Below, piece by piece: positions 1 to 64,000 of a stretch of DNA of 64,000 nucleotides; positions within the stretch are counted from its first letter, which is position 1, and each line of letters opens with the position of its first letter. The DNA is from Candidatus Nanoarchaeia archaeon. Its GTDB lineage: Archaea > Nanobdellota > Nanobdellia > SCGC-AAA011-G17 > JAFCDX01. Both the position numbers and the translations under genes were made by a program. The notes beneath the pieces were generated by a model. It was not told where the DNA came from. It made no database searches and saw nothing but the letters and a program-made list of their open reading frames with translations. The stretch is taken from positions 187,927-251,926 of the forward strand of contig JAQUOT010000001.1 in the NCBI GenBank assembly GCA_028716945.1, given 5' to 3'.

Positions 1-1146
1 GTGCACAAAAATTCCACTATACGGATTAAAATTTATAATTTGACTATAATAATAATTTCCAGAATTATCACCTGCCTCATCAACCCAAGTTTCTTTTTTT
101 AATAATCTTTTTAATTCTAAAGAAGTAATTGTAGGTTTGATATTAAATAATGATTTTCCAAGAGTTAATTTATTTTGAGGAGTTTCAATTAAATAAGAAT
201 CATCACAAATTTTGTTTCCTGTTTGAACATTATCAAGAGTAGAAATACATTCTACTTTTTTAGTTAAGGTTATACTATTTGTTCCTATATTTAATACTAA
301 TTTTGAATCTATATCTTGTATTGTTGTGGGTACATTTGGTGTAAAAGCTATATTTGAATATTCATCTCCAACACTTAAAATTTTAATATTTATTTTTTTA
401 GTATTCCAATTTACTTTTGTTATCATAAATTTATCCATTTTATTTTCATGACAAGATTCGAAACAAACTCCTACAGGTGTTGAAATAGCTACTCCTTTAC
501 CAGAAGATTCTAATAATGCAGTACAAGAAGTTAGACTTGAAATTTTACAAGCACCATTTTCACAACCATTTGGACAAGTATAATAATCCCAAGCAACATT
601 TCCTCCAGAACAATAAGCTTCTGCTAAACGATTTGGATATAAAATTTGATCAGAACAACCATCATAATAAACTGCTCCCAAAGTATCTTTAACATTTCCA
701 GCAGTAAAATAATCTTTTTCATTATCAGAATCTACACAAGTATTAGCTGCAGATGTTGATAATGTAACACATTTTCCTCCAACACATTTTTTATTATATT
801 GAGAACAATCTACTTCAGCAAAATTAGAATTAATACTTTTACAATACCCTTCTATTAAAATATTGGTGTTATCTCCATATTTACAATAATCCCATCCAGT
901 AGTAGACGTAAATAAATTAGTTCCCAAACCATTTTTTGCATCGATTTTACCTTGAACATCTAAATTCCAATAACTAGAACTAGAACCATCTGATTTTATA
1001 CATGAATAAGTAGAAGCTTCTAAAGTTCTTGTATTATCTGAATTTGTTCCAAATAAATTAGTTAAAAAATTATTTATTGAAAAAGCAAATACAATTGGAG
1101 TTACTAAGATTAATAATAAAGAAAGTACAATCAAGCTCTTTTTCAT
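1..1146 (-). CDS. Giant Cys-rich secreted surface protein, N-terminal part (gene continues past window start); paralogue of 1187..3832
   Basis: Minus-strand ATG at 1144-1146. First about 61 codons and upstream 36 bp are identical to the 1187..3832 gene. Translation MKKSLIVLSLLLILVTPIVFAFS... is a signal peptide, followed by a 6-Cys domain (...CVDSDNEKDY...YYDGC...LAEAYCSGG...YTCPNGCENGAC) at about 558-760. Confidence 0.5.
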   Translation of the reverse strand, partial: MKKSLIVLSLLLILVTPIVFAFSINNFLTNLFGTNSDNTRTLEASTYSCIKSDGSSSSYWNLDVQGKIDAKNGLGTNLFTSTTGWDYCKYGDNTNILIEGYCKSINSNFAEVDCSQYNKKCVGGKCVTLSTSAANTCVDSDNEKDYFTAGNVKDTLGAVYYDGCSDQILYPNRLAEAYCSGGNVAWDYYTCPNGCENGACKISSLTSCTALLESSGKGVAISTPVGVCFESCHENKMDKFMITKVNWNTKKINIKILSVGDEYSNIAFTPNVPTTIQDIDSKLVLNIGTNSITLTKKVECISTLDNVQTGNKICDDSYLIETPQNKLTLGKSLFNIKPTITSLELKRLLKKETWVDEAGDNSGNYYYSQIINFNPYSGIFVH

Positions 1147-1182
1147 ATAAATAATATTAAAATTTATATATTTAAATCTTTT
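963..1182 (-). repeat. About 220-bp direct repeat, copy A (100% identical to 3647..3868): promoter plus signal peptide plus first about 60 codons
   Basis: Base-by-base comparison of 963-1182 with 3647-3868 shows identity, with sharp divergence on both sides. Confidence 0.85.
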
Positions 1183-1186
1183 GTTT

Positions 1187-3832
1187 TTATTTTTTAGAAG
1201 AAAGTTCAAGTCTAGCTTTTTGTTGGTTTCTTATTTTTTTGAAAATATAATCTAATTGGTTTTTCTTCCAACCTTTTTTAACCAAAGCATCTTTAATATC
1301 AATTTCAGATTTTTTATCTGCCAATTGTTTTTTAACATATGCTTCTAATTTTATTTCTTGTTCTTTATTTGAAATTGGAGATCCTCTTTTTATTATATAA
1401 TATTGCCAATATATGAAAACTCCAACAATTACAACTACTACAAATAATATTATTAAAATATACCATGGGAAACTTGATCCACAATCGGCCTTACACCATC
1501 CCTCTTCTAATGGATGACATACTCCATCTCCACATTGATATTCTGGTTCTTCAGTTATTTCTGTTTTAGTTGTAATAGAACATTGTTCTGAAGTAGAACT
1601 TAACTGATTTCCTGTGGTTGTATCATAAGTATAAACTGTTCTTGTTCCTATTCCATCTCCTTCGGGATCTATACAATCTCCTAATCTCTGTTCGTAAGAA
1701 CTTTGACTAGCCATAACAGAAGTTATTATACTACAAATTCCACCAATACAACATTTAACTGAATCTGATGAAGCTACAGAAATAAATTGTCCGGTTGTTC
1801 CAGTACATTGTTGATTTTCTAAACATATTTGTCCATCTAAATTATTACAAGTATAATCAGAATAATCTATTGTAAGTTCTTTACATTGCCCAGTACTAAG
1901 ATCTCTTGATTGACAAGACACACATTCTTCATCTTCTAAAGTACAAGTAGTAGTACAACTTGGATCACATGCATCTCCTTTCCCATCATTATCACAATCT
2001 GCTTGATCCTCATTATAAATGTATATGCAATTATCTTCATCATCACAAATTCCATCTTCATCATAATCATCTTCACATTCTAAGCAAGCAGCATTAGATA
2101 CACAAGCACTATCTGCACAATCTGTTAATCCATTACAATTATTATCAATATTATCAGTACAACTAGTTTCTGATTGAGCACAAGAAGAAGGGGTACATCC
2201 TCCATTATTACATCCATACCCATATGTTTGACAATCAACAACTAAAGTCCATACATTATTTTTACATTCTTGTACATTAGTTCCTAAACATCTTAACTGA
2301 TTTTCTTGACAAACAGCAGCTATACAACTTGTAGCAGATGTACAACAATTTAAACAATCACTTACTCCAGTTATAAGACTAGAACATGTTTGTCCAGATG
2401 TACAACAAACACCATTTTTTTGAGCACAAGTTTGTGAATTAGAAGAAGTAGTACCACATTGATTAGCAGTGCCTGCACCACCACAAGTTTCAGCAGCACT
2501 AACATTACAAGTTAATGTCCCTGTTTTAGATAGATTAGTTCCACAATTTGTTGAAACAATTTTATTTCCACAAAACGAACTTAGGTCTGGAGTAAATATA
2601 ATGGGAGTACATCCACTTCCTCCTACGCCTGCAGCACCACTAACAGTACAACTTTTAATTAATGAAAATTGATTAGTACATGCAGCATCTGTACAATATT
2701 GTTGCCCACCTATACCGGGATTAAAAACTTGACAAATAGACCAAGTTGAACAAGTTGATGTTGTACAAACTCCTTTAGATCCACTTCCTCCTGAAGAAGA
2801 AATATTTGAACTATTAATTTTTTTACAAAGGGTACCAATATCTCCTATATCTCCAACATTACATTTTGAATTTGGTACATATGTTGTACAATTATAAGTA
2901 GTATTTACCCACCTTGTTCCTCCACAATAATAAAAATTTCCAGAGGTACATAAATATTTTCCCCTCATACCAGCAGTACAATTTATTCCATTAAAGTTAA
3001 TTTGAGAAGTATCTCCACAAGTTTTAGCAGTAAATACTACTTTATTTGACAAAGCTCCATTCCATACCCAAACAACATATTTTTGTCCAGGTTCTAAAAC
3101 ATAACTTGGAGATAAGGGTTGTACATTTCCAGCTACATCTCCAGAACCGGTTAATTTTATATTAAACTCATTAAGTGTAAAGGTTTCGGTTGCTTTTGAT
3201 GTATCTTTTACTTCTATAGCATAATAGGTTGATGTAGAAGGATCTGCATTACTTATTTCTCCTTTAAAAACATCAATACTATAAGTTCCACTACTAGGAA
3301 CACTTCCACCACTAAAAGTTATATTTACTTTTGATTTAGTTCCTTCACAAGAAGTTGTAATAGTTGAAGATAAAGTTACGGGGGTTATTATACTTCCTGC
3401 TCCACCCGAAGTTGTGGGTGTAACACATTTTCCACTGCTACATATTTTACCATAATCAGAACAATCTATTTTTCCAATATAAAATGAATTTACAGTATTT
3501 CCACAATACCATTCTCCTAAAAGAGTACCTGTAGTATCTTGTCCAATATCTTTAAGACAATAATCAGAACCTACTACTTGGGTTGTAGAGCTAGAACCAA
3601 TCGCAGAAGTAGTTAATGTAATTTTACTAATTTTACCTTGGATATTATAATTCCAATAACTAGAACTAGAACCATCTGATTTTATACATGAATAAGTAGA
3701 AGCTTCTAAAGTTCTTGTATTATCTGAATTTGTTCCAAATAAATTAGTTAAAAAATTATTTATTGAAAAAGCAAATACAATTGGAGTTACTAAGATTAAT
3801 AATAAAGAAAGTACAATCAAGCTCTTTTTCAT
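1187..3832 (-). CDS. Giant Cys-rich surface protein (signal peptide, many Cys-rich and beta-rich repeats, C-terminal TM helix, short basic cytoplasmic tail)
   Basis: ORF track 1187..3877. I moved the start to Met-16 (ATG 3830-3832) because everything upstream is the conserved promoter shared with the copy at 1146. C-terminus has the TM helix FPWYILIILFVVVVIVGVFIYW plus a lysine-rich tail. Confidence 0.6.
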   Translation of the reverse strand: MKKSLIVLSLLLILVTPIVFAFSINNFLTNLFGTNSDNTRTLEASTYSCIKSDGSSSSYWNYNIQGKISKITLTTSAIGSSSTTQVVGSDYCLKDIGQDTTGTLLGEWYCGNTVNSFYIGKIDCSDYGKICSSGKCVTPTTSGGAGSIITPVTLSSTITTSCEGTKSKVNITFSGGSVPSSGTYSIDVFKGEISNADPSTSTYYAIEVKDTSKATETFTLNEFNIKLTGSGDVAGNVQPLSPSYVLEPGQKYVVWVWNGALSNKVVFTAKTCGDTSQINFNGINCTAGMRGKYLCTSGNFYYCGGTRWVNTTYNCTTYVPNSKCNVGDIGDIGTLCKKINSSNISSSGGSGSKGVCTTSTCSTWSICQVFNPGIGGQQYCTDAACTNQFSLIKSCTVSGAAGVGGSGCTPIIFTPDLSSFCGNKIVSTNCGTNLSKTGTLTCNVSAAETCGGAGTANQCGTTSSNSQTCAQKNGVCCTSGQTCSSLITGVSDCLNCCTSATSCIAAVCQENQLRCLGTNVQECKNNVWTLVVDCQTYGYGCNNGGCTPSSCAQSETSCTDNIDNNCNGLTDCADSACVSNAACLECEDDYDEDGICDDEDNCIYIYNEDQADCDNDGKGDACDPSCTTTCTLEDEECVSCQSRDLSTGQCKELTIDYSDYTCNNLDGQICLENQQCTGTTGQFISVASSDSVKCCIGGICSIITSVMASQSSYEQRLGDCIDPEGDGIGTRTVYTYDTTTGNQLSSTSEQCSITTKTEITEEPEYQCGDGVCHPLEEGWCKADCGSSFPWYILIILFVVVVIVGVFIYWQYYIIKRGSPISNKEQEIKLEAYVKKQLADKKSEIDIKDALVKKGWKKNQLDYIFKKIRNQQKARLELSSKK

Positions 3833-3868
3833 ATAAATAATATTAAAATTTATATATTTAAATCTTTT
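3647..3868 (-). repeat. About 220-bp direct repeat, copy B (promoter and signal-peptide cassette)
   Basis: Identical to 963..1182. Confidence 0.85.
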
Positions 3869-3873
3869 TATTT

Positions 3874-5895
3874 TCAAAATAAAGGTTTTATTCTGGTTTC
3901 TTTCAAAGCTTCCTTAATTTGTTCCTCTTTCCACCCTTTTATTCTTAAAGAACTTATAATTTGTTCTTTTGGAATACCTTGATTTATTTTAACTTGAATA
4001 TAATTTGATAATCTTGCTAAACTTAATTCTTTTTCAATATCGGATTGTGGCCAACCTGCTCTTTCTAATTCCTCTTTTATATTCTTCAAAGGAACTTTTG
4101 CATTTAAAGATTTTTGAATATATTCTTTCATTTTTTCAACATTAACAGGTCTTACTTTTATTGTAGGTTCTTGTTTTATTTCTTTTACAAAAGTTTGAGG
4201 AGCAACTTCTTTTGGTTGAACTATCGGACTTGATTCTTCAACAACTGCTCTTTTTCTTTGTACATAAGTATAAATTATAATTACTAAAATCATAATGAAA
4301 ACTATTCCAGAAATTAAACTTACTCCAATAAGCACCTTATTTGATTTATTTTCAAGATTAGTGTTAGTACCTAAATTAACATTTGTAGTTGTTCCTGCTA
4401 AAACAGTAGAAGTACAAGAAATAGAACAGCAAATTCCTGATCCCGAATGTAATAAAGTAGAACTACTACAAGTTTGATTACTTCCACAAACATAACCATT
4501 TTCTAAAGAGCAAGAACAATCTGAATCTCCTCCAACGCAAGATATAGAACAACCATCATTTATTCCACAAGTAGAACCAGTACAAGATTCATTAATTGCA
4601 GGTCTTCCTGTTAAAGTTCCACAATTATTTTCATCAATACAAGTTCTTGTTCTTACATTATTAACACAAGAAGTCCAATTTGTACAATTCCAAGTTTCAG
4701 AACAGGAAGAAGTAGAATTTGTAATATTAATTAAGAATAAATTACCAACAACATACAATCCTAAACTATCATTAGCACTAAATCTTATTAAATTGGTTCC
4801 AGTCCAGTTTGCTTTTGGAACAAATTCTGCTTCATCATTAGAATTTATAAAAATAGAAATAGAATTATTTCCGGTGAAATTATAAATTAATTTTTGTCCA
4901 TCTGGTTCTGAGAAATAATCCTCTAATTCTAAACTATCATTGGTATTTTTTCTCCAAGACATATTATCAAAATTATCTTTTAATATAGGAGGAGAATTTA
5001 ACATATCAATACTGCTTGAATTTACATAAGTTCCTTTAATCGTATCGTTAGCACTAATAGTACATGTCCATTCATCTATATGACTTTCAGTTATCTGTAC
5101 AGAAATATTACAAGATTTTCCATTTACCCAAGAATCTCCAGAACAAGATACATCTCCAGATTTAAATGGACTAGCAAAATTAGTTTCATTCCACAAAATG
5201 TATTTAACATTAACAGTACTACTATCCGTATCTTTAACAATAGAAGAACAATTTACATAATCTTTTACTCTAAACTTATTTGAACCAGTTAAATTAGTAA
5301 AAGAAACATCTGTTATTGTAGGAGGATTAGTTGTTACAGGAGCAGAAACTGTAAAACTTTTTGTATCTGAAATTAAAACATCTGCACTGTAATTTAAAAT
5401 GAATTCTAAAGTATAAGTTCCAGCACTTAAGGCAGATAATCCAGAAAAAGCAGATATAGGAGTACTTACAGTAACTTCAGAAAGCGTTGAAAATGCTCTT
5501 CCAGGTTGTTCAGGATTTTCCCAAGCCCAATCAGGACTATCATGACTTCCATCTTTAAAAATTTGACCATCAATACAATTTTTTGGATTTGCATTTGAGT
5601 TAGTTAAAAAATTTTCTAAAGTTAGAGTACTACGTTGTATAACTTGGTCTCCAGAATCTTTTATACCTATATAAACATTTGAAGACCCATTACAAGGAAT
5701 AACATCGCCTGCTAAAAATTTTATTGAAATATCTCCAGTTAATGATTGCCCTGCAGTTATAGTATCTAAATCAATATTATCTTTAACAACGTTTCCAGTA
5801 ATAGATGGCTTCATTAACATAAAAACTAAAAATGAGAATACAAATATTGCAAATATAAAAACGCTCAATTCTCTATCTTTTTTAATATGTACCAC
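3874..5895 (-). CDS. Large surface protein: signal anchor, Ig/PKD-like beta domains, Cys-rich stalk, TM helix, cytoplasmic tail with repeated K-G-W-x-x-Q motif
   Basis: 673-aa ORF. N-terminal hydrophobic segment; C-terminal Cys-rich region (CSETWNCTNWTSC...), then TM helix VLIGVSLISGIVFIMILVIIIY and a tail carrying ...RAGWPQSDIEKEL... and ...RIKGWKEEQIKEAL... Confidence 0.55.
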   Translation of the reverse strand: MVHIKKDRELSVFIFAIFVFSFLVFMLMKPSITGNVVKDNIDLDTITAGQSLTGDISIKFLAGDVIPCNGSSNVYIGIKDSGDQVIQRSTLTLENFLTNSNANPKNCIDGQIFKDGSHDSPDWAWENPEQPGRAFSTLSEVTVSTPISAFSGLSALSAGTYTLEFILNYSADVLISDTKSFTVSAPVTTNPPTITDVSFTNLTGSNKFRVKDYVNCSSIVKDTDSSTVNVKYILWNETNFASPFKSGDVSCSGDSWVNGKSCNISVQITESHIDEWTCTISANDTIKGTYVNSSSIDMLNSPPILKDNFDNMSWRKNTNDSLELEDYFSEPDGQKLIYNFTGNNSISIFINSNDEAEFVPKANWTGTNLIRFSANDSLGLYVVGNLFLINITNSTSSCSETWNCTNWTSCVNNVRTRTCIDENNCGTLTGRPAINESCTGSTCGINDGCSISCVGGDSDCSCSLENGYVCGSNQTCSSSTLLHSGSGICCSISCTSTVLAGTTTNVNLGTNTNLENKSNKVLIGVSLISGIVFIMILVIIIYTYVQRKRAVVEESSPIVQPKEVAPQTFVKEIKQEPTIKVRPVNVEKMKEYIQKSLNAKVPLKNIKEELERAGWPQSDIEKELSLARLSNYIQVKINQGIPKEQIISSLRIKGWKEEQIKEALKETRIKPLF

Positions 5896-5934
5896 CTCTC
5901 CTTATATTTAATAACAATAAGCGGTATATAAAAT

Positions 5935-6486
5935 TTATTCTTTATGCTCTTTTATGATTTCTGCTTGAAATTTGTATATTTTTACAAATTTGTCCTTCCA
6001 AAAGTTCTCTGACAACCCTGCTTTATAACATAAGGAATCCAAAAACTCAGTCAAATTCATTTTATGTTCAATAGGAACTTGGGGCAATAACAATCCTTTT
6101 CTTCCCAAATATTCTATAATTAATCCATCTTTTCCAAGTTTTATTTTCTTCAAATATTCTTCTGGAGTTTTTACTTTGATTAATTTAGGAATTGTTAATA
6201 TTGAAATTTCTATGGAAAACTTTTCTCCTTGTTTTAAAGATTCAAATCTATTATCAGAGAATGCAGCAAATCTCGCGGCTTCTGCAATGCTTTTTCCAAG
6301 AATATTATAAGGTTCAATAAAACCAATACACCCTTTTAATTTTCTTTTGGAATATAAAGTAACAAAAACACCTTTTTTTTCTTTGAATTTATTTAATTCT
6401 TTTTCATCAATTTCCTTACCAGAAAAATAAGTTTCTATGGATTTTCTAGCTAACTCTAATAATTTCTTAGCTTGCAATTTATTCAT
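5935..6486 (-). CDS. AMMECR1-domain protein
   Basis: 183 aa with the conserved ...KLKGCIGFIEP... core typical of the AMMECR1 family. Confidence 0.6.
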   Translation of the reverse strand: MNKLQAKKLLELARKSIETYFSGKEIDEKELNKFKEKKGVFVTLYSKRKLKGCIGFIEPYNILGKSIAEAARFAAFSDNRFESLKQGEKFSIEISILTIPKLIKVKTPEEYLKKIKLGKDGLIIEYLGRKGLLLPQVPIEHKMNLTEFLDSLCYKAGLSENFWKDKFVKIYKFQAEIIKEHKE

Positions 6487-6508
6487 ACAAAATTAAAGAA
6501 TTACAAAT

Positions 6509-6766
6509 TTATAATCTTTTAGATTCTTTTCTTAATTCATCTACTATTTTCTTAAGCGAAGAAATAGTGCTTGTTAATGATTTTTTAGGATCTTTGCTTT
6601 CTACTATAAATACTGGACTACTAGTTAAAGGATGTTCTACTTTATAACCTGCTATATCCGAATTTTTAGTTAATTCTTTTCTTAAAACATTACAAAGAGT
6701 ATGATTTTCTCCTTTGATTTCAAATTTTAACTTTGTTTTTGTTTGTTCTAAAATATTGAGTTCCAT
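6509..6766 (-). CDS. rpoL: DNA-directed RNA polymerase subunit L (Rpo11)
   Basis: 85 aa. ...GENHTLCNVLRKEL...AGYKVEHPL... matches the Rpo11/RpoL signature (HTLGNxLR...Y..HPL). Confidence 0.6.
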   Translation of the reverse strand: MELNILEQTKTKLKFEIKGENHTLCNVLRKELTKNSDIAGYKVEHPLTSSPVFIVESKDPKKSLTSTISSLKKIVDELRKESKRL

Positions 6767-6805
6767 TTTTCTTTTAATATATGTAATTCAGTATATAGTT
6801 CTTTT

Positions 6806-7282
6806 TTAAACCTTTCGTTTCTCTTTTATATTTAACAAATCCCCTATTTTTAAAGTACCATCTTTTAAATTTAAACTAGGTTTATGGGTTTCAGGATTGA
6901 CATAATATGCCTTAAAAGTGTCTATCAATTTTATACTTAATATTTTCTCTATATTTTTAGCCATTCTAAAAGTAGGTACTAATTTATTGGATTCTAAATT
7001 TCTAATAGTAATAATTCTATCATACATTTTATTTGCTAAATCTTCTTCTGTCCAGTTTAATTTTAATCTAGCATTTTTAATTCTTGAAGAGAAATCAGGA
7101 ACAATCATTTCATTTTCTTCTTCTTTTTGTAATTCCAGAATTTTTTCTTCTATTTCTTTTGGTTTTATTTCAACAGCTTTTCCAAGAGCAATACAATTAG
7201 AACAAGCTTTAATTAAAACTCCTTCAAAAATAGCTTCTCTTGTTTCGCATTCCTTTTTATTACAAACTGCACAATTATTCAT
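6806..7282 (-). CDS. mbf1: Archaeal multiprotein bridging factor 1 (Zn-ribbon plus XRE-type HTH)
   Basis: N-terminal C-x2-C...C-x2-C (CAVCNKKEC...CSNC), then an HTH segment IKNARLKLNWTEEDLANKM. Confidence 0.5.
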   Translation of the reverse strand: MNNCAVCNKKECETREAIFEGVLIKACSNCIALGKAVEIKPKEIEEKILELQKEEENEMIVPDFSSRIKNARLKLNWTEEDLANKMYDRIITIRNLESNKLVPTFRMAKNIEKILSIKLIDTFKAYYVNPETHKPSLNLKDGTLKIGDLLNIKEKRKV

Positions 7283-7949
7283 TTTTTACAAGAGCAAATA
7301 CTTCTCCAACGCTTGTAAAACCTTCTTTTTTATCTTTATTATTTACTATTATTGTTGGTGCTTTTGTAATATTATAATAATTCTTTACTAAATTCAAAGT
7401 TGGCTCATCAAATTGTCTATCTATAGAAAATATCTTAATATTAATATCTTGTCTATTTGCTAAATTATCTAAAACATAACCCTGCTTTATTGAATTATCC
7501 TCTTCCAAATCATAAAAATATAAAATAATATTTTGTTTATTATCACATTTTTTATTATAATCTATGAAAAGAGAATAAGCCCTTATTTCAAGTAAAAAAT
7601 ATTGTTCTCTTAATGAATCATATTCTTTTTCTTTTAATATATTTTTATCATCATATTCCATTAACCTCTGTCCTAAATCATATAAATTTCCAGAACTTGA
7701 AGAAAGTCTTTCTTTTATTAAATTACAATTTCCTATATCTAAGGATTCTAAGAATTGTTGCTCAACAAAAATGCTGATTATATCTAAATTATTTTGGTTT
7801 AAATTATAAGCAACATCACTTGTTCTTAAATCATCCCAAATTTTTGCAGTATAAAATCCTAATAGAAATATAGCTACAGTAATTACTAGCGCTGTTATGA
7901 AAATATCTTTTCTTATCTTTGGCATTTTACCATTTCCTCTTAGCCCCAA
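7275..7949 (-). CDS. Membrane-anchored hypothetical protein (N-terminal TM), last gene of the glycosyltransferase cluster
   Basis: 224 aa with a single N-terminal hydrophobic helix. Overlaps both neighbouring genes. Confidence 0.3.
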   Translation of the reverse strand: MGLRGNGKMPKIRKDIFITALVITVAIFLLGFYTAKIWDDLRTSDVAYNLNQNNLDIISIFVEQQFLESLDIGNCNLIKERLSSSSGNLYDLGQRLMEYDDKNILKEKEYDSLREQYFLLEIRAYSLFIDYNKKCDNKQNIILYFYDLEEDNSIKQGYVLDNLANRQDINIKIFSIDRQFDEPTLNLVKNYYNITKAPTIIVNNKDKKEGFTSVGEVFALVKNE

Positions 7950-9162
7950 AAGCCTCTAAAACAAAGGCATTCATCCATTGCAGACTCCTTAACATAGGAT
8001 ATAACAATAAATATATAAGGGTAATGAAATGGAATTTCCACCTCTGATTAAAGTATTTATGGGCATAGATATAGATATAAAAACCAAATATAAAACTAGC
8101 AATTACAGGAAACCATATTCTTATATCTAAGCTTAAAATAAAATCTTTTACAGATGGCCATTCTATTATAAAATCAAATATTCCAAATCCCAACGTAATT
8201 ATCTTTGTTAAGGTTGTATAAACATATCTTAAAAATTGATAAGCAAATAATAAAAATGAAAATAAAACCATTAACATTGTTGTAACATTCAAAGGTAATT
8301 GGAACAACCCAATTAAACCATAATTTTTGTTAAAGAACATTTTTTTATATTTCCAGTTGTTTGTGATAAAACCTCTGAACCATCTTACTCTTTGTTTCCA
8401 GAAAGCCCTTATATTCAAAGGTCCATTTGTATAATTAATACTCCTTGGTTCTATAATTACATTATATTTATTATACCTCAATTTTAATGCAACTTCTAAG
8501 TCTTCTGTTAGATTGTTTTTGTCAAAACCCCCTAATTTTTTAATTAAATCTGTTCTGTAAACCGTCATAACTCCATGAGTCATGTGTAATGCTCCGATTC
8601 TAGATATTAATTTTCTAACAAAACTAGATAGAATATATTCTAATCTTTGTATTCTACCTAAATAGTTTATATCATTATTTATTAAAACAGAACTAATTAC
8701 CGCACCAATCTCCGGATCTGAGAAATGATTTACAATTAATTTCAAAGAATTTTTATCTACAAAAGAATCTGAATCAACTCTTGCAAAAAATTCAGTATCA
8801 ATTTGTTGCAAGGCAGCATTCAATGTTCCTGCTGCATTTCCACTATTGATTTTGTTTTGAATTAATTTAATATTTTTATGTTTTTTACAATATTCTTTAA
8901 TAATTAAAGGAGTATTATCTGTAGAAGCATCATCTGCTACAATTATTTTTAATTTATCTTTCGGATAATCCAGATTAAGTATAGAATCTAAGGTTTTTGC
9001 TATATTTTTTTCTTCATTATATGCAGGAACGACTACAGTAACTTTTGGAATTTCTTTTAATGGCTGCGGTTCTTTTGGTTCTCCTAAACCAACTATAATT
9101 AACCAAAAGATAGATACATATAGTGAAATGAAACACAATATCCATATATATATTTCAAACAT
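7927..9162 (-). CDS. Family-2 glycosyltransferase, processive type (QxxRW motif) with C-terminal TM helices
   Basis: VVVPAYNEE...DDASTDNT (GT-A fold, DxD), RVDSDS, and QRVRWFRG (Q-x-x-R-W, hallmark of processive beta-glycan synthases), followed by multiple TM helices. Confidence 0.65.
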   Translation of the reverse strand: MFEIYIWILCFISLYVSIFWLIIVGLGEPKEPQPLKEIPKVTVVVPAYNEEKNIAKTLDSILNLDYPKDKLKIIVADDASTDNTPLIIKEYCKKHKNIKLIQNKINSGNAAGTLNAALQQIDTEFFARVDSDSFVDKNSLKLIVNHFSDPEIGAVISSVLINNDINYLGRIQRLEYILSSFVRKLISRIGALHMTHGVMTVYRTDLIKKLGGFDKNNLTEDLEVALKLRYNKYNVIIEPRSINYTNGPLNIRAFWKQRVRWFRGFITNNWKYKKMFFNKNYGLIGLFQLPLNVTTMLMVLFSFLLFAYQFLRYVYTTLTKIITLGFGIFDFIIEWPSVKDFILSLDIRIWFPVIASFIFGFYIYIYAHKYFNQRWKFHFITLIYLLLYPMLRSLQWMNAFVLEAFGAKRKW

Positions 9163-9178
9163 TTTAACCCCCTGAATA

Positions 9179-10642
9179 TTAACAAACTAATTTGTAAACC
9201 TGTAAATTTTTTTCAAAGCAATCTGTATCAAACTTCTTACTATCTATATTGTATAATTTTTTAACCTTTTCTGATAAAAAGATATATTTTATGTTATTTT
9301 CTTTCATTTTTGAAATGGTTCTCTCTCCTGAATTTGAACTAAATAAAATTCCTGCGTCTAACATCCTCTTCTCCGGATTTGGTGCTAATAAGAAATTTGT
9401 ATCAAAAAAGTTTTTCTTGCCTGAAAAATAATTAATCAAATTTCCTTCATAAATAGTACCAATGACTATATCATTTTTATCCTGAGAATCTTGTTTTATC
9501 CATTGCAAAGATTCAATTTCTATATTACTAGGAACCTGGCTTGCAGTGTTTTTTGCCATGGTAAATGAAGGGTAAACTGAAAATAATACTAATAAAATTA
9601 CAAATATACTTAAAAGTAATTTATTCCAATGTGCTACTTTTGTTAATTTTAGATATTTAAAAAAATTATAGATGGTTAATGCAGACAAAATTGAAGCAGA
9701 TAATCCTATAAAAACTAAAGCTGTATAAAAATTAATCATTTTCAACGAGAGCAAAATTAGATTGGTTATTAATAATGAAGATATTAAAAATATTGCTTTC
9801 TTTTTGTATTTTGTAATTCCTTTATAAATAGTTATAAATCCAAATATTAAAGGAATGTAACCTAAATGATACATTATAGAAAGGATATTTATTTGTTTAA
9901 AAGAAGCCACAGATAATGAGCTAGGCAAATTGTTCCATAATACACTTATTCCATAACTTAACAAAGAATCTTTATAAATTAATAAATTTGTTAGTAAAGT
10001 AATAATTAAAAAAGATAATATCAAGATTATTTCATTTTTATTTAATTCAGAATCTTCTGCATAAGAAAAAACTAAATAAATTATAAAAAATAAAATTACT
10101 AGAATAGAGATTGGACTTAATAAAGCCAAAATGAGTGAGGATAATAAAAATAGAGAAAAGTATGTTTTTTTATCAAGGTTTAAAATACAATAAATCATAA
10201 AAAATATTAAAGGAAATGCAATGCAATACACAGAAACCTTGTTTAATGTTTCTCTAATTGCTAAAGGGACAAAACCCACCATGAATGCAGAAATTAATGC
10301 AGATCTTTCATCGTTTATTATTTGTTTTGATATTAAATAAGCAAGTATTACTAATAAAGACATAAAAAATTGTAAGATTATTTTATCTGCCCAAGGAATA
10401 AATGAAATCGCAGCTAAAAAATATGAAAATAGGGGTGAATTATTTACAGGCCTTCCTGAATAACTCAGTTCATCATAAATCATGGGTTTTAAATTTTCCT
10501 TGACATAATCTGCTTGTCTTAAATTGGCATAAGAAGTATCATCTGAAAATGAATTTTCTGGGGTGGATAAAGAAAAGTTCAATCTAAATAAAAATACAAC
10601 CAAAAACAAAACCAACAAAATTATTTTATATATTTTATTCAT
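9179..10642 (-). CDS. Multi-TM GT-C-like glycosyltransferase (ArnT/PMT/AglB-like architecture)
   Basis: 487 aa with about 11 predicted TM helices plus a C-terminal soluble domain, adjacent to the GT2. Homology is not verifiable here. Confidence 0.35.
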   Translation of the reverse strand: MNKIYKIILLVLFLVVFLFRLNFSLSTPENSFSDDTSYANLRQADYVKENLKPMIYDELSYSGRPVNNSPLFSYFLAAISFIPWADKIILQFFMSLLVILAYLISKQIINDERSALISAFMVGFVPLAIRETLNKVSVYCIAFPLIFFMIYCILNLDKKTYFSLFLLSSLILALLSPISILVILFFIIYLVFSYAEDSELNKNEIILILSFLIITLLTNLLIYKDSLLSYGISVLWNNLPSSLSVASFKQINILSIMYHLGYIPLIFGFITIYKGITKYKKKAIFLISSLLITNLILLSLKMINFYTALVFIGLSASILSALTIYNFFKYLKLTKVAHWNKLLLSIFVILLVLFSVYPSFTMAKNTASQVPSNIEIESLQWIKQDSQDKNDIVIGTIYEGNLINYFSGKKNFFDTNFLLAPNPEKRMLDAGILFSSNSGERTISKMKENNIKYIFLSEKVKKLYNIDSKKFDTDCFEKNLQVYKLVC

Positions 10643-11114
10643 TTTTTAATTTTAAATTATTATCTACTACATCAAAATAATCAAAGAACTTTTGAGTTAA
10701 TTTTAACATTCTTGTTCTTCCAGATTTTTCCGAAGTAACAAAACTACTTTCTTTTAAGAAATGAATATGATCATATGCTTTATTTCCTCTTATTTTTATG
10801 ATTTCTGCTTGTAAAACAGGTTGTTTGTATGCGATTACTGCCAAAGTTTCTTGTGTAGGAAAATCCAACTCAGAATCCGATAACAATTTTTCACTCAAAT
10901 ATAAATATTCTTTCTTTAAACAGAGCTTCCATTTATCTGCTTCATTTACTAATTCTAATGGTCCTTGTCTTTTAGAGTATTCATCTTTTAATTCAAGTAA
11001 TTTTTGAGCGATTAATCCTTGAGAACCTATGCTTGTTAAACTAGCTATTTCTGGTACAGATACAGGTCTTCCTAATATGAATAATACCGACTCTATTTTA
11101 TTCCTATTTTCCAT
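10635..11114 (-). CDS. scpB: Segregation and condensation protein B (ScpB-like, tandem winged helix)
   Basis: N-terminal ...ESVLFILGRPVSVPEIASL... and second repeat ...TQETLAVIAYKQPVLQAEIIKIRG... match the ScpB pattern. Confidence 0.55.
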   Translation of the reverse strand: MENRNKIESVLFILGRPVSVPEIASLTSIGSQGLIAQKLLELKDEYSKRQGPLELVNEADKWKLCLKKEYLYLSEKLLSDSELDFPTQETLAVIAYKQPVLQAEIIKIRGNKAYDHIHFLKESSFVTSEKSGRTRMLKLTQKFFDYFDVVDNNLKLKNE

Positions 11115-11216
11115 AGGTTTTTTATTAGAAATAAGTATAAAAAACTAACTATATTAGTTTTTATTTTTCGAAGAATATAATTTGCATTAGTTTAAGTATT
11201 ACTCAAGAAAAAGTTT

Positions 11217-11570
11217 TTAATTCAAATATATTGGTTTCTTATCTTTGTCTGGTGTACCTCTAGGATTTTTTGGAGGTTCTTGAGAATGACCAACATAAAA
11301 TCTTAATAGAACAGTTAATGCCAACAGTTCTTCCTGTTGTACATTCATATAATCACGAGGTTTATCTTTCACAGCCTCGAATAGATCATAAAAACAATAC
11401 CACATCTCATCCCATAAAACTCTTCCTCGTTCAACTGCTTCTTTCCAAGTTTGAGGATGTTCATTATACAACAATTCTCCTTTATGTCTAAGGTGGTTAT
11501 TCCAATCAAGTTCATAAACCTTTTTACTTAATGCTTCAATTCTACGTTCTAATTCAATTACTTGATTCAT
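11217..11570 (-). CDS. Hypothetical Trp-rich protein (orphan)
   Basis: 117-aa ORF flanked by two about 150-bp intergenic regions. Codon usage is noticeably less AT-biased than neighbours. Confidence 0.3.
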   Translation of the reverse strand: MNQVIELERRIEALSKKVYELDWNNHLRHKGELLYNEHPQTWKEAVERGRVLWDEMWYCFYDLFEAVKDKPRDYMNVQQEELLALTVLLRFYVGHSQEPPKNPRGTPDKDKKPIYLN

Positions 11571-11721
11571 AACTTATTAATATTTACGATTGTTTATAAA
11601 TCTTTCGATTTGTTATTACTATAAAGTTATTAATATAAATTAACATTCGTCTAAAATTAATTCTTTAATAAAAAGGTTACTTTGAGGTTATTATTATTTA
11701 TAAAAACATTAACTTTAAATA

Positions 11722-12090
11722 TTACTCTAACCCTTGGTATTCTAAAGATTGTTTTTCGCTTAAACAAGCACCATCAAAACATCCTTCTTCACAATAAACT
11801 ATCATTGTTTGGAAATTAAAAGAATTTGTCGAATCACAATTATACTCTTTTAATCTATTTGCATCTACGCAATAATCTGTTCTTTCACGCAGATTACAAT
11901 CGTCTCCTCTTACTGAAACAGTTCCTTTTAGATTAATACTTCCTTGGTCTGTATCTTTACAAGATTTATCACAACCAACAAGAACATTACTAGTTGTTGT
12001 AAATTGAGTTACTCCCAAAGTTAATAAAAGAATTACTGCTATAAGTAATAAAGCAGATAATAAAACTTCTTTATTAAATTTCTTTGCCAT
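11722..12090 (-). CDS. Small membrane-anchored 6-Cys protein, paralogue 1 of 5 (CxDTDxG ... TDYC ... EYxC ... CxxGCxDGAC)
   Basis: N-terminal hydrophobic anchor, then CKDTDQG...TDYC...KEYNC...CEEGCFDGAC. Confidence 0.55.
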   Translation of the reverse strand: MAKKFNKEVLLSALLLIAVILLLTLGVTQFTTTSNVLVGCDKSCKDTDQGSINLKGTVSVRGDDCNLRERTDYCVDANRLKEYNCDSTNSFNFQTMIVYCEEGCFDGACLSEKQSLEYQGLE

Positions 12091-12091
12091 T

Positions 12092-12487
12092 TTATTTTAT
12101 GCAAGCTCCATCTTTACAACCTTTTTCACAAATAACCAATTTATCATTATATTCACTATAAGTAAAATCTTGAGAGTTAGAACTTTCTGGATCTGATCCA
12201 CAGAAATATTCTTTTACGGCAGAATATTTATTTTCTTCATTTGGTCCAACCTGTACATAAGCACAATAATCGGTTTTTGCTTCAAAAGCATAGCGTCCTT
12301 TGCTTACCGCAGTTACTGTACCTTTAACAAATTGATTATATCCTCCATCTGTATCATTACAACTTCTTTTTAGAAGAACGTTTCCAGTTGTAAAATTTAT
12401 AAAGCTTAATATAAAAAATGCGCAAACAGATACTATTAAAATTAGAATAATATAATCCCTAACATCCACTTCTTTTTTCTTTTTCAT
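12092..12487 (-). CDS. Small membrane-anchored 6-Cys protein, paralogue 2
   Basis: CNDTDGG...KTDYC...KEYFC...CEKGCKDGAC. Starts 1 nt after paralogue 1 ends. Confidence 0.55.
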   Translation of the reverse strand: MKKKKEVDVRDYIILILIVSVCAFFILSFINFTTGNVLLKRSCNDTDGGYNQFVKGTVTAVSKGRYAFEAKTDYCAYVQVGPNEENKYSAVKEYFCGSDPESSNSQDFTYSEYNDKLVICEKGCKDGACIK

Positions 12488-12561
12488 ATCTTATTTATAC
12501 ATTTAATTATTTATAAAGATTTCTATATAAATTAAAAAAATAAAAAATAAAAAATTTTAAT

Positions 12562-12891
12562 TTATTGTAAGCATGCTCCGTTTTGACAGCCATTTGCACA
12601 ATAAACTGAAGGATCTCTGTTATATCCGCTTGCATCTGCCACATTACAATTAAATTCTACTAATGTCTTTCCTGTTGAATCATCCATAGAACAATAATCT
12701 GTTTGTGGGTCAAAAGCAGTTCCTCCAGAATCAGTACCTGTTACAGTACCTTGCATGTAAATACTTCCACCATCAGTATCTTGACAAGAAACTTTTATAA
12801 CTTTTCCTGTTGTTAAAATACCTGATGCTAAAAGCACTGCTAAAACGAGCAAAACTACTAATCCGATTATAGTTTTGTCTTTTGTATCCAT
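12562..12891 (-). CDS. Small membrane-anchored 6-Cys protein, paralogue 3
   Basis: CQDTDGG...QTDYC...VEFNC...CANGCQNGAC. Confidence 0.55.
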   Translation of the reverse strand: MDTKDKTIIGLVVLLVLAVLLASGILTTGKVIKVSCQDTDGGSIYMQGTVTGTDSGGTAFDPQTDYCSMDDSTGKTLVEFNCNVADASGYNRDPSVYCANGCQNGACLQ

Positions 12892-12931
12892 AATTTAATT
12901 AAGAACAATCTATATTTAAATGTTTCTAAAC

Positions 12932-13267
12932 TTATTCTATGCAAGCGCCGTCTTTACAACCCTTTTCACAAACAACTAATTCAGATTCCCAATTATTTGG
13001 AGTAAGCAAATTACAGTTATATTCTTTTAATTCCTTTGTATTTTCTAAAGAACAATAGTCTGTTTCTTCAAATTGGGCATTGTAATCAGTATATCCTGTT
13101 ACTATTCCTTTTACATAAATACTTCCACTATCTGTATCTTCACAATGTGCTTTAAAACTAAATCCAGTAACTTTCTCAAAAAATCCTGTTGCAAAAAATA
13201 ATAAATATAAAGACAGTATTACAAAAATTACCAATAATTTTCTTGAAAAACCTTCAAATAATTTCAT
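12932..13267 (-). CDS. Small membrane-anchored 6-Cys protein, paralogue 4
   Basis: ORF track 12932..13309. Start moved to MKLFEGF (ATG 13265-13267) to remove the overlap with paralogue 5. CEDTDSG...ETDYC...KEYNC...CEKGCKDGAC. Confidence 0.5.
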   Translation of the reverse strand: MKLFEGFSRKLLVIFVILSLYLLFFATGFFEKVTGFSFKAHCEDTDSGSIYVKGIVTGYTDYNAQFEETDYCSLENTKELKEYNCNLLTPNNWESELVVCEKGCKDGACIE

Positions 13268-13281
13268 TTTGAAATAAAAAA

Positions 13282-13650
13282 TTATCTCTCGCAAGCCCCG
13301 TTCTTGCAACCATATTCACAAACAATAAATTTATAGGAATATGCGTTTTTGTCTGTTTCTTCTGGGTCAATATCATGCAAACAATAATATTCTTTTAAAA
13401 CATCGGTTTTTTCAGGATTATCTTCATAATATACACAATAGTCTACTTCATTAATCTGTATTTGAGAAGGATATTGGTGTCCTGAAAGCTTTCCTCTAGC
13501 AAATTCATTATCTCCACTATCAGTATCATAACAATAGCCTGCACGCATACTTTGCCCAGTAGTATAATTTATAGTATTATTTAGCACAATTAAAACTGCT
13601 AAAACAACTAAGATTGCAGAACCTATCACCACTTTATCTCTATTATCCAT
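13282..13650 (-). CDS. Small membrane-anchored 6-Cys protein, paralogue 5
   Basis: CYDTDSG...VDYC...KEYYC...CEYGCKNGAC. Confidence 0.55.
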   Translation of the reverse strand: MDNRDKVVIGSAILVVLAVLIVLNNTINYTTGQSMRAGYCYDTDSGDNEFARGKLSGHQYPSQIQINEVDYCVYYEDNPEKTDVLKEYYCLHDIDPEETDKNAYSYKFIVCEYGCKNGACER

Positions 13651-13690
13651 AATAAATATTAAATTTAATGAATATTTAAACTTTTTGTTT

Positions 13691-14782
13691 TTATTTAATA
13701 GGATATCTAAGTATAGCTGCTACTCCACCGATATCTTTTAGCTGTACCCCTTCTCTTGATTCTGTAGAAATCATTCTTACTTCGGTTTTGTATTTTTCTG
13801 CTTCTTCTTCAAGTTCTTCTATTTGTTTATCTGGAAGATTTTCAGATAATAATAAAACATCTACTGCACCCAAAGCCAAAGCTTTTTTGGTTTCAATTAA
13901 TCCATAAGTTGTTTTTTCTTCTTCCCTTGCTAATTTTTCGAAAAACTTTTGCATAATCTCTTTTTCTACAGTTATTTCTTCTTCTGCAAGAACTTCGTGA
14001 CTTCTTTCAACTAAATCATGTAATCCAGATTCTCCAGTATAAGATAAATCTTTTACAGCAATTATTTTTTTTCTTATTTCAGTTAATAAATAATTTCCAT
14101 CTACAAATTCTTGTTTTGTAGTACCAGGTCCACCAATTAATACTCCTTTTAAATCTGGTTTATTAAAAAATTCTTTGTTTGCAAATTCTGCAACCCTTTT
14201 ATAAAATTCGTGAGCTGCTTCTTCTCTTAAACGAGCATATCTTTGTTGTGAGAATCCACCTGTTTTTACTTTTCCTGGAACACCCGAAGTCATTGTAACT
14301 AGATTCTTAATATTTGTTCCTCTCAATAATCCAACATTGGCCTCTCTTTTATCAAGAACAATTAAACCAAATGTTTCTTTGATATTAATCATGTCTATCA
14401 AAGGTTCTAGTAAAAAAGTTTGATCACATCTATATACTCGCATGTTAATCGGTTCAGGAGGTTCTATAGACCAAACTTTAATATCAACTTTATTTTCTTT
14501 TTCAGAAGCATTTCCTGCAAAAACAGCCAATCCGTTCTCTGGAGTTCTTTTGTATAATCTTAAATGTTGTATCATCCTTTCAATAGAATCTATGACATGC
14601 ATTCTTGTTGTTTTATCTTTAATATTAGAAGCAGTTCCTTGTTCTTGAAATAAGTGATTCATAATTTTAACTAATTCATAACCTGCTGGAACATAAACAG
14701 AAACTAACTCAGTATGTCTTCCTCTAATTCCTTCTAATTCTTTTAATGTTTTCTTTAAAATATATCTTTCTTTTATATTCAT
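13691..14782 (-). CDS. prf1: Peptide chain release factor aRF1 homologue, with GGF in place of GGQ and NIKD in place of NIKS
   Basis: N-domain ...GTASNIKDKTTR...LYKRTPENGLAVFAG aligns to eRF1/aRF1 GTASNIKSRVNR...NGL.V. Middle domain KVKTGGFSQQRYARLREE aligns to HGRGGQSALRFARLR. Phe codon TTC at 14252-14254. Confidence 0.75.
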   Translation of the reverse strand: MNIKERYILKKTLKELEGIRGRHTELVSVYVPAGYELVKIMNHLFQEQGTASNIKDKTTRMHVIDSIERMIQHLRLYKRTPENGLAVFAGNASEKENKVDIKVWSIEPPEPINMRVYRCDQTFLLEPLIDMINIKETFGLIVLDKREANVGLLRGTNIKNLVTMTSGVPGKVKTGGFSQQRYARLREEAAHEFYKRVAEFANKEFFNKPDLKGVLIGGPGTTKQEFVDGNYLLTEIRKKIIAVKDLSYTGESGLHDLVERSHEVLAEEEITVEKEIMQKFFEKLAREEEKTTYGLIETKKALALGAVDVLLLSENLPDKQIEELEEEAEKYKTEVRMISTESREGVQLKDIGGVAAILRYPIK

Positions 14783-14783
14783 T

Positions 14784-17144
14784 TTAAAATTCTATTTTTA
14801 AGTTATCTCCAAATTTAATCTCTTTTGCATTTGTAACAGCTTTCAAATCATCAAAAAATTCTTTTATAATCTTTTCATTCTTTTTTTCTATAGTAATAAT
14901 AACAGGTTCTTTCATTGATTTGTTATTTTTAGTTTTGAATTGTCTTACTTCATTAATTATATCTAAAACTAAATCTCCATCTTTTTCTAAATCTGTGTCT
15001 TTTAACTTTTTATCATACTCTGGCCAAGAAGTTAAATGTATGCTTTCTTTTTTCTTTAAAGTTTCTTGATAAATTTCTTCTGTTATAAAAGGAGTAATTG
15101 GGCCTAACATTTTTAATAAACAGATTAAAGTCTTATGTAAAGTATATTGTGCAGACATTCTAGAATCTTTTCCTCTTTTATCTGGATTATATAATCTATC
15201 TTTAACAATTTCTAAATAATTATCACAAAATATATGCCAAAAGAAATTTTCTATTTTTTGTTTTGGTTTTGAATAAGAATAATTTTCAAAATCTTCTGTG
15301 CATTCTTTTACTAAATTATTTAGTTTTATCAATAACCATTCATCAAATTTCTCTAGTTTTTTATTTTCTTTTTCTTTGTAATCTTGTAAGTGCATTGCAA
15401 CGAATTTGGAAGCATTCCATAATTTTGTTATTAATTTTTGTCCTGTAACTAAATCTTTTTCCTGATAATCTAAATCCTCTCCCAATTTTGAACCTGCTGC
15501 CCAAAACCTCATAGCATCTGTACCAAATTTATCTAAAACTTGTTTAGGATCAATAACATTTCCTAAAGATTTAGACATTTTTTCTCCACCAATTGTAACA
15601 TAACCAGAAATTGTAATATCTTTCCAAGGAATCTCTTTTTCGTGTAAATAAGATTTAGTTATGGTATAAAATGCCCAAGTTCTTATAATATCATGTGCTT
15701 GTGGTCTAAGAGAAAATGGAATTTTTATTTTTCCATTTACTAGAGAAGAAGCAATTTGTGGTGTTAAAGAAGAAGTTGCCCAAGTATCCAAAACTTTTTC
15801 TTCTCCGTTTGCATCTTGTTTACATTTAGGACATTTCTTTTTTGTTTGTAAAGGATCTATAGGTAATTCTTTTTCTTCAGGCAAGATTATTTCTCCACAT
15901 TTTTTACATTCCCAAACCGGAATAGGAATACCAAAGTGCCTGTCTCTTGAAATAGACCAATCCCATTCTAACCCATTTACCCAATTTTCATATCTTTTAA
16001 ACATGAATTCAGGATACCATCTAACTTTCTTCCCTTGTTCAATTAATTTTTTCTTTTTATCTAATATTTTAATAAACCATTGTTTTGTTGGAAGAAGTTC
16101 TATTTCAGTTCCACATCTGTCGTGTACGTTAACTATATGACTTATTGGTTTTTGTTCAGTAATTAAATCTACATTTTTTAAATCTTCAAGAATTTGCTTT
16201 CTTGCTTCTTTTATTTTAAGCCCTTTATATTTTCCAAAGTTTAAAGTTCCATCTTGATTAAAAACTATTTTTGGAGTAAGTTTATGTTTTGTTATTGCTT
16301 GTGCATCATATTTATCTCCATAAGAACATATCATTAATACTCCTGTTCCTTTTCCTATATCTGCAGATTCGTCAGCAATTATAGGAACTTCGAAATTAAA
16401 TAAAGGAACTTTTGCTTTTTTACCAACTAAATTTTTATAACGTTCATCAGAAGGATTTACAAATACAGCAACACATGCGGGCAATAATTCTGGCCTTGTT
16501 GTTGCTATTAACAAATCTTTTCCATTTGCTTTAAATTTCAAAGTAGAAAATAAACTTTCTAAATTTTTGTCTTCTAATTCTGCTTGTGCAACAGTAGTTC
16601 TACAATCTGTACACCATAAAGTTGGAAAGTCTTTAACATAAATATCTCCTTGTTTAAACAAATCAATAAAAGATTTTTGAGAAACTTTTTGAGTTGGTTT
16701 ATCTATAGTAGAATAATATATATTAAAATCTGCACTCATTGCTATATCTTTCCAATCTTGTATAAACCCAGGAGTTTGTTCTTTTAAAGTTTTTAAACAT
16801 AATTCAATAAATGCTGCCCTAGATATAGATTTACTTTTAATATTATTTGTTTTTTCTACAAATCTTTCTGTAGGTAACCCATTATCATCTGTTCCGAAAG
16901 GATAAAATACATTTTTTCCAGACATTCTTTGGTATCTTGCTATAAAATCTTGTTGTGAATATGAAAAAGCATGACCAATGTGCATTTTACCAGAAATATA
17001 AGGAGGAGGCGTATCTATAGAATAAACTGGTTTCTTTGAATTTATATCAAACTTGTAAATCTTATTCTTTTCCCAGTATTCCTTCCACTTCTTCTCTGAT
17101 GCTTTAAAATCATAATTCTGACTTGTCATATTAATTATCTCCAA
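14784..17144 (-). CDS. valS: Valyl-tRNA synthetase (archaeal type)
   Basis: PPPYISGKMHIGHAFSYSQQDFIARYQRMSGKNVFYPFGTDDNGLPTE (HIGH region as in archaeal ValRS) and KMSKSLGNVIDP. Confidence 0.75.
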   Translation of the reverse strand: MEIINMTSQNYDFKASEKKWKEYWEKNKIYKFDINSKKPVYSIDTPPPYISGKMHIGHAFSYSQQDFIARYQRMSGKNVFYPFGTDDNGLPTERFVEKTNNIKSKSISRAAFIELCLKTLKEQTPGFIQDWKDIAMSADFNIYYSTIDKPTQKVSQKSFIDLFKQGDIYVKDFPTLWCTDCRTTVAQAELEDKNLESLFSTLKFKANGKDLLIATTRPELLPACVAVFVNPSDERYKNLVGKKAKVPLFNFEVPIIADESADIGKGTGVLMICSYGDKYDAQAITKHKLTPKIVFNQDGTLNFGKYKGLKIKEARKQILEDLKNVDLITEQKPISHIVNVHDRCGTEIELLPTKQWFIKILDKKKKLIEQGKKVRWYPEFMFKRYENWVNGLEWDWSISRDRHFGIPIPVWECKKCGEIILPEEKELPIDPLQTKKKCPKCKQDANGEEKVLDTWATSSLTPQIASSLVNGKIKIPFSLRPQAHDIIRTWAFYTITKSYLHEKEIPWKDITISGYVTIGGEKMSKSLGNVIDPKQVLDKFGTDAMRFWAAGSKLGEDLDYQEKDLVTGQKLITKLWNASKFVAMHLQDYKEKENKKLEKFDEWLLIKLNNLVKECTEDFENYSYSKPKQKIENFFWHIFCDNYLEIVKDRLYNPDKRGKDSRMSAQYTLHKTLICLLKMLGPITPFITEEIYQETLKKKESIHLTSWPEYDKKLKDTDLEKDGDLVLDIINEVRQFKTKNNKSMKEPVIITIEKKNEKIIKEFFDDLKAVTNAKEIKFGDNLKIEF

Positions 17145-17188
17145 TTAGAAATATTTAAATATATTGTATTTAATTTTAAAGGTAGAAT

Positions 17189-17338
17189 GGAGCGGTAGCT
17201 CAGAAAGGTTTTGAAGTTTAAGACCTTGAGCAACCTGGGAGAGCATAGAAATATCTCAAACCACGCTGAAGCCGTGGATGAAAGGTTATACGTCTAGTAT
17301 ACCTTGCCAAATCGGGGGTTCAAATCCCCCTCGCTCCA
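17189..17338 (+). tRNA. tRNA-Phe (anticodon GAA) with three insertions: D-loop about 27 nt, 16 nt at position 26/27, about 31 nt in the variable region
   Basis: Manual fold: acceptor GGAGCGG/TCGCTCC (G-U at pair 7), D-stem GCTC/GAGC, anticodon arm CCACG-CTGAAGC-CGTGG, T-arm GGGGG-TTCAAAT-CCCCC, discriminator A. The variable-region insert forms a hairpin TATAC-gtcta-GTATA. Confidence 0.5.
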
Positions 17339-18026
17339 TTTTCTTTATATTTTTAATATTAGAACTTCTTATTAATTTAATAAAAGAGGAGGCATTATTA
17401 TAACCGCTTATTTGTATTTTATATTTTTCATACCTTTTATTAGTTCTTTTATCTATATAATTTTCATGTCCTACATAATGATCTATCTTTTGAATTTTAA
17501 TCCAATCAGATATTTTGTATATTAAATTTTTATCTTTTAGACCAAGATTAATAACTGGATAAAATTTATATTTTCCGTGATTCTTTTTTAAACACAAAGA
17601 ACCATCTGTATCAAAAATTCCTTTAATGAATGCTTTAGCATAAATTTTATTATCCCATATCCATCGAGGAACCTTATTTCTATAATTTATTTTTTTATAA
17701 CCTATAATATTAAGAAAAGATAATATCCCTTTAGATCTCTTTGTTAAGATTAAAGTATTAATCTTTTTCTTTTGATATAAATTCATCTTTACATTGAATA
17801 AAAACAAAACTTTATCTTTAATATAGTTTGAATAATTCCTCTCATCTTTGAGATTACTAAAAATAGAAAAAATATAATCATTGCTTCCTAAATTATAATA
17901 AACATGGCCATCTCCAGACAAAATACCTAAAAATTCTGACAAGTCTCTAGAAGAGGATTTAGGAAAAATAATTTTATTCTTAATATCTTGGTGACTTAGT
18001 TGAATATCTGATAAATCAAATTTCAT
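17286..18026 (-). CDS. LAGLIDADG-family homing-endonuclease-like protein, copy 1
   Basis: Motifs LGILSGDGHV and KGIFDTDGSL (two LAGLIDADG-type helices, so a single-chain enzyme). Start set at MKFDLSDI (ATG 18024-18026) because upstream sequence is conserved non-coding in copy 2. The last about 17 codons are antisense to the tRNA-Phe 3' half. Confidence 0.55.
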   Translation of the reverse strand: MKFDLSDIQLSHQDIKNKIIFPKSSSRDLSEFLGILSGDGHVYYNLGSNDYIFSIFSNLKDERNYSNYIKDKVLFLFNVKMNLYQKKKINTLILTKRSKGILSFLNIIGYKKINYRNKVPRWIWDNKIYAKAFIKGIFDTDGSLCLKKNHGKYKFYPVINLGLKDKNLIYKISDWIKIQKIDHYVGHENYIDKRTNKRYEKYKIQISGYNNASSFIKLIRSSNIKNIKKMERGGFEPPIWQGILDV

Positions 18027-18048
18027 GATTAATAAAAAGCGAATTTGA

Positions 18049-18115
18049 TTTATAAATCTGGCGCGCACCCATCTGCAAGTTGCAATTTGTTAGAATATAT
18101 ATTTTGTGGAATATA
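18049..18115 (-). promoter_or_regulatory. Conserved about 65-bp upstream element of the LAGLIDADG paralogues (TATA box TTTATAAA about 23 nt before the ATG, plus GC-rich palindromic block)
   Basis: tttataaatctggcgcgcacccatctgcaagttgcaatttgttagaatatatatttt is nearly identical at 63404..63460. Contains palindromes GCGCGC and TTGCAA-C-TTGCAA. Confidence 0.4.
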
Positions 18116-18163
18116 GATAGACGCCTTAGAAACCTTTAAATATAATCTAAGATTAATTAAGAT

Positions 18164-18676
18164 ATGCAAAATAAAAAAGGTGCAATTGAACTTTCTATGA
18201 CCACTATTATAGTTATTATTCTTGGAGTCACTTTATTGAGTTTAGGATTAATGTTTATTAAAGGAACATTTGGAAACATAACTGATATTACAGACAAAAC
18301 TTTTGATCAAGCTGATGATATAATAAAAGATTATATGGTAACTGGAACAACCAAAATGTACATTCTTGATTCAAACGTAGCAATGAAAGCAGGAACTATA
18401 AATACAATATATGTGGGTATTAAAAATCAACTAGGAAGAGATGATGAATTTTATTTGAAAGCAAAACCTGCAAATGATAAAAGCGATGTAGGTTGGTTAG
18501 AGCTTGCAACAGAACCACAAACTATAGAAGCTGGAAGTTATGCTACAATTGCTTTTTTCCTTAAAGTTCCTAAAAAAACGATTCCTGGAGAAACATATAT
18601 TTATTCTATAGAATCATATGCAAAGAGTCAAACAAAACCTTATGCTAATCAGCTTTTAACAGTTATAACAGAATAA
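18164..18676 (+). CDS. Archaeal type-IV-pilin-like protein (class III signal peptide)
   Basis: MQNKKGAIELSMTTIIVIILGVTLLSLGL: a K-G/A-I-E-L-S prepilin-peptidase-type site followed by a hydrophobic helix. Confidence 0.4.
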   Translation: MQNKKGAIELSMTTIIVIILGVTLLSLGLMFIKGTFGNITDITDKTFDQADDIIKDYMVTGTTKMYILDSNVAMKAGTINTIYVGIKNQLGRDDEFYLKAKPANDKSDVGWLELATEPQTIEAGSYATIAFFLKVPKKTIPGETYIYSIESYAKSQTKPYANQLLTVITE

Positions 18677-18710
18677 ATAACTTTTTAAATTAAATTTCTT
18701 TCATTTTCTT

Positions 18711-20099
18711 ATGATAAAACTATTCAATACCTTAACAAGAAAAAAAGAAGAGTTTAAACCAATTAAAACTAAAGAAGTGGGAATTTATTCTTGTGGATTA
18801 ACCGTTTATAATTATGGGCATATAGGTAATTTTAGAGCTTTTGTATTTGCAGACTTATTGCATAGATATTTTGAATACAAAGGATTTAAAGTAAAACATA
18901 TTACAAATATAACTGATGTAGATGATAAAACCATTCGTGATTCACAAAAAGAAAAATTATCTTTAAAACAATTTACTTCTAAATATGAAAAAGCTTTTTT
19001 TGAGGATATTAAAACTTTGAATATTAAAGAATCTTTCAAATATCCTAAAGCTACAGAACACATTAAAGAAATGGTTTCTATAATAAAAAAATTATTAGAT
19101 AAAGGTTATGCTTACAAAACAGATGATGGAATTTATTTTAAAATTTCTAAAGATAAAGAATATGGTAAATTAGCTCATTTAAAATTTGCTGATTTAGAAG
19201 CAGGAGCATCTGAAAGAGTAACAAAAGACGAATATGATAAAGAAAATGTACAAGACTTTTGTTTATGGAAATTTTATGATAAATTAGATGGAGATGTTTT
19301 CTGGGATACAGAAATTGGAAAAGGAAGACCTGGATGGCATATAGAATGTTCTGCAATGTCAATGAAATATCTAGGAGAAACCTTTGATATTCATACTGGT
19401 GGAATTGATTTAATATTTCCTCATCATGAAAATGAAATTGCTCAATCAGAATGTGCAACAGGGAAAAAATTTGTAAATTATTGGTTGCATAATGAATTTA
19501 TTTTAGTTGATGGTAAAAAAATGTCTAAATCTCTGGGTAATTTTTATACTTATAGAGATGTTCTTGCAAAAGGGTATTCTGGAATGGAAATAAGATATTC
19601 CTTATTAAGCACACATTATAGAATCCCATTTAATTTTACTTTTGAGGGGCTTGATTCTGCTAGAAACTCGCTAAAAAGACTTAATGAATTTGTAAATAGA
19701 TTAAATTTTGTAAAATCAGACAAAGATAGCAAAAAAGTTTCTGATTTAATTAAAAACGTTAAAAAAGAATTTGAAGAATCCTTAGATGATGATTTAAATA
19801 TTGCAAATGCTCTTGCTTCAATCTTTGGTTTTATCAGTGAGATAAATAAATTAAAAATAAGTAAAAAAGAAGCAAAAGAAATATTAAAAACATTAAATGA
19901 ATTTGATCAAGTTCTTGGTTTAAACTTAATTTCAAAAAAAGAATCTATTCCAAAAGAAATAAAAGAATTAATGGATAAAAGAGAAAAATATAGAAAAGAA
20001 AAAGACTGGAAAAAGGCCGATGAAATTAGAGATAAATTAAAAGAAAAAGGATTTGTTCTTGAAGATACTAAAGAAGGAATTATTTGGAAAAAAGCTTAA
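18711..20099 (+). CDS. cysS: Cysteinyl-tRNA synthetase
   Basis: GLTVYNYGHIGNFRAF (HIGH), zinc-binding C...C...H...E, KMSKSLGN. Confidence 0.85.
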   Translation: MIKLFNTLTRKKEEFKPIKTKEVGIYSCGLTVYNYGHIGNFRAFVFADLLHRYFEYKGFKVKHITNITDVDDKTIRDSQKEKLSLKQFTSKYEKAFFEDIKTLNIKESFKYPKATEHIKEMVSIIKKLLDKGYAYKTDDGIYFKISKDKEYGKLAHLKFADLEAGASERVTKDEYDKENVQDFCLWKFYDKLDGDVFWDTEIGKGRPGWHIECSAMSMKYLGETFDIHTGGIDLIFPHHENEIAQSECATGKKFVNYWLHNEFILVDGKKMSKSLGNFYTYRDVLAKGYSGMEIRYSLLSTHYRIPFNFTFEGLDSARNSLKRLNEFVNRLNFVKSDKDSKKVSDLIKNVKKEFEESLDDDLNIANALASIFGFISEINKLKISKKEAKEILKTLNEFDQVLGLNLISKKESIPKEIKELMDKREKYRKEKDWKKADEIRDKLKEKGFVLEDTKEGIIWKKA

Positions 20100-21598
20100 A
20101 ATTTATCATCATAAGGCACTAGTTCTATTTTACTTATCTCATCTACATGTTTTTTAGCTTTATCTAGTATTTGTTTAAACATATTTTCATAAGAAACTAT
20201 TTTTCCATCTAATTTTAATTTATAATTATGGAGTTCTGATTGTAGATTAATTTTGTCTCTGTTCAATTCTTGACAAACACCTGTTCTAGGTTTAAATTCT
20301 AAAGGTTTATCAAAAAATTTGTATAAATATTGTACTGCTCCAAAATAATCATCAGGAGATTCTCCAACAGTAATTTCATCCACTCTATTCATAAAATTAT
20401 TAAAATGACTTAATAATTGGTAAAAAGCATCTTGATGTATCCCTGTATATAGTTTTCCTGTAGGAACATCTAATTTTAAGTCCCATTTTTTAGTAAAAGA
20501 TAAAAAAAGTTCTTCAATAGTTTTTGGTGAATCTTGTTTTTTAGTTCCTTCTACTTCTGAAGCAGGTAATCCTTTTATTAATTCATAAAAAGTTTTTACG
20601 CTTTCCAAATTTTGGTAATTTAATAAATTATTTTTTAATTCTGGAATTAAATTTCTTTTTTTAACACCTTTGATATTAAATCTTTCTATTAATTCAGATA
20701 ATTCATTTTTATAATAATCTTCTGTTATATCTTTTTTAATAAATTTTTGTATTAAAGGACTTAATTCCATATCGAGAACTACTTCTAAAGTAGCTTGATC
20801 TTTTATTATATCTTGTAGAGAACGTGAAACAAATCCGTCTATATTTTCTAGAACATAACTAAGTGTCCATATTCTTAACTTTTTTAATTTATGATAATTT
20901 TTTTCTAAATTTTGTTTTAGATTATTCTGTAATCTTTGCTTTACTGAAAATTGTATTCCTACACCAAAATCTATTTTATCAACAACTTCTTTATAATTAT
21001 TTATTATAGCTTCTAATGTTTCAAAGGTACTCCCTAAAATAGTTTCTCTTTCTCCATATTCATGATTAGGATGATAATTATCAAAAGATTTTATATAAAC
21101 TTCTAAGGATTTTAAAAATTGAACATTATCAAATACAAATAAGTCTACAGGATCAATTATAGATTGTTCATCATTAATCATAAAAGTATGAATCTGTTTA
21201 ACAAATTTTAATGATTTAAGTTTGTTTAACCCAGTGGAAACTTCTTGAACCGGACGATGAAGAATGTCTGCTATTCCTTCTAAAGTTTCTCCTTTCTTAA
21301 TTAAAGACATTAATGAAATATAAAAAGGATCTTTTAGAATTTCTTCGTTAGATTGATTAATTTGTTTCAAATCTACTTCCCATTGGTCTGCTTGTTTAGA
21401 TATAGAACGTTCAGTATAAGATTGATAAAGGTTATTTAACCAAGGTAAATTATCTATTAAATTTGAAGTAGAATTTCCTTTAAGTGAAGCTATTTGTTCT
21501 GAATCTGTTTGAGTTGAAATTGGTTTTCCTAGAGCTAAAGCTAATTTTTCCAATTCTGCTTGCATTTCTTGATCTAACTTTTCTACCATTTTTATCAC
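20096..21598 (-). CDS. Hypothetical cytoplasmic protein (500 aa)
   Basis: Long ORF with typical local codon usage. No motif recognised. Confidence 0.35.
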   Translation of the reverse strand: MIKMVEKLDQEMQAELEKLALALGKPISTQTDSEQIASLKGNSTSNLIDNLPWLNNLYQSYTERSISKQADQWEVDLKQINQSNEEILKDPFYISLMSLIKKGETLEGIADILHRPVQEVSTGLNKLKSLKFVKQIHTFMINDEQSIIDPVDLFVFDNVQFLKSLEVYIKSFDNYHPNHEYGERETILGSTFETLEAIINNYKEVVDKIDFGVGIQFSVKQRLQNNLKQNLEKNYHKLKKLRIWTLSYVLENIDGFVSRSLQDIIKDQATLEVVLDMELSPLIQKFIKKDITEDYYKNELSELIERFNIKGVKKRNLIPELKNNLLNYQNLESVKTFYELIKGLPASEVEGTKKQDSPKTIEELFLSFTKKWDLKLDVPTGKLYTGIHQDAFYQLLSHFNNFMNRVDEITVGESPDDYFGAVQYLYKFFDKPLEFKPRTGVCQELNRDKINLQSELHNYKLKLDGKIVSYENMFKQILDKAKKHVDEISKIELVPYDDKF

Positions 21599-21679
21599 TA
21601 TATAATAGATACGCTATTTAAAAACTTTTCGATATTAAAAAATAAAAAAGAAATTTATTTATTGTTGCCCTGCTTGGGT

Positions 21680-22528
21680 TTATTGCTGATTTTGTTCTTG
21701 TATTTCTGTGTTTTCACCAGAATTTTCTTCTTGGTTTTCAACTTCGGCAGTTACTTGTTCTCCAGCAGCAGTTTGATTTCTCAATCTTTCTTGTTCTCTT
21801 TCTTGGATTGGTTCTTCAGTAGCAGCTTCGTCTCTTAATCTTTTTTGTTCTTTAGTTTCTTTCATTACTTTATTGGCTACTCTTTCTTGTTTAACTTCGC
21901 TCATATTGTTGTATCTTTCTTCTGCTGCCCTAAGTCTAGTCAAAGTCTTGTCAATACCTGGAGATGTAACATTTTTAGCTTGTAATTTTTGTTGAATTAT
22001 ATCCAGAACAGTAATATGCTTTTGCAAATTATATTCTAATCTTTCAGATTTAGTTACATTTTCTTTCGCAAATTGTTCTTTTAATTCAGAAAGTTCTTGG
22101 ACAAGTTGAGCATGAAATCCTTCAGCTTTTGCTAAAGATTTCAAATCTCCTTTCTTAGCCATTTCTTTCATTTCTGACAATCTTCTTTGAGCAAACTGTA
22201 ATTTCTTTTCTGCTTGCTTTTCTTTACTTATTGTCATCCACAAGCTTATTTTTTCTGCAAATCTTTTCCAACCATAAGCAACTGGCTGATCTGGTGTTGC
22301 TCCTACATTTTCTGTTTCGTTTGTAGTAGCATCATCTATGGATTCAGTTAATTCAGTTGTCTCACTAGGAGTTAGATTTTCAGAATCTGTTGAAATTTCA
22401 GTAATTTCTGGTGTAACAGTTTCTTCGTTTGTTCCAACAACATTTTCAGTAGTATCTTCTGCAAGAACTACGTTTAATGTTACTAAAACTAACAAAAGTG
22501 TTACAAAAATACTAAATATTTTTTTCAT
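21680..22528 (-). CDS. Secreted acidic coiled-coil protein (hypothetical)
   Basis: Signal peptide MKKIFSIFVTLLLVLVTLNVVLA, an acidic low-complexity region, then K/E-rich heptad-like segments. Confidence 0.35.
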   Translation of the reverse strand: MKKIFSIFVTLLLVLVTLNVVLAEDTTENVVGTNEETVTPEITEISTDSENLTPSETTELTESIDDATTNETENVGATPDQPVAYGWKRFAEKISLWMTISKEKQAEKKLQFAQRRLSEMKEMAKKGDLKSLAKAEGFHAQLVQELSELKEQFAKENVTKSERLEYNLQKHITVLDIIQQKLQAKNVTSPGIDKTLTRLRAAEERYNNMSEVKQERVANKVMKETKEQKRLRDEAATEEPIQEREQERLRNQTAAGEQVTAEVENQEENSGENTEIQEQNQQ

Positions 22529-22607
22529 TTATTGCCTCCATCAAAATTTTTATTAATATTAGATTAATAAGATTATATATAAAGAAACTTTATTTGTAAA
22601 AAATTTA

Positions 22608-22684
22608 AAGCTTTACGAAGCTTCTTAACACTATTTGGAACTCATTTTAAGCTTCTTTTTATTAAAGAAAATTATATAAAGCTT
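22608..22684 (+). promoter_or_regulatory. Four AAGCTT palindromic hexamers (22608, 22618, 22649, 22679) around the TATA box upstream of 22702..23343
   Basis: By rough count the hexamer is expected well under once in 150 bp at this base composition. The last copy abuts the TATA-like ttatataaa. Confidence 0.35.
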
Positions 22685-22701
22685 TAATAGTTGTAGCTAC
22701 A

Positions 22702-23343
22702 ATGAAAAATATTGGTATAATTCTTACTTTATTAGGAATATTTTTAATTAGTTTAATCTCAGTTAATGCAATTACAGCAACAATACAAGGAAGTGTATAT
22801 GATCTAACTTTAGATAAAGTAAATAATGTAATTCTTGAAATTAATACTATTCCTGAACAAACTTATGTTGCAAAAATAGGAGATTATTCTTTTGAAAGCA
22901 TTCCTGTTGGAGATTATGTTATAAAAGCTTACACCCAAGATAGATCCTTAATAACTACTGAAAATATTACTATAAACCAAGAAGGAACTTACACTATAGA
23001 TTTATTTTTAATACCTGAATTCGAAGAAAAAGAAACCAAATCTACAAATTATCTTTATTATATAATCCCTTTTATATTAATCTTAATTTTAATAGCAATC
23101 ATTTACAAAAGATTAAAAATACCTAAAAAAGTAGAGCTAAAAATTGAAGGGGTAAAAGATGATCTTGAAAAAGTAATTGAAATAATCAAAAAAGAAGGTG
23201 GAAGAACTACTCAAAAGGATATTAGGGAAAAGATAGGCTTGTCTGAAGCCAAGGTAAGCTTAATGATAGTAGAACTAGAAGATAAAGGTATTATAAAAAA
23301 GATTAAAAAAGGAAGAGGCAATATCATCATTTTAAACAAATAA
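22702..23343 (+). CDS. Membrane-tethered winged-helix regulator (extracellular beta-sandwich domain, one TM, cytoplasmic MarR/ArsR-like wHTH)
   Basis: Signal peptide; beta-rich ectodomain; TM helix YLYYIIPFILILILIAIIY; C-terminal ...GRTTQKDIREKIGLSEAKVSLMIVELEDKGIIKK... Confidence 0.4.
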   Translation: MKNIGIILTLLGIFLISLISVNAITATIQGSVYDLTLDKVNNVILEINTIPEQTYVAKIGDYSFESIPVGDYVIKAYTQDRSLITTENITINQEGTYTIDLFLIPEFEEKETKSTNYLYYIIPFILILILIAIIYKRLKIPKKVELKIEGVKDDLEKVIEIIKKEGGRTTQKDIREKIGLSEAKVSLMIVELEDKGIIKKIKKGRGNIIILNK

Positions 23344-23380
23344 AAACCTTTTTAAAGGGGTTATATCTTTCTAAATTAAT

Positions 23381-23794
23381 ATGTCAATCTACAATAAAGA
23401 TACAAATAAGTTGATAGAGAAAGCAGCAGAAGAGCTAAAAAATATTCCAGAAATTAAAGCTCCAATCTGGGCTCCATTTGTTAAAACCTGTGCTGGAAAG
23501 CAAAGGCCTCCTGCAAAGAAAGATTGGTGGTATCATAGAACAGCTTCATTATTAAGAAAATTATATATTGCTCAAGGTCCAATTGGTGTTTCTAAATTAA
23601 GAAAAAAATATGGGCATAGAAAACACAGAGGTTTTAGACCAGAAAAAGCATATACTGGTTCGGGAAATGTTATAAGAAAAATATTACAACAATTAGATAA
23701 AGCAGGATTCTCAAAACAAGTTGAAAAAGGAGTTCATAAAGGAAGAATAATTACTCCAAAAGGAAAATCTTTCTTGGATAAATTAGCAAAGTAA
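23381..23794 (+). CDS. rps19e: Ribosomal protein eS19
   Basis: ...FVKTCAGKQRPP...WWYHRTASLLRKLY... is characteristic of S19e. Confidence 0.75.
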   Translation: MSIYNKDTNKLIEKAAEELKNIPEIKAPIWAPFVKTCAGKQRPPAKKDWWYHRTASLLRKLYIAQGPIGVSKLRKKYGHRKHRGFRPEKAYTGSGNVIRKILQQLDKAGFSKQVEKGVHKGRIITPKGKSFLDKLAK

Positions 23795-23795
23795 A

Positions 23796-23963
23796 ATGGT
23801 AAAAAGATTAATACAAAAATTAAGATTAGGAAAAAGATTAGCTCAAACAAAGTGGGCTCCATTCTGGACTATTCCAAAGAAATATGGAAAAGGTCGTAGA
23901 GTACATCCTTCAAGACATACTGAAATTAAAAGATCCTGGAGAAGAACCAAATTAAAAGTATAA
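23796..23963 (+). CDS. rpl39e: Ribosomal protein eL39
   Basis: 55-aa ORF not in the track: MVKRLIQKLRLGKRLAQTKWAPFWTIPKKYGKGRRVHPSRHTEIKRSWRRTKLKV. Confidence 0.6.
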   Translation: MVKRLIQKLRLGKRLAQTKWAPFWTIPKKYGKGRRVHPSRHTEIKRSWRRTKLKV

Positions 23964-23964
23964 A

Positions 23965-24489
23965 ATGGCAGACTTAGAAAGAAATTATGTTATACCTCTT
24001 AGAAAAGGTTTTTTAAAAGTACCAATTTACAAAAGAACTAAAAGAGCAATTTCTGAAGTAAGAAAATTCATTATAAGACATATGAAAGTTGAAGAAGTTA
24101 AAATCTGTGCTAATTTAAATCATTTCTTATGGGCAAAAGGTTGTACAAATCCTCCTACCAGAATTAAAATTAAAACAAGAAAAGAAGGAACTTATGCTTT
24201 AGTAGAATTACAAGATTATGATTTCCCTAAGAAAAAAGAAGAAGTTAAAGAAACTAAAATTGAAAAAGCTCTAAATGATAAAGACGTAGAAGGTAAAAAA
24301 GAAGAGAAATTATTAAAGAATGAACCTGAAAAGAAAGAAAATCTTGCTCCTGGTCCTGAGAAAAAAGAAGAATTAAAAACAAAACAGATAGAAGAAAGAT
24401 TAAAAAAAGAAAAAATTGTTAATAAATCACAAAAAAGAATGATTAAACACGAAAAACAGAACAAATCATTTATTAAAACAAGTCATTAA
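23965..24489 (+). CDS. rpl31e: Ribosomal protein eL31 with K/E-rich C-terminal extension
   Basis: ...NYVIPLRKGF...RTKRAISEVRKFIIRHMK... is L31e-like. The last about 90 aa are lysine/glutamate-rich. Confidence 0.65.
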   Translation: MADLERNYVIPLRKGFLKVPIYKRTKRAISEVRKFIIRHMKVEEVKICANLNHFLWAKGCTNPPTRIKIKTRKEGTYALVELQDYDFPKKKEEVKETKIEKALNDKDVEGKKEEKLLKNEPEKKENLAPGPEKKEELKTKQIEERLKKEKIVNKSQKRMIKHEKQNKSFIKTSH

Positions 24490-24520
24490 TTTTTATATTC
24501 ATAACTTATCTTTCACAAAT

Positions 24521-25513
24521 ATGAATAAATTGCCTTTTGAAGAAATTAAAAGAACTATTCTAATTAAGAAAGAAGCTAAAACTTCTGATAAATATGGAAG
24601 TTCTCCTGAAAATAGAACTATTCAAGAATTGTTTGATAAAGGAGTTATTTGTTTAAACAAACCTTCAGGACCTACAAGTCATCAAACAGTAGATTATCTA
24701 AAAAGAATTTTAAATACAAAAAAAGCAGGACATGGAGGAACTTTAGATCCAGGAGTTTCTGGAGTTTTACCAATTGCTTTAAACGAGGCAACAAGAATAT
24801 TACAAATTTTATTAAAAGGTGGAAAAGAATATGTTGCTTTAATGCATTTACATAAAGATATTCCTGAAAAAGAAATAAGAACTTCTGTAGAAAAAACCGT
24901 AGGAAAAATAAATCAGCTTCCTCCTGTAAGATCTGCAGTAAAAAGACAATTAAGACAAAGAGAAATTTATTATTTAGAAATTTTAGAAATAAAAGACCAG
25001 GATGTTTTATTCAAAGTAGGTTGTGAAGGAGGAACTTATATAAGAAAATTAATTGTTGATTGGGGTAAAATTTTAAAAACAAATGCACACATGGTAGAAT
25101 TAGTAAGGACTAAAGCAGGACCTTTTAATGAAAATGAATGGTATTCTTTACAAGACATACAAGATGCTTATACAGAATTTATAGAAAATAAAAATGATTC
25201 TTTATTAAAAAAAATAATAAAACCTGTTGAATTTACTATTTCTTTCTTGCCAAAAATTTGGGTTTTTGATTCTGCAATAGATAGTTTATGTCATGGAGCT
25301 AATTTAAATGTTCCAGGAATTTCTAAATTAGAATCAGATATTAAAGAAAACGATTTAGTTGCTGTTCTAAGTCTAAAAGATGAGTTAATATGCCTTGGAC
25401 AGGCTAAAATGACTTCTGAAGACATTTTAAAGAAAAGTAAAGGATTAGTTATAGAAACAAACAAAGTTTTTATGAAAATAGATACTTATAAAAAAGACGA
25501 TAGTCTTGAATAA
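24521..25513 (+). CDS. cbf5: tRNA/rRNA pseudouridine synthase Cbf5 (TruB family with PUA domain)
   Basis: ...PSGPTSHQTVDYLKRIL...KAGHGGTLDPGVSGVLPIAL... (TruB catalytic Asp motif). Confidence 0.8.
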   Translation: MNKLPFEEIKRTILIKKEAKTSDKYGSSPENRTIQELFDKGVICLNKPSGPTSHQTVDYLKRILNTKKAGHGGTLDPGVSGVLPIALNEATRILQILLKGGKEYVALMHLHKDIPEKEIRTSVEKTVGKINQLPPVRSAVKRQLRQREIYYLEILEIKDQDVLFKVGCEGGTYIRKLIVDWGKILKTNAHMVELVRTKAGPFNENEWYSLQDIQDAYTEFIENKNDSLLKKIIKPVEFTISFLPKIWVFDSAIDSLCHGANLNVPGISKLESDIKENDLVAVLSLKDELICLGQAKMTSEDILKKSKGLVIETNKVFMKIDTYKKDDSLE

Positions 25514-25808
25514 AAACATGTTAAATAACATTTTATTTATGAGCAGAGTAAAGATTACTATAGAAGGTTCTGTACAAGGAGTTTTCTTCAGATATTTTAT
25601 GAAAAACCATGCAACTGCTTTAGGTTTAACAGGATATGTTAGAAATTTAAATAATAAAGTTGAAGCTGTTTTAGAAGGAAATACTGATAAAATAAAACAT
25701 TTAATTGAATTATGTAAAAAGGGACCAATTAGTGCTAAAGTAACTAAAATGGATATTAAAGACGAAATGTATAGAGGAGAATTCAGAAGTTTTAGAATTA
25801 TATATTAA
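25506..25808 (+). CDS. acyP: Acylphosphatase
   Basis: ...VQGVFFRYFMKNHATALGLTGYVRNLNNKVEAVLEG... is the acylphosphatase signature. The true start may be the internal Met (MSRVKI...). Confidence 0.6.
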   Translation: MNKNMLNNILFMSRVKITIEGSVQGVFFRYFMKNHATALGLTGYVRNLNNKVEAVLEGNTDKIKHLIELCKKGPISAKVTKMDIKDEMYRGEFRSFRIIY

Positions 25809-25844
25809 AAAACTATTTAAACTAAATTAATTTGCTAATTCTAT

Positions 25845-27410
25845 ATGGCAAAAGAAATTCATTGGGCAGATTTAGCAGCAGAAAACTTAATTAAAATAAA
25901 AAATAAAGAAAGTTATGTCTGTGCATCCGGAATAACTCCTTCAGGAACCGTTCATTTCGGAAATTTTAGAGAAGTAATTACAACTGCTTTGATTATTAAA
26001 GCTTTAGAAGATAAAAGTAAAAAAGCTAAGTTCATTTATTCTTGGGATGATTATGATGTTTTTAGAAAAATCCCTAAAAATATGCCTAATCAAGAAATAC
26101 TACAAAAATATCTTAGACAACCTATAATAGATATTCCTGATACTTTTGGTTGTCATAAAAATTATGCTGAACATAATGAAAAAAAATTTGAAAATGATTT
26201 GCCTTTAGTAGGTATAAAACCTAAATTCATAAGCCAAGCTAAAATGTATAGAGAATGCAAATATGCTGAAGAAATTAAAACAGCTATGATTAACAGAAAA
26301 AAGATTGTTGTTATTTTAAATAAATACAGAGAAGAACCTTTAGAAGAAAATTGGTATCCTTTATCAATCTATTGCGAAAAATGTAATACTGATGACACAC
26401 AAATTACAGATTATGATGAAAAATATTCTGTTTCTTATGTTTGCAATGCTTGTAAATTTAAAGATACTTTTGATTTTAGGAAAAAAGGTATATCTAAATT
26501 AAGTTGGAGAGCAGATTGGCCAATGCGTTGGTATTATGAAAATGTTGACTTCGAACCTGGAGGAAAAGATCATTCTGTAGCAGGAGGTTCTTATTCAACT
26601 GCAAAAGAAATAGTAAAAGAAGTATGGAAAAAAGAAGCCCCATTTTATGTAATGTATGATTTTATAGGAATAAAAGGTATTGGAGGAAAAGTATCCAGTT
26701 CAAAAGGAAATGTAATAACCTTAGGTGAAGTCCTAGAGATATATGAACCGGAAATTACAAGATGGATATTTGCAGCATCAAGACCAAATGCAGAATTCTC
26801 CATATCTTTTGATTTAGATATCTTAAATGATTATGAAACTTTTGATAAATGCGAAAGAACTTATTTTGGAGAAGAAAAAATTGAAAATGAAGATAGACTA
26901 CAAAAAGAAAAAAGAATTTATGAATTATCCTGCATGGAAATTCCAAAGAAATTACCAATACAACCTTCATTCAGGCACTTAACAAATTTATTACAAATAC
27001 ACAATATGAATGAAAAAGAAGTTATAAAATCCTTTGAAAATGAAGTAAAAAATGAATTCGATAAAAAAAGAGTAAAAAACAGAACAATTTGTGCTAAAAA
27101 TTGGTTAGAAAAGTATGCTCCAGAAGAACTTAAATTTAAAGTCCAAGAAAATATTAATATAAAATTAGATAAGAAACAAAAAGATATTATAAAATCTTTA
27201 ATAAAAGTTTTAGAAAAGAAAAAATACAAAGAGCAGGATTTATTCAATGAATTTTATACTATAATCAATGAAAACAAAATAAAACCAGATGAATTTTTTA
27301 AATTAACTTATAATATTTTAATTAACAAAGAACGTGGTCCAAAACTAGCAACTTTAATCTTAGCAATAGGTCAAGAAAAAATCATTAACTTGCTTAAAAA
27401 GGTTTCTTAA
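25845..27410 (+). CDS. lysK: Lysyl-tRNA synthetase, class I (archaeal LysK)
   Basis: ...SGITPSGTVHFGNFRE... (HIGH-like) and ...KVSSSKGN... (KMSKS-like), which is class-I LysRS architecture. Confidence 0.8.
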   Translation: MAKEIHWADLAAENLIKIKNKESYVCASGITPSGTVHFGNFREVITTALIIKALEDKSKKAKFIYSWDDYDVFRKIPKNMPNQEILQKYLRQPIIDIPDTFGCHKNYAEHNEKKFENDLPLVGIKPKFISQAKMYRECKYAEEIKTAMINRKKIVVILNKYREEPLEENWYPLSIYCEKCNTDDTQITDYDEKYSVSYVCNACKFKDTFDFRKKGISKLSWRADWPMRWYYENVDFEPGGKDHSVAGGSYSTAKEIVKEVWKKEAPFYVMYDFIGIKGIGGKVSSSKGNVITLGEVLEIYEPEITRWIFAASRPNAEFSISFDLDILNDYETFDKCERTYFGEEKIENEDRLQKEKRIYELSCMEIPKKLPIQPSFRHLTNLLQIHNMNEKEVIKSFENEVKNEFDKKRVKNRTICAKNWLEKYAPEELKFKVQENINIKLDKKQKDIIKSLIKVLEKKKYKEQDLFNEFYTIINENKIKPDEFFKLTYNILINKERGPKLATLILAIGQEKIINLLKKVS

Positions 27411-27507
27411 GAATTTTAGTTGCAAAAGCTTTATAAATACTAAAAATCATTTAAACAGTAAATTAAGCCATTTAAAGGCAAAAAAACATAATAGGGAGGT
27501 AGAAAGA

Positions 27508-27678
27508 TGTCAGAATTACTTGTTGTTAGAGCAAAATTAAAAGATTACTGTAAAGGCATGAATGTTTCTGGAGAATTAGGAGAAGCATTAAGCAAGAAAG
27601 TTGAAAAAGTATTAGCTGATGCAGTAGAAAGAGCACAAGCTAATAAAAGAAAGACCGTAATGCCTTATGATTTATAAA
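27508..27678 (+). CDS. Small basic protein (56 aa), hypothetical
   Basis: ATG preceded by a Shine-Dalgarno-like gggaggtagaaag. MSELLVVRAKLKDYCKGMNVSGELGEALSKKVEKVLADAVERAQANKRKTVMPYDL. Not in the ORF track because it is under 60 aa. Confidence 0.3.
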
Positions 27679-27754
27679 TAATTTTTTGTTTTATTTTTTT
27701 ATTCTTTTTTTCATTAATCAAAAGATATAAATAGTTCTATAATTTTTATAAATT

Positions 27755-28144
27755 ATGTCTAAACAAAAGGGGAGTAGAGCAGAAAGAGAGCTTCTTCATA
27801 TGTTATTTGATGAATCTTTCCATGTGGTTCGTTCTGCAGGTTCGGGATCTATAGGATTACCAAATCCAGATTTAATAGCTGGAAGAGATGGAAGAATTCT
27901 AGCTATAGAATGTAAATCTCTCAAAAATACAAGTAAATACTTTAAAGAGCAAGAAATAAAAGAATTAAAACAATTTTCTAAGAAATTTGGTGCAGAAGCT
28001 TGGTTAGGAATAAGATTTGATAATATTGGTTGGTTTTTTATACATCCTGATAAATTAAACAAAACTAAATCTAATTATTATGCAATTTCATTAGAAGAAT
28101 TAAAAGAGAAAGGTTTAAATTTCAAGGAGCTAATCAAAAAGTAA
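27755..28144 (+). CDS. hjc: Holliday junction resolvase Hjc
   Basis: ...KGSRAERELLHML...VVRSAGSG...PDLIAGRDGRILAIECKS... (Hjc catalytic E/D/K pattern). Confidence 0.7.
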   Translation: MSKQKGSRAERELLHMLFDESFHVVRSAGSGSIGLPNPDLIAGRDGRILAIECKSLKNTSKYFKEQEIKELKQFSKKFGAEAWLGIRFDNIGWFFIHPDKLNKTKSNYYAISLEELKEKGLNFKELIKK

Positions 28145-28145
28145 G

Positions 28146-28532
28146 ATGGTAGATTTAACACAAAGAGGAATTAAGAATATTATAAGGTATTCTGGATTAA
28201 AAGACTTAAATTTACAAGAACAAACCATTCTAAAGAACATTGCTGAAACTGAATATGAAAGAATACATAGAATGTTATCTGGAAATGTTATGGATTTGTT
28301 ATTAAATGTTAAAGTTCATGAAAAAGGTGGAAAGAAAAAATATAGTGTTCATACCAAAATTGTTGGTGCTTCTGATGTAATAACTTCTGAAGCATTTGGA
28401 TGGGATATAAAAACCGTTACAAGAGATTCTATTATAAAATTAGGAAATAATATTAAAAAACAATTCAAAGAAGAAGGAAGAAAGTGGCCAAGAGGCATGA
28501 AAGAGTTAATAAGAAGATTTTGGAATAAATAA
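28146..28532 (+). CDS. Hypothetical protein (128 aa) in an operon with hjc
   Basis: ORF starts 2 nt after the hjc stop. No motif recognised. Confidence 0.35.
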   Translation: MVDLTQRGIKNIIRYSGLKDLNLQEQTILKNIAETEYERIHRMLSGNVMDLLLNVKVHEKGGKKKYSVHTKIVGASDVITSEAFGWDIKTVTRDSIIKLGNNIKKQFKEEGRKWPRGMKELIRRFWNK

Positions 28533-28533
28533 G

Positions 28534-28746
28534 ATGTGGAGTATAGACGCTTTATTAAATAGTATAGCAACTGATGCTGTTGAAGAAGGATCAAGAGACC
28601 ACTTTTATGATGAAGCAAGCAATAGAGAATTTATTCCTGAAAATCCAGAAAGATATAAAACAGATAAAAAGTCTAATCTTCCACCAATAAACTTTGATCT
28701 TGAACTTATTCGCGGCTCAGATGGGCATTTGTATTGGGTAGAATGA
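28534..28746 (+). CDS. Hypothetical small protein (70 aa)
   Basis: Tight spacing between neighbours. 3' end overlaps the next gene. Confidence 0.3.
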   Translation: MWSIDALLNSIATDAVEEGSRDHFYDEASNREFIPENPERYKTDKKSNLPPINFDLELIRGSDGHLYWVE

Positions 28747-29744
28747 AAGAAGCTCTATTCTATAAAAAATTAAAGAATAAAATAGTTCAATGTCAATTAT
28801 GCCCTAATTTTTGTGTTTTAAAAGAAAATGAACCTGGAAAGTGCCTTGCTAGAAAGAATATTTCTGGAAAATTAATATCTTTGTCTTATGGAAAACCTAT
28901 TGCAATGAATATAGACCCAATTGAGAAAAAACCTTTCTTTCATTTTATGCCTGGAGAAAAAGTATTTTCTATTGGGACAGCGGGTTGTACATTTAAATGT
29001 TTAAACTGCCAAAATTTTGATATAAGTCAGATAAGTCCAGAAGATATTTCAACACAATTTGTTTCTCCAGAAGAAATAATTGATAAAGTTAAAAAATCTG
29101 GATGTAAAATTATTGCTTATACTTATTCTGAACCAACAACAATGTTTGAATATATGTTAGATATTTGTAAACTAGCAAAGAAAGAAAAAATAAAAAATGT
29201 TTTTGTAAGTAATGGATATATTAATGAAAAACCTTTACAAGAACTATGCAAATACATTGATACAGCAAATATCGATTTAAAATCAATAAATAATGAATTT
29301 TATGAGAAAATTTGCTCTGGAAAATTAGAACCAGTATTAAAAGCATTGAAAATATTACATAAAAATAAAGTTTGGATTGAAATTACAAATTTAATAATCC
29401 CAAGATTGAATGATTCTTCAAAAGACATTGAAAAATTGTGTAAATGGGTTAAAAATCTGGATAAAAACATTCCAATTCATTTTTCAAGATTCTTTCCAAT
29501 GTATAAATTATTAAATAAACCAGAAACCCCTAATAAAACACTTGAAAATGCTTATAAAATAGCAAAGAAACAAGGATTAAAGTATATTTACATTGGAAAC
29601 TTAGAAACCGATAAAGAAAATACCTATTGTCCTAAATGTAATTCATTATTGATAGAAAGAAATAGATACCAGATAATAAAAAATAATATAAAGGGAGATA
29701 AATGTTATAATTGTAATGCAAAAATACCAGGTGTTTTTAATTAG
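28734..29744 (+). CDS. AmmeMemoRadiSam-system radical SAM enzyme (AmrS-like)
   Basis: N-terminal C-x2-C-x3-C...C cluster (CQLCPNFC...GKC) and the radical-SAM motif GTAGCTFKCLNCQN. Confidence 0.6.
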   Translation: MGRMKEALFYKKLKNKIVQCQLCPNFCVLKENEPGKCLARKNISGKLISLSYGKPIAMNIDPIEKKPFFHFMPGEKVFSIGTAGCTFKCLNCQNFDISQISPEDISTQFVSPEEIIDKVKKSGCKIIAYTYSEPTTMFEYMLDICKLAKKEKIKNVFVSNGYINEKPLQELCKYIDTANIDLKSINNEFYEKICSGKLEPVLKALKILHKNKVWIEITNLIIPRLNDSSKDIEKLCKWVKNLDKNIPIHFSRFFPMYKLLNKPETPNKTLENAYKIAKKQGLKYIYIGNLETDKENTYCPKCNSLLIERNRYQIIKNNIKGDKCYNCNAKIPGVFN

Positions 29745-30855
29745 TATCTTTATAATTTTGTTTTCTAGTACAGTTCTTGCTGAATTAAGGATAAATGAAG
29801 TAGTATACAACCCTTTAGGAAAAGATAATTACAAGGAATTTGTAGAAATTTACTCTGATGAACCAATTAATCTAACAAATTGGACTATTTCAGATGGAGA
29901 TTCTGAAGATATTTTAAAAAAATTGAATGATATTGATTCAAATTACGCATTAATTGTAGAAACAGATTATATTTTAAACATTCCAGAAAATGTTGCTTTA
30001 TATTCTGCAGGTGCTTCAATAGGAAATGGTTTAAGTGAAGATGATAAAGTAACTTTATATGATTCATATAAAAAAGAAATTGCTTCAATGCAGATATTTA
30101 AAATAGATGAAGGATATTCTTTAGAATTTTTTGAAAATAATTATTATAAATCATTAAATTTAAATGGAACACCCGGTTCTGAAAATTCTATAAAAGAAAT
30201 TCCAAAAGAAGAACCAGAAGAAGAGATTGAAAATGAAAGTTCAGAAGAAGAAAAAGTTGATACAACAAATTTAGATCAAGAATCCACAATAGAAATAACA
30301 AAATATCCGGAAAAAATAGGATTTGGAGAAAATATCTCTATAGAAATTAATGTTTATAGAGGTTCTACAGCAAAATATGCAGTTTATTTTTATGTGGGTA
30401 AAGACAATAAAACTTTAATAACTAATAAAATTTCTGAGCATGCACGTATAAAATATATGAATTATACCTTTAATTTTACAATCCCTTTGAAATCTAATTG
30501 TAAAGATAAATATGAACCAGGAAAGTACTATATTTTTGTAGAAGGGCTTGAATTAAAAGAAAATAAAGAAATAGAGGTTTCTGAAGATACCCATTGTAAA
30601 ACCCTAGAAAATACCACTAATACCCCTTTAAAACAAGAATTAACGACAGAACAACAGATAGAAGAAGATATTCAAACCAAAACAGAAAGTAATATAAATA
30701 CCAATCCTGAAAAAGTTACTGGAAATGTTATTTATGAGTCTTCGGATTTTAAAGCCAAGAGATTATCAATATATTTCCTATGTGTAATACTAATATTACT
30801 TGTAATATTTTTATTTGCGAGAAAAAATGAAACTAAAGATCAAAGCAATAATTGA
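29716..30855 (+). CDS. Surface protein with lamin-tail-domain (LTD) and C-terminal TM anchor
   Basis: Signal peptide; LRINEVVYNPLGKDNYKEFVEIYSDEPINLTNWTISDG (LTD signature); C-terminal TM helix LSIYFLCVILILLVIFLF. Confidence 0.5.
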   Translation: MQKYQVFLISIFIILFSSTVLAELRINEVVYNPLGKDNYKEFVEIYSDEPINLTNWTISDGDSEDILKKLNDIDSNYALIVETDYILNIPENVALYSAGASIGNGLSEDDKVTLYDSYKKEIASMQIFKIDEGYSLEFFENNYYKSLNLNGTPGSENSIKEIPKEEPEEEIENESSEEEKVDTTNLDQESTIEITKYPEKIGFGENISIEINVYRGSTAKYAVYFYVGKDNKTLITNKISEHARIKYMNYTFNFTIPLKSNCKDKYEPGKYYIFVEGLELKENKEIEVSEDTHCKTLENTTNTPLKQELTTEQQIEEDIQTKTESNINTNPEKVTGNVIYESSDFKAKRLSIYFLCVILILLVIFLFARKNETKDQSNN

Positions 30856-31228
30856 AATAGCAGGTTTTCCAGAGGAACACATAAAAAAAGTAATGAATGA
30901 AGTAATGGAAAACTTGGAAAAAGAAAAAGGAATACAAGTTATCACAAAAGATGTAGCAGAAGTAAAAAAAGTACAAGAGACATTATGGAGTACTTTTGCT
31001 GATCTTGAATTACAATTAGATGATATGGAAGTGTTAACAAATTTTTGCTTTAATTATATGCCTTCATCTGTAGAAATAATAGAACCATTAAAACTTGATG
31101 GAGAAATAAAACCTATAGAAAATATGATAAATGATTTGTTAGCTAGATTACATAATTTTACTATGTATTTAAAGAATTTACAAGCAGAAAATATTTTACT
31201 TAAAAAACAATTAGAAGAAAGAAAATAA
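30815..31228 (+). CDS. Hypothetical cytoplasmic protein
   Basis: 137-aa ORF overlapping the end of the upstream gene. Likely start is MKLKIKAI. Confidence 0.3.
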   Translation: MREKMKLKIKAIIEIAGFPEEHIKKVMNEVMENLEKEKGIQVITKDVAEVKKVQETLWSTFADLELQLDDMEVLTNFCFNYMPSSVEIIEPLKLDGEIKPIENMINDLLARLHNFTMYLKNLQAENILLKKQLEERK

Positions 31229-32527
31229 AGATTTTTTCTGTTTTTTTGCCTTTCTTGCTTTATAATAAATTATGAAAGAAACTGCTACAACAAAAAATAT
31301 CCCTAAGAGAGCTAATACTCTTCCAGTATTTAGTTGAGTTTCAGTTTTATAAGAGATTTCTGATTTATTTGCAAAAATATCTTCATTTTTGGGTATAATT
31401 GTAGTTTTATTGGTTGTTCCTTCTGGTTCTTTGTAAAAATAAACATAAACCGGAATCTGTAATTTTGTATTTTCATATTCTAAAATTATAGCCCCTTCAT
31501 AATTTCTATATAAAGATTTGTCTTCATTTATCCGAACATATTGCTTTTTAATTTCTCCAGGAATTATAACATCAAAATTAGAAGTGTTTAATTTAACTAT
31601 ATCTTGTAAATTTCCTGTCACATAAAATTTAATATTTGTAATATTTTTTGTAAAAGTATTTTTAAATCTTAGTTCTCCTCTTCTTGTTTCTTCTTTAGCC
31701 AAACTAAAATTTATTTTACTTATAGAATCTACAAATTGTATTGCATTCTCCGGAGTTTTTTCTATTAAAAAAGTGTTTGTAAAATTAATTACTGGTTTGA
31801 TTATAGCTGTTATTATATTTGTTTTGTTGGCGGGAATAGTTATATTGCTCTTAACTGGAATAATTGTTTTATTAACAACCACTATTTCTTTCTTTGTTGT
31901 TAATATTGGAAGATTATATTCTTTATTATTATATTTTATGTTTAATGTTTTATATCCTGGTTCTGTAAAAGAAACAGATACTTGTTTTAACATCCCTGAA
32001 TTTAAAATAAAATTATTATAATTTAAGGTTCCATTTCCTTCTTTAAATTGCAAAGTAATGTTGGTTGAATTTTTTCCATTGTTTTTTATATTTAAATTAA
32101 AACTAGTTGAACTGTCTAAATTTAAATTTAATGCAGCCGGTTCTATAGAGATTATAGGCTCTTCTCTGAATTTTAAATTAAAATTTATTGCTTCCGTAGA
32201 AGATTTTAAAAGTCCATTTTCTAAATAGGTATATTCTCTTAATTTAAACTTGTATGAAGGAGCATCAAAGGTATTTGGTATTTTAAAATATATATAATAC
32301 AGGTTTGGAGTAAATTTTACTATATAGAAAGGGGCTGCAATATTTCTATCTTCATTGTCATATAAACTTAAATCAGAAACTCCAATAGAAGAGGAGGGAG
32401 CATTTTCAAACTGCAATTTAATTAAAACAGTTTCGTCTGTAGAATAAATATTTCGTTCTATGTTTATTGCAGAATTTACTAATGGAAACATAAATACGAA
32501 TAATACCAGAATAATAAATTTTTTCAT
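31211..32527 (-). CDS. Secreted beta-rich surface protein with C-terminal TM anchor and basic tail
   Basis: Signal peptide MKKFIILVLFVFMFPLVNSA, Asn/Thr-rich body, TM helix ALLGIFFVVAVSFIIYY, tail KARKAKKQKK. Confidence 0.4.
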   Translation of the reverse strand: MKKFIILVLFVFMFPLVNSAINIERNIYSTDETVLIKLQFENAPSSSIGVSDLSLYDNEDRNIAAPFYIVKFTPNLYYIYFKIPNTFDAPSYKFKLREYTYLENGLLKSSTEAINFNLKFREEPIISIEPAALNLNLDSSTSFNLNIKNNGKNSTNITLQFKEGNGTLNYNNFILNSGMLKQVSVSFTEPGYKTLNIKYNNKEYNLPILTTKKEIVVVNKTIIPVKSNITIPANKTNIITAIIKPVINFTNTFLIEKTPENAIQFVDSISKINFSLAKEETRRGELRFKNTFTKNITNIKFYVTGNLQDIVKLNTSNFDVIIPGEIKKQYVRINEDKSLYRNYEGAIILEYENTKLQIPVYVYFYKEPEGTTNKTTIIPKNEDIFANKSEISYKTETQLNTGRVLALLGIFFVVAVSFIIYYKARKAKKQKKSLFSFF

Positions 32528-32532
32528 AATTA

Positions 32533-34542
32533 TTACTTGCCTAATAATTTTTTTGCTTCTGCTAATGATTTTTCTAATTCATCATCTACGCTTTTTTCTC
32601 TAGCAGATTTTTTTGGTGCAGCTTGTGTAGAGAAAGCAGGTAGTTGCCTTGCAGGCATTTGTTTTGGTCTTATTAATTCTGCACTGGGTCTAGGTCTTGT
32701 TGATAAATATTCCTCAAAACTTGGTTTCTTTTTTTTACCAAATTTAGCACCTAAATCTCCTGTAAAATCTTTAAAAGTTTTTCCTTTTTTAACATAATTT
32801 AAATAATAATAAGCTAAAAACATTAATAAAATTATCGCAATAATTATAATAATTATCCAAGGCCATATGCTTCCTTCTTCTGTAGTTGTTGTAGTTTCTT
32901 TTTCTATACAATCGCAACCAATACACTCGTATCCATCATCACAATCATAATCTGTAATACAATCATCACTAGAAGTACACTCTTCGGTTATGTCTGTAGA
33001 TAATTCACAACTACAACCAGCACTACACTCATATCCAACATCGCAACTACCTTCTTCACAAGCATCTCCAGCACTTAAAGAACATTCTCCCGTAGGTTCT
33101 GTTATAGTGGTTGTTCCACAAGTACAAGTTCTAAAATCACAAGTTCCAGTTTCACAAGCTAAATTAGGACCACACTCTACTGAATAATCATTACATAAAC
33201 AAGCATTATCATTTGAACAATCATTATCATAACAATCAACAAAAGTATCATTATCATTATCTATATTATCATTACAAACAGTTTCTATAGAGAGAGTAGC
33301 ATTTCCTCCTGTCTCTTCATTAGTTACTTCTTCTATATCTTCTTCACTTAAAGTAATAGAACTTTCTTTAAATCCTCCTGACAAAGCTATCAAAGCGGAG
33401 GCAGTATCTAAAATTTTATCATTCCAATTATGTTTTTTATTATTATATTTTAGAGTTAACCATTTTGTAGCATTTATGTAAGAGTCTGCATCATCTGGGG
33501 ATTGTATCATAGCTATTGCCCCAATCGAAGTAATATATACATCATCTAACCAAGAACCAGAAGATTTCTGATGTTCTTTCAACCAGTTAGAATAATAATC
33601 ACTTTCTGGAGTTACTAAATATAATAAAGATCTATGTAATGCATTTGTATCTTTATTTTCTTCTAGATAAGGTAAAGTGTTTACTTCTTCTCCGGCAATT
33701 GCTTTTAAAGCCCAAGTAGCATATAAAGTACTTTCATAATCACAAGTTCCTACTCCAGAAGCTATTGCAAAGCAAGCATTTTCTATTGTTAAAGTTGTTT
33801 TTTGTGTTTGTTCATCATGTAACAAATAATCTTCTGTAAAACCCGGTCTAACAATATGATATAATAAAGTAACACGTAAAGATTGATCTCCAACATTTAC
33901 ACAATCTATATCATATTTTTTAAATTTTTTATTCCCTATGGGCCCACATAAACTATCTGCATTTATCCAAGGTTTTGTTGGTCCAACTTCTACAGGTTTT
34001 GCAACAGTAGAACCTTCACAAGTTATTTGACAAGTACCATCTACACTAGAAGTAAATTGTATAATCCAACTACCGGCGGTTGCACCAGAAGCTATTTCCA
34101 TATTTTTAAGCCAGGTTGCAGTTTTATTAATATCTTGACCAGTTTTACCTAAAGCCAACAAAGCCAAAGCAGTATCTTTAACCTTACAAGAAGTTTTTGG
34201 AAAACATCCTCTTACCGAACTTTTATTTAATAATTTTAAAATACCTTGTTTAACCTCCGAATTATACTCTCCAAAGTTATTTATAGCCAATAACGAAAAT
34301 GTTAATTCAGGTATAGGTTTATTCCAAGAAGCATTTTTCATAGAATTTAATAACCAAGCATTCGCAACAGTATAATCTGTAATAGTTCCTTCTTCTGTAG
34401 CATTATCTATATCTTCTGCAAGGCATATAAAACTAGATATTATAAGTAAACTGGCTATTAAACACGTTAATCTTGGTAAACTCATCAAAGCACCTCTAAA
34501 ATAGTTTAATAGTAATATATTTAAAAAACTTTCTATTAGCAT
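32533..34542 (-). CDS. Large surface protein (helical repeat N-domain, Cys-rich acidic stalk, TM helix, long basic cytoplasmic tail)
   Basis: Signal peptide; repeated ...A(L/I)(L/A)AL...G/W segments suggest an alpha/alpha-toroid-like domain; Cys/Asp-rich stalk; TM helix WPWIIIIIIAIILLMFLAYYYL. Confidence 0.4.
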   Translation of the reverse strand: MLIESFLNILLLNYFRGALMSLPRLTCLIASLLIISSFICLAEDIDNATEEGTITDYTVANAWLLNSMKNASWNKPIPELTFSLLAINNFGEYNSEVKQGILKLLNKSSVRGCFPKTSCKVKDTALALLALGKTGQDINKTATWLKNMEIASGATAGSWIIQFTSSVDGTCQITCEGSTVAKPVEVGPTKPWINADSLCGPIGNKKFKKYDIDCVNVGDQSLRVTLLYHIVRPGFTEDYLLHDEQTQKTTLTIENACFAIASGVGTCDYESTLYATWALKAIAGEEVNTLPYLEENKDTNALHRSLLYLVTPESDYYSNWLKEHQKSSGSWLDDVYITSIGAIAMIQSPDDADSYINATKWLTLKYNNKKHNWNDKILDTASALIALSGGFKESSITLSEEDIEEVTNEETGGNATLSIETVCNDNIDNDNDTFVDCYDNDCSNDNACLCNDYSVECGPNLACETGTCDFRTCTCGTTTITEPTGECSLSAGDACEEGSCDVGYECSAGCSCELSTDITEECTSSDDCITDYDCDDGYECIGCDCIEKETTTTTEEGSIWPWIIIIIIAIILLMFLAYYYLNYVKKGKTFKDFTGDLGAKFGKKKKPSFEEYLSTRPRPSAELIRPKQMPARQLPAFSTQAAPKKSAREKSVDDELEKSLAEAKKLLGK

Positions 34543-34546
34543 TTAT

Positions 34547-35164
34547 ATGATTTTTAAGGAAATAAAGGCATTAAAAGTCAAAAACATCGAATATTTAGCT
34601 CAAGGAAAGAGATCTATAATATATACTGGAATTTTTAGAAATAAAAAAGTTGCAATTAAAACTGAAAAACCAGGAATAAGCGCTAAAGATAGAATTTTAA
34701 ATGAAGCTAAATTTCTTAAAATAATTAACAAATATAAAATTGGACCAAGATTAATCACTTCTAGAAAAAAATTTATGATCTATGAGTTTGTAAAAGGAAG
34801 ATTTATTCTTGATTCTTTTCCTGAAAAGAGTAAAAAAGAGATTTTAAAACTAATTAAAAACGTTTTAGAGCAATGTTTTATTTTAGATAAATTAAAAATT
34901 AATAAACTTGAAATGCATCATCCCATAAAACACATAATCATCGATAAAAAACCTGTTTTAATAGACTTTGAAAGAAGTTATTTAACAAATAATCCAAAAA
35001 ATGTAACTCAATTCTGCCAGTTTATTATGTCTCATCCTTTGATTGACATTTTAAATAATAAAAAAATAAAAATTGATAGAAATAATTTCATAAATATTGT
35101 AAAAGAATATAAAAGAGATAAAACTAAAAATAATTTAAAAAAAATAAAAAAAGAAATAAATTAA
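34547..35164 (+). CDS. Small Bud32/RIO-like protein kinase
   Basis: Gly-rich loop region ...LAQGKRSIIYTG..., VAIK lysine, about 200-aa kinase core, as in the KEOPS Bud32 subunit. Confidence 0.4.
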   Translation: MIFKEIKALKVKNIEYLAQGKRSIIYTGIFRNKKVAIKTEKPGISAKDRILNEAKFLKIINKYKIGPRLITSRKKFMIYEFVKGRFILDSFPEKSKKEILKLIKNVLEQCFILDKLKINKLEMHHPIKHIIIDKKPVLIDFERSYLTNNPKNVTQFCQFIMSHPLIDILNNKKIKIDRNNFINIVKEYKRDKTKNNLKKIKKEIN

Positions 35165-35895
35165 ATTAATCTACATGGCCTATTGCTTCTGTAAAACTGT
35201 CCTTGTGCATTTACACAAACATATGCATTACCGCCATTTGGTTTAGCCAAACTAGTAACTTTTAAACTATTGGTTTCACAAGTATTATCTGCATTACAAG
35301 AATTTGCTCTTACTTCTTCCAAAGTTTCTATATTTGTTGCACCTAACAAACCTTTAATTCCTGAAACGGCTGCATAAACTTCTTCATAAGTTATTAAAGC
35401 GTCCTTATTTGTATCTACAGAATTACAAAAGTCTGAACTAAATCCATACCCAATACAATCCTCTATTGAAATAGATTTTGTATAAGTATTAGAAACTTGT
35501 CCGAGAAGATTATTTGCTGCAGATAAATCAGGAATTTCTAATATTCCGTTTCCATCTGAATCATACAAAGTAATTCCAGCTATCTTACTTTTAATATAGT
35601 CATAAGCATATTGTGCTTCGGCAACAGTAATGTGATTATCATTATTTATATCTACCGAATTACAAAAGTTTAGACTTCTTTTTTCTGCACAATTATTAAC
35701 TAAAATAAATTGTACATTGGTATTATAAACCTGTCCAAGAAGACTAGTTGCTACACTTAAATCTGGAATTTCTAATATTCCGTTTCCATCTGAATCAAAT
35801 GGAACTGCTACTGCTTTTCCAGTATAACTAGCACCTATAATAAAAAGTGCTACCAATACTAAAACAATCGATAAGATTATAGTATTTCTTTCCAA
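35161..35895 (-). CDS. Secreted protein with two dockerin-like Ca-binding repeat modules
   Basis: Twice DSDGNGILEIPDLS...LLGQV...CNSVD(I/T)N(N/K)D...IT..E (D-x-D-G-N-G EF-hand-like dockerin signature) after a signal peptide. Confidence 0.45.
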   Translation of the reverse strand: MERNTIILSIVLVLVALFIIGASYTGKAVAVPFDSDGNGILEIPDLSVATSLLGQVYNTNVQFILVNNCAEKRSLNFCNSVDINNDNHITVAEAQYAYDYIKSKIAGITLYDSDGNGILEIPDLSAANNLLGQVSNTYTKSISIEDCIGYGFSSDFCNSVDTNKDALITYEEVYAAVSGIKGLLGATNIETLEEVRANSCNADNTCETNSLKVTSLAKPNGGNAYVCVNAQGQFYRSNRPCRLI

Positions 35896-35955
35896 AATTT
35901 TTCACCTCCTTTTAAATTTAATATTAAGTATTGATACATTTTACTATATAAATGT

Positions 35956-37266
35956 TTATTTTTTATTCTTTTTAGAATCTTTTCTCATTCTTGATTTTCT
36001 TATAGCATAATTTACAGGATTTTTTATCATTTTACATAATCCATCAGGCACACAAATCGCCATGCTTTTATAATAAGCAGGATTATCACAATTAGCAGGT
36101 AAAATGATGTTAGATTGTTTTTTAGACCATTCTAACTGAGATTTAGCATAACCTTCTCTTAAAGGTTCATAATTTTTCTTATTCCACTCATTCAAAGTTT
36201 TCTCAATTTTATCCAAAGGCCAATTGCAATGCCTTAAAAAATTAATTAAAATGAAAACTGCTCTTTTTCTTCCATCTTCTTTTAATCCTTTTAATAATAA
36301 TTTAATACAGGGAGGAAAATCTTCTTCTAAAATCTCATCTGTAGAGTTTTCATAAGTTTTCTTTTCTAATATTTTAACATCGGCTTTTTGGTTTTTCATG
36401 TTCCAATCATAAGATTGTAATAATAAATTTCTTGCACTTTCTTTGGTAACATTTTCCATATCTAAAAATATTAATTTAACTTTTACATTTTCAATTTTTG
36501 CATCTTCTAGTTTGAAAGTTCTTAATGCTTCTTTAGTTGGATTTAAAGGAATACTAACTAAATTAGATTTTTCATTTATAGAATATGGAGCACGAAACAT
36601 ATGCCTTGAAGAAATTAAAACAGAATCTATATCTACAATAGAATAAGGATCAAATTTTCCCTCTTTAACTAAATCTTTCATATGTTTAGTAAATTTTAGA
36701 GAAAGTTTATCTAAAGAATAAATCTTTAAAATCCTTTCAGTTAAAAAAGGTTTTATCATTTCTTTCAGGTAATTTGCAACTATTCTAACTAATTCTGGAA
36801 ATAATAATCTTGTTTGTTTTCCATTTAATTGTTCAGGAAAAGATTCATAAGGTATTCCTATATGAAATCCATGATTACCTGAAAATTTCAAGGAGATATC
36901 TTTTACATCATGAAAGATTAATGCTTCTAATAATAATTCTGCAGTAATTCTTGATATTTCTACATCTTTACAATCTATATCTAATAATAAATCCCACCCA
37001 CTTCTATTTTCATCTAATTCTCTTTTATTCATTCCAGGTTTTAATTGTAAGGGATCATGCCACCTTTCTTCTGAAATATGAAAAGAAGTCATTCCTTTTT
37101 TAACTAAATCATCTATATCTCCAGGAAAATTGATTGTATCTGGTCTTTTACCTCTCACATCAGAAAACCAGGCTTGCACTTCCCTATTTTGTGCTATCTT
37201 TAATAATTCATCTTTTACATCTTTTCTAGAATAATATTCTCTTATTTTCTTATAATCCAATTGCAT
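35956..37266 (-). CDS. priS: DNA primase catalytic subunit PriS with C-terminal Cys-cluster domain (possible fused PriS-PriL-CTD)
   Basis: ...DLLLDIDCKD... and ...FSGNHGFHIGIPY... are PriS catalytic motifs. C-terminal about 120 aa carry spaced Cys (CIKLL...HCNW...ANCDNP...CVPDGLC). Confidence 0.6.
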   Translation of the reverse strand: MQLDYKKIREYYSRKDVKDELLKIAQNREVQAWFSDVRGKRPDTINFPGDIDDLVKKGMTSFHISEERWHDPLQLKPGMNKRELDENRSGWDLLLDIDCKDVEISRITAELLLEALIFHDVKDISLKFSGNHGFHIGIPYESFPEQLNGKQTRLLFPELVRIVANYLKEMIKPFLTERILKIYSLDKLSLKFTKHMKDLVKEGKFDPYSIVDIDSVLISSRHMFRAPYSINEKSNLVSIPLNPTKEALRTFKLEDAKIENVKVKLIFLDMENVTKESARNLLLQSYDWNMKNQKADVKILEKKTYENSTDEILEEDFPPCIKLLLKGLKEDGRKRAVFILINFLRHCNWPLDKIEKTLNEWNKKNYEPLREGYAKSQLEWSKKQSNIILPANCDNPAYYKSMAICVPDGLCKMIKNPVNYAIRKSRMRKDSKKNKK

Positions 37267-37309
37267 AGTTTTTATAGAAATTTTACGAGTTTAAATAGAT
37301 TATTATAAA

Positions 37310-37846
37310 CTAACTCTTCTTTATATTACTACAACAATTATAACAACTAGTATAACTACAACTATTACAAGTTTTAGTACAAGGAGTAGAACAACTAAAA
37401 ATAGCACAATTACTTGCTCCTCCGGAAGTAGGAGCACTTATTAATTTATTTACACAACTAAATGTAATGGTTTTACCAATCCCATCTAAATTTTTTTTAA
37501 CAGCAGGAGAACAAGTTTCAGTATATTTTGCTCCTTTTGCATTTATGTAAGTATAAGGTAAAACACTCCAAGTAATAGCTGCTCCTTTTCTTCCAGTAAC
37601 AGAAGTTAAACAACTAGTTTTACCAGTACAAGTTGCTAATTGTATATTTGAAGCATCAAGACCTTTACAAGTTTTAGAATTTAATGTATTTGAAAATTTA
37701 CAAGTTACTTTTTCACTAATAACATTTGTTGCTTCAAGCGTCCTTAAATTATCTTGAGAATTAAAACTAGATAATATATCAAATAAAAATAATCCTAATA
37801 CTGCAAAAAATAATACAACTAATAAAGTCTTTACCTCTTTTACCAT
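37310..37846 (-). CDS. Small secreted Cys-rich protein driven by the same promoter motif as the giant surface proteins
   Basis: Signal peptide, ...RTLEATN... segment also found in 1187..3832, C-terminal Cys/Ser/Thr-rich tail (CSTPCTKTCNSCSYTSCYNCCS). Promoter motif at 37861..37883. Confidence 0.45.
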   Translation of the reverse strand: MVKEVKTLLVVLFFAVLGLFLFDILSSFNSQDNLRTLEATNVISEKVTCKFSNTLNSKTCKGLDASNIQLATCTGKTSCLTSVTGRKGAAITWSVLPYTYINAKGAKYTETCSPAVKKNLDGIGKTITFSCVNKLISAPTSGGASNCAIFSCSTPCTKTCNSCSYTSCYNCCSNIKKS

Positions 37847-37860
37847 CAACTTATTAGAAT

Positions 37861-37883
37861 ATTTATATATTTAAATCTTTTTA
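37861..37883 (-). promoter_or_regulatory. Shared promoter motif atttatatatttaaatcttttta (third copy; others at 1162..1182 and 3848..3868)
   Basis: 23-nt identity, positioned 15-37 nt upstream of the start codon in all three cases (TATA-box position for a leaderless mRNA). Confidence 0.5.
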
Positions 37884-37885
37884 TA

Positions 37886-38332
37886 CTAATATTTATGCCC
37901 CTTTTTGTGGTCATGATGCATTTTGCAGTCTAATTGTATTATTTCTTCCTGTAATTCATGTGCTTTTAAGTCTGCAAATTTTAGATTATTATCAATATTC
38001 ATCAAAGCTTCTTGAAGTTCTTTAATTTGTTCTTGAATCAAAGATTTGGCTTCAGGTATTGTTTTTTTAACAGAAACATCAGCACCCACATTAATTAATA
38101 GTTCTTTTGTATTATTAATAGAACCTTCAACAAAAACTCCTGCACTCAAAGGAAAAAAAGCTTTGGAATTTTCTTTAACTTTTGTTAAATCATCTAAATC
38201 TATGTCTAATCTCATTAATTCTTCAACTTGTTGTTGTAAAATAGAATGTTGTTGTTGAACCTGTTTTATTTGTTGGTCAAGCATCTGTAATTCAATATAC
38301 TTTTGTTGTAGAATTTGTTCTTGGTCGCTCAT
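37886..38332 (-). CDS. pfdA: Prefoldin alpha subunit with His-rich C-terminus
   Basis: Two coiled-coil arms flanking a beta-hairpin region (...FFPLSAGVFVEGSINNTKELLINVGADVSV...). Ends ...KMHHDHKKGHKY. Confidence 0.5.
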   Translation of the reverse strand: MSDQEQILQQKYIELQMLDQQIKQVQQQHSILQQQVEELMRLDIDLDDLTKVKENSKAFFPLSAGVFVEGSINNTKELLINVGADVSVKKTIPEAKSLIQEQIKELQEALMNIDNNLKFADLKAHELQEEIIQLDCKMHHDHKKGHKY

Positions 38333-38706
38333 TTCTTCTTAGATTCTTTTTTAACTTTTTTATCAGTTTTTTTAGGAACTTCTTTTATAGGTTTATTTTT
38401 ATTTTTAATAACTTTTAATCTCTTTGGTCTTTCAGCTTTTTTCTTTTCTTTGCCTTTCTTAGCAATAACTTCAAGTTTTTCTTTTTTCATTGCTGCATGA
38501 ACATCTGAGCTAGAAGCACCTTTTTTTATTTTCAATATAATATCTAAAGGTTCTAAATGTTTTGTATTGCATAATTTTCTTTTTACGCTTCCATCAATTA
38601 AAACAAAATTCTTATTTTTTTTATCAAAATCTACTATTACTGCAATTTTTCCTGCTTCTCTTCCTGCAAGTTTTACACATGCTCTTCCAATATCAAATAA
38701 TACCAT
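38329..38706 (-). CDS. rpl14e: Ribosomal protein eL14 with K-rich tail
   Basis: MVLFDIGRACVKLAGREAGKIAVIVDF...NFVLIDG (KOW-type L14e). Confidence 0.65.
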   Translation of the reverse strand: MVLFDIGRACVKLAGREAGKIAVIVDFDKKNKNFVLIDGSVKRKLCNTKHLEPLDIILKIKKGASSSDVHAAMKKEKLEVIAKKGKEKKKAERPKRLKVIKNKNKPIKEVPKKTDKKVKKESKKK

Positions 38707-38708
38707 TT

Positions 38709-38990
38709 TTATCTCCTAAATTTTGCTTTTATTAATTCTCTTGTACAATTTGAACATAAATATCCACCATAAGGCCTCGATGGTTTTTTATAAGTTTTAG
38801 GTAAATTTTTCATTACAGAAGGCAACTCACGTAAAGTTCCTTTCAAAGGTTTTTTGCAATTAGCACATTTTACATGAGAAGGTTTTCTTTTTCTATAATG
38901 TAAAGTTACTTTATTTCCAGGTAATTTTACATAAATCTTTCTTAATTTTCTTGATCTTGCTCTCTTCCTTGGTTGTTTAAAAGTTACCAT
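38709..38990 (-). CDS. rpl34e: Ribosomal protein eL34
   Basis: ...LHYRKRKPSHVKCANCKKPLKG... C4 zinc ribbon of L34e. Confidence 0.7.
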   Translation of the reverse strand: MVTFKQPRKRARSRKLRKIYVKLPGNKVTLHYRKRKPSHVKCANCKKPLKGTLRELPSVMKNLPKTYKKPSRPYGGYLCSNCTRELIKAKFRR

Positions 38991-39009
38991 TTTTTCTAAA
39001 TTTTTTGAT

Positions 39010-39783
39010 TTAATAAACCTTAAAAAGCTTTCTAAATATACTATTTAATATCACTGCCATAATAATATATACCCATAACCACCCCAATCCAAATATCTTT
39101 ATAGGGGCATTACTGACTGTAATTGTCTTAATATCTTGGTTTACAATTTCTATAGGGGTAAGATATTCTTTATTATTTGAAATTAGGATATCTTTACTAT
39201 AAGTTTTATTATTATAATCAAAAGTTAATGAATATTTCCCTTCTTGTTTGGCCTTTAATAAAAAACCTGCTTTTTTGTCTTCAACTTTTTTTGTATCTGA
39301 ATCTAAACTTTCTATATTTTCAGGAAGAATTATTTTTATATCTCCAAGATTTTCTTTGAAAGTTAAATTTACTGAAAATTCCTGGTCTGGAGTTATAGCA
39401 TTATAAGCTAAATGAGTTGAAAACCAACCAAATATTATCAAAATTGGAATCATAGTGATTAACATTGGTTTCATAGTTTGTTTCATTTGCACCATGCTTT
39501 TTTCCATAGAAATTTTTTGTAATTCCATTAATTTTTTAGAATCATTTTTAGATTCATCCATTTTTTTTCTGAGGTCTTTCATTTCATCTCTTATAGATTT
39601 TAATAATGCTTGATCTGTTAATTTTTTATAAGCAACTATAGAAATTAAAGTTACAATCAAAGTAATTATTAAAATAGCAAAGAAAGGATGTAATTTTAAT
39701 AAAGGTCCAAAAATTGGATTCAAAATTGGATTAAATATACTACCAAACCAATCAGTCATTGAAGAAGCCATTTTATTTTGCAA
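39010..39783 (-). CDS. Archaeal YidC/Oxa1-like insertase (DUF106 family) with C-terminal extension
   Basis: TM1, a long charged coiled-coil (...IRDEMKDLRKKMDESKNDSKKLMELQKISMEKSMVQMKQTMKP...), TM2/TM3. Position right after secY is typical. Confidence 0.45.
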   Translation of the reverse strand: MQNKMASSMTDWFGSIFNPILNPIFGPLLKLHPFFAILIITLIVTLISIVAYKKLTDQALLKSIRDEMKDLRKKMDESKNDSKKLMELQKISMEKSMVQMKQTMKPMLITMIPILIIFGWFSTHLAYNAITPDQEFSVNLTFKENLGDIKIILPENIESLDSDTKKVEDKKAGFLLKAKQEGKYSLTFDYNNKTYSKDILISNNKEYLTPIEIVNQDIKTITVSNAPIKIFGLGWLWVYIIMAVILNSIFRKLFKVY

Positions 39784-41188
39784 TCATCTTCCTTAATGCA
39801 GGATACATATCCATCATATGTTGCTTTGCAATATCTTCGTACATTCTATAAACAATCATAACTGTTAATAATATTCCAGTACCTCTACCTAAAGCACCAG
39901 ATAAATCTGCAGCAGATGCAACAATACCTATTGTAACTGCTCCCATTATTGTTAAAGGTAGAATATATCTTTTTAATATTGATTCTAAAACTCTAGGATC
40001 TCTTCTAAACCCTGGAATTTGTAAACCAGACGCCATAATATTTTTTGCTTGTGATTCTGCATCCATTCCAGCAGTCTGCATCCAAAATAATGCAAAAATT
40101 ACTGATCCCACAACCATAAATATTAAATAAACAAAAGCATGGAATAAACTACTTGGAGTAAATGCGCCTGTCAAAATAGTTCTTAAAATATCTGGACTAT
40201 ATATCCAAGAGACTAAACCTGAAGCAGGAACGTTCCCTGAAAAAGTTCCTAGTATAGGGCGTCCCCAATTTTCAAAGAATCTTGCAATTAATTGAATATT
40301 TGCCATTAATGCCGCAGTTAAAATAACAGGAATATTGCTAGTATATAAGAAATTCAATGGCCACCTTATTCCATAACCTCTAACTCTTCCAAAACTTAAA
40401 GGAATTTCAATTTTAATTGCTTGAAAATATACCGACATAAAAAATACAGCTATTGTAGCAAGTATTGTTGATAATGCTAAAATTGCTCCAGTAGGATCTC
40501 CTCCAGATAGAGAAAGGAAGAAAACCCAAAGTGCTCCAACAGGAGATTGACCTGAACCAAATGCCCAAGTTCCAGTTGTTGTTAAAGGTGAGAAAGCTCT
40601 AATGAAAACTTCCATTGAAACATTAGCGGCTATGAATAATGAAATACCTGAACCAAATCCCCATTTCTGCATAATCTCATCCATATATAATACCATTAAT
40701 CCACCAAGAATTAATTGTCCAATCAAAACTAATTGCATTATGAAATAAGTTCCAGGAGCTAAACCATCTGCGGGAGCTAAACCTCCCATAAAAACATAAA
40801 TTGCTCCTTCAAAAATTATAAAAAAGATTGATAATAATTTTTGGAATCCTTGGAATTTTAGTCTTCCTTCTTTTGTATGAGTATCAAATTTCATTAATCC
40901 AGAACCATTCAATAATTGTAATACAATTGATGCAGTAACAATTGGCCCAATACCTAAAGACATTATAGAACCAAATTGTGCTCCTAAAATAATTGATAAT
41001 TGTTGAAATTGAGCTAATGAATTTTTACCAAGCCCAAATAAAGGAATAACTGATAAAACAAAGAATGAAATTAAAACTATTAAAGTCCATTTTAATTTTT
41101 CATTAAAACCTAATTTCTTTTCTAATGGACCTTTTACTTCAGGAAGATTCGCTAGAAACGTTTCTATTAGGGACAACCACTTCACCAC
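39773..41188 (-). CDS. secY: Preprotein translocase SecY
   Basis: 10-TM protein with SecY-typical segments (...GIGPIVTASIVLQLL..., ...MLLMFLAL-like). Position after uL15. The annotated start overlaps rpl15 and the true start is probably an internal Met. Confidence 0.85.
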   Translation of the reverse strand: MVKWLSLIETFLANLPEVKGPLEKKLGFNEKLKWTLIVLISFFVLSVIPLFGLGKNSLAQFQQLSIILGAQFGSIMSLGIGPIVTASIVLQLLNGSGLMKFDTHTKEGRLKFQGFQKLLSIFFIIFEGAIYVFMGGLAPADGLAPGTYFIMQLVLIGQLILGGLMVLYMDEIMQKWGFGSGISLFIAANVSMEVFIRAFSPLTTTGTWAFGSGQSPVGALWVFFLSLSGGDPTGAILALSTILATIAVFFMSVYFQAIKIEIPLSFGRVRGYGIRWPLNFLYTSNIPVILTAALMANIQLIARFFENWGRPILGTFSGNVPASGLVSWIYSPDILRTILTGAFTPSSLFHAFVYLIFMVVGSVIFALFWMQTAGMDAESQAKNIMASGLQIPGFRRDPRVLESILKRYILPLTIMGAVTIGIVASAADLSGALGRGTGILLTVMIVYRMYEDIAKQHMMDMYPALRKMIAK

Positions 41189-41609
41189 CCATTGCTTCTA
41201 TTTTTTCTTTTGCTTTTTCTGAACAAGCATTACAGATAATTTTTAATTTATTTTTTACTTTTCCAGAACCAAGCAGTTTTTCATATCCAAATTCGTTTAA
41301 ATCAATAACATAAACAGAACCTTCTTTCTTTGCAAACTTTTCTAAGTTTTTTTCGAGATCTTCTATATTAATTGCTTCAAGTTTTGTTTGAGATCTTTTT
41401 ATTTTAATTGAATTAAAGCCGTGTTTACCATAATAATCTTTACCTTCATATTTTAAAATAGCAATTTTCTTATGAGCTGCTCTTTTTCCAGTTCCTGCCT
41501 TTCCAACTCCTCCACGGTTACCAGATCCTCTGTGTCTGTGCTTACCTCCCCATCCACAAGTTCTAGTTGCCCTAAATCTTGTATCTTTTCTTCTTTTTCT
41601 AACTACCAT
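41139..41609 (-). CDS. rpl15: Ribosomal protein uL15
   Basis: ...TRTCGWGGKHRHRGSGNRGG... Confidence 0.8.
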   Translation of the reverse strand: MVVRKRRKDTRFRATRTCGWGGKHRHRGSGNRGGVGKAGTGKRAAHKKIAILKYEGKDYYGKHGFNSIKIKRSQTKLEAINIEDLEKNLEKFAKKEGSVYVIDLNEFGYEKLLGSGKVKNKLKIICNACSEKAKEKIEAMGGEVVVPNRNVSSESS

Positions 41610-41610
41610 T

Positions 41611-42081
41611 TTATAACATCCTTTTTATTAAATCATTTATTTTATTTCCTCTATAACCTAAAGCACCACCCATACTAAAAGGAATTTTAATTCCGCCACG
41701 TTCAAAACCTTTTCTTGGAGGTGTTAATCTGAAATATTTTTTAAGACCAGGGATGTCTCTTAATTCTTTTTTTAATTTCATAAACTCTTCTGTAAATTCA
41801 TCAAAACTTAATTTTGCATTTTTTTTCAAATATTCTTCTGTTAATAATTGGTTTCCTGCAATTCTTCCTCTCTTTTTTAATAACTCTTTGAAAGTTTCTT
41901 TGTCTAATTCTCCCCAAGTAACAAAGTCCTTTACTAAAGTTAACATTCCAACACTTGAAGGATCTGCTCTTACAAGAACGCAAGAATTCTTTCTATGTAA
42001 ATTCAACATAGTTAAAGTATCCTTTACTGGTTTCTTTAGACCAATTATTCCTCTCACTTGAATTATTGCTATTCTTGACAT
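41611..42081 (-). CDS. rpl30: Ribosomal protein uL30
   Basis: MSRIAIIQVRGIIGLKKPVKDTLTMLNL... Confidence 0.8.
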   Translation of the reverse strand: MSRIAIIQVRGIIGLKKPVKDTLTMLNLHRKNSCVLVRADPSSVGMLTLVKDFVTWGELDKETFKELLKKRGRIAGNQLLTEEYLKKNAKLSFDEFTEEFMKLKKELRDIPGLKKYFRLTPPRKGFERGGIKIPFSMGGALGYRGNKINDLIKRML

Positions 42082-42082
42082 T

Positions 42083-42910
42083 TTACTTCTGCACTTTCAT
42101 TTTATTTAATTGTTTTAAAGCTTCAAATCCAGCTTTTAATAAATTTAATTTGGTATTTGTTGTTCCAAAAGTTTTGGAATATACATCTTTTATTCCTGCC
42201 ATTTCTAATAAATTTCTTAATTCTTTTTCTACAATTAATCCTGTACCTTTTGGAGCAGGTTTAAATGTTACTCTTACTGAACCACATCCTCCAGAAACAG
42301 CGAATGGAATTGTATGATTTTCTCCACAACCACAAGCCCATGAACCACAACCAAATTTAATTTTAATTATATTTAATTTTGCATTTTTAATTGCTTTTTC
42401 TCTTGCTGGAACAGTTTCTTTTGCTTTTCCTAATCCAATTCCAACATAACCATTATGATTTCCAACAACTACGAGAGTTGAGAATTTAGGTTTGTTTCCT
42501 TCTTTAGTTTTTTTCTGGGTTTGTTTCCAAATACTTCTCTTTCCTCCACCGAATTTACCTTTAGATTGACCTATACAAATTAAAACGTGAGTTAAATTTG
42601 GAATTAATCTATCTGCTATTTCTGGTTCTAAGAAAGGTTTTGGATTATCTAGTATTTCATCAATATTAGTTATTTCTCCAGAAGCAACTTTTCTACCTAG
42701 CTCTGTTTTTGGTTTCCATTCTTTTTCAACAATTTTTATTCCACGTTCTTCTGCTGCTACATCGGTTACTTCTTTCAAAACTTCTATAATTGCCTTTTCT
42801 TCCAGAACTGCTTTTTCTTCTACAGCCAGTTCTTTCTGCATTCCATCTACCTTAGCAACATCTTCTCCGGGATGTTTTTCTCTTGGTGCTTTTCTTGTTA
42901 TTTTTTCCAT
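42083..42910 (-). CDS. rps5: Ribosomal protein uS5 with N-terminal acidic extension
   Basis: ...VVVGNHNGYVGIGLGKAKE... Confidence 0.8.
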   Translation of the reverse strand: MEKITRKAPREKHPGEDVAKVDGMQKELAVEEKAVLEEKAIIEVLKEVTDVAAEERGIKIVEKEWKPKTELGRKVASGEITNIDEILDNPKPFLEPEIADRLIPNLTHVLICIGQSKGKFGGGKRSIWKQTQKKTKEGNKPKFSTLVVVGNHNGYVGIGLGKAKETVPAREKAIKNAKLNIIKIKFGCGSWACGCGENHTIPFAVSGGCGSVRVTFKPAPKGTGLIVEKELRNLLEMAGIKDVYSKTFGTTNTKLNLLKAGFEALKQLNKMKVQK

Positions 42911-42911
42911 T

Positions 42912-43454
42912 TTACATCTTCATTATTTTATTTTTTAAGTCTTCAAACTCCTCTTTTAATTTTTCTGGTTTGTTTTTTGAAAACTGTAATTTATTTTTTG
43001 TATTTTGAGAATAGTTTATTATATGTTTTCCTTGTATCCTATCTTCACTTGGGTAAATTTCATCTGTATGTGGAATTTCTATTTTTGAATCAACAACTCC
43101 TTTTAAAGCAGCATATATCCTTTCTCCAGCTCCGAATAAACCCATATCCAAAATTGCTTTTTTAATGTTTTTCTTTTTTGCTTCAGCTCCTGCTAATAGA
43201 CCTGTTAAATATGCTGCAGGAACATTACCTGTATTTGCCTTCCATCCTAATTTTTTTAATTCACAACTATTACAAGAAACTAAAACTTTGTCTCCTTTTG
43301 GAGAATAATCAACAAATTGAATAATTATATTATTAAGAGTTTTTCTTATGACTAATCTTGTCTTTCCAGAACTAAGTAATTTTAATCTAGTTCTATAATC
43401 CGTTCTTCTTTCAGATTTTCTCTTATATTCCTTAAATCTTTTCTGTTGTTTCAT
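42912..43454 (-). CDS. rpl18: Ribosomal protein uL18
   Basis: ...RLVIRKTLNNIIIQFVDYSPKGDKVL... Confidence 0.8.
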   Translation of the reverse strand: MKQQKRFKEYKRKSERRTDYRTRLKLLSSGKTRLVIRKTLNNIIIQFVDYSPKGDKVLVSCNSCELKKLGWKANTGNVPAAYLTGLLAGAEAKKKNIKKAILDMGLFGAGERIYAALKGVVDSKIEIPHTDEIYPSEDRIQGKHIINYSQNTKNKLQFSKNKPEKLKEEFEDLKNKIMKM

Positions 43455-43906
43455 TTTTTCTTATTTACCAAATTATATTCATTCATGAATAGTTTTATGT
43501 GTCTTACGCTTCTGAAAAATCCTCCCTTAGCCTTATTTCTTAAGATTCTATAATTATGTTTATTTACTATTTCTTTTTGTCTTAACTCTTTCAAGAATTT
43601 TCTTTGTGCTCTTATTCTTGAGATCCAATCGTGTTTTCTTGATAATCTTGCAGTTTTAAATCCTTGTCTTGAACCTTTTCCTTGACGTCTTCCTTTTCTT
43701 CTTTGAATAATAATTCTTCTTGCACCAGATCTTGAATGACCATCTTTTTGCTCTTTAATAATAACTCCTTGTTTAACCAAAGCATGAATATCTCTTCTTG
43801 TAATTGCTTCTTTTATTTCGGAGAGCTTTTCCTCATTAAATTTAACTCTCTTTCTGCCTACTCCAAGCAGTCTTATAGCTAATTTTTTCTTTGGTCCTAA
43901 TTTCAT
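43451..43906 (-). CDS. rpl19e: Ribosomal protein eL19
   Basis: MKLGPKKKLAIRLLGVGRKRVKFNEEKL... Confidence 0.8.
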   Translation of the reverse strand: MKLGPKKKLAIRLLGVGRKRVKFNEEKLSEIKEAITRRDIHALVKQGVIIKEQKDGHSRSGARRIIIQRRKGRRQGKGSRQGFKTARLSRKHDWISRIRAQRKFLKELRQKEIVNKHNYRILRNKAKGGFFRSVRHIKLFMNEYNLVNKKK

Positions 43907-43907
43907 T

Positions 43908-44435
43908 TTACATTCCCTTCTTTACCATATCTTTTAATTCTGATTCTTGTTCTTTTTTCTTGGTTTCTTCTTTTTCTTTTATTTCAGTTTCAGATTTTTC
44001 TTTAGCTTTCTTTTCAAGTTCTTCTTTTTTCTTTTGTTTTTTACTTAATTTTTCTTCCTTTATTTTTTTCTTAGCTTCAAATTCTTTTTTAACATCTTCA
44101 ATAAACTTATCAACGTTTTTTAAATTTAATATATTCAGTTTCTTTTCTTTTATTTTATGTAATAACTCTACTTTTTTCTTTAATCCTAAGTTTGAACTTA
44201 TAACAATGATATTTTCTTTTGTAACTTTTTCTAAATCTTTTATACTACTTACTAAAATCGGAGTTAAATTTTTAACTTTGAATTTTAATATATTTGAATT
44301 TCCGAAACCTATTGAAGGTATATTTGAGTGTCCTCTTCTGTGTCTTCTAATTTTATTATGCATTCCACGAGGCTTTCTCCAACTAGTAAAACCTTTCATA
44401 TTTTCATCTGTTCTTGTAAATTTTACTCTACTCAT
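43908..44435 (-). CDS. rpl32e: Ribosomal protein eL32 with about 90-aa K/E-rich C-terminal extension
   Basis: ...WRKPRGMHNKIRRHRRGH...IGFG... Confidence 0.75.
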   Translation of the reverse strand: MSRVKFTRTDENMKGFTSWRKPRGMHNKIRRHRRGHSNIPSIGFGNSNILKFKVKNLTPILVSSIKDLEKVTKENIIVISSNLGLKKKVELLHKIKEKKLNILNLKNVDKFIEDVKKEFEAKKKIKEEKLSKKQKKKEELEKKAKEKSETEIKEKEETKKKEQESELKDMVKKGM

Positions 44436-45001
44436 TGTTCACCTGGTTTCTTAATTATAAAACAACCATCTTGGAAACGTGTTTTATCTCTCTTACCAAC
44501 ATTAGTTAATTTTTCTAAGGTTGCTCCCATCAATCCTAATTTTTCTTTATTATTTCCAGTTAAAGTTATTATGTCTCCAGTTAATTTTGCATTAATATTA
44601 TCAAATAATTTCACTCTTCTTGGAACTTTTTCTCCTAAAAAGTTTTTAATTACAATATCTCTTCCTTCAATTATTGTAGTAATTGGGAAATGTCCTGAAC
44701 AAATTTTTACTTGACATTCATATCCTTCTTTAACGCCAAGTAACATATTTTTTATGTGAGCAGCAGTAGAATTAAGATGCATTTTATCTTTTTTATTTAC
44801 TTTTTTGCCTATAGGTTTAATTGAAATTTTATTTTCTTGTTTTTCCATTTTTAATCTAGGATTTATGAATTCTCTTTCTGAACTTCCTTTTGGACCATTC
44901 ACTTTTACTAAAAAGTTAGATATATCTACAGAAACTCCTTCAGGTATTACTATGTTTGGTAATTTTATCCTTACATGTTTCTTTTCTGTTTTTTGTTTCA
45001 T
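44432..45001 (-). CDS. rpl6: Ribosomal protein uL6
   Basis: Two-domain L6 pattern ...IPEGVSVDISNFLVKVNGPKG... Confidence 0.8.
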   Translation of the reverse strand: MKQKTEKKHVRIKLPNIVIPEGVSVDISNFLVKVNGPKGSSEREFINPRLKMEKQENKISIKPIGKKVNKKDKMHLNSTAAHIKNMLLGVKEGYECQVKICSGHFPITTIIEGRDIVIKNFLGEKVPRRVKLFDNINAKLTGDIITLTGNNKEKLGLMGATLEKLTNVGKRDKTRFQDGCFIIKKPGEQ

Positions 45002-45002
45002 T

Positions 45003-45395
45003 TTAGTAACAGTATGCGATTAATTTTCCTCCAATACCTTTCTCTTTAGCTTGTTTATTTGTCATCAAACCTTGTGAAGTTGACATAATTAAGATACCAA
45101 AATCTTTAGCAGGTAAAAATCTTTTTTCGAATTTTTCATATTCTGCTAGATTAACTGAAAATCTTGGTTTTATAACTTTACAATTATTAATGTGACCAAT
45201 CAAATTAATTTCTAATTCTCCGCCACGCGCTTCATTTACTACCTTAAATTCTCCGATATAATTATAATCTTTTAATATTTGTAAAACTAACTTCATTACT
45301 TTTGATACAGGTCTAGTTTTACATGTTGCTTTTCCACCTTTTTCACAATTCAACATATGTGAAAATACATTTGCTAAAGTATCGTTATTTGCCAT
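45003..45395 (-). CDS. rps8: Ribosomal protein uS8
   Basis: MANNDTLANVFSHMLNCEKGGK... Confidence 0.8.
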   Translation of the reverse strand: MANNDTLANVFSHMLNCEKGGKATCKTRPVSKVMKLVLQILKDYNYIGEFKVVNEARGGELEINLIGHINNCKVIKPRFSVNLAEYEKFEKRFLPAKDFGILIMSTSQGLMTNKQAKEKGIGGKLIAYCY

Positions 45396-45396
45396 T

Positions 45397-45627
45397 TTAA
45401 CTATATTTTTTAAAGCCTATTGACGAAGCTACCTCCCTGAAACATTGTCTACAAAAATCTAAACCATATTTTTTATTATGTGCTCCAATTCTTCCGCATC
45501 TTTTACATTTTCTAACTGCTTTTCCATATTTTCTTGTTTTAGGAGCATTATGCTTAATGAACTTCTTATGTTTAGCCGGTTTTCCTACTAATTGTTTTAT
45601 TGCTTTATCATAGCTACTATAACTCAT
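45397..45627 (-). CDS. rps14: Ribosomal protein uS14 (zinc type)
   Basis: ...[25 protein letters not shown]... Confidence 0.8.
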
Positions 45628-46145
45628 TTTTCTCCTCCAGTTACTAAACCAAATTCTTTTTCCATAAATTTAATTGCTTCTTCTTTTGTGATTCTATGAC
45701 TTGCAGGTACTTTTCTTGATTGAATTTTTCTTTTTTTAATTCTAAATCCTGCTCTAATTAAAGTAACTGAAACTTCTAAACCAGACATACCAATATCTGG
45801 TTTATAATCAACACCAGGTATATCTATGTATTCTGAAATTCCAAATCCGAAATTACCTTCTTTATCGAATTTTCTTTCTGAAACTTTATTATCAATAGCT
45901 TTCAATAGATTTTTTAATAATTCTACTGCCTTTTTTCCTCTTATAGTTACTTTGCAAGCAACTTCTAAATTAGGTCTCAAACCCCAATCTGGAATTCTTT
46001 TTTGTGTTTTTGTTCTAACAGGTTTTCCTTTAGTAATATAATTTAATAATTTTATAGCTTTCTCTAGCTTTTCTCCAGGCTCTCCAACTCCAATATTTAT
46101 GGTTACCTTTTCAATTTTTATATTTCTCATTAAATTGTCTTTCAT
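45624..46145 (-). CDS. rpl5: Ribosomal protein uL5
   Basis: ...[20 protein letters not shown]... Confidence 0.8.
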
Positions 46146-46146
46146 T

Positions 46147-46836
46147 TTATATATCTATTACTGGTTTTTCTTTTCCTATTACGAAAGCATAATCTTTTAG
46201 TGTTTCGTATTTTTTTGTTCCTATTGTAAAAATAATTTTAGCTTTCTTATCAAAAGTTCCATTTTCTATTTTATCAACTTTACCCACATTTCCTACATAA
46301 GAACCGTCTGTTAAATAAATCACAGCACCTTTCTCTAATTTTAAAGTATCTTTAATATCTCCTTTTTCTAAATCTAATACTATTGTATCTCCAACAGTAT
46401 AAGCATTTTTATCAAGAAGTTTATTTCTTCCGTCGTGAAGATGTATTTGTATTTTTTTATTTTTAACTACGGTTTTTCCAGTAACTTTACATAATTTTGT
46501 TTTTGAATCTTTGATTTCTTTTAAGATAAAATCTCCATTTTTATTATAAAGAACAATATTTTGTATTTTTAAATCAGGAACTTCAATAATATCCATAATT
46601 CCAACAGGGAATTTATATTCATTTCTTTTTATTTTATTAATAAATAATTTTCCATCTTGTAATATCTTTTTAACTTCTTTTGTTGTCTCTGCTATTTTCA
46701 AAATTTCTTTTAATATGATATTAACAGTTATACATTTATGTAAACCATGCGGACCAGGCAAAGGTCTTGCTGTCCAAGTATTTTCTTTTCTAGAGATTGG
46801 CCAATTCTTTGGTGAGGGTATTCTTTTTATGTGCAT
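46147..46836 (-). CDS. rps4e: Ribosomal protein eS4
   Basis: MHIKRIPSPKNWPISRKENTWTARP... Confidence 0.8.
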   Translation of the reverse strand: MHIKRIPSPKNWPISRKENTWTARPLPGPHGLHKCITVNIILKEILKIAETTKEVKKILQDGKLFINKIKRNEYKFPVGIMDIIEVPDLKIQNIVLYNKNGDFILKEIKDSKTKLCKVTGKTVVKNKKIQIHLHDGRNKLLDKNAYTVGDTIVLDLEKGDIKDTLKLEKGAVIYLTDGSYVGNVGKVDKIENGTFDKKAKIIFTIGTKKYETLKDYAFVIGKEKPVIDI

Positions 46837-46837
46837 T

Positions 46838-47233
46838 TTATTTCTCCTTCTTCATATTCTGTTCTAATTTTATTTTTCTTTTTTTATCATCTAAATTTAA
46901 ACTTGTAATCATCAAATTTGAAGGGTATATTGGATAGTAAGATTTTGTTCCGTCTCTTCTTATATGTTGGACATTTTCTATTGTAACTTTACATTTTCTT
47001 AAGTTTACATTAACAATTTTTCCAGATATTTTTTTAAATTGCCCTTTCATAACTTTAACAGTATCTCCTTTTCTAATTCTTATTGATCTTTTATTATATT
47101 TTTTCTTTAAGTCTTTTGATAAATGAACATTCAAGAATTTTCCTTTAATATGTAATGGAGCATTGTATCTATACTTTCTCTGCTTTCTAGGTTGTTTACT
47201 AGATTTCCATGAAGTTGAAAATTCTTGTTTCAT
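46838..47233 (-). CDS. rpl24: Ribosomal protein uL24
   Basis: KOW motif ...IRKGDTVKVMKGQFKKISGKIVNVNL... Confidence 0.75.
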   Translation of the reverse strand: MKQEFSTSWKSSKQPRKQRKYRYNAPLHIKGKFLNVHLSKDLKKKYNKRSIRIRKGDTVKVMKGQFKKISGKIVNVNLRKCKVTIENVQHIRRDGTKSYYPIYPSNLMITSLNLDDKKRKIKLEQNMKKEK

Positions 47234-47235
47234 TT

Positions 47236-47637
47236 TTATAATATAATACTAGCCATTTTTGATATTGGTGGCCATCTATCTGCTGCCTCCTTAGCAATTG
47301 GTCCTTTAAACATAGTACCTTTTGGATTTCCTTTTTCATCTTTTAATACTACTGCGGCATTATCTTCGAATTTAACACGTTCTCCATTAGGTCTTCTGTA
47401 TTCTTTTTTCTGTCTAACAATAACTGCAAATACAACTTGTTTTCTCATTTCAGGATTTCCCTTACATACCGATGCTTGAATTAAATCTCCTACTCCACCA
47501 GTTGGAACTCTTCCTTTACTGGTATTTCTATTATAAAAGGAAATTATTCTCAATTCTTTAGCACCAGAGTTGTCACAAGTTGGAATCCTTGTTTCCTTCT
47601 GGAATGCATTTGTTACATTTGCTTTTAATGCTTTCAT
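47236..47637 (-). CDS. rpl14: Ribosomal protein uL14
   Basis: ...CDNSGAKELRIISF... Confidence 0.85.
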   Translation of the reverse strand: MKALKANVTNAFQKETRIPTCDNSGAKELRIISFYNRNTSKGRVPTGGVGDLIQASVCKGNPEMRKQVVFAVIVRQKKEYRRPNGERVKFEDNAAVVLKDEKGNPKGTMFKGPIAKEAADRWPPISKMASIIL

Positions 47638-47969
47638 TTTTCATCCTTTGATTTTTCAATTACTATGAAATTTTTTGCTTTAGCTATAGGTCTACATTCA
47701 GCTATTTTTACTATATCCCCAATTTCTGCATTTATACAATCAGGATTATGAGCTTTTATTCTAGTTCTTTTCTTTTCGTATCTATCATATTTTTTAAGGA
47801 AAAATACTCTAGGCCATTCTACTGTAACGGTCTTATTAACATTTTTCTTGATAACTTTACCTGTAAATAGTCTTCCTCTTAGACTTATTGTTCCATGGAA
47901 AGCACAATTTACATCATTGCACTTTTCTTTTGGTGCTTGTACATCAATTCCGATTGATTTTTTTGCCAT
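47634..47969 (-). CDS. rps17: Ribosomal protein uS17
   Basis: ...CNDVNCAFHGTISLRGRLFTGKVIKKNVNKTVTVEW... Confidence 0.75.
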   Translation of the reverse strand: MAKKSIGIDVQAPKEKCNDVNCAFHGTISLRGRLFTGKVIKKNVNKTVTVEWPRVFFLKKYDRYEKKRTRIKAHNPDCINAEIGDIVKIAECRPIAKAKNFIVIEKSKDEK

Positions 47970-47970
47970 T

Positions 47971-48219
47971 TTATTTTGTCCTTTTCTTTATCCTGTCTTC
48001 AGGTCTTGAAACAATTGACTTTCCGTCAATTTTTGTGACTTTGTTTCCTGTGAAAAGATCAAATTCGACTTGATCCTTTATTATTTTTTTATCACCCTTC
48101 TTTGTTGAAAGCAAAATTGTATTTCTTGTCTCATCAATTACCTTGCCCTCGACGTTCATCAGTGATTTGTTTTTTGATTTTGTGATCTTTATATCGCTAC
48201 CGATTAACTCTTCTTTCAT
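47971..48219 (-). CDS. rnp1: RNase P protein component 1 (Rpp29/Pop4)
   Basis: ...LIGSDIKITKSKNKSLMNVEGKVIDETRNTILLST... in the canonical slot between uL29/SUI1 and uS17. Confidence 0.55.
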   Translation of the reverse strand: MKEELIGSDIKITKSKNKSLMNVEGKVIDETRNTILLSTKKGDKKIIKDQVEFDLFTGNKVTKIDGKSIVSRPEDRIKKRTK

Positions 48220-48524
48220 TGTACTTCAATTGTATCTGCATTAAAGCCAAATTTGACTAACCATTGTTTTACTTTTTCTTTATGATTTCCTTGTAATTCA
48301 ATTATTCCATCTTTCAAAGTTCCGCCACAAGCTAAACTTGATTTTAATTTTGTAGCTAATTCTTTGATGTTTACATCATTCTTGTTTAATCCTTCAACGA
48401 TTGTCATTTTTTTACCGTAGCTTCTTTCGACAGTTTTGATTTTTATCTTTTGTTTTTCTTTAGCCAAAACTTCGCATACGCAAAGGTCTTTTGGTAAACC
48501 ACACTTGTCACAAATCTCGCTCAC
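48216..48524 (-). CDS. sui1: Translation initiation factor SUI1 (aIF1) homologue
   Basis: ...SSLACGGTLKDGIIELQGNHKEKVKQWLVKFGF... Confidence 0.7.
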   Translation of the reverse strand: MSEICDKCGLPKDLCVCEVLAKEKQKIKIKTVERSYGKKMTIVEGLNKNDVNIKELATKLKSSLACGGTLKDGIIELQGNHKEKVKQWLVKFGFNADTIEVQ

Positions 48525-48530
48525 TTACTC

Positions 48531-48731
48531 TTAACCTCCTTTAATTTTTTTTTCATTTAATAAAGTTAATATTTTTGCAATGGTTTTTCTTAATGATTTT
48601 ATTTTACCTGGATTTTCTGGACTAGTACCTGTAGCCACTTGAGCATTAAGTTTCATTAATTCCTTTTCTATTTCTTCTAATCTAGCTTTCATGGTTTTTT
48701 CATCTAATTTTCTAAGTTCTTTTGTTTTCAT
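48531..48731 (-). CDS. rpl29: Ribosomal protein uL29
   Basis: MKTKELRKLDEKTMKARLEEIEKELMKLNAQ... Confidence 0.7.
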   Translation of the reverse strand: MKTKELRKLDEKTMKARLEEIEKELMKLNAQVATGTSPENPGKIKSLRKTIAKILTLLNEKKIKGG

Positions 48732-49558
48732 TTTTTATCTTCTGCTTTTTTCTCTGTTTTATGTTCTTTCTTTTTAACTTCTTTTTTTACTTTTTTCTCA
48801 ACGTTCTCAAGTTCTTTTTCAACTTTTTTTAATTCAGTTTCAATTTCTTTTTCTTCAATAGTTTCTTTTTTCAATTCTTTCTCAAATTTTTTAACATTTT
48901 CTTTGATTTCTTTTTCAATATCTTTTATTCCTTCTTTAACTGCTTCAACTTCTATAGGTTGTTCTTTTAATGTAACTTTATCAGGTAATTGAACATCTGG
49001 TTTTAGTATTGAAATTTTTACACCAATTGCTCCAGATCTTAACAAAGCAACAGCATAAGCTTTGTTTACTTTGTTCATTGAAACATCTCCTGATTTTTTC
49101 AAATAACCTGCTTTAAATCTCCAAGATTTTGCTCTTACACTAGGAAGTCCTCTTCCAGAGATTACTATTTCTGCTCCAAGAGCTCCTGCATTAATTATAT
49201 CTTCTAAAACTTTGTAACCAATTGATTTGAATCTCTTTGGACCGAATTTTTCGAATGAAGATACAATTCTTTTTGCAACAGATAAAGCATTCAAACTAGG
49301 ATTATCTATTTCTGCTACTTCTATTTGAGGATTTTCTAAATTAAAGTTTTTCTTCAATAATTTTGTTAAATCTTGGATGTTTGAACCTTTTCTTCCAACA
49401 ACTAATCCAGGTCTTGATGTGTAAATAATTATTTTTTCACCTAAAGGAGTTTTTTGTATTTCAGTATGCGAATAACTAGCTCTATTCAAATATTGGAAAA
49501 TAAATTCTTCTATTTGTTGCTTTCTCATTTTTTCACTAAGTATCTGTCTTTCAATCAT
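48728..49558 (-). CDS. rps3: Ribosomal protein uS3 (KH domain) with K/E-rich tail
   Basis: ...IIIYTSRPGLVVGRKGSNIQDL... Confidence 0.8.
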   Translation of the reverse strand: MIERQILSEKMRKQQIEEFIFQYLNRASYSHTEIQKTPLGEKIIIYTSRPGLVVGRKGSNIQDLTKLLKKNFNLENPQIEVAEIDNPSLNALSVAKRIVSSFEKFGPKRFKSIGYKVLEDIINAGALGAEIVISGRGLPSVRAKSWRFKAGYLKKSGDVSMNKVNKAYAVALLRSGAIGVKISILKPDVQLPDKVTLKEQPIEVEAVKEGIKDIEKEIKENVKKFEKELKKETIEEKEIETELKKVEKELENVEKKVKKEVKKKEHKTEKKAEDKK

Positions 49559-50004
49559 TTTTTAGTTTCCTTTTTTACTTCTTTCTTTTCTTCAGTTTTT
49601 TTCTCAACTTTTTCTTTTTCTTTAAGTACTAATTCAATATGAGTTGATTTCATTTGTCTTCTTCTTTTTCTACCAAAATGCCAGCTAGTAGGACCAAAAT
49701 TAGCAACTGCTTTTGCTATGAATAAATTTCCGGTTAATCCTTTGTTTTCTGCATTTTTTTCAACACTATTTAATAAATTTAATATTTCAGTACAAGCATT
49801 TATTGCAAATCTTCCTGCAGCCATTCCTCTTTTATGTCCCATATCTCTATTAAATGTTTTAAATGGAATTGGTTTTTTCAAATCTATTGAATCTTGCAAT
49901 ATTTTTTTAGCTTTATCTAATTCTTTATCTCTAATAGATTTACAAATTTCAATACTTTGTTTAGTTGAAATCCTTAATCCTTGTACGTTTAATTTAGCTT
50001 CCAT
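49555..50004 (-). CDS. rpl22: Ribosomal protein uL22
   Basis: ...NVQGLRISTKQSIEICKSIR... Confidence 0.8.
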   Translation of the reverse strand: MEAKLNVQGLRISTKQSIEICKSIRDKELDKAKKILQDSIDLKKPIPFKTFNRDMGHKRGMAAGRFAINACTEILNLLNSVEKNAENKGLTGNLFIAKAVANFGPTSWHFGRKRRRQMKSTHIELVLKEKEKVEKKTEEKKEVKKETKK

Positions 50005-50011
50005 TTTTCAT

Positions 50012-50407
50012 TTATTTAACTGATGCTGAAGCACTTGATCTTGTAGCTCCAATACCTGGTGCTGAGTGTGCAACTTTCTTTCTTGTAGCAGCAAACTCTC
50101 CAAGATAATGTCCTACCATATCTTCAGCGATTAATGTAGGAATGTATTCTTTACCATTATAAATATGAATTGTTAAACCAACCATCTCTGGTAAAACTAT
50201 CATATCTCTGACTTGAGTTTTAACTGGTTTCTTTGTTCTTCCTTCTTTGAATTTTTTTACTTTTAATAATAATAATTTTTCTTGATCATTAAATCCTCTT
50301 GTTAAAGATCTTCTTTGTCTAGCTGGGAAAATCTTTGCTAATTCAGATAATGACATTTTCTGCATTTCTTCTATTGTCTTTCCTTTGTATGTAAATTTCT
50401 TTGCCAT
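50012..50407 (-). CDS. rps19: Ribosomal protein uS19
   Basis: ...GKEYIPTLIAEDMVGHYLGEFAATRK... Confidence 0.8.
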   Translation of the reverse strand: MAKKFTYKGKTIEEMQKMSLSELAKIFPARQRRSLTRGFNDQEKLLLLKVKKFKEGRTKKPVKTQVRDMIVLPEMVGLTIHIYNGKEYIPTLIAEDMVGHYLGEFAATRKKVAHSAPGIGATRSSASASVK

Positions 50408-50408
50408 T

Positions 50409-51134
50409 TTATCTTTGATGTCCTGTTCTTCTTGCTCTTATTAATCCAACTTTTGCTCCAGGTGGTGCTCCTTTTCTTGGAATAGTCTTTCTACCTTTAT
50501 GTCTTCCACGACCACAACCAAATGGATGGTTAATTGGATTCATGGAAACTCCTGAAACAATAGGATAAAATCTATTTTTAGCACGGAATGCAAAACGTTT
50601 AGTTCCTGCTTTAACAAATGGCTTTTCTTTTCTTCCACCACCAGCAATAACTCCAATAGTTGCTCTGCAATCTCCGTTTAAAGTTAAATTCTTCTTTGAA
50701 GGTAATTTTACTATGATTTCTCCAGATTCTAATTTTGAAACTAATCTTGCTGAAGAACCTGCTGTTCTTATTAATTTTCCACCATCGCCAGGCATTAATT
50801 CTAAATTATAAATGAAACTTCCTTCAGGAATATTTTTTAAAGGCAATATATTTCCATTTTTTGGTTGTGCTTTTGTTCCAGATTCAATTAAATCATTAAC
50901 AGCAACATTTTCTGGAGCAATAAATAAACAATCTTCTTTTGTATCAAACTGAACTTTTAATAAAGGTGCTGAATGACCTGCGCAATTTACTATATCAACA
51001 ATTTTTCCTTTTACAACTTCTTGTTCTTTATCATCATACTTTCTATACTTAACTTTTCCAATATAGTTGAAACTAGGTGCATTGAACCTTAAGGTTCCTC
51101 TTCCCCGTCTTTGCTGAATTAAATTCTTTCCCAT
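50409..51134 (-). CDS. rpl2: Ribosomal protein uL2
   Basis: ...NPINHPFGCGRGRHKGRKTIPRKGAPPG... Confidence 0.85.
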   Translation of the reverse strand: MGKNLIQQRRGRGTLRFNAPSFNYIGKVKYRKYDDKEQEVVKGKIVDIVNCAGHSAPLLKVQFDTKEDCLFIAPENVAVNDLIESGTKAQPKNGNILPLKNIPEGSFIYNLELMPGDGGKLIRTAGSSARLVSKLESGEIIVKLPSKKNLTLNGDCRATIGVIAGGGRKEKPFVKAGTKRFAFRAKNRFYPIVSGVSMNPINHPFGCGRGRHKGRKTIPRKGAPPGAKVGLIRARRTGHQR

Positions 51135-51135
51135 T

Positions 51136-51387
51136 TTACATTAATCCCAATTTTGTAATAACATCCATCGCAGGAGTATCTGGAGATAATTTGATATATG
51201 CTCTCTTTTCTCCTTCAAGAGTTATGTAAGTATTTACTTTAACAACTTTTACTTTGAACATTTCTTCAATAGCTTTTTTTATTTCTGGTTTTGTAGCTTT
51301 AAATTCTACTGCGAATAGTAATTTGTTTTCAGATTCTATCAATCTTACAGCTTTTTCCGTTGTTAAAGGATATTTTAATATTCTCAT
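51136..51387 (-). CDS. rpl23: Ribosomal protein uL23
   Basis: [28 protein letters not shown]... Confidence 0.8.
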
Positions 51388-52250
51388 TTCTTAGTAACCT
51401 TCTTCTTTTCTGTTTTCTTTTCAACTTTTTTAATTTGTTTTATTTCTTTTATAACTTCTTTAGGAATTTCTTTTATTGGAATAGTATCATTTGTGAATAA
51501 TTTGTTTTCTTTCAATTGATCAACTGCATTTTCAGTGTATAATGTTAATCTTCCAGGATTTGCTCCAGGTGCCAATAATTCTACATTTAAATTTCTTACA
51601 AAAGTTATATCTAACCCTGGTAAATTCAATGCTGATTTCAATAACTTACAGTTTTCATTTGAAACAACAATCAAAGGACCTTTTTTTGTAATGTATCTTC
51701 TTCCTCTTAATTTTCCTTTTCCTGCTCTTGTTTTTCTTTCTTCACATCTTTCTAATTCATTTTCTAATTTTAAATTCTTAAAAATATTATAAACTTCTTT
51801 TGTTTTTTGTAAATCTTCAAATTTATTTTCAATTATATAAGGTTTTGAACCTGCCAAAGCAGATCTTATTGCTTTTCTTCTTTCTTTTTTATTTATTTTT
51901 TCATCAAATATTTTTTCTGCTTTTGGAGGATGAGCTTTTCTTCCACCAACAGCATAAGGAGCAAATGCACCAACCCAACCAAATTGAGTTCCACGTCTCC
52001 ACATTGTTTTTCTTGGGGCTCTTGACATTCCCATACCATAAGCAGTTTTGTAATCTTTTCTTCTTCTAGATAATTTAGCAGAATTTCTTGTTCCTGCTTC
52101 ATACAAAGTACCATGACGTTGTCTGTTATGTGAAATTAAAGCAAAAAATGCTCTTTTAATTAAATCTGTTCTTACTTCTTCATCAAATTGTTCAGGTAAA
52201 TCTACTGATTTTGTTTTCTTTCCATCTAAATTATATACATCTGCTTTCAT
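51384..52250 (-). CDS. rpl4: Ribosomal protein uL4 with K-rich tail
   Basis: ...[20 protein letters not shown]... Confidence 0.8.
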
Positions 52251-53203
52251 TTTTTAATAAATCTAACCTCAAATTGTGTATCTGGTTTTGATTTTCTTAA
52301 AGCATGAGTTAATTGAATAAATCTTTTCTTTGGTCCAGGGATAGAACCTCTTACTAATACAAAATCATTTTTAATAACCCCATAACTTCTAAATCCTTCT
52401 TTAGTCATATTTTCTGGCTTATCAGGATTTATTGCTACAATTAAATTATTATATTGTGTTCTTGAAAAGAATCCTAATTGTCCTTGTTGAGGTAATTTCC
52501 AATGAACCTTTCTAGGAGTAGTAGGACCTGAGTTACCTGCAGCTCTTCTTCTTTTTTCTGATTTATGTGATTTTAAATTAACCCCAAATCTTTTTACAAC
52601 ACCTTGTACACCTTTACCGGTTGTAACTGCATGAATATCCACAAATTCTCCTTGTTTAAAAGTATCTGATAATCTTATTTCTTTTCCCAATAAATTCTTA
52701 GCAAAATTTAATTTTTCATCTTTGTTTCCAGACAAAGCTAATTCTATAACTTCTGGTTTTTTCTTTCCAATAGTTGTTAATTTAGGATTAGCATGAACTA
52801 AAATTCTAACATCATCAAAATTAGTTGGAAATTCTTGTTTTATTTCTTTTTTCTTAGGAAGGTTTATTTTTCTTTTTAATTCTTTATCAAATTTATCAGC
52901 AATAACATCTTTAATAATTGTAGAACCATAACCTGCTTTTTTGTAAAATCTTAAGGAGAAAACGTTTAAGGGTGGACATTCAATAATAGTTGTTGGCCAC
53001 GCTATTTCCGTATTTTTTGTTATTGAAGTAGATTTAATATCTTGTACAATACAATGTGTCATTCCTACTTTATATCCTGCAAAACCAAGTATTTTTACTT
53101 CTGGTTTTTTAGCCCAAGATCTTATTCTAGGGTAGATTCTTTTAGCCCTCTTTCTAGGATAAAACTGCCAACTTCCGTGTTTTGGTCTATGTCCTTTAGG
53201 CAT
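52247..53203 (-). CDS. rpl3: Ribosomal protein uL3
   Basis: MPKGHRPKHGSWQFYPRKRAKRIYPRIRSW... Confidence 0.85.
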   Translation of the reverse strand: MPKGHRPKHGSWQFYPRKRAKRIYPRIRSWAKKPEVKILGFAGYKVGMTHCIVQDIKSTSITKNTEIAWPTTIIECPPLNVFSLRFYKKAGYGSTIIKDVIADKFDKELKRKINLPKKKEIKQEFPTNFDDVRILVHANPKLTTIGKKKPEVIELALSGNKDEKLNFAKNLLGKEIRLSDTFKQGEFVDIHAVTTGKGVQGVVKRFGVNLKSHKSEKRRRAAGNSGPTTPRKVHWKLPQQGQLGFFSRTQYNNLIVAINPDKPENMTKEGFRSYGVIKNDFVLVRGSIPGPKKRFIQLTHALRKSKPDTQFEVRFIKK

Positions 53204-53328
53204 TTTCTTTGATTATTTTTTAGTTTTATAGGCATTTATAAGCCTTTCTAGAATTAGCGACTAATTATTTTTATTACTGGTTGTGAAGTAAAGGTAATTT
53301 TAAAGTATTGATAAGATTTATATAGTTT

Positions 53329-53940
53329 TTGATTGTTTGGAGTTCTATGAAAACAAGGGGTTTAATTATATTTCCAATATTATTAGGATTGGTTTTATTT
53401 ATTTCTGGATGTAATACTATAACTGGAGAAGTTATTGGTTGTGGAGACCATTATTCATTTGTAGCAAATGCTTGTTGTTTAGATCAAAATGCAAATAAAA
53501 TATGTGATAAAGACGAATTTGCAATAAGAGAAGAATGTAGTATTAAAAGTGAATTTAAATGCTTATCTTACCAAGCAACCCCAGATAAAATAACTATAAA
53601 ATTAAAACCTGCTTTAAGTACAACAATTCCAATAGGTGACGGAGAAATAACTGCAGAGATGTTACCTGTTGCTGCTATATCCAAAATAACTCTACCTGAA
53701 GTAGGAATAAATGGTTGTAAAGGAGTTTACATTGATACTGTTGAAAATGGATTCAGAGGAACAGAAGAAAAAACATTTGAAATTCCTTGTGTAAGTGATA
53801 AAGGAGTTATTGATTCTGATATTATAATAGATTTCCTAGTTTACAAACCATCACATGCAAAAGGGCCATCAGCACCAACTTATAATTCTATAACTGCTTC
53901 TGTTAAAGGAACCTTTAGATCTTTAGTTGAAGAAGTTTAA
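53329..53940 (+). CDS. Secreted or lipoprotein-like hypothetical protein
   Basis: Signal peptide ending ...LFISGCNT (lipobox-like), Cys-rich mature part. Confidence 0.35.
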   Translation: MIVWSSMKTRGLIIFPILLGLVLFISGCNTITGEVIGCGDHYSFVANACCLDQNANKICDKDEFAIREECSIKSEFKCLSYQATPDKITIKLKPALSTTIPIGDGEITAEMLPVAAISKITLPEVGINGCKGVYIDTVENGFRGTEEKTFEIPCVSDKGVIDSDIIIDFLVYKPSHAKGPSAPTYNSITASVKGTFRSLVEEV

Positions 53941-54620
53941 ACCAATAATTCATGCTCTTTTTTTATTTCTTTTCCATCTAAATTTAGAATTCTAATTATT
54001 TTTCCTTTTCTTTTAGCTAATAATCTTGCTTTAGCAAAATCATCTTCACTTTCTTTAGGAATTATTAAATCTGTAATTTCATAAATATGTTTTATTATCA
54101 AATTACTAAAATCTTCTTTAACATCAAAAGTAAATTCTTTTGTAATATCTGTATTTTCAAATGAAGCAGAACAAAAATTATCTTTTAATGTACCTCCTGG
54201 TTTAGGTAAGGAATCTTTACAAGACAAATTGCAATTATCTGCTCTTAATTTCAATAATAAAAAATCAAACTTGAATTTTTCAATTATTTCTAATAATTTT
54301 TCTTTGGTAATTTCTTGTTCGGTAATGTCTGCCCTGTAAACTTTTCCCCTCTTAGAATATTCATTTTGTAAATCTAATTCTTTTTCAAAGTCTCTAAAAG
54401 CGACTATTGCTCCAGAAATATTAATTTTTGAAGAAGCTTCTTTAGCAATTAAGTAACATAAGAAGTTTGAAAACTCAAAACTTGTTTTTACAGATAATTT
54501 TTTAGATTTTTTTAAAGTAATTAAAGCTCTATCAGTATAATTACCTTTTCCAAATCTTTTAAATTGTTCATGAGCTAATTCGCTTCCTTTATTTTCAAAT
54601 ATTTCTTTTATGAAATTCAT
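53937..54620 (-). CDS. Hypothetical protein (227 aa)
   Basis: ORF only; no motif recognised. Confidence 0.3.
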   Translation of the reverse strand: MNFIKEIFENKGSELAHEQFKRFGKGNYTDRALITLKKSKKLSVKTSFEFSNFLCYLIAKEASSKINISGAIVAFRDFEKELDLQNEYSKRGKVYRADITEQEITKEKLLEIIEKFKFDFLLLKLRADNCNLSCKDSLPKPGGTLKDNFCSASFENTDITKEFTFDVKEDFSNLIIKHIYEITDLIIPKESEDDFAKARLLAKRKGKIIRILNLDGKEIKKEHELLV

Positions 54621-54726
54621 TTTTCACCTTGAATCATTTTATTATATTTTCCTTGTCCTATTAAAACCCAGTAGATTACTCCAACTGCAGTTATTCCAAG
54701 CATTACTATAAGCCAATTATTCATTT

Positions 54727-55221
54727 TTAAAGTTTTCCCATCTTACCTAAATGAAATTGGTAAGATAAATTATTAAATTCATTTGAATTATATAAATAAG
54801 ATTCTAATCTCCCACACAAAAATACATCTTTTATTTCATTTAATAAAATTATCCTACTACACGAAGTACAAGAAGGATCTCCTGGAAACTTACCAACCTC
54901 TCCCCCTTTATCTAATTTAACATGATATAATGTAGAATTTTTTATTTTAGAAGGATTATTTCTTAATGCTAATTGTATTGCATAATCCTCAGCATGTATT
55001 GCCCTACACAATTCTAAATGAGTTCCTCCTTCTAAATCAGTTCTTAAACAAGGATCACAAATATCTACACCAACAGGGAGATTATTTGCTTGAGATATTA
55101 AATTTCCATAAAAATCTACTATTATTACCCCTCGTTTAGATTTCTTACATTTAGAAAGTTTAGCTATACTTGTACAAATTTCTATATATTTTTTAATATC
55201 ATTAGAGTTAATTATTTCCAT
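54727..55221 (-). CDS. dCMP/cytidine deaminase family zinc enzyme
   Basis: ...SKRGVIIVDFYGN... and ...CRAIHAEDYAIQLA... (H-A-E) and ...PSCTSCSRIIL... (PC-x2-C). Confidence 0.55.
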   Translation of the reverse strand: MEIINSNDIKKYIEICTSIAKLSKCKKSKRGVIIVDFYGNLISQANNLPVGVDICDPCLRTDLEGGTHLELCRAIHAEDYAIQLALRNNPSKIKNSTLYHVKLDKGGEVGKFPGDPSCTSCSRIILLNEIKDVFLCGRLESYLYNSNEFNNLSYQFHLGKMGKL

Positions 55222-55792
55222 TTTTGTCCACCAAATAATTTAATATTGTAATACATTGTGAAGTAAAATAGTTTGTTCTTCCTAAACTAAATACTTCTTT
55301 TGTGTATCTTTTTATAAATTTTTTGTTGTTTTTAGGAATTCCTTCATGGTCTCCTAAAATAAATATTGGATTTTCTTTTAATCCTATATTAGAAATATCT
55401 TTTCCTCTTTTATCCAATAAATAAAAGTTTTTCTTACCTGATTCAACTAATTCTTTTATTAAAGCTTGAAAAGATTTTTTCTCTACAAAGATTCCTGGAA
55501 AAGCTTTTATTTTTTTACCTTGTTTATACTTCCATAAAACACTTTTTAATAAATTACCTACATCTTTTTTAGATATAGGCATTTCAGAATCATAAATAAA
55601 TTCGATATGTCTTGGTGGATCTGGTGGTCCATTAAGAATTAAATGAAAAATTGTATCTTCACGCATGTTATTTGAAACAAAAAAAGCATTAATTATAGAA
55701 TGTATAACTATGTCTAAACGTCCTGCTTGCATTAAATCATTAAAATTTCCTGAGGTTTGTCCATGATTGGATATTAAGATAAATTCTCTCAT
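55208..55792 (-). CDS. trmY: tRNA (pseudouridine54-N1)-methyltransferase TrmY-like (SPOUT, COG1901)
   Basis: MREFILISNHGQTSGNF...GRLDIVIHSIINAFFVSNNMREDT...LILNGPPDPP... closely follows the TrmY N-terminal pattern. Confidence 0.55.
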   Translation of the reverse strand: MREFILISNHGQTSGNFNDLMQAGRLDIVIHSIINAFFVSNNMREDTIFHLILNGPPDPPRHIEFIYDSEMPISKKDVGNLLKSVLWKYKQGKKIKAFPGIFVEKKSFQALIKELVESGKKNFYLLDKRGKDISNIGLKENPIFILGDHEGIPKNNKKFIKRYTKEVFSLGRTNYFTSQCITILNYLVDKNGNN

Positions 55793-55844
55793 AATTAATT
55801 CTAAATATTAACCTTTATAAATCTTAACTAAGTTTAAACATTAT

Positions 55845-55939
55845 AGCCCCTTAGTGTAGTGGCCAAATTGATTAAAAATCAAGGCTAGGCATACGAGACT
55901 CTGGATCTTGTGACGGAAGTTCGAATCTTCCAGGGGCTA
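55845..55939 (+). tRNA. tRNA-Gln (anticodon CUG) with about 22-nt D-arm intron
   Basis: Acceptor AGCCCCT/AGGGGCT (A1-U72 as in archaeal tRNA-Gln), anticodon arm CGAGA-CTCTGGA-TCTTG, T-arm GGAAG-TTCGAAT-CTTCC, discriminator A. D-arm insert contains hairpin TTGAT-taaaa-ATCAA. Confidence 0.55.
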
Positions 55940-55940
55940 C

Positions 55941-56013
55941 GCTCCCATAGTCTAGCGGTTAAGGATATGAGCTTCTCGAGCTCGTGACCTGGGTTCAAAT
56001 CCCAGTGGGAGCA
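55941..56013 (+). tRNA. tRNA-Glu (anticodon CUC), intronless, 1 nt downstream of tRNA-Gln
   Basis: Acceptor GCTCCCA/TGGGAGC, anticodon arm TGAGC-TTCTCGA-GCTCG, T-arm CTGGG-TTCAAAT-CCCAG. Confidence 0.65.
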
Positions 56014-56183
56014 TAATCAACTTCATTCTTAACTCACAGCGCTCAAATAATTATCCCTTCTTATAAGACTTATAACCTTAGTTCTTAACTCTGAGAGTTA
56101 GCAACAGTTATGATGTTGCTCTAGTAAACTATTATATCCTAAATCACAATAATATTTAAAAAGATAATTGAACTAAATTTAGT

Positions 56184-56366
56184 ATGAAAAACTCGTTAAA
56201 TGAGCTACTTATTTATCTAGGGATATTGATAGGATTATTTAATACATTTATGATACCAAATATATTGGAGATATCTAAAATATTCTGGTGGATTTCTGGT
56301 ATCGCGGTATTAATATTTACTATACCTACGCTTATTAAAGCATATCAAGTTATTATAGGCAAATAA
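56184..56366 (+). CDS. Small 2-TM membrane protein (hypothetical)
   Basis: 60-aa hydrophobic ORF. Confidence 0.25.
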   Translation: MKNSLNELLIYLGILIGLFNTFMIPNILEISKIFWWISGIAVLIFTIPTLIKAYQVIIGK

Positions 56367-56384
56367 ATTATAGGGGTTAAAAAG

Positions 56385-56636
56385 ATGTTTAATAAAAAAG
56401 ATTTATCAAATGTTAAAACAATATTCTTGAGCCCATTATTTTGGAAATATTCTACAATCACTTTATCAGAAATATTTTGTGTTTTTGTTATTTCCAATAT
56501 ATTATTTTCTACTGACCCTTGGTTTACAAATCTATATAAAACCCCCTATGTTATTTTCTTATTATTATTCCTCTTCCTTTATTATGTAATGGAAATATTT
56601 AAACAAAGGGAAAACTTACAAAAAGTAAAAATATAA
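56385..56636 (+). CDS. Small 2-TM membrane protein (hypothetical)
   Basis: 83-aa hydrophobic ORF preceded by an SD-like ggggttaaaaag. Followed by hairpin TTATCTT-ctcg-AAGATAA plus a T-tract (terminator-like). Confidence 0.25.
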   Translation: MFNKKDLSNVKTIFLSPLFWKYSTITLSEIFCVFVISNILFSTDPWFTNLYKTPYVIFLLLFLFLYYVMEIFKQRENLQKVKI

Positions 56637-56861
56637 AATAGACATCTGTCGATTTATCTTCTCGAAGATAATAATCTTTTTATACCTCTTTATCCTTATA
56701 CTAAAAACAGCGCACAAAAGTCTGATTAACAAAACAAAGGACAGGAAACTGACCTTAGTAGAGTTAAGGACAAAGTTGGTTCCGCACGGCGGGAGCATCT
56801 ATAATTTTACTATTTCTAAATTATAAATAAACTTTATATAGTTGCTTCACTTAATTATATT

Positions 56862-57827
56862 ATGTTAAGGTTAGAAATTCCTAAAGAAGATTTGGTAAAT
56901 CTATATGAAAAAGAGAAACTTACAACTTTTCAAATAGCGGAAAAACTTAATTGTTGTCAAGCAACAATCTGGAAAAGATTAAAAGAATATGATATAAAAA
57001 CAAGAATTTCTGGAATTGAGAGGGTTAAAATAACAAAAGAAAAACTTTTTGATTTATATATAAATAAAAAATATTCTACTTGGAAAATTGAAAAAATAAC
57101 TGAAATCCCAAGGGGAACGATACATAGAAAACTTAAAGAGTTTGGAATTCAATCAAGAGATATTTCCGACTCCCATATTATCTATGAAAAAAGAGATTTT
57201 TCTGGGGATCCTTTAGAAAAAGCTTACCTTATAGGATTTAGAATTGGGGATCTGGGAGTTAGAAAAAGAGGTGCTAAAAGTAAATTAATCTGTGTTGCTA
57301 GTGGAAGCACCATAGAAGAACAGATAATTCTAATAAAAAATTTATTTAAAAATTATGGAAAAGTTTGGATTAAAAAATCAAAAAATAATAAAATAAATGT
57401 ATATGTATACCTTAATTTATCTTTTGGTTTTTTATTAGATAAAAAGATTCCAAAAGAATTAGAAAAAAACAAAAAACTATTTTTTGCATTCCTGGGAGGA
57501 TTTACAGATGCGGAAGGGAGTATGAAATTAAATAAAAATATGGCTTATTATTCTTTAGGAAATTATGATAGTAAATTATTATTTAAGATATATAACTATC
57601 TAAATAAATATGGAATAAAATGTAATAAACCTCATTCAGATAATAGAATTGGAACTTTCAATAGTCAGGGATATAAATACAACTCAAATTATTGGACATT
57701 AAAAATTTGTAGAAAAGAAGAATTATACAAATTACTTAAAGAATTAAAACCTCACATTAAACATAAAAATAAAATAAAAGATTTAAATATAGTAGAAAAT
57801 AACCTAATCGAAAGGATTAAAAGTTAA
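56862..57827 (+). CDS. LAGLIDADG-family endonuclease-like protein with two N-terminal HTH repeats, copy 3
   Basis: Two HTH-like repeats (...TTFQIAEKLNCCQATIWKRLKEY... and ...YSTWKIEKITEIPRGTIHRKLKEFG...), then LAGLIDADG-type motifs LIGFRIGDLGV and LGGFTDAEGS. Confidence 0.5.
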   Translation: MLRLEIPKEDLVNLYEKEKLTTFQIAEKLNCCQATIWKRLKEYDIKTRISGIERVKITKEKLFDLYINKKYSTWKIEKITEIPRGTIHRKLKEFGIQSRDISDSHIIYEKRDFSGDPLEKAYLIGFRIGDLGVRKRGAKSKLICVASGSTIEEQIILIKNLFKNYGKVWIKKSKNNKINVYVYLNLSFGFLLDKKIPKELEKNKKLFFAFLGGFTDAEGSMKLNKNMAYYSLGNYDSKLLFKIYNYLNKYGIKCNKPHSDNRIGTFNSQGYKYNSNYWTLKICRKEELYKLLKELKPHIKHKNKIKDLNIVENNLIERIKS

Positions 57828-57844
57828 AAAGATAATATATTAAC

Positions 57845-59371
57845 ATGAAAAAGTTTTACGTAACAACCCCAATATATTATGTAAATGATATAGCTAGTAT
57901 AGGCCATGCTTACACTACTTTTGCAGCAGATACCTTAGCTAGATGGCATAGATTAAAAGGAGAAGATGTTTTTTTCTTAACAGGTTTAGATGAAAACTCT
58001 CAAAAAACAGTCAAAGCAGCAGAAACTGCAGGTGTTAAAGATTTAAAAGAATATACTAATCAAATGGCTTTGAAATGGACTTCTACTTGGAAAAATCTAA
58101 ACATTTCTAATAATGGATTTATAAGAACTACTGAAGCTAAACATAAAAAATTAGTAAAAGAATTCTTTATGAAAGTGTATGAAAAAGGGGATATTTACAA
58201 AGGGAAATATGAAGGATTATATTGCGAAGGATGTGAATGTTTTTATACTGAATCAGACCTAGTAGAAGGAAAATGTCCTTTTCACAAAACAGAACCAAAG
58301 TTTATATCTGAAGAAAATTATTTTTTTAAATTAACAAAATATGCAGATAAAATATTAACTTACATAGAAAAAAATCCTGATTTTATTTTACCTAATTCCA
58401 GAAAAAATGAAGTTGTAGAATTTATTAAGATGGGATTAAAAGATATTAGTATTTCTAGACCAAATGTTGATTGGGGAATTCCCTTACCAATAGACAAAAA
58501 TCATCATTTCTGGGTATGGTTTGATGCTTTACCAAATTATATCACTGGAGCTCCAAAATATTGGCCTGCAAATTGTCATTTATTAGCAAAAGATATTTTA
58601 AGATTCCATTGCGTTATTTGGCCTGCTATGTTAATGAGTGCAGGTTATGACTTACCAAAACAATTATTTGTACATGGATTTTTAACTATTAATGGACAAA
58701 AGATGTCAAAATCTTTAGGCAATGCTATAGACCCAAATGTTTTAGCTCAAAAATATTCTGTAGATTCATTAAGATATTATTTAATGCGTAGCATTCCATT
58801 TGGAGAAGATGGAGATTTTTCAGAAAAAGCATTAATAACAAGAACAAATACAGAATTAGCAGATTCTCTGGGTAATTTATTAAATAGAGTTGTTTCTATG
58901 TGTGAAAAATATTATGATTCTAAAATACCAAAAGCAAAAGAAGACAAAGAATTAAGTTCAAAATTAGATTTTAAAAAAATTGATTCCTTAATATTAAATT
59001 ATAAGTTACATGAGGCTTTAGCAGAAATATTTTACTTTGTAGATCAATGTAATAAATATGTAAATGAAAAAGAACCTTGGAATTTAGCTAAAAATCAGAA
59101 AGAAGATGAACTTGAAAAGGTTTTATTTAATTTGGCAGAATCATTAAGAATAATTTCTCAATTAATTTATTCTTTTATGCCAGAAACAGCAGAAAAAATA
59201 AATGAACAGCTTGGATTTAAATTAAGAGATAGTTTTGACTTGAAATGGGGTAATGCAAAATCAAAAGGTATAAAAAAAGGAGAAACTTTGTTTAAAAAAA
59301 TTGGCCTAACTGATGGACTTAAAAAATCTTCAAATGATGGTTTAAAAGGGGGACCTAGAAATGGACTTTAA
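57845..59371 (+). CDS. metG: Methionyl-tRNA synthetase, catalytic core only
   Basis: ...PIYYVNDIASIGHAYTT... (HIGH), C-x2-C...C-x2-H knuckle (CEGCEC...CPFH), KMSKSLGN. Confidence 0.85.
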   Translation: MKKFYVTTPIYYVNDIASIGHAYTTFAADTLARWHRLKGEDVFFLTGLDENSQKTVKAAETAGVKDLKEYTNQMALKWTSTWKNLNISNNGFIRTTEAKHKKLVKEFFMKVYEKGDIYKGKYEGLYCEGCECFYTESDLVEGKCPFHKTEPKFISEENYFFKLTKYADKILTYIEKNPDFILPNSRKNEVVEFIKMGLKDISISRPNVDWGIPLPIDKNHHFWVWFDALPNYITGAPKYWPANCHLLAKDILRFHCVIWPAMLMSAGYDLPKQLFVHGFLTINGQKMSKSLGNAIDPNVLAQKYSVDSLRYYLMRSIPFGEDGDFSEKALITRTNTELADSLGNLLNRVVSMCEKYYDSKIPKAKEDKELSSKLDFKKIDSLILNYKLHEALAEIFYFVDQCNKYVNEKEPWNLAKNQKEDELEKVLFNLAESLRIISQLIYSFMPETAEKINEQLGFKLRDSFDLKWGNAKSKGIKKGETLFKKIGLTDGLKKSSNDGLKGGPRNGL

Positions 59372-59528
59372 CATAAAAAATTGTACTTTATGTTATTCAA
59401 TAAAAGGTGAACAAATTCTTTTAGGTATTAAAAAAAAGGGTTTTGGAAAAGGAAATTTAAATGGGTTTGGTGGGCATGTAGAAGATAATGAAACAATTAA
59501 AAATAGCAATATACAAGTAATAATGTGA
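59361..59528 (+). pseudogene. Truncated NUDIX (MutT-like) hydrolase N-terminal remnant
   Basis: 55-aa ORF MDFNIKNCTLCYSIKGEQILLGIKKKGFGKGNLNGFGGHVEDNETIKNSNIQVIM. It contains the start of the Nudix box (G-x5-E...) but stops before the R-E-x-x-E-E helix. It overlaps the metG stop and the next start. Confidence 0.4.
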
Positions 59529-59534
59529 TCTAAA

Positions 59535-59900
59535 ATGGTAGAAGGCATAAAAAAAGCAGAACATTGTGGGGATAAAATAACTATAGATGAATTTGGAAAA
59601 GTAGATCTAAGAATTGCTCAAATTAAAGCAGTAAAAAATCATCCTAATGCAGATAAATTATATATTCTTGATGTAAGTTTAGGCAAAGGAGAACATGATG
59701 TTCAAATTGTAGCAGGAATAAGGCAAGCCTATACTGAAGATGAATTAATTGGAAAGAAAATTATAATGGTTAGAAACTTAGAACCTGCAGTATTAAGAGG
59801 AGTAGAAAGTGAAGGTATGTTATTAGCTGCAGAATTCAAAGGAAAAATAGTTCTTTTAACAGTTGATAAAGATATAGAAACTGGGGCTAAAATAAAATAA
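59535..59900 (+). CDS. Stand-alone tRNA-binding domain protein (Trbp111/CsaA-like; equivalent to a MetRS C-terminal domain)
   Basis: ...KVDLRIAQIKAVKNHPNADKLYILDVSLGKGEHDVQIVAGI...MVRNLEPAVLRGVESEGMLLAAEF... is the OB-fold tRNA-binding domain signature. Confidence 0.7.
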   Translation: MVEGIKKAEHCGDKITIDEFGKVDLRIAQIKAVKNHPNADKLYILDVSLGKGEHDVQIVAGIRQAYTEDELIGKKIIMVRNLEPAVLRGVESEGMLLAAEFKGKIVLLTVDKDIETGAKIK

Positions 59901-59902
59901 TT

Positions 59903-60304
59903 ATGAAAAAAGTTTTAGTTTGGGGAACCTTTGATGGATTACATAAAGGACATTTAGAATTTCTAAAAAATGCGAAGAGTTTAGGAGATAAATTATATAT
60001 TATAATTATCCCAGACAAAGCAGTAAAAGAAAACAAAGGGAAATACCCTATAAAAAATGCAGAAGAAAGAAAAAAAGAATTATTAAAATTAAAATTTGTA
60101 ACTGAAGTTTATAGCGGACTTTATGAGGAGAATTTAAAATACATTTTAAAATTAAAACCAGAGGTAGTTATCTTCGGATATGATCAAAAAACTAAATGGG
60201 AAGAAAATCTAAAGAAAACTCTTTCTTCAAAAGGAATTTTTCCAGAATATATTTATTTAGAAGAATATAATAATGGAATTCATTCTAGTGATTTAAATAA
60301 ATAA
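59903..60304 (+). CDS. ribL: Archaeal FAD synthetase RibL-like nucleotidyltransferase
   Basis: ...VLVWGTFDGLHKGHLEFLKNAKSLGD...IIIPDKAVKENKG... (HxGH nucleotidyltransferase motif and RibL-like spacing). Confidence 0.55.
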   Translation: MKKVLVWGTFDGLHKGHLEFLKNAKSLGDKLYIIIIPDKAVKENKGKYPIKNAEERKKELLKLKFVTEVYSGLYEENLKYILKLKPEVVIFGYDQKTKWEENLKKTLSSKGIFPEYIYLEEYNNGIHSSDLNK

Positions 60305-60323
60305 AAAAAAGAAAAAAATAAAT

Positions 60324-60506
60324 TTATTTACAACATTTTGATGCCCACATTAATTTATGTAGTCCCATCAAAATTATTAAAACAGCAAATAATTGTACTA
60401 TAGTTGGTTGTTTAAGCCAAGCCCAAAGACCAATTGCTATTAAAATTAGTCCACCAACTAAAATCATTGGTTTAGAATGTTTGCACATTCCCATTTCTTT
60501 TGCCAT
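60324..60506 (-). CDS. Mini 2-TM membrane protein (paralogue of 60511..60681)
   Basis: MAKEMGMCKHSKPMILVGGLILIAIGLWAWLKQPTIVQLFAVLIILMGLHKL... Confidence 0.3.
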   Translation of the reverse strand: MAKEMGMCKHSKPMILVGGLILIAIGLWAWLKQPTIVQLFAVLIILMGLHKLMWASKCCK

Positions 60507-60510
60507 TTTC

Positions 60511-60681
60511 TTATTTCATTAACTTATAATTTCTTACAAGTTTACCTATACCTATTACTAAAACTACTAAAGCTACAATCCAACCTTGCAAATTAAGCAA
60601 TGAAGCAGGTATTACACCTAATTGTGCTAGAACTAGCCATAGACCAAGTATAGTTACTAACCAAGCTGTTAGTTTTGCCAT
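60511..60681 (-). CDS. Mini 2-TM membrane protein (not in track; 56 aa)
   Basis: My translation of the minus strand gives MAKLTAWLVTILGLWLVLAQLGVIPASLLNLQGWIVALVVLVIGIGKLVRNYKLMK. It shares the (I/A)(L/I)GLW-x-(V/W)L-x-Q architecture with the neighbouring ORF. Confidence 0.3.
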   Translation of the reverse strand: MAKLTAWLVTILGLWLVLAQLGVIPASLLNLQGWIVALVVLVIGIGKLVRNYKLMK

Positions 60682-60786
60682 TTTTTCCTCCTTTTATTGA
60701 GTTATATGAGAGAAATGACTCCCAACCACCTAAGAATCTAAAGGACTTTAGGTTTATAAAGATTTTTATAAGGTTTTAAAAGTATA

Positions 60787-60882
60787 TGAGCCCGCGGAGA
60801 TTTGAACTCCGGGCCCCCACCAATGATTTGGTTTAAATCCAATTTATCAGAGTGGTGCGCTACCAGGCTGCGCCACGGGCTC
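60787..60882 (-). tRNA. tRNA-Ile (anticodon GAU) with about 22-nt intron at or near the canonical 37/38 position
   Basis: Reverse complement: acceptor GAGCCCG/CGGGCTC, D-arm GCGC-AGCCTGGTA-GCGC, anticodon stem CCACT/GGTGG, loop CTGATAA followed by insert attggatttaaaccaaatcatt, T-arm CGGAG-TTCAAAT-CTCCG, discriminator A. Confidence 0.55.
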
Positions 60883-60961
60883 ATGAGATATATTGTTAAA
60901 AGATAATTTATAAGGTTTTTGAATTGATAAAGTTTAAATAATATTAAATTTTAACTATCCT

Positions 60962-61630
60962 ATGCAGAGGTGGCTACATAAATTAGAACATTGGGTAGAT
61001 AAATTAATACCTATCTCTTTAATTGTTTTAATTGGTTTAATCATAGGAGAATTATTCTATAAAGAACAAATACATCCTTATTTAACTTTTGTAACAATAG
61101 CAGATTGGGGTATAATAGGTTTATTTGTTATAGATTTAACTTTTAAATGGTTCAGAGTAAGAAATATTCCAAAATTCTTAAAAAAATATTGGTTAGATAT
61201 TTTAGCTATATTTCCGTTTTTTTTAGTTTTTAGAGCTTTAGAAGGAGTTGGAGAATTAATTACTGTAGTAAGCGAATACTTTACTCCTACACAAAAAGTA
61301 GTTCATGCTGGAACAGAAATAGGTAAAGAAGTTATAATAATAGAGGAAGGTACTGCTAAAATAATTAAAGAAGCTGAAGCAGCAGGAAAATTATCAAGAA
61401 CAGAAAGATTTGCAAGATTTTTAAGACCTTTAGCAAGGGCTCCAAGATTTTTACATTTAACAGATAAAGATACAAAAAAAGAATTTAAAAAAGAGATTAA
61501 ATTTATAGAAAAAGAAGAAAGAAAAGTAGTTAAAAAAGAAGAATCTTTCTTTGTAAGATTATATAAACATATAGTAAAAGTAATTGTCTTCTTTGAAAAA
61601 CCTTCTCATCATAAAAAGAGAAAGATTTAA
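60962..61630 (+). CDS. Membrane protein, ion-channel-like (hypothetical)
   Basis: About 4 TM segments, ...WLDILAIFPFFLVFR... resembles channel S5/S6-type helices. C-terminal charged domain. Confidence 0.3.
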   Translation: MQRWLHKLEHWVDKLIPISLIVLIGLIIGELFYKEQIHPYLTFVTIADWGIIGLFVIDLTFKWFRVRNIPKFLKKYWLDILAIFPFFLVFRALEGVGELITVVSEYFTPTQKVVHAGTEIGKEVIIIEEGTAKIIKEAEAAGKLSRTERFARFLRPLARAPRFLHLTDKDTKKEFKKEIKFIEKEERKVVKKEESFFVRLYKHIVKVIVFFEKPSHHKKRKI

Positions 61631-61673
61631 AAGAAGCGGCAGTTAACAACCACCGTCAAATTTTAAATAAAAA

Positions 61674-62687
61674 ATGGAAAAAAAAGAAATACTTGCACAT
61701 TTTAGTTATGGAAGTGCTATAAGAAATGCTATAGAAAAAATAACTAATGCTAATCGTGGAGTTTTAGTTGTTTTTGTTAAAGATAAGGGTATTAAAAAAA
61801 TAAGTGTTGGTGGTTTTAAAATAAATGAAGAGTTTTCTGAAGAAAGACTTGCTGAATTAGCAAAATTAGATGGAGCAATATTGGTAGATAATAAACTACA
61901 AAAAATAATTAGTGCTAATGTCTTATTAAATCCGAGTATAAAAATTCCTAGTACAGAAACAGGTACAAGACATCAAGCAGCAGAAAGAACTGCAAGACAA
62001 TTAGATACAATGGTTCTTGCTATTTCTGCAAAAACAGGAACTGCAATGGTATATCATGGAAATGGTAAATTAAAATTAAATAATTTAGGTAAAATATTCA
62101 CAAAGACTGGAGAAGCACTAAGAATTATTGAAAAGCATAGAGAATTATTTAAAGTTTTAATAAAAAAGTTTGATACTTTTGAATTATTAGAAATGGTTAC
62201 ATTAGAAGACCTTGCTTCTATATTTCAAAGAGAAAAAATAATGGATTCTGTTGCAGATATAATCTCTGTTTATTTAAGCGAATTAGGTGATGAAGGAGAA
62301 TTAACAGAATTACAATTAAAAGAAATTATAACTTATGTTCATGCAGAATTAGCTGCAATTATGGCAGATTATCATGATTATTTTAATTTTGATAAGATAA
62401 TTGAAGAATTAAAAGACTTAAAACGTGATGAAATTGTAGTTAAAGAAAACATTTTTAAAATATTCTTAGATAATAGAAAAAAAGAAGATACATTAATACC
62501 GAAAGGTTATAGAATATTAAAGAACATCCCTATTTTAACAGAAGAAAATATAAAGTTATTAATGGAAACTTTCCCAAGTTTAAAAGAATTAATTTCTGCT
62601 CAAGAAGAAGAATTAGCTGCTATCAAATCTATAGGAAATAAAAAGGCTAAAGCTATAAGAGAATATCTATTAAAAGCACAGATTTAA
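61674..62687 (+). CDS. DisA-like diadenylate cyclase (DAC domain, helical linker, C-terminal HhH)
   Basis: ...LDGAILVD..., ...TGTRHQAAERTARQ..., ...AISAKTG... (DAC motifs DGA / GTRH..A / S..TG). C-terminal ...EEELAAIKSIGNKKAKAIREYL is a helix-hairpin-helix. Confidence 0.55.
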   Translation: MEKKEILAHFSYGSAIRNAIEKITNANRGVLVVFVKDKGIKKISVGGFKINEEFSEERLAELAKLDGAILVDNKLQKIISANVLLNPSIKIPSTETGTRHQAAERTARQLDTMVLAISAKTGTAMVYHGNGKLKLNNLGKIFTKTGEALRIIEKHRELFKVLIKKFDTFELLEMVTLEDLASIFQREKIMDSVADIISVYLSELGDEGELTELQLKEIITYVHAELAAIMADYHDYFNFDKIIEELKDLKRDEIVVKENIFKIFLDNRKKEDTLIPKGYRILKNIPILTEENIKLLMETFPSLKELISAQEEELAAIKSIGNKKAKAIREYLLKAQI

Positions 62688-63382
62688 GAATTATTTCTAA
62701 AATAATAATATTTTTTCCAATGTTTGGGGTTATTAGGAGAGATAATTTTCATCCATTTATTTAACATAAATTCTCCTCTAATTGAAACCTTATATAAATC
62801 TAACCAATTATGATTTTTATGTTTATAAGAATAGATTGTAGAACGAATTCCTAATTTGTTTATTAAATTATTTAATTGTAATCCTAAAGGTTTAGAAGTG
62901 GTGCTTATCTCTAAACGAGGATATAATTTTTTATATTTTGGTTGTAAATATAAAGTTCCATCCGTATCAAAGATTCCTTTAACCACATTAATAGTATACT
63001 CCTTTCTATTTAAGAAACAAGAAGGTATACAAATATCAAATTTTTTACCAAGAGGTAATTTAAGAATTTTATTTTTAAATTCGATTAATGAATCATCCCA
63101 AATTTGAAATCCAAATACTTTTGTAGAAGGCATTTCTTTTGGTTTTATTTTTAAATCATAAACTTTTTTATATAAATCTATAATTTTATTATTATAATGT
63201 TCTTTATCATCAAACATATGCCCCCTTAAAGAATAAAGTCCTTTAGACGTATTTCCGTTTTTGTAAAAATTCATACTTCCATCTCCAATATGCAATCCTG
63301 TTTCTTCTGCTAATTCTATTATTGGTTTTTCTGGAAGTATAAGTTTAGTGCTTTGCTTAATGTCAGATAAATCAAACTTCAT
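62684..63382 (-). CDS. LAGLIDADG-family homing-endonuclease-like protein, copy 2
   Basis: MKFDLSDI... (first 8 aa identical to copy 1), motifs LHIGDGSM and KGIFDTDGTL. Confidence 0.55.
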   Translation of the reverse strand: MKFDLSDIKQSTKLILPEKPIIELAEETGLHIGDGSMNFYKNGNTSKGLYSLRGHMFDDKEHYNNKIIDLYKKVYDLKIKPKEMPSTKVFGFQIWDDSLIEFKNKILKLPLGKKFDICIPSCFLNRKEYTINVVKGIFDTDGTLYLQPKYKKLYPRLEISTTSKPLGLQLNNLINKLGIRSTIYSYKHKNHNWLDLYKVSIRGEFMLNKWMKIISPNNPKHWKKYYYFRNNS

Positions 63383-63403
63383 AATTAAGATAAGTAAATT
63401 TCA

Positions 63404-63460
63404 TTTATAAATCTGGCGCGCACATCTTGCAAGTTGCAATTTGTTAGAATATATATTTTA
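63404..63460 (-). promoter_or_regulatory. Conserved upstream element of the LAGLIDADG paralogues, second copy
   Basis: tttataaatctggcgcgcacatcttgcaagttgcaatttgttagaatatatatttt, versus 18049..18115. Confidence 0.4.
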
Positions 63461-63488
63461 GAGAATATATTTTAAATAAAAAGAAAAG

Positions 63489-63618
63489 CGCCTTAGGGAG
63501 GACTCGAACCTCCGACCACCTGATTAACAGTCTCACCTTTCCATATTGGAAAACAGGTGCTCTACCCTTCAGATCTTCTGAACCTAAAAGGCCAGATGGT
63601 TTGCTGAGCTACTAAGGC
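63489..63618 (-). tRNA. tRNA-Asn (anticodon GUU) with two introns (about 36 nt in the D-loop; 22 nt inside the anticodon stem, position 30/31)
   Basis: Reverse complement: acceptor GCCTTAG/CTAAGGC, D-stem GCTC/GAGC. After removing ttttccaatatggaaaggtgag the anticodon arm is CCTGA-CTGTTAA-TCAGG. T-arm GGAGG-TTCGAGT-CCTCC, discriminator G. Confidence 0.5.
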
Positions 63619-63657
63619 ATGATTTAAAAGACTTAGAATTAATTTAAAAAGGTTTCC

Positions 63658-64000
63658 TTAATCAATAAAGTCTTTATTCTTTATCTTTTCAGGCAGATAT
63701 TTATCAGAAATAAAGCTTATAATACCACTTCTTAATTTATAACTATCCGCCCATTTAGCATAAGCATTCCATCCATTAAAACTTTCTAATAGATTATCAT
63801 AAATAATTTCATTGTTTTTGTATTGAGATATTCTAAATAATATTTTTCTTATATTTCTTTTTCTTAATAATTTATGATAATAGAAATTTCTAAAACCTAC
63901 AAAGTCTATGCCTTTTGATAAAGAGATTATTTTTGATTTTTCTGAATGCAACTCTAGTTTTAGCTCTTTATTTAGGAAATTATTTATTTGTTCCTTCCAA
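63658..64000 (-). CDS. Reverse transcriptase, C-terminal part (ORF is open to the window end)
   Basis: ...GIDFVGFRNFYYH... (RT block 7, F-L/V-G-F) and ...ESFNGWNAYAKWADSY... (thumb/X-domain G-W-x-x-Y motif). No in-frame stop up to position 64000. Confidence 0.5.
   Translation of the reverse strand, partial: WKEQINNFLNKELKLELHSEKSKIISLSKGIDFVGFRNFYYHKLLRKRNIRKILFRISQYKNNEIIYDNLLESFNGWNAYAKWADSYKLRSGIISFISDKYLPEKIKNKDFID

Follow-up and report, generated by a model that had tools for sequence, protein, structure and literature searches.

The glutamine of the GGQ loop belongs to a textbook motif common to all class-I release factors, on which the unrelated bacterial and archaeo-eukaryotic factors have converged, and it is modified by dedicated methyltransferases in all three domains of life. 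In the archaeal and eukaryotic factors (aRF1 and eRF1) this glutamine has been called universally conserved (PMC2613156, PMC6514570). Catalytic loops of a different form, GGxSQ in the aVLRF-1/acVLRF-1 proteins and GxuQ in VLRF-1, have also been described (Burroughs and Aravind, PMC6514570), and the function of yeast Vms1, which carries a GGSQ (GxxQ) loop, needs Q295 and is destroyed when GGSQ is changed to GGQ (PMC5989216). No description of an aRF1 with another residue in place of the GGQ glutamine (hereafter a non-Q aRF1) was found in the searchable literature. The 64-kb stretch of DNA analysed here, referred to as the window, encodes such a protein, and the features discussed below are collected in Table 1.

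Table 1. Positions in the window of the aRF1 gene, its motifs and the flanking synteny anchors.
Feature	Position	Strand	Remarks
ScpB	10635..11114	-	Downstream synteny anchor; PF04079, 119 bits
aRF1 gene	13691..14782	-	363 aa; domains N, M and C; lacks the C-domain mini-insertion
GGVAAILRY (residues 352-360)	13703..13729	-	GILRY-like C-terminal motif
Tyr182 (+5)	14237..14239	-	Covaries with Phe177
Gln179 codon CAA	14246..14248	-	Candidate displaced catalytic glutamine (+2)
Catalytic-loop motif G175-G176-F177-S178-Q179 (GGFSQ)	14246..14260	-	Replaces GGQSx
Phe177 codon TTC	14252..14254	-	Position of the canonical catalytic Gln
Val172 (-5)	14267..14269	-	Aliphatic in GGF sequences
YRCDQTF (residues 117-123)	14414..14434	-	Intact YxCxxxF decoding motif
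NIKD (residues 53-56)	14615..14626	-	Usual form in the clade of the NIKS stop-codon-recognition motif
valS (valine-tRNA ligase)	14784..17144	-	Immediately upstream of aRF1; NF009687, 1025 bits (cutoff 738); synteny anchor

The protein matches the NCBIfam model TIGR03676 (aRF1_eRF1) at 430.7 bits (cutoff 234.7), which marks it as a full-length aRF1, and Pfam places eRF1_1 (52.5 bits), eRF1_2 (138.5 bits) and eRF1_3 (84 bits) on the same open reading frame, in agreement with the first-pass annotation, which had named it an aRF1. It falls below the cutoff of the pelota model TIGR00111 (116.7 bits, cutoff 177.65), of which only the M and C domains are matched, and below that of the acVLRF1 model NF041024 (51.1 bits, cutoff 125). 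In a fold search with an AF2 model (mean pLDDT 84.4) the top match was the archaeal aRF1 4af1 (TM 0.74, E 2e-38), and Pelota structures ranked far below those of aRF1/eRF1. Residues Y117, C119 and F123 of the YxCxxxF motif are invariant in alignment A2, and the GILRY motif, which in eRF1 is involved in the eRF1-eRF3 interaction (PMC2613156), has a recognizable counterpart. With NIK(D), YxCxxxF and the GILRY-like motif intact, TIGR03676 far above its cutoff and aRF1/eRF1 as the best fold, the protein appears still to be built for stop-codon reading. The serine of NIKS is known to be variable, with L, N or D possible (Atkinson et al., 2008, PMC2613156). In HMMER alignments with 4af1 and human eRF1 the NIKD of the window protein stands opposite NIKS, and NIKD is found in at least 109 of its 120 closest homologues and is therefore the norm of the clade; the change from NIKS to NIKD to which attention had been drawn earlier is thus present, but it is nothing special.

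In the same alignments GGF177 lies opposite GGQ, with no gap or frameshift near it. The plus-strand letters gaa at this position give TTC (Phe) on the coding strand, within the local codons ACA GGT GGA TTC TCA CAA CAA AGA TAT (T G G F S Q Q R Y), such that the Gly-Gly pair characteristic of aRF1/eRF1 is kept, the glutamine that follows it is replaced by phenylalanine, and a glutamine is found at +2. The first-pass annotation had read this as an in-frame GGF for GGQ and not a frameshift artefact, and both points stand, although its count of two substitutions between the Phe codon and a glutamine codon was too low, since CAA/CAG and TTT/TTC differ at all three positions. The helix that follows the loop begins at residue 178 in the AF2 model, as in ordinary eRF1, and nothing in the model points to a change of register in the loop; at the low confidence of this segment (pLDDT about 61), however, it is uninformative in this respect.

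Genes in this part of the window are arranged in the order CysRS, a LAGLIDADG-like open reading frame, valS, aRF1, ScpB, a 487-aa open reading frame and GT2. A multi-intron tRNA, for which ARAGORN gave no resolved structure, is located at 17189-17338. The same gene order is found in sister genomes with a GGQ aRF1 (L072 and L074) and in other GGF lineages; valS adjoins GGQ and GGF loci alike, ScpB lies downstream of aRF1 in L072, L074, L075, L082, L087, L092 and L094, and the slot between valS and ScpB is occupied by a GGQ aRF1 in the sister genomes. To judge from sequence and gene order, the window gene is a positional orthologue of aRF1 and probably not a Pelota-like paralogue. Neither a second aRF1 nor a Pelota was detected in the 64-kb window (phmmer against six-frame open reading frames of at least 50 aa, which returned only the self match) or within the flanks of 23 GGF loci. 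Since aRF1 is normally single-copy, and given its positional orthology, the window gene is probably the sole aRF1 of its genome; paralogy does exist in archaea, a Bathyarchaeia-like MAG carrying two aRF1-like loci (L047 and L059). Stop-codon usage in the window, which the first-pass annotation had proposed inspecting, speaks against any reassignment: all three stops serve as terminators (TAA 63, TGA 13, TAG 3), coding density is 91% and no suppressor tRNA was detected.

The GGF loop is a genuine substitution that recurs at an orthologous locus under strong purifying selection and is tightly coupled to glutamine at +2. An independent MAG (L001; 766-kb contig, DNA 84-92% identical) encodes an aRF1 that is 98% identical to that of the window and likewise carries GGF, the two genes being separated by 79 synonymous and nine non-synonymous codon differences (dN/dS 0.036). 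When the comparison with relatives that had been called for was made, 10 of the 120 top-ranking homologues in the database proved to carry GGF, as did all 14 metagenome matches to a GGF-specific DNA pattern; in total, 21 distinct GGF aRF1 sequences were obtained from separate JGI, ENA, SRA and NCBI assemblies, and in these the loop is strictly conserved as GGFSQ.RY.RLR. The phenylalanine is encoded by TTC in the window, L001, L075 and L080, and by TTT in L076, L078 and L082.

A single GGF clade is ruled out by identity matrices, in which each GGF group shares more identity with GGQ sequences than with the remaining GGF groups; P0054 and P0094 (GGF), for example, share 79-82% identity with P0083 and P0084 (GGQ) and 54-70% with GGF sequences of other groups. 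It is likewise ruled out by a neighbour-joining tree built with the motif (residues 170-184) masked, on which parsimony counts six changes between Q and F (5-7 in 100 of 100 bootstraps), placing the number of independent origins among related archaea at five or more. The root-to-tip length of the window aRF1 is similar to that of its GGQ sisters, with no acceleration of the branch. Lateral transfer of the GGF loop as a short DNA cassette was also rejected, since TTC or TTT is used according to lineage and the flanking codons differ as well, those for G, G, F, S and R all varying between lineages. Inteins are present in close relatives, inserted exactly after GGQ. Escape from an intein homing endonuclease was considered as a driver of the substitution and discarded, the inteins of the closest relatives being mini-inteins and intein-bearing GGF|C and GGW|C alleles being found (P0123 and P0138).

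Glutamine at +2 is present in all 21 GGF sequences, each of which reads GGFSQ, as against 48 of 111 GGQ sequences. A wider scan revealed that aRF1-like proteins with GGW, GGS and GGM exist too, aromatic residues (F, W) predominating among the non-Q variants and a small residue also occurring (GGS). Among representatives at 50% identity, taken from an exhaustive search with a 42-column GGF profile, glutamine occupies +2 in 22 of 23 non-Q sequences (GGW, GGF, GGS, GGM) and in 35 of 119 GGQ sequences (Fisher p = 1.6e-9), where the profile itself contains SQ and so biases the link to +2, a bias that the GGQ control matches share equally. The single non-Q representative that departs from this pattern, P0160 (GGWSAN), indicates that glutamine at +2 is not absolutely required, if P0160 is functional. 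Two further positions covary with the substitution: residue +5 is tyrosine in 19 of 21 GGF sequences and phenylalanine in 90 of 111 GGQ sequences, and residue -5 is V, L or I in all 21 GGF sequences, threonine being commonest in GGQ sequences. The nearest GGQ relatives of one GGF lineage (lineage C) carry alanine at +2, and glutamine was apparently gained there together with phenylalanine.

It had been concluded in the first-pass annotation that GGF predicts a hydrolysis-defective factor. This does not follow, as the glutamine at +2 kept by every GGF sequence gives a loop of the GGxSQ/GxuQ form seen in VLRF1-type factors. The reading that we favour, with a probability of about 0.5, is that the window encodes an ordinary orthologous release factor in working order, the catalytic glutamine of which has moved by two residues. 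The protein would be the organism's own class-I release factor, terminating at all three stop codons, and its catalytic loop would have changed from GGQSQ to GGFSQ, an aromatic residue taking the place of the canonical glutamine. The backbone of the Gly-Gly turn would be kept, Phe177 may act as a packing or stacking residue, and Gln179 would most likely take over in the peptidyl-transferase centre what the canonical glutamine does, the resulting GGxSQ/GxuQ loop being of the kind seen in Vms1-like members of the superfamily. Hydrolysis competence and the catalytic role of Gln179 are presumed, and the activity of the GGxSQ aRF1 proteins, like that of acVLRF1 itself, is a prediction. In a wider form, put at slightly under even odds, the proposal is that in several small-genome (DPANN-type) lineages the sole class-I factor gave up the GGQ glutamine and that stop-dependent termination there runs on a displaced glutamine, GG[F/W/S/M]SQ, presumably without N5-methylation.

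Alternatively, the factor could be functional with Phe177 simply substituting for the glutamine, the backbone amide of residue 177 and hydrophobic packing being sufficient. Phenylalanine might even mimic N5-methyl-glutamine and make the methyltransferase Mtq2 unneeded, and Gln179 would then be permissive or structural. Catalysis is assigned to the backbone amide of the glutamine in one paper (PMC6742477) and the side chain is given a packing role in another (PMC5799190), and a title cited in PMC2613156 refers to mutation of the human eRF1 glutamine without complete loss of activity. The predominance of F and W among the non-Q variants, the retention of F despite synonymous codon variation, and P0160, with no glutamine at +2, are consistent with such a role. 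Furthermore, phenylalanine is not methylatable and GGFSQQR is without the G-Q-X3-R methylation site (PMC10804810, PMC6144793). However, simple substitution leaves unexplained both the small residues at position x (GGS) and the glutamine at +2, which accompanies 21 of 21 GGF and 22 of 23 non-Q loops as against 29-47% of GGQ loops. In the 64-kb window no open reading frame has the NPPY motif, a feature of Mtq2. We consider simple substitution unlikely, albeit the best placed of the alternatives.

An improbable explanation is that the gene is a hydrolysis-defective derivative of aRF1, engaged in Pelota-like rescue or acting as a stop-codon-binding regulator or readthrough modulator, while a canonical GGQ aRF1 encoded elsewhere carries out termination. 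Inactive superfamily members, Dom34 and most baeRF-1 families among them, can usually be told by their loss of the conserved glutamine (PMC6514570), and the two loci of the Bathyarchaeia-like MAG provide a precedent for paralogy. Nonetheless, the window gene lies precisely where synteny places the canonical gene in GGQ sister genomes, its branch is not accelerated and its dN/dS is low, all decoding and GTPase-binding motifs are kept, and its strictly conserved loop is unlike the degenerate or length-variable loops of inactive families. The search of the window and of the flanks of the 23 GGF loci yielded no canonical partner, and a stop-codon reader that does not hydrolyse would resemble dominant-negative eRF1(AAQ), a variant that, according to PDB titles, has been used to trap termination complexes. 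The Dom34/Pelota-like paralogue raised in the first-pass annotation is unlikely for several of these reasons, namely the retained N-domain and GILRY-like motifs, the pelota score below cutoff, the low dN/dS and the valS-aRF1-ScpB slot.

A change of chemistry, by which the GGxSQ loop would cut the 3'-CCA of the tRNA in place of ester hydrolysis, is very improbable. The sequence G176-F-S-Q179 fits the GxxQ/GxuQ of VLRF1 factors, and the chemistry of displaced-glutamine loops is debated because ANKZF1/Vms1 has been reported to act as a nuclease that removes the CCA end and not as an ester hydrolase (PMC7026593); but this interpretation is disputed by Burroughs and Aravind (PMC6514570), one tRNA would be damaged in each termination event, and no hint of dedicated machinery for repairing tRNA ends is seen in the window. 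A sequencing, assembly or gene-calling artefact at the Phe177 codon, an error that had initially been entertained and for which only the prior improbability of GGQ loss speaks, can be dismissed on the recovery of GGF from independent samples and assemblers (L001 included), the use of both Phe codons, the three nucleotide changes needed to turn CAA/CAG into a Phe codon, and the covarying flanking residues.

The "universal" GGQ motif is therefore not strictly universal, and the rule of annotation by which a protein lacking GGQ is taken to be catalytically dead is unsafe for the eRF1 superfamily. Repeatedly evolved and selected aRF1 orthologues without the glutamine amount to a natural experiment on the role of its side chain, be it water positioning, nucleophile exclusion or packing, and glutamine at +2, tyrosine at +5 and an aliphatic residue at -5 are indicated as compensations that permit its loss. 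Through their loops the non-Q variants also link the canonical termination factors with Vms1-like rescue factors, which carry GGxSQ/GxxQ; if the displaced-glutamine reading is true, ordinary termination runs on a type of loop whose only other known bearers are rescue factors that act without a stop codon (Vms1/acVLRF1). Such loops lend themselves to direct trial in the yeast, mammalian and archaeal termination assays already available.

With canonical aRF1/eRF1 (TIGR03676; PDB 4af1, 3agk and 1dt9) the window protein shares the three-domain architecture and fold, the NIK(S/D), YxCxxxF and GILRY-like motifs, the Gly-Gly turn with its downstream R..R.LR helix, the genomic position of the orthologue and a genome in which all three stop codons are in use. 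It differs in the replacement of the GGQ glutamine by phenylalanine, alongside which glutamine at +2, an aliphatic residue at -5 and tyrosine at +5 have become fixed. Pelota/Dom34 has homologous M and C domains and also lacks the canonical glutamine, but the whole GGQ minidomain, NIKS and YxCxxxF are missing from it and its N domain is Sm-like (PMC2613156, PMC6514570). Vms1/ANKZF1 (VLRF-1) belongs to the same eRF1 superfamily and has an essential glutamine displaced from the Gly-Gly pair, by one residue as against two in the window aRF1; in contrast to the latter it has no decoding domain and needs no stop codon for its action on 60S-peptidyl-tRNA complexes, and whether it is a hydrolase or a tRNA nuclease is debated. 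The acVLRF1/aVLRF-1 families (PF18859, NF041024), Vms1-like release factors of Chloroflexota, Actinobacteria and archaea, have a near-identical catalytic-loop sequence (for example, RHKAGGWSQQRFARR in acVLRF1 and KIHAGGFSQQRFARL in the aRF1 P0036). Glutamine at +2 of the GGxSQ loop is conserved in both, x being S, W, Q or T in acVLRF1 and F, W, S or M in aRF1; among the 120 homologues nearest to P0238, an acVLRF1 protein, 117 have such a loop (GGSSQ 90, GGWSQ 11, GGQSQ 10, GGTSQ 6). The window protein is nevertheless below the NF041024 cutoff, contains eRF1_1 and eRF1_3 and is the positional orthologue of aRF1, whereas P0238 (187 aa) has no Pfam match for the stop-codon-recognition N domain that the window protein possesses. 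On sequence grounds the window aRF1 is not a member of the acVLRF1 family; the resemblance between them is confined to the loop and appears to be convergent.

The window aRF1 gene encodes a 363-aa protein with Pfam matches to eRF1_1, eRF1_2 and eRF1_3, which scores 430.7 bits against the NCBIfam equivalog TIGR03676 (aRF1_eRF1; cutoff 234.7) and lies below the cutoffs of the pelota (116.7 against 177.65 bits) and acVLRF1 (51.1 against 125 bits) models. In HMMER alignments to archaeal aRF1 (4af1) and human eRF1, residues 175-177 (GGF) pair with GGQ without gaps, which upholds the first-pass annotation of an aRF1 with GGF for GGQ and no frameshift. At the loop the coding strand reads ACA GGT GGA TTC TCA CAA CAA AGA TAT, in which the Phe codon TTC is the reverse complement of 14252..14254; it had been placed two substitutions from a Gln codon, mistakenly, since TTY and CAR differ at all three positions. 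The YxCxxxF motif (residues 117-123) and GILRY-like C-terminus (352-360) are intact, and the top structural matches of an AlphaFold2 model (mean pLDDT 84.4) are 4af1 (TM 0.74, E 2e-38) and ribosome-bound eRF1, with Pelota structures many orders of magnitude poorer. NIKD, also singled out earlier, is indeed present opposite NIKS (residues 53-56, ungapped in the same alignments) but carries no signal: it is ordinary in the clade, occurring in at least 109 of the 120 best homologues (source labels Woesearchaeota, Nanoarchaeota or Nanoarchaeia), with NIKS in five, and the S of NIKS is known to vary to L, N or D (Atkinson et al., 2008, PMC2613156).

Alignment to related aRF1 sequences bears GGF out, as it is found in a 98% identical orthologue (locus L001) and in 10 of the 120 best homologues, the other 110 having GGQ. 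In a scan of metagenomes, a degenerate nucleotide pattern encoding PGK-x3-GGFSQ-x-R-[YF]-x-RLR matched 14 loci, every one an aRF1 gene with GGF, and distinct GGF sequences total 21. When 1.84 billion 50%-identity representatives were searched exhaustively by HMMER with a GGF-loop profile of 42 columns, the matches comprised 115 GGQ and aRF1-like GGW (11), GGF (4), GGS (4) and GGM (2) loops; 14 matches outside the motif pattern held a few further non-Q loops, including intein-bearing alleles in which C follows GGF or GGW. The TIGR03676 cutoff was passed by 9/10 full-length non-Q representatives, which keep NIKS and YxCxxxF, and two GGW genes lie among ordinary housekeeping genes.

The non-Q state covaries with Gln two residues beyond the x of GGx (+2; Gln179 in the window loop GGFSQ, residues 175-179). 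This Gln occurs in 21/21 GGF and 48/111 GGQ sequences among all distinct clade members, in 10/10 and 48/103 among the 120 best homologues (Fisher p = 0.0013), and in 22/23 non-Q and 35/119 GGQ representatives (p = 1.6e-9), a set in which profile bias is the same for both classes; the exception is P0160, with GGWSAN. In one GGF lineage the closest GGQ relatives have Ala at +2, so that Gln was apparently gained there together with Phe. Position +5 shifts from Phe to Tyr (Tyr in 19/21 GGF against 20/111 GGQ), and -5 is V, L or I in 21/21 GGF, never Thr. The two-glutamine loop GGQSQ, which makes up 47% of the clade and only 2/59 aRF1 loci of other archaea (mostly Bathyarchaeia, reading GGQSA), is a plausible permissive ancestor. 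The preferred reading, with a probability of about 0.5, is a functional aRF1, an orthologue and probably the only one in the genome, which would keep the Gly-Gly turn and rely on Gln179 in the peptidyl-transferase centre, Phe177 being an aromatic space-filler.

The main rival, distinctly less probable, is that Phe itself suffices. It gains from reports that attribute catalysis to the backbone amide at the Gln position (PMC6742477) and give the Gln side chain a packing role (PMC5799190). Mtq2 normally N5-methylates the GGQ Gln of archaeal aRF1 (PMC6144793), preferring the context G-Q-X3-R (PMC10804810); that Phe is not methylatable and GGFSQQR has no G-Q-X3-R site also speaks for this rival.

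GGF has arisen repeatedly. Every GGF group has its closest matches among GGQ sequences, not in the other GGF groups: the window group shares ~70% identity with its GGQ sisters P0002-P0009 against 60-65% with other GGF groups, and GGF P0054/P0094 are 79-82% identical to GGQ P0083/P0084. On a neighbour-joining tree for which residues 170-184 were masked to keep the trait from shaping the topology, Fitch parsimony requires six Q<->F changes (5-7 in 100/100 bootstraps). A shared recombined GGF cassette is ruled out because the Phe codon (TTC or TTT) and adjoining codons differ by lineage. One GGF-rich clade is deep, its members only ~60-70% identical to one another, so GGF has persisted through long stretches of evolution.

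It is unlikely that the window gene is a paralogue with a defective or regulatory role and that a canonical aRF1 lies elsewhere in the genome; synteny, selection and motif retention disfavour this and point to an orthologue. The window gene order (see table) recurs in sister genomes L072 and L074, where aRF1 reads GGQ, and around the GGF aRF1 of L075, L082, L087, L089, L092, L094 and L095. No second aRF1 or Pelota was found in the 64-kb window or in the flanks (≤10 kb) of 23 GGF loci. TAA (63), TGA (13) and TAG (3) all terminate window genes (coding density 91%), leaving no sign of the stop-codon reassignment raised earlier, and no suppressor tRNA was detected in the window; an omnipotent release factor is therefore needed. 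The L001 contig (JBAZJB010000001.1, 766 kb, a Ca. Nanoarchaeia MAG and GTDB species representative) is just 84-92% identical to the window in DNA, and the two aRF1 genes differ by 79 synonymous and nine non-synonymous codons (Nei-Gojobori dN/dS = 0.036), a mark of purifying selection.

Features of the window, the first nine rows in gene order around aRF1
Feature	Coordinates	Strand	Remarks
CysRS	18711-20099		
170-aa ORF			
LAGLIDADG-like ORF	17286-18068	-	260 aa; faint LAGLIDADG_3 match
valS	14784-17144	-	NF009687, 1025 bits
aRF1	13691-14782	-	GGF
Small Cys-rich ORFs	11217-13650	-	six in tandem (109-131 aa), directly downstream of aRF1
ScpB	10635-11114	-	
487-aa ORF			
GT2			family-2 glycosyltransferase
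tRNA match	17189-17338	+	31.6 bits (gathering threshold 29); overlaps 3' end of LAGLIDADG-like ORF
Small-ORF run	~39010-51134	-	~25 dense, co-oriented ORFs
tRNA-Glu(CTC)	55941-56013		uninterrupted
tRNA-Ile(GAT)	60786-60883	-	98 nt; presumably intron-containing, from its length

Of the six small ORFs downstream of aRF1, the two inspected (12932-13650) lack a Pfam match, and each combines a hydrophobic N-terminus with a C-terminal motif rich in Cys, C..YGC.(N/D)GAC. In L001 a 643-aa multi-repeat protein of this type (7956-9887) separates valS from aRF1. Sister locus L074 has an equivalent LAGLIDADG-like ORF at the matching place (2833-3456). The weak tRNA match is interrupted twice, by long insertions in the D-loop region (36 nt) and the anticodon arm (~46 nt), and is probably a multi-intron tRNA. 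The small-ORF run, with many ATGA start/stop overlaps and TGA stops, looks like the large ribosomal-protein gene cluster.

Inteins were seen directly after GGQ in 7 of the 110 GGQ sequences among the 120 best homologues. The intein-bearing proteins (P0010, P0012, P0013, P0071, P0080, P0086, P0093, P0123, P0138 and P0163) include a GGF allele (P0123, 791 aa) and a GGW allele (P0138), and insertion is exactly between the x of GGx and the next Ser (GGQ, then C...HN, then SQQRY). Most resemble mini-inteins, with an added length of ~125-135 aa (at most 167); that of P0123 is large (~428 aa). P0231 (907 aa), also from outside the window, with eRF1_2 and eRF1_3 at its end, a GGWSQ loop and a long N-terminal region with bacterial TSP3 repeats, is either an atypical fusion or the product of faulty gene calling. 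Two aRF1-like loci on two contigs of MAG CAVXES01 ('uncultured archaeon MFD02416.bin.1.263'; L047, L059), matching window aRF1 over residues 5-316 only, may represent aRF1 paralogy outside DPANN.

Very improbable is tRNA-cutting chemistry as in Vms1. The suspected sequencing or assembly error at the GGF site can be set aside, given the 21 distinct sequences, the independent L001 MAG and the repeated recovery of several GGF proteins from different samples or assemblers (JGI, ENA, SRA/Logan and NCBI); GGF is real, inherited and selected. GGQ has been called universally conserved in a/eRF1 (PMC2613156, PMC6514570, PMC6144793), and a full-text search of a limited literature collection found no description of a non-Q aRF1; as far as that literature goes, this recurrent variant of so well known a factor is undescribed.

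Displaced glutamines are known from related families. One profile match is a genuine acVLRF1, the 187-aa P0238 from Dehalococcoidia (PF18859, 119.5 bits), with the loop GGWSQ, and its 120 best homologues, named in their sources 'acVLRF1 family' or 'Vms1/Ankzf1 family peptidyl-tRNA hydrolase', include GGSSQ (90), GGWSQ (11), GGQSQ (10) and GGTSQ (6); the +2 Gln is the conserved one there, with x residues much as in the aRF1 variants. Burroughs and Aravind (2019, PMC6514570) assigned GGQ to classical aeRF-1, GGxSQ to aVLRF-1/acVLRF-1 and GxuQ to VLRF-1, treating the Gln of these loops as catalytic, and in the GGSQ loop of yeast Vms1 Q295 is required, while deletion of the Ser to give GGQ abolishes function (PMC5989216). 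Displaced-glutamine loops therefore work in the eRF1 fold. The window G176-F-S-Q179 fits the GxuQ pattern exactly, and judging from their loops the aRF1 variants appear to have converged on this displaced-glutamine arrangement.

Follow-up and report, generated by a model that had tools for sequence, protein, structure and literature searches.

A probable free-standing LAGLIDADG homing-endonuclease cassette with a conserved upstream block, docked at a tRNA-Phe gene of a nanoarchaeal genome

The tRNA-Phe locus and its endonuclease gene

The window analysed here (the whole 64,000-nt stretch of DNA from a Candidatus Nanoarchaeia archaeon) contains only two LAGLIDADG genes, the first of which converges on a tRNA-Phe gene and overlaps it (Table 1). 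The insert boundaries in this tRNA were placed by alignment with an intronless ortholog from a related genome (L088), and the three inserts proposed in the initial annotation were recovered. A full-length tRNA was recognized by Rfam (gathering score, 29), and no call was made by ARAGORN at the same position. The predicted pre-tRNA fold has a z-score of -4.97 with a hairpin in each insert; these are helix-bulge hairpins, to which canonical motifs in the strict bulge-helix-bulge sense could not be assigned.

The ORF of copy 1 starts at an ATG at 18026 and ends at a TAA (17286..17288) that lies, as first read, within the variable-region insert of the tRNA. The overlap of the two genes covers 26 nt of this insert, the T-arm, the acceptor 3' strand and the discriminator. 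Residues 1-229 correspond to the conserved enzyme, and residues 230-246 (MERGGFEPPIWQGILDV) are antisense tRNA, a read-through tail that matches the earlier estimate of about 17 codons. The same type of tail was found in homologs; those with 34-52% identity likewise have C-terminal KMGxxGFEP tails read from antisense tRNA-Phe.

Several lines of evidence were used to characterize the protein. Both copies match Pfam LAGLIDADG_3 (PF14528), copy 1 with an E-value of 6e-4. Two LAGLIDADG motifs are present in copy 1 (LGILSGDG and IKGIFDTDG), and G38-D39-G40 and D139-T140-D141-G142 are invariant across the 15 sequences of the family alignment, including both catalytic Asp residues. The AF2 model (pLDDT 89.8, pTM 0.88; pLDDT below 61 for tail residues 231-246) has the double alpha-beta-beta-alpha-beta-beta-alpha fold, and Foldseek matched it at a probability of 1.00 to the TliVMA intein endonuclease, PI-PfuI, I-Tsp061I, I-AniI, I-OnuI, I-SceI and I-DmoI. 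Profile matches in the PDB were likewise intein endonucleases, I-Tsp061I and I-DmoI; by sequence profile as well as by Foldseek, the top matches are archaeal LAGLIDADG endonucleases encoded in introns or inteins. Judged by sequence and predicted structure, copy 1 is a two-motif single-chain LAGLIDADG homing endonuclease, with presumptive nuclease activity and a presumptive target. It is not intron- or intein-encoded: the gene is on the strand opposite to the tRNA and, apart from a tail that reaches into insert 3, is external to both exons and inserts. It also has its own TATA box, and these features together identify it as free-standing.

The proteins of the two copies share 28% identity overall. 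There is no tRNA at the 3' end of copy 2; instead, a co-directional tRNA-Asn lies directly upstream of its block, with inserts of ~35 nt in the D-loop and ~22 nt in the anticodon stem according to alignment and folding. This tRNA was called by neither ARAGORN nor Rfam. At the same site in a related genome, an allele only 29.7% identical to copy 2 lies between conserved flanks, indicating that the ORF body has been swapped.

Table 1. Positions of the features at the two LAGLIDADG loci of the window
Feature	Position	Strand	Basis or remark
tRNA-Phe(GAA) with three inserts (introns)	17189..17338	+	Rfam tRNA, 31.6 bits
tRNA-Phe insert 1, 30 nt	~17204..17233		D-loop; alignment to L088 5865..5939
tRNA-Phe insert 2, 15 nt	~17245..17259		position 26/27; alignment to L088 5865..5939
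tRNA-Phe insert 3, 31 nt	17281..17311		variable loop 46/47; alignment to L088 5865..5939
Convergent overlap of copy 1 3' end and tRNA-Phe 3' part, 53 nt	17286..17338		direct sequence reading
LAGLIDADG endonuclease ORF copy 1, 246 aa	17286..18026	-	Pfam, family alignment, AF2, Foldseek
Cassette 1 (ORF body, 5' region and block), ~785 bp	17339..18126	-	absent from orthologous sites
Upstream block copy 1, about 70-75 bp	18048..18115	-	comparison with copy 2 block
TATA box TTTATAAA of block copy 1	18049..18056	-	
GC-rich GTGCGCGCCAG of block copy 1	18058..18068	-	
TTGCAACTTGCA of block copy 1	18074..18085	-	AT-rich AAAATATATATTCTAAC upstream
8-nt relic CTAAGGCG, equal to tRNA-Asn 3' end	18122..18129	-	upstream edge of cassette 1
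LAGLIDADG ORF copy 2, 232 aa	62684..63382	-	Pfam PF14528, E 2.6e-9
Upstream block copy 2	63403..63469	-	TATA 63404..63411
tRNA-Asn(GTT) with two inserts	63489..63618	-	alignment to intronless tRNA-Asn L087 2737..2810

The conserved upstream block

The near-identity of the blocks in front of the two genes, noted in the initial annotation, amounts to 63 of 69 aligned columns. Exact 21- and 22-mers of the block are confined to these two sites of the window (none expected in 100 shuffles), and the suggested search for further copies yielded none in the window at up to 3 mismatches. Across genomes the search was productive: five block copies in three genomes head five different LAGLIDADG genes, whose proteins are no more than 34% identical. 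The core of the block is invariant in all five; the TATA-to-ATG region, the synonymous sites and the ORF bodies diverge. The first eight codons of the two window copies had been described as identical, which holds for the residues (MKFDLSDI) but not for the codons, three of which differ synonymously (AAA/AAG, TCA/TCT and GAT/GAC). Similarly, the GC-rich palindromic segment amounts to no more than the hexamer GCGCGC, beside which the hexamer TTGCAA occurs twice in succession.

The distance from the TATA centre to the ATG is 25.5-26.5 nt in the two window copies (26.5 nt to the A of the ATG in copy 1), and the same TATA spacing was observed in L001 and L002. The gap between TATA box and ATG is 21-23 nt in four block copies and ~22 nt in the fifth (L138). 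With its fixed upstream position, a TATA box at archaeal spacing and conservation above the neutral expectation (that is, above synonymous sites) before five genes, the block fits a candidate promoter/operator, to which a putative operator-binding factor would belong; the dedicated operator first suggested is therefore the reading that agrees with the sequence comparison. A structured RNA was rejected: folding either strand of either block copy gave z-scores of 0.03 to 1.06, and no Rfam match was obtained even at E-values up to 1. The metagenome match L086 is a GC-rich bacterial contig and was discarded as a chance match.

Conservation above the neutral expectation is also seen between genomes. 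The block of copy 2 is 100% identical over 74 nt to that of another genome (L085), compared with ~90-94% for those segments flanking the tRNA-Asn site common to this genome pair that could be aligned by blastn. The history of the block may also involve exchange between cassettes. At the edge of cassette 1, the CTAAGGCG relic matches, without a shift in register, the 3' end of the tRNA-Asn gene in front of block copy 2 (chance of such a relic at a fixed offset, ~2e-6 as estimated from base composition), which shows that the upstream part of cassette 1 was copied from a tRNA-Asn-side cassette. Gene conversion, more than function, could account for the identity of the blocks.

Other DPANN lineages have a different element, the CACTGGACA box, at the equivalent upstream position. 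In at least 17 of their loci this box, followed by 13-15 nt and a TATA, lies at about -52, and it was matched 19 times in 8.4 kb of upstream sequence versus 23 times in ~947 kb. A helicase gene of L030 is likewise preceded by the box. In both L005 and L006, the endonuclease gene is separated from the box by a small additional ORF; no Pfam match was obtained for these ORFs, which give the impression of a ribbon-helix-helix protein and could encode a candidate regulator.

tRNA docking and the occupancy of tRNA sites

The proposed survey of the family against tRNA genes showed that the overlap is a family trait and not a curiosity of one locus. Of 79 family loci from DPANN archaea and CPR bacteria, at least 64 have a tRNA directly against the 3' end of the ORF (57 detected by ARAGORN and seven by eye), with gaps or overlaps of 0-50 nt; the resulting 72-81% compares with 13 of 277 control ORFs (4.7%). 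Because an Rfam search of 20 loci at the gathering threshold missed multi-insert tRNAs that were plain by eye, the tool-based adjacency counts are lower bounds. In 54 of 65 cases, a gene and its nearest relative adjoin the same type of tRNA (permutation mean 9.3, maximum 23), a tracking that could partly be inherited synteny. Moreover, the reading frame is shared across the junction (GFEP tails), which speaks for a junction inherited from a common ancestor and not for repeated independent insertion. The outer neighbours vary by lineage (ValRS here; an Ssb-like gene in L001, L002, L005, L006 and L045), and the tRNA partner stays constant. Relatives on viral contigs lie inside long ORFs with a tRNA adjacency of 0/45 and were read as intein-embedded copies. 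In L048 the insertion is located inside tRNA-Ser, with a 21-nt duplication of the 5' end of this tRNA across the insert. Duplication of tRNA fragments was not upheld as a general rule, the other blastn-short matches being weak or derived from neighbouring tRNAs.

The occupancy of the tRNA-Phe site was compared among related genomes. The ValRS/tRNA-Phe/pilin-like/CysRS neighbourhood is kept in six of them (L088, L136, L137, L139, L140 and L141), in which the tRNA-Phe is intronless and neither a LAGLIDADG gene nor the block is present at the locus. In the empty site of L088, a spacer of 22 nt separates the 3' end of tRNA-Phe from TAGAAACCTTTAAATATAAT. A short direct repeat lies near the cassette junctions of the window (TTAGAAC at 17359..17365 and TTAGAAAC at 18126..18133), the exact breakpoints being ambiguous. 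In L138, a different LAGLIDADG gene with the same block occupies the opposite side of tRNA-Phe, and no cassette was found at the more distant LeuRS locus L090. The presence/absence polymorphism at this defined site and the allele replacement at tRNA-Asn are both signs of mobility, although the presence/absence pattern could reflect loss instead of gain.

The relationship between cassettes and tRNA inserts was also considered. In the syntenic set, which is small and phylogenetically non-independent, tRNA-Phe inserts occur only with a cassette (2/2 versus 0/6), a coincidence that is suggestive but statistically weak. Across the family, inserts are not enriched in cassette-adjacent tRNAs (9/37 versus 6/16, p = 0.34) by a crude measure restricted to ARAGORN-detectable introns. 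Many partner tRNAs are intronless (for example in L001, L002, L009, L011 and L013), and two tRNAs of the window, tRNA-Gln and tRNA-Ile, have inserts although no cassette accompanies them. Nor was there support for co-conversion of tRNA-Phe and cassette, since its exon identity (66/74) is like that of tRNA-Asn and the flanks.

Interpretation and comparison with known systems

The preferred reading, to which a probability of about 0.6 is assigned, is that of a homing-endonuclease cassette which is free-standing, brings its own promoter/operator and docks at the ends of tRNA genes; its activity, target and binding factor are predicted. The compact mobile cassette would consist of a ~75-bp promoter/operator block and an ORF, and would have inserted immediately downstream of the host tRNA-Phe in convergent orientation. 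The block would provide a TATA box, a BRE-like region and ~45 bp of operator-like upstream sequence, and the ORF of copy 1 is probably leaderless, as suggested by the TATA-ATG spacing alone. Having no stop of its own, the ORF would run through the T-rich tRNA trailer and the antisense tRNA to a chance TAA in insert 3, adding a disordered tail; the overlap would be a by-product of tight docking and not a device. All LAGLIDADG cassettes of this lineage appear to share the block, and their likeness may be kept by selection together with gene conversion between cassettes. At tRNA-Phe loci that lack a cassette, the enzyme is expected to cut within the tRNA gene or next to it, and break repair would copy the cassette in, the conserved tRNA providing both a landmark and a homology arm. 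Expression would be controlled by a trans-acting factor that binds the block and is probably different from the enzyme.

Two other readings of the block were weighed. The endonucleases themselves might bind it as an autoregulatory operator, as in I-TevI, which represses its own promoter via a site resembling its homing site. A conserved candidate operator over a homing-endonuclease promoter is common to both systems, LAGLIDADG proteins are sequence-specific DNA binders, and the block lies on the promoter and occurs only with LAGLIDADG genes. However, one block serves five divergent proteins, and orthologs at 40-50% identity in other lineages use the CACTGGACA box instead, which implies that the element goes with the genome, not with the protein, and makes a separate regulator more likely than I-TevI-type autorepression. 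The box before the helicase gene and the possible regulator ORFs of L005 and L006 also count against autoregulation, which our analysis rates as unlikely. The same covariation with the genome argues against each enzyme recognising the block as its own site, the other alternative of the initial annotation. Conservation, partial palindromy and a position flanking the gene would suit a recognition or homing site. On the other hand, none of the six empty sites, where the homing logic had predicted it, contains the block, and neither do the L088-L090 loci. Every copy found adjoins a LAGLIDADG ORF, always on a single side of the gene, and coincides with a TATA box whose spacing suits a transcription start at or near the ATG. 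As an ORF-attached element missing from empty sites, it represents cassette cargo and not a target, and a homing site is highly improbable.

Regarding the genes themselves, they might not be targeted to tRNAs but simply survive beside them, as insertion-tolerant spots in compact genomes, so that the tracking of tRNA types would be inherited synteny. DPANN and CPR genomes are indeed dense, and the junction frame shared by the tRNA-Phe-side homologs suggests descent of the junction. Such passive survival is nevertheless rather improbable in view of the excess of close adjacency over controls, the constancy of the tRNA partner among differing outer neighbours, the gain or loss of cassettes between close relatives and the L048 insertion inside a tRNA. 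Domestication of the proteins as host factors that act on the adjacent tRNA gene or its precursor transcript, perhaps maturase-like ones for multi-intron tRNAs, would account for intact ORFs, a conserved promoter, close tRNA linkage and the restriction of syntenic tRNA-Phe inserts to sites with a cassette. Several observations make it quite improbable: the gene is lacking in 6/8 syntenic genomes, alleles are swapped at one site, the catalytic Asp residues are retained, detectable introns are not enriched in adjacent tRNAs, many of which have none, and the window genome has insert-bearing tRNAs without a cassette.

The free-standing cassette was also compared with known systems. I-DmoI, I-Tsp061I, PI-PfuI and the endonuclease domain of the Tli VMA intein have the same two-motif single-chain fold with one catalytic Asp per motif and the same archaeal origin, but they sit in rRNA introns or inteins, whereas copy 1 has its own promoter and lies end-on to a tRNA. 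To our knowledge, homing endonuclease genes have usually been described inside introns or inteins, or as free-standing genes in phages. The latter, such as the seg and mob genes of T4, are intergenic and selfish, cut a nearby site in cassette-free genomes and are co-converted; SegB, which lies in the tRNA gene cluster, is in addition tRNA-associated. Unlike copy 1, a LAGLIDADG gene in a cellular genome, they belong to the GIY-YIG and HNH families of phage genomes, and we know of no family-wide rule of abutting one tRNA end and of no common dedicated promoter block among them. The collaborative homing of cyanophage psbA also involves a free-standing endonuclease beside an intron-bearing gene whose introns it does not inhabit, similar to the coincidence of cassette and inserts at tRNA-Phe; the inserts here, however, are of the archaeal splicing-endonuclease type, and their association with the cassette is statistically weak and contradicted by intronless partner tRNAs. 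Integrase elements likewise use tRNA ends as landmarks, and the duplicated tRNA 5' segment of L048 resembles them, but the present cassettes are tiny (~0.8 kb), without integrase and mostly without att-like duplication. In CPR bacteria and DPANN archaea, LAGLIDADG genes have been reported from group I introns and from insertions in rRNA (PMC11270868, PMC6125680); these genes share the host groups and Pfam LAGLIDADG_3 with copy 1 but are located inside rRNA genes. These papers, as well as one on tRNA introns in Patescibacteria (PMC13011429), make no mention of free-standing copies abutting tRNA genes, and neither the positional rule at tRNA ends nor a portable conserved promoter module was found in a literature search.

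These cassettes would represent a large family in the smallest cellular genomes with a positional rule, each gene abutting one specific tRNA end and carrying a portable conserved promoter module, which predicts tRNA genes or their borders as cleavage targets. A broader and doubtful proposal is that they form a guild targeting tRNA genes, with one tRNA body or end per subfamily, which shapes tRNA architecture. If so, inserts at odd positions (D-loop, 26/27, variable loop and T-loop) and partial tRNA duplications might be immunity footprints or co-converted passengers, providing a concrete driver for archaeal tRNA intron gain, and the common promoter box would put the whole guild under one host regulator. 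Close genomes with filled, differently filled and empty sites offer a natural experiment on cassette gain, loss and swapping, and on any link to the unexplained spread of non-canonical archaeal tRNA introns. For annotation, these results account for ORFs that end in antisense-tRNA peptides (such as GFEP) and for tRNAs that remain unannotated owing to their inserts.

An endonuclease gene that ends inside tRNA-Phe

The copy 1 locus is an element of an ordinary kind, a homing endonuclease gene, in a window with about 27% G+C and a gene content that includes archaeal-type aminoacyl-tRNA synthetases and ribosomal proteins. The host is a DPANN archaeon, one neighbouring protein being 100% identical to a protein of a 'Candidatus Nanoarchaeia archaeon' MAG. 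The copy 1 product is a two-motif LAGLIDADG protein with a match to Pfam PF14528 and profile matches to intein endonuclease domains, I-Tsp061I and I-DmoI; the AF2 model has a pLDDT of 89.8, the top Foldseek matches are LAGLIDADG endonucleases, and both catalytic aspartates are invariant across the family. The LAGLIDADG identity proposed in the initial annotation is thus borne out.

The neighbouring full-length tRNA was recovered with Rfam (31.6 bits) and was not called by ARAGORN. Alignment to the intronless tRNA-Phe(GAA) of a related genome (locus L088) reveals a 30-nt insert in the D-loop, one of 15 nt at position 26/27 and one of 31 nt in the variable loop, confirming the triple-insert structure claimed earlier. 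As had also been noted, the ORF ends within the tRNA: its stop codon lies in the third insert, the overlap is 53 nt, and the C-terminal 17 residues are antisense tRNA. The conserved part of the protein stops at ...SSNIKNIKK, and AF2 predicts disorder for the tail. Of 14 database homologs, most of those with 39-52% identity carry the 'KMGxxGFEP...' C-terminus that is the antisense of the tRNA T-arm, and in L001-L004 a convergent tRNA-Phe(GAA) overlaps the ORF end, so the overlap is a family trait. It is best read as a by-product, because the ORF has no stop codon before the stop-poor, G+C-rich tRNA.

Coordinates of features in the window and in homologous loci (L numbers)
Feature	Sequence	Position	Strand	Remark
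245-nt direct repeat	window	944..1188 and 3630..3874		97% identical
Two large ORFs	window	1187..3877 and 3874..5895	-	
tRNA-Phe	window	17189..17338	+	three inserts
Copy 1 ORF	window	17286..18026	-	ATG at 18026, TAA at 17286..17288
Segment absent from L088	window	about 17339..18126		~785 bp
Block, copy 1	window	18048..18115		
CTAAGGCG	window	18122..18129		upstream edge of cassette 1
Probable tRNA-Gln(CTG)	window	55846..55938	+	~20-nt D-loop insert; Rfam 26.9 bits, below gathering score
tRNA-Glu	window	55941..56013		
Copy 2 ORF	window	62684..63382	-	
Block, copy 2	window	63403..63469		
tRNA-Asn(GTT), unannotated	window	63489..63618	-	inserts ~35 nt (D-loop), ~22 nt (anticodon stem)
Small upstream ORF	L005	2804..2992		
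Small upstream ORF	L006	2840..3004		
Small upstream ORF	L013	upstream of 2980		
Boxed promoter + helicase ORF	L030	3730..5335		
First 21 nt of tRNA-Ser(GCT)	L048	2940..2960 and 3699..3719		flanking LAGLIDADG gene
LeuRS	L085	4836..7742		968 aa
Third cassette type	L085	7778..8720		block + 251-aa LAGLIDADG gene
tRNA-Asn	L087	2737..2810		no inserts
tRNA-Phe	L088	5865..5939		75 nt, intronless
eRF1 gene with intein	L136	1..906		
Block + LAGLIDADG gene	L138	2600..3460		
eRF1 gene with intein	L141	1..412		

Filled, empty and swapped sites

The related genome (a 766-kb contig) was found by a block search of metagenomes, and at the tRNA-Asn site it is about 90-94% identical to the window in blastn-alignable segments. 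Its ValRS/pilin-like/CysRS neighbourhood (L088) is collinear with the window and has only the intronless tRNA-Phe followed, after a 22-nt spacer, by TAGAAACCTTTAAAT..., with neither a LAGLIDADG gene nor a block; the window thus has an extra segment of ~785 bp, with a short TTAGAA(A)C repeat near both junctions. L136, L137, L139, L140 and L141 share this synteny, and in these five genomes too the site is empty and tRNA-Phe intronless. In L138 (GCA_028717785.1) the ValRS/pilin-like site is filled by a block and a different LAGLIDADG gene (207-aa product; PF14528, 27.9 bits) located 5' of a tRNA-Phe that runs in the same direction and has a ~35-nt T-loop insert.

Conserved between the window and the related genome at the tRNA-Asn site are the tRNA, the block, ~20 nt at the start and 12 nt at the end of the ORF, and a DisA-like (diadenylate cyclase) gene overlapping the ORF 3' end; the ORF bodies are unalignable and their products 29.7% identical. 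The related genome holds a third cassette type (L085), divergent to LeuRS, with a block 100% identical to that of copy 2 over 74 nt and a stop codon that falls within the D-loop of an insert-bearing tRNA in the same orientation (Leu per ARAGORN). Selfish endonuclease genes are expected to show just such a mixture of empty, filled, differently filled and swapped sites. Two side observations concern other genes of these loci. The L085 LeuRS appears to have a large internal insertion: most relatives are ~815 aa long and align to ~46% of the L085 protein in a single segment. In precomputed Pfam results, the intein-bearing eRF1 product is listed with Intein_splicing and LAGLIDADG_3 in L136, and has weak Hint and Intein_splicing matches only in L141.

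The upstream block and its counterparts

The near-identity of the upstream block at both copies was upheld (63 of 69 aligned columns), and exact 21- and 22-mers of it are confined to 18048..18095 and 63403..63449, where chance would give none; the two proteins are only 28% identical. The eight codons reported as identical at the ORF starts show synonymous differences. Further copies occur in L085, L087 and L138, giving five known blocks in three genomes, with the invariant core TATATTC-n3-AAAATATATATT(C/G)TA..AAATTGCAACTTGCA-n4/5-GTGCGCGC..G.TTTA(T/A)AA. The TATA box lies 21-23 nt from the ATG (its centre ~26 nt before it), so transcription would be expected to start at or near the ATG; this stretch varies among the copies and the core does not. 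No RNA structure signal was found in the block.

The block had been suggested to be either a dedicated operator or the recognition site of the endonucleases. The latter is not supported, since none of the empty sites contains the block, which is instead cargo of the cassette. The operator reading is supported by its promoter position before five diverged LAGLIDADG genes (pairwise identity at most 34%, or barely alignable). In other DPANN lineages a CACTGGACA box occurs in the same position, at about -52, followed by 13-15 nt (often GTG.GC.C-like) and a TATA box; 19 matches fall in 100-nt upstream windows vs 23 in ~947 kb elsewhere. On sequence grounds, these features argue for the block as the local version of a promoter/operator architecture travelling with LAGLIDADG genes. 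Because enzymes that differ greatly within a genome have one block in common and orthologs elsewhere carry another box, the binding factor is more likely to be a separate regulator than each endonuclease itself. Small ORFs that separate the LAGLIDADG gene from its boxed promoter in L005, L006 and L013, with overlapping start and stop, are possible dedicated regulators; they look like small DNA-binding proteins, have no Pfam match and in L005 and L006 encode 54-62 aa. Gene conversion between cassettes contributes to block uniformity: CTAAGGCG matches, exactly and in register, the 3' end of the tRNA-Asn gene preceding block copy 2, which shows that a tRNA-Asn-side cassette was the template for the upstream part of cassette 1. 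In L030, the CACTGGACA and TATA boxes also precede an ORF with C-terminal helicase domains only (Helicase_C, HTH_61, Helicase_dom4_arc). This ORF closely follows a LAGLIDADG gene and tRNA-Gln, and its boxes may reflect a regulon in common or the splitting of a helicase gene.

tRNA partners and tRNA inserts across the family

The association with tRNA genes, proposed for checking in the initial annotation, extends across the family. Taking one genome per species gave 389 relatives; 80 loci were fetched, from DPANN archaea and CPR bacteria. ARAGORN detected a tRNA between -110 and +50 nt relative to the ORF 3' end in 57 of 79 testable loci vs 13 of 277 other ORFs of the same loci. Multi-insert tRNAs, which escape tRNA-finding tools, were found by eye at seven further loci (W1, the copy 1 locus, and L007, L008, L012 and L017-L019). 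The partner is subfamily-specific: the proteins most closely related to copy 1 all pair with tRNA-Phe, other subfamilies with His, Gln, Arg, Leu, Ile, Trp, Thr or initiator-Met tRNAs, and CPR members with a co-directional tRNA-Ser (18) or tRNA-Tyr (3). For 54 of 65 proteins the nearest relative has the same partner, where permutations gave 9.3 on average and at most 23. Relatives on viral contigs (n=45) lie within long ORFs and are read as intein-embedded copies; none is tRNA-adjacent, and adjacency is therefore specific to the free-standing clade.

Previous studies have placed LAGLIDADG genes within the rRNA insertions of CPR bacteria (PMC11270868) and have described group I introns both in the rRNA of archaea (PMC6125680) and in tRNAs of Patescibacteria (PMC13011429). 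A term search of each of the three papers found neither free-standing LAGLIDADG genes next to tRNA genes nor the promoter box. The arrangement, which holds for the whole family, is thus apparently undescribed, a provisional statement given incomplete literature coverage. The enzyme would cut loci that lack the cassette, within or next to the partner tRNA gene, and break repair would copy the cassette in, the conserved tRNA serving as landmark and homology arm, with a regulator presumably acting on the block. A target inside the tRNA is supported by a single locus, L048, where the beginning of tRNA-Ser(GCT) is duplicated on either side of the LAGLIDADG gene, with a promoter-like TTTAAAAG/CTTAAAAG motif ahead of both copies; this duplication is the footprint left by an insertion into the D-loop of the tRNA.

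A functional link between inserts and cassettes has a low probability. In the syntenic set, tRNA-Phe has inserts in 2/2 loci with a cassette vs 0/6 without, and adding other tRNA-Phe-side loci gives 7/13 vs 0/6 (one-sided p ~0.03, uncorrected for phylogeny). Against such a link, partner tRNAs are intronless in many loci, and a crude test over all loci is negative. In the window genome, tRNA-Gln and tRNA-Ile have inserts and no cassette. The tRNA-Asn of the window, undetected by ARAGORN and Rfam, has inserts and its ortholog (L087) has none, both genomes having a cassette there, so insert content varies between related genomes. The probable tRNA-Gln(CTG) ends 2 nt before tRNA-Glu. Elsewhere in the window, the 245-nt direct repeat covers the starts and upstream regions of two large minus-strand ORFs.

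Follow-up and report, generated by a model that had tools for sequence, protein, structure and literature searches.

Transfer RNA genes that carry several introns have been described in the Thermoproteales (Pyrobaculum, Thermofilum) by Sugahara 2008 and Fujishima 2010, as relayed in PMC4033280 and PMC8450103, and the published ceiling is given as 'a maximum of three introns' (PMC4033280) or 'up to three' (PMC8450103). Non-canonical or multiple bulge-helix-bulge (BHB) introns are well documented in the Thermoproteales and have been noted in Thaumarchaeota, ARMAN and other DPANN archaea, and an L3-loop alpha4 EndA was reported in several DPANN lineages, associated with more disrupted tRNA genes (Kaneta 2018, PMC5829648). 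The literature on Thermoproteales and DPANN bears out a statement made in the initial annotation of the locus studied here, namely that multi-intron tRNAs interrupted at positions other than 37/38 are characteristic of a few archaeal lineages. We examined a stretch of 64 kb, hereafter the window, which has a G+C content of 27% (values of 26-30%) and whose ORFs belong to archaeal housekeeping functions, including ValRS, aRF1, CysRS, the ribosomal-protein/SecY operon, Hjc, primase and PCNA-region neighbours. Since it encodes aRF1, Hjc, primase and ribosomal proteins of archaeal kind, the host is an archaeon, and with a ValRS identical to NCBI proteins assigned to Candidatus Nanoarchaeia it is a DPANN archaeon. 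The window holds five tRNA genes, of which that for tRNA-Glu is uninterrupted. Judging by sequence, the other four are very probably functional archaeal tRNA genes with BHB introns that would be spliced by proteins, three in tRNA-Phe(GAA), two in tRNA-Asn(GTT), and one each in tRNA-Gln(CUG) and tRNA-Ile(GAU).

When the unspliced window was scanned with ARAGORN, only the tRNA-Glu gene (55941-56013) and the tRNA-Ile gene with one intron (60787-60882) were called, and none of the Phe, Asn and Gln genes was recognised. The Rfam tRNA model (RF00005) matched 17189-17338 on the plus strand with 31.6 bits (gathering threshold 29) and with inserts of 36 and 63 nt, gave a partial, sub-threshold match of 26.9 bits at 55853-55931, and in the window scan had no match at 63489-63618; tRNA-Glu scores 63 bits with the same model. 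Upon searching the window for frames composed of a perfect 7-bp acceptor stem and a T-arm, we found exactly five G+C-rich tRNA frames, corresponding to Phe, Gln, Glu, Ile and Asn. Standard annotation overlooks such genes, with ARAGORN recovering none and Rfam one of the three Phe, Asn and Gln genes, and as a consequence DPANN MAGs can seem to be without essential tRNAs, which affects inferences about completeness and decoding.

To delimit the introns we used a fixed BHB geometry, in which a central helix H of 4 bp has on each strand a bulge of 3 nt directly 3' of it, with the cut placed after the second bulge base. This rule agrees with Yoshihisa 2014, in which the first two anticodon bases lie within the central helix (PMC4090602), and in related tRNA-Phe genes it also recovers the canonical introns at 37/38 (H5 = CTGA at 32-35, bulge AG|N). 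Across the Phe, Gln, Asn and Ile genes it delimits seven segments, and upon their excision in silico the products, of 74, 73, 73 and 74 nt, are recognised by ARAGORN as Phe(gaa), Gln(ctg), Asn(gtt) and Ile(gat), respectively, with canonical stems and loops. The spliced products retain U8, A14, G15-C48, G18G19 and the T-loop TTCRAnY, as well as the isotype features G20 and A73 in Phe, G73 in Asn and A1-U72 in Gln. The geometry of the motifs and the canonical form of the restored tRNAs are direct observations. H is paired at all four positions in Phe introns 1 and 2, the Gln intron, both Asn introns and the Ile intron, and at three of four in Phe intron 3. Partitioning by motif class, Phe introns 2 and 3 form strict hBHBh' motifs, Phe intron 1, the Gln intron, Asn intron 2 and the Ile intron form HBh' motifs in which the outer helix is absent or very short (none or 2 bp in the first three), and only Asn intron 1 has a relaxed hBH motif, with a 6-nt 5' loop. 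We then kept the exons fixed, shuffled each intron 20,000 times and scored H together with the inner helix at the required junction. The registers are better than the shuffles in six of the seven introns (p <= 0.004), the Asn D-loop intron being a weak exception. Minimum-free-energy folds of the full precursors display the BHB of Phe intron 1 and not every other BHB, and for that reason the folds are not decisive.

The tRNA-Phe(GAA) gene spans 17189..17338 on the plus strand (150 nt), carries no encoded CCA, has discriminator A73 and G20, and is made up of four exons (17189-17203, 17234-17244, 17260-17280 and 17312-17338). Intron 1, of 30 nt (17204..17233), lies in the D-loop at 15/16, with H GCTC/GAGC, bulges AG|A and AA|C and inner helix AAGGT/ACCTT (inner-helix score 10, p = 5e-5). 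A BHB-compatible register of 28 nt was also considered for it, which would leave an 11-nt D-loop found in no orthologue; this register is excluded because the 30-nt version leaves the D-loop AGCCTGGGA, which is identical in all related tRNA-Phe genes. Intron 2, of 15 nt (17245..17259), is located at 25/26, the junction of the D-stem and the anticodon stem, with H GAGA/TCTC, outer helix TGG/CCA, bulges GC|A and AA|A, inner helix TA/TA and a GAAA loop (inner score 2, outer score 3, p = 5e-5). Intron 3, of 31 nt (17281..17311), lies in the variable loop at 46/47, with H TGGA/GCCA, outer helix CCG/CGG, bulges TG|A and AA|T and an inner helix AAGG..CCTT with TATAC/GTATA (p = 0.0023). Introns 1 and 3 are alike in their first seven nucleotides (AAAGGTT), in the inner-helix ACCTTG and in the AA end, giving the shared form AAAGGTT...ACCTTG.C.AA.

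The tRNA-Gln(CUG) gene (55845..55939, plus strand) has the pair A1-U72 and only a partial Rfam match, and is interrupted by a 22-nt intron (55867..55888) in the D-loop after 20b, with H GGCC/GGCT, bulges AA|A and AG|G and inner helix TTGAT/ATCAA (inner score 6, p < 5e-5). Its spliced D-loop AGTGGCCAA corresponds to AGTGGTCAA of related tRNA-Gln genes. The intron-less tRNA-Glu(CUC) gene (55941..56013, plus strand) follows immediately, and with 1 nt separating them the two are probably co-transcribed. The tRNA-Asn(GUU) gene (63489..63618, minus strand), located by its acceptor-stem/T-arm frame and having discriminator G73, carries two introns. The second, of 22 nt (63532..63553, minus strand), sits in the anticodon stem at 30/31, with H CACC/GGTG, bulges TG|T and AG|A and inner helix TTTTCC/GGAAAG (inner score 6, outer score 2, p < 5e-5). 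The first, of 35 nt (63567..63601, minus strand), lies in the D-loop at 17/18 with H TCAG/CTGA (inner score 1, outer score 2, p = 0.057); its 3' site has a proper helix-bulge-helix context, the bulge AG|G being closed by 2 bp, and its 5' site lies within the 6-nt loop. Since this motif is relaxed, its borders depend mainly on comparison with an orthologue D-loop and are the least certain among all seven. Splitting the 35-nt insert into a pair of introns, adjacent or nested (candidates 24-40, 36-57 and 37-56), was also considered; none of these decompositions yields a usable D-loop, and the single relaxed intron was therefore kept. Finally, the tRNA-Ile(GAU) gene (60787..60882, minus strand) has one 22-nt intron (60822-60843) with H TGAT/ATCA at positions 33-36 (p = 0.0036), for which the BHB geometry places the cut at 38/39, one base from the canonical site.

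The initial annotation had proposed three inserts in tRNA-Phe (D-loop, between the D and anticodon stems, and variable region), two in tRNA-Asn (D-loop and inside the anticodon stem at 30/31) and one in the D-arm of tRNA-Gln, and the BHB rule places introns at each of these sites. Its coordinates and anticodon assignments hold as well. Its statement that clean cloverleaves arise only upon removal of the inserts matches the ARAGORN calls on the spliced Phe, Asn and Gln products, and the hairpins it pointed out, TATAC-gtcta-GTATA in Phe intron 3 and TTGAT-taaaa-ATCAA in the Gln intron, are present as the inner helices of BHB motifs. The suggestion that the inserts are BHB substrates is clearly favoured by the register search and the shuffles except for the Asn D-loop intron. 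It had also called the exact intron borders uncertain, which stands above all for that same intron, the borders of the others being supported by the BHB registers and by orthologues.

Upon inspection of the flanks, a TATA-box-like element TTTAAATA is read at 17154..17161 (plus strand), about 31 nt upstream of tRNA-Phe, and similar boxes lie upstream of Gln (55814-55821, plus strand), Asn (63643-63650, minus strand) and Ile (60906-60913, minus strand) within AAACCTTT(W)TAAAT, so that all four genes have such a box about 28-31 nt upstream. T-rich trailers can be read after the tRNA genes. The boxes are putative promoters, and we propose that a TATA-type promoter of its own would drive each interrupted tRNA gene. 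A 4-nt stretch of the intron would, within the precursor, pair with bases of the exon immediately 5' of the 5' splice site, as in tRNA-Phe for intronic GAGC with D-stem GCTC, TCTC with G20-A23, and GCCA with positions 41-44. This intron-exon pairing would build the 4-bp helix together with both 3-nt bulges on opposite strands, stabilised by the intron hairpin, and the exon bases captured by the intron would often be those that later form the D-stem or the anticodon stem. EndA would then cut each bulge after its second base and the RtcB ligase would join the exons, in line with what is established for tRNA splicing in archaea (PMC4090602, PMC5829648); a cloverleaf would be possible only after intron removal, because the intron pairing sequesters several exon segments until then. 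Relaxed HBh' motifs are poor substrates for the classical alpha4 or alpha'2 enzymes. Since the motifs here are mostly of the relaxed HBh' type and found outside the anticodon loop, a broad specificity must be required of the enzyme. Transcription, cleavage and ligation of these genes, and an EndA that accepts relaxed motifs outside the anticodon loop, are what we infer from this arrangement; neither EndA nor RtcB was found among the ORFs of the 64-kb window with Pfam or NCBIfam annotation.

A different reading would be that the interrupted genes are pseudogenes or relics in which the inserts stay, with intact copies elsewhere supplying the tRNAs. It draws on the failure of ARAGORN to see Phe, Asn and Gln, on Rfam scores that are marginal or absent, and on the extent of genome examined, which is 64 kb. 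However, the stems, the tertiary positions and the identity elements are all intact after excision, every insert falls into a BHB register exactly at its junction, the genes have TATA-like boxes and T-rich trailers, and introns at the same positions with compensatory changes are present in other lineages. In addition, an isoacceptor is usually represented by a single gene in small DPANN genomes, which also counts against such a reading, and we judge it highly improbable.

We next compared the interrupted genes with their relatives. Orthologues of tRNA-Phe were reached through homologues of the ORF adjacent to it, and further ones through a DNA pattern for intron 3, and their intron content was read with the same BHB rule. 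The related tRNA-Phe genes carry from 0 to 4 introns, at about nine positions overall. No intron is present in six of them (L005, L007, L014, L015, L016 and L018), a single 37/38 intron in L009 and L010, and two introns in L011 (27/28 and 37/38) and L012 (37/38 and 53/54). Three introns are found in L013 (18/19, 37/38 and 53/54), as in the window (15/16, 25/26 and 46/47), and four in L090/L091 (3/4, 18/19, 27/28 and 46/47), where H is paired at all four positions in three of the four introns and at three of four positions in the 46/47 intron, with inner helices of 5-8 bp. The L091 locus is syntenic with the window, having a ValRS gene (56% identical) divergent from the tRNA. The 18/19 and 46/47 introns of L091 are of the AAAGG...AA type, as are Phe introns 1 and 3 of the window. 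In the related gene of L006 a 14-nt insert lies beside the anticodon loop, a near-duplicate of GGCTGAA for which no BHB was found in any register, and which may represent either an intron in decay or a fault of the assembly.

Conservation and covariation are both observed in these orthologues. The central helix of the 46/47 Phe intron is TGGA/GCCA in the window, GTAG/CTAC in L006 and ATGG/CCAG in L091, amounting to double compensatory changes; this covariation was read by hand, the MAFFT alignment of the three introns having misplaced exon bases, and owing to the few sequences available it is given without a formal statistic. For tRNA-Asn, the D-loop AGTAGGTT of the L035 gene is comparable to the predicted spliced D-loop AGCAGGTA of the window, and the same gene has an apparent intron at the same 30/31 site with H CGTG/CACG in a hand-made parse, versus CACC/GGTG in the window. 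It also has a 37/38 intron, whose outer helix forms only once the 30/31 intron is out. Taken together, the orthologue comparisons support the predicted introns and also their predicted exact borders.

The same comparisons bear on whether the inserts could be artefacts of assembly or binning, such as chimeric metagenome joins, an idea that stems from the source being a MAG and from the window covering two contigs of a second MAG, GCA_028712455.1. The sequence recurs in that MAG and in the independent Logan assembly of SRR22315509, one contig of which spans the Gln-Asn stretch; the Phe region is found again in the NCBI contig L001, with the 50-nt pattern of intron 3 and T-arm exact, and the ORF adjacent to tRNA-Phe has an identical copy in the Logan collection. 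Furthermore, interrupted homologues are present in unrelated samples (L006, L012, L013 and L090/L091), and BHB registers are not expected from artefacts, leaving this explanation with a negligible probability.

Three LAGLIDADG ORFs accompany the tRNA genes. The first, I-DmoI-like and of 246 aa (17286..18026, minus strand), is convergent with tRNA-Phe, its last 17 codons being antisense to the 3' part of the tRNA gene (..KMERGGFEPPIW..) and its stop codon (17286-17288, minus strand) lying within Phe intron 3. The second, a LAGLIDADG_3 ORF of 232 aa (62684..63382, minus strand), shares its strand with tRNA-Asn and begins 106 nt downstream of that gene, and the third, with HTH and LAGLIDADG_3 domains and 321 aa (56862..57827, plus strand), is located 850 nt downstream of tRNA-Glu. 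The initial annotation had placed the tRNAs alongside endonuclease genes, and nucleases are indeed there, in the form of these three ORFs and the Hjc resolvase (27755-28144), and not of EndA; since all four act on DNA and not on pre-tRNA, their presence has no bearing on splicing. The Phe-adjacent ORF scores 20.2 bits with Pfam PF14528, slightly below the 22.5-bit cut-off, and the family alignment displays two LAGLIDADG motifs with acidic residues, the invariant GDG (38-40) and DTDG (139-142). The family profile matches I-DmoI (PDB 1b24, 2vs7), PI-PfuI (1dq3) and 2dch. The sequence ..KMGxxGFEP.., produced by antisense translation of the acceptor and T-arm of the tRNA, closes the Phe-adjacent ORF as well as all of its homologues (40-52% identical), and a convergent tRNA-Phe is the partner of the ORF at five independent loci.

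We surveyed this linkage at 80 related loci from GTDB genomes, 54 of them archaeal and 26 CPR-bacterial. A tRNA lies within 300 nt past the 3' end of the ORF at 35 of the 54 archaeal and 23 of the 26 CPR loci, compared with background expectations of 0.015 and 0.066, and the ORF stop is usually found 10-40 nt within the tRNA gene. Additionally, in 47 of 60 cases, versus about 10 expected, the nearest protein relative agrees in both the isotype and the orientation of its tRNA. The association of LAGLIDADG genes with tRNA genes is real and general. We found no description of a tRNA-linked LAGLIDADG family in the literature searched, whose silence is not proof of novelty.

With three such ORFs next to tRNA genes of a single window (Phe, Asn and Gln/Glu), the family bound to tRNA gene ends at 58 of 80 loci, and Phe introns 1 and 3 resembling copies of each other, the introns might be tied to the neighbouring endonuclease genes, either shielding the tRNA by breaking the recognition site or travelling as passengers of gene conversion. 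Set against this, the endonuclease-linked tRNA-Phe genes are often without introns, as in the six intron-less relatives, whereas the four-intron tRNA-Phe of L091 stands in the same synteny with no LAGLIDADG ORF, a Fic gene replacing it. The introns are also at least 27 nt from the junction of ORF and tRNA, which is beyond a typical LAGLIDADG site; such recognition sites are typically 14-22 bp. As intron number does not follow the presence of the ORF, we do not connect introns and endonuclease genes mechanistically, and we regard a tie of this kind as unlikely, the preferred reading remaining that of protein-spliced BHB introns in functional tRNA genes. Considering both features jointly, we put forward a tentative proposal, plausible but somewhat doubtful, that the LAGLIDADG genes may be undescribed free-standing homing elements at specific tRNA ends in DPANN and CPR, each sub-family devoted to one isotype and its ORF ending in the tRNA gene, and that in this Nanoarchaeia clade tRNA-Phe may be an intron hot-spot (0-4 BHB introns at about nine positions, one gene surpassing with four the published maximum) with intron copies moving within the gene. 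If true, this would provide a tractable system for the spread of BHB introns and tRNA-linked endonuclease genes, and the LAGLIDADG family opens a line of inquiry of its own into the mobile elements of ultra-small genomes.

Among known endonucleases, I-DmoI is encoded inside an rRNA intron, whereas the ORFs of the window are free-standing and abut or overlap tRNA gene ends. SegB of phage T4 is a free-standing endonuclease within a tRNA cluster, and the window ORFs, whose homing role is putative, likewise sit among tRNA genes. When comparing the introns with known systems, the Thermoproteales show the same short BHB or relaxed-BHB introns at many positions other than 37/38 and up to three per gene, and the likeness between Phe introns 1 and 3 recalls the 'transposition' of introns described there (PMC4033280). 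In contrast to the hyperthermophilic crenarchaea, the host is a low-G+C DPANN archaeon of the class Nanoarchaeia, and its EndA probably does not belong to the (alpha-beta)2 class with the crenarchaeal loop. The tRNA-Phe of the window equals the published maximum of three introns, and its relative L091 apparently exceeds it with four, if that reading is confirmed. ARMAN-2/Micrarchaeum, with an epsilon2 EndA, and the DPANN lineages with an L3-loop alpha4 enzyme (PMC3239211, PMC5829648) belong to the same superphylum and have non-canonical and multiple introns, and in ARMAN-2/Micrarchaeum and other DPANN, as here, standard tools miss the full tRNA sets. In the literature searched we found no description of the genes of the window, of the positions 15/16, 25/26 and 46/47 in one tRNA-Phe, or of this lineage.

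A further likeness is found in the pre-tRNA-Glu(UUC) of Methanopyrus kandleri, which also has a relaxed HBh' intron in the D-loop with a D-stem strand paired to the intron, and whose removal was experimentally slower and enzyme-dependent (PMC5829648). M. kandleri, however, is a euryarchaeon with one non-canonical and one canonical intron in that gene, whereas the three introns of the window's tRNA-Phe are all non-canonical. In the nucleus of Cyanidioschyzon merolae and in cryptomonad nucleomorphs (PMC3728597, PMC4090602), tRNA genes likewise have two to three short non-canonical introns each, within an A+T-rich compact genome, but these hosts are eukaryotic and the window is archaeal, as indicated by aRF1, Hjc, archaeal ribosomal proteins and tRNA-Ile GAU. 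Relative to these systems, the window would extend intron proliferation of the Thermoproteales kind to a Nanoarchaeia lineage that is mesophilic and low in G+C, and offers clean cases of introns at 15/16, 25/26 and 46/47 inside one gene, and the graded series of 0 to 4 introns in an orthologous tRNA gives a handle on the gain, copying and loss of BHB introns and on the EndA specificity that they require. Overall, the tRNAs of the window add a new lineage, and introns at new positions, to a phenomenon already known, and their novelty with respect to the Thermoproteales and other DPANN archaea is modest.

In DPANN archaea and CPR bacteria, a family of free-standing, I-DmoI-like LAGLIDADG_3 ORFs shows physical coupling with tRNA genes, an observation that spans the three ORFs of the window (17286-18026, minus strand; 56862-57827, plus strand; 62684-63382, minus strand) and the comparison loci L005-L089. 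We found a tRNA gene ≤300 nt from the 3′ end of the ORF in 58 out of 80 loci, with approximately 2-7% being expected, and in the related loci the ORF stop codon mostly falls inside the tRNA gene. Additionally, particular tRNA isotypes match LAGLIDADG sub-families, among them Phe, His, Ser, Arg, Gln, Tyr, Leu and others. The literature searched yielded no account of this coupling.

In the window, the LAGLIDADG ORF continues in antisense across the 3′ exon of tRNA-Phe (region 17281-17338) and its stop codon, at 17286-17288, lies within intron 3 of the tRNA gene. In relatives without this intron the ORF extends further, spanning the whole tRNA in L005. Because of the stop inside intron 3 and the longer ORFs in these relatives, the C-terminal tail looks like read-through and not a functional part of the protein. 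The NCBI contig's gene list has no gene in this ORF/tRNA-Phe stretch. Furthermore, the window (1-64000) joins two contigs that are separate in GCA_028712455.1 (JAQTPZ010000005.1 and JAQTPZ010000002.1), and so represents a less fragmented assembly of that same population.

ARAGORN and Rfam place the intron of tRNA-Ile(GAU) (60822-60843, minus strand) at the canonical position. Since the bulge-helix-bulge (BHB) geometry sets the 4-bp central helix at positions 33-36 rather than 32-35, the predicted cut is at 38/39, one base off canonical, giving the loop CTGATAA. Rfam also reports a weak, C/D-box-like match (SNORD47) at 59091-59159 (minus strand; 28 bits, E = 0.35), antisense inside a MetRS-like gene; this match is probably due to chance.

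Among the comparison loci, L017 of an uncultured archaeon (2235-2530, minus strand) carries two neighbouring tRNA frames with large non-canonical inserts, one being a tRNA-Ile(GAU) frame whose D-loop contains ~50 additional nt, the other a 135-nt frame with no isotype assigned. The pair lies beside another LAGLIDADG ORF, and tRNA genes with such inserts seem to be common in this radiation. The tRNA-Phe of L006 (4689-4840, minus strand) is clearly interrupted by introns at 30/31 and 46/47. It also has a 14-nt insert adjoining the anticodon loop, a near-duplicate of GGCTGAA, for which no BHB register fits; intron decay or an assembly error may account for this insert.

Finally, L091 (corresponding to L090; JGI Ga0209541_10015278 / Ga0209542_10067431) is syntenic with the window at tRNA-Phe, with 56% ValRS identity. 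Its tRNA-Phe (6009-6191, plus strand), missed by ARAGORN, appears to contain four BHB introns, at 3/4 (27 nt), 18/19 (26 nt), 27/28 (26 nt) and 46/47 (30 nt), with 5′ leader bases contributing to the first BHB. The published maximum per archaeal tRNA is three introns (PMC4033280, PMC8450103), which this gene would apparently exceed by one.
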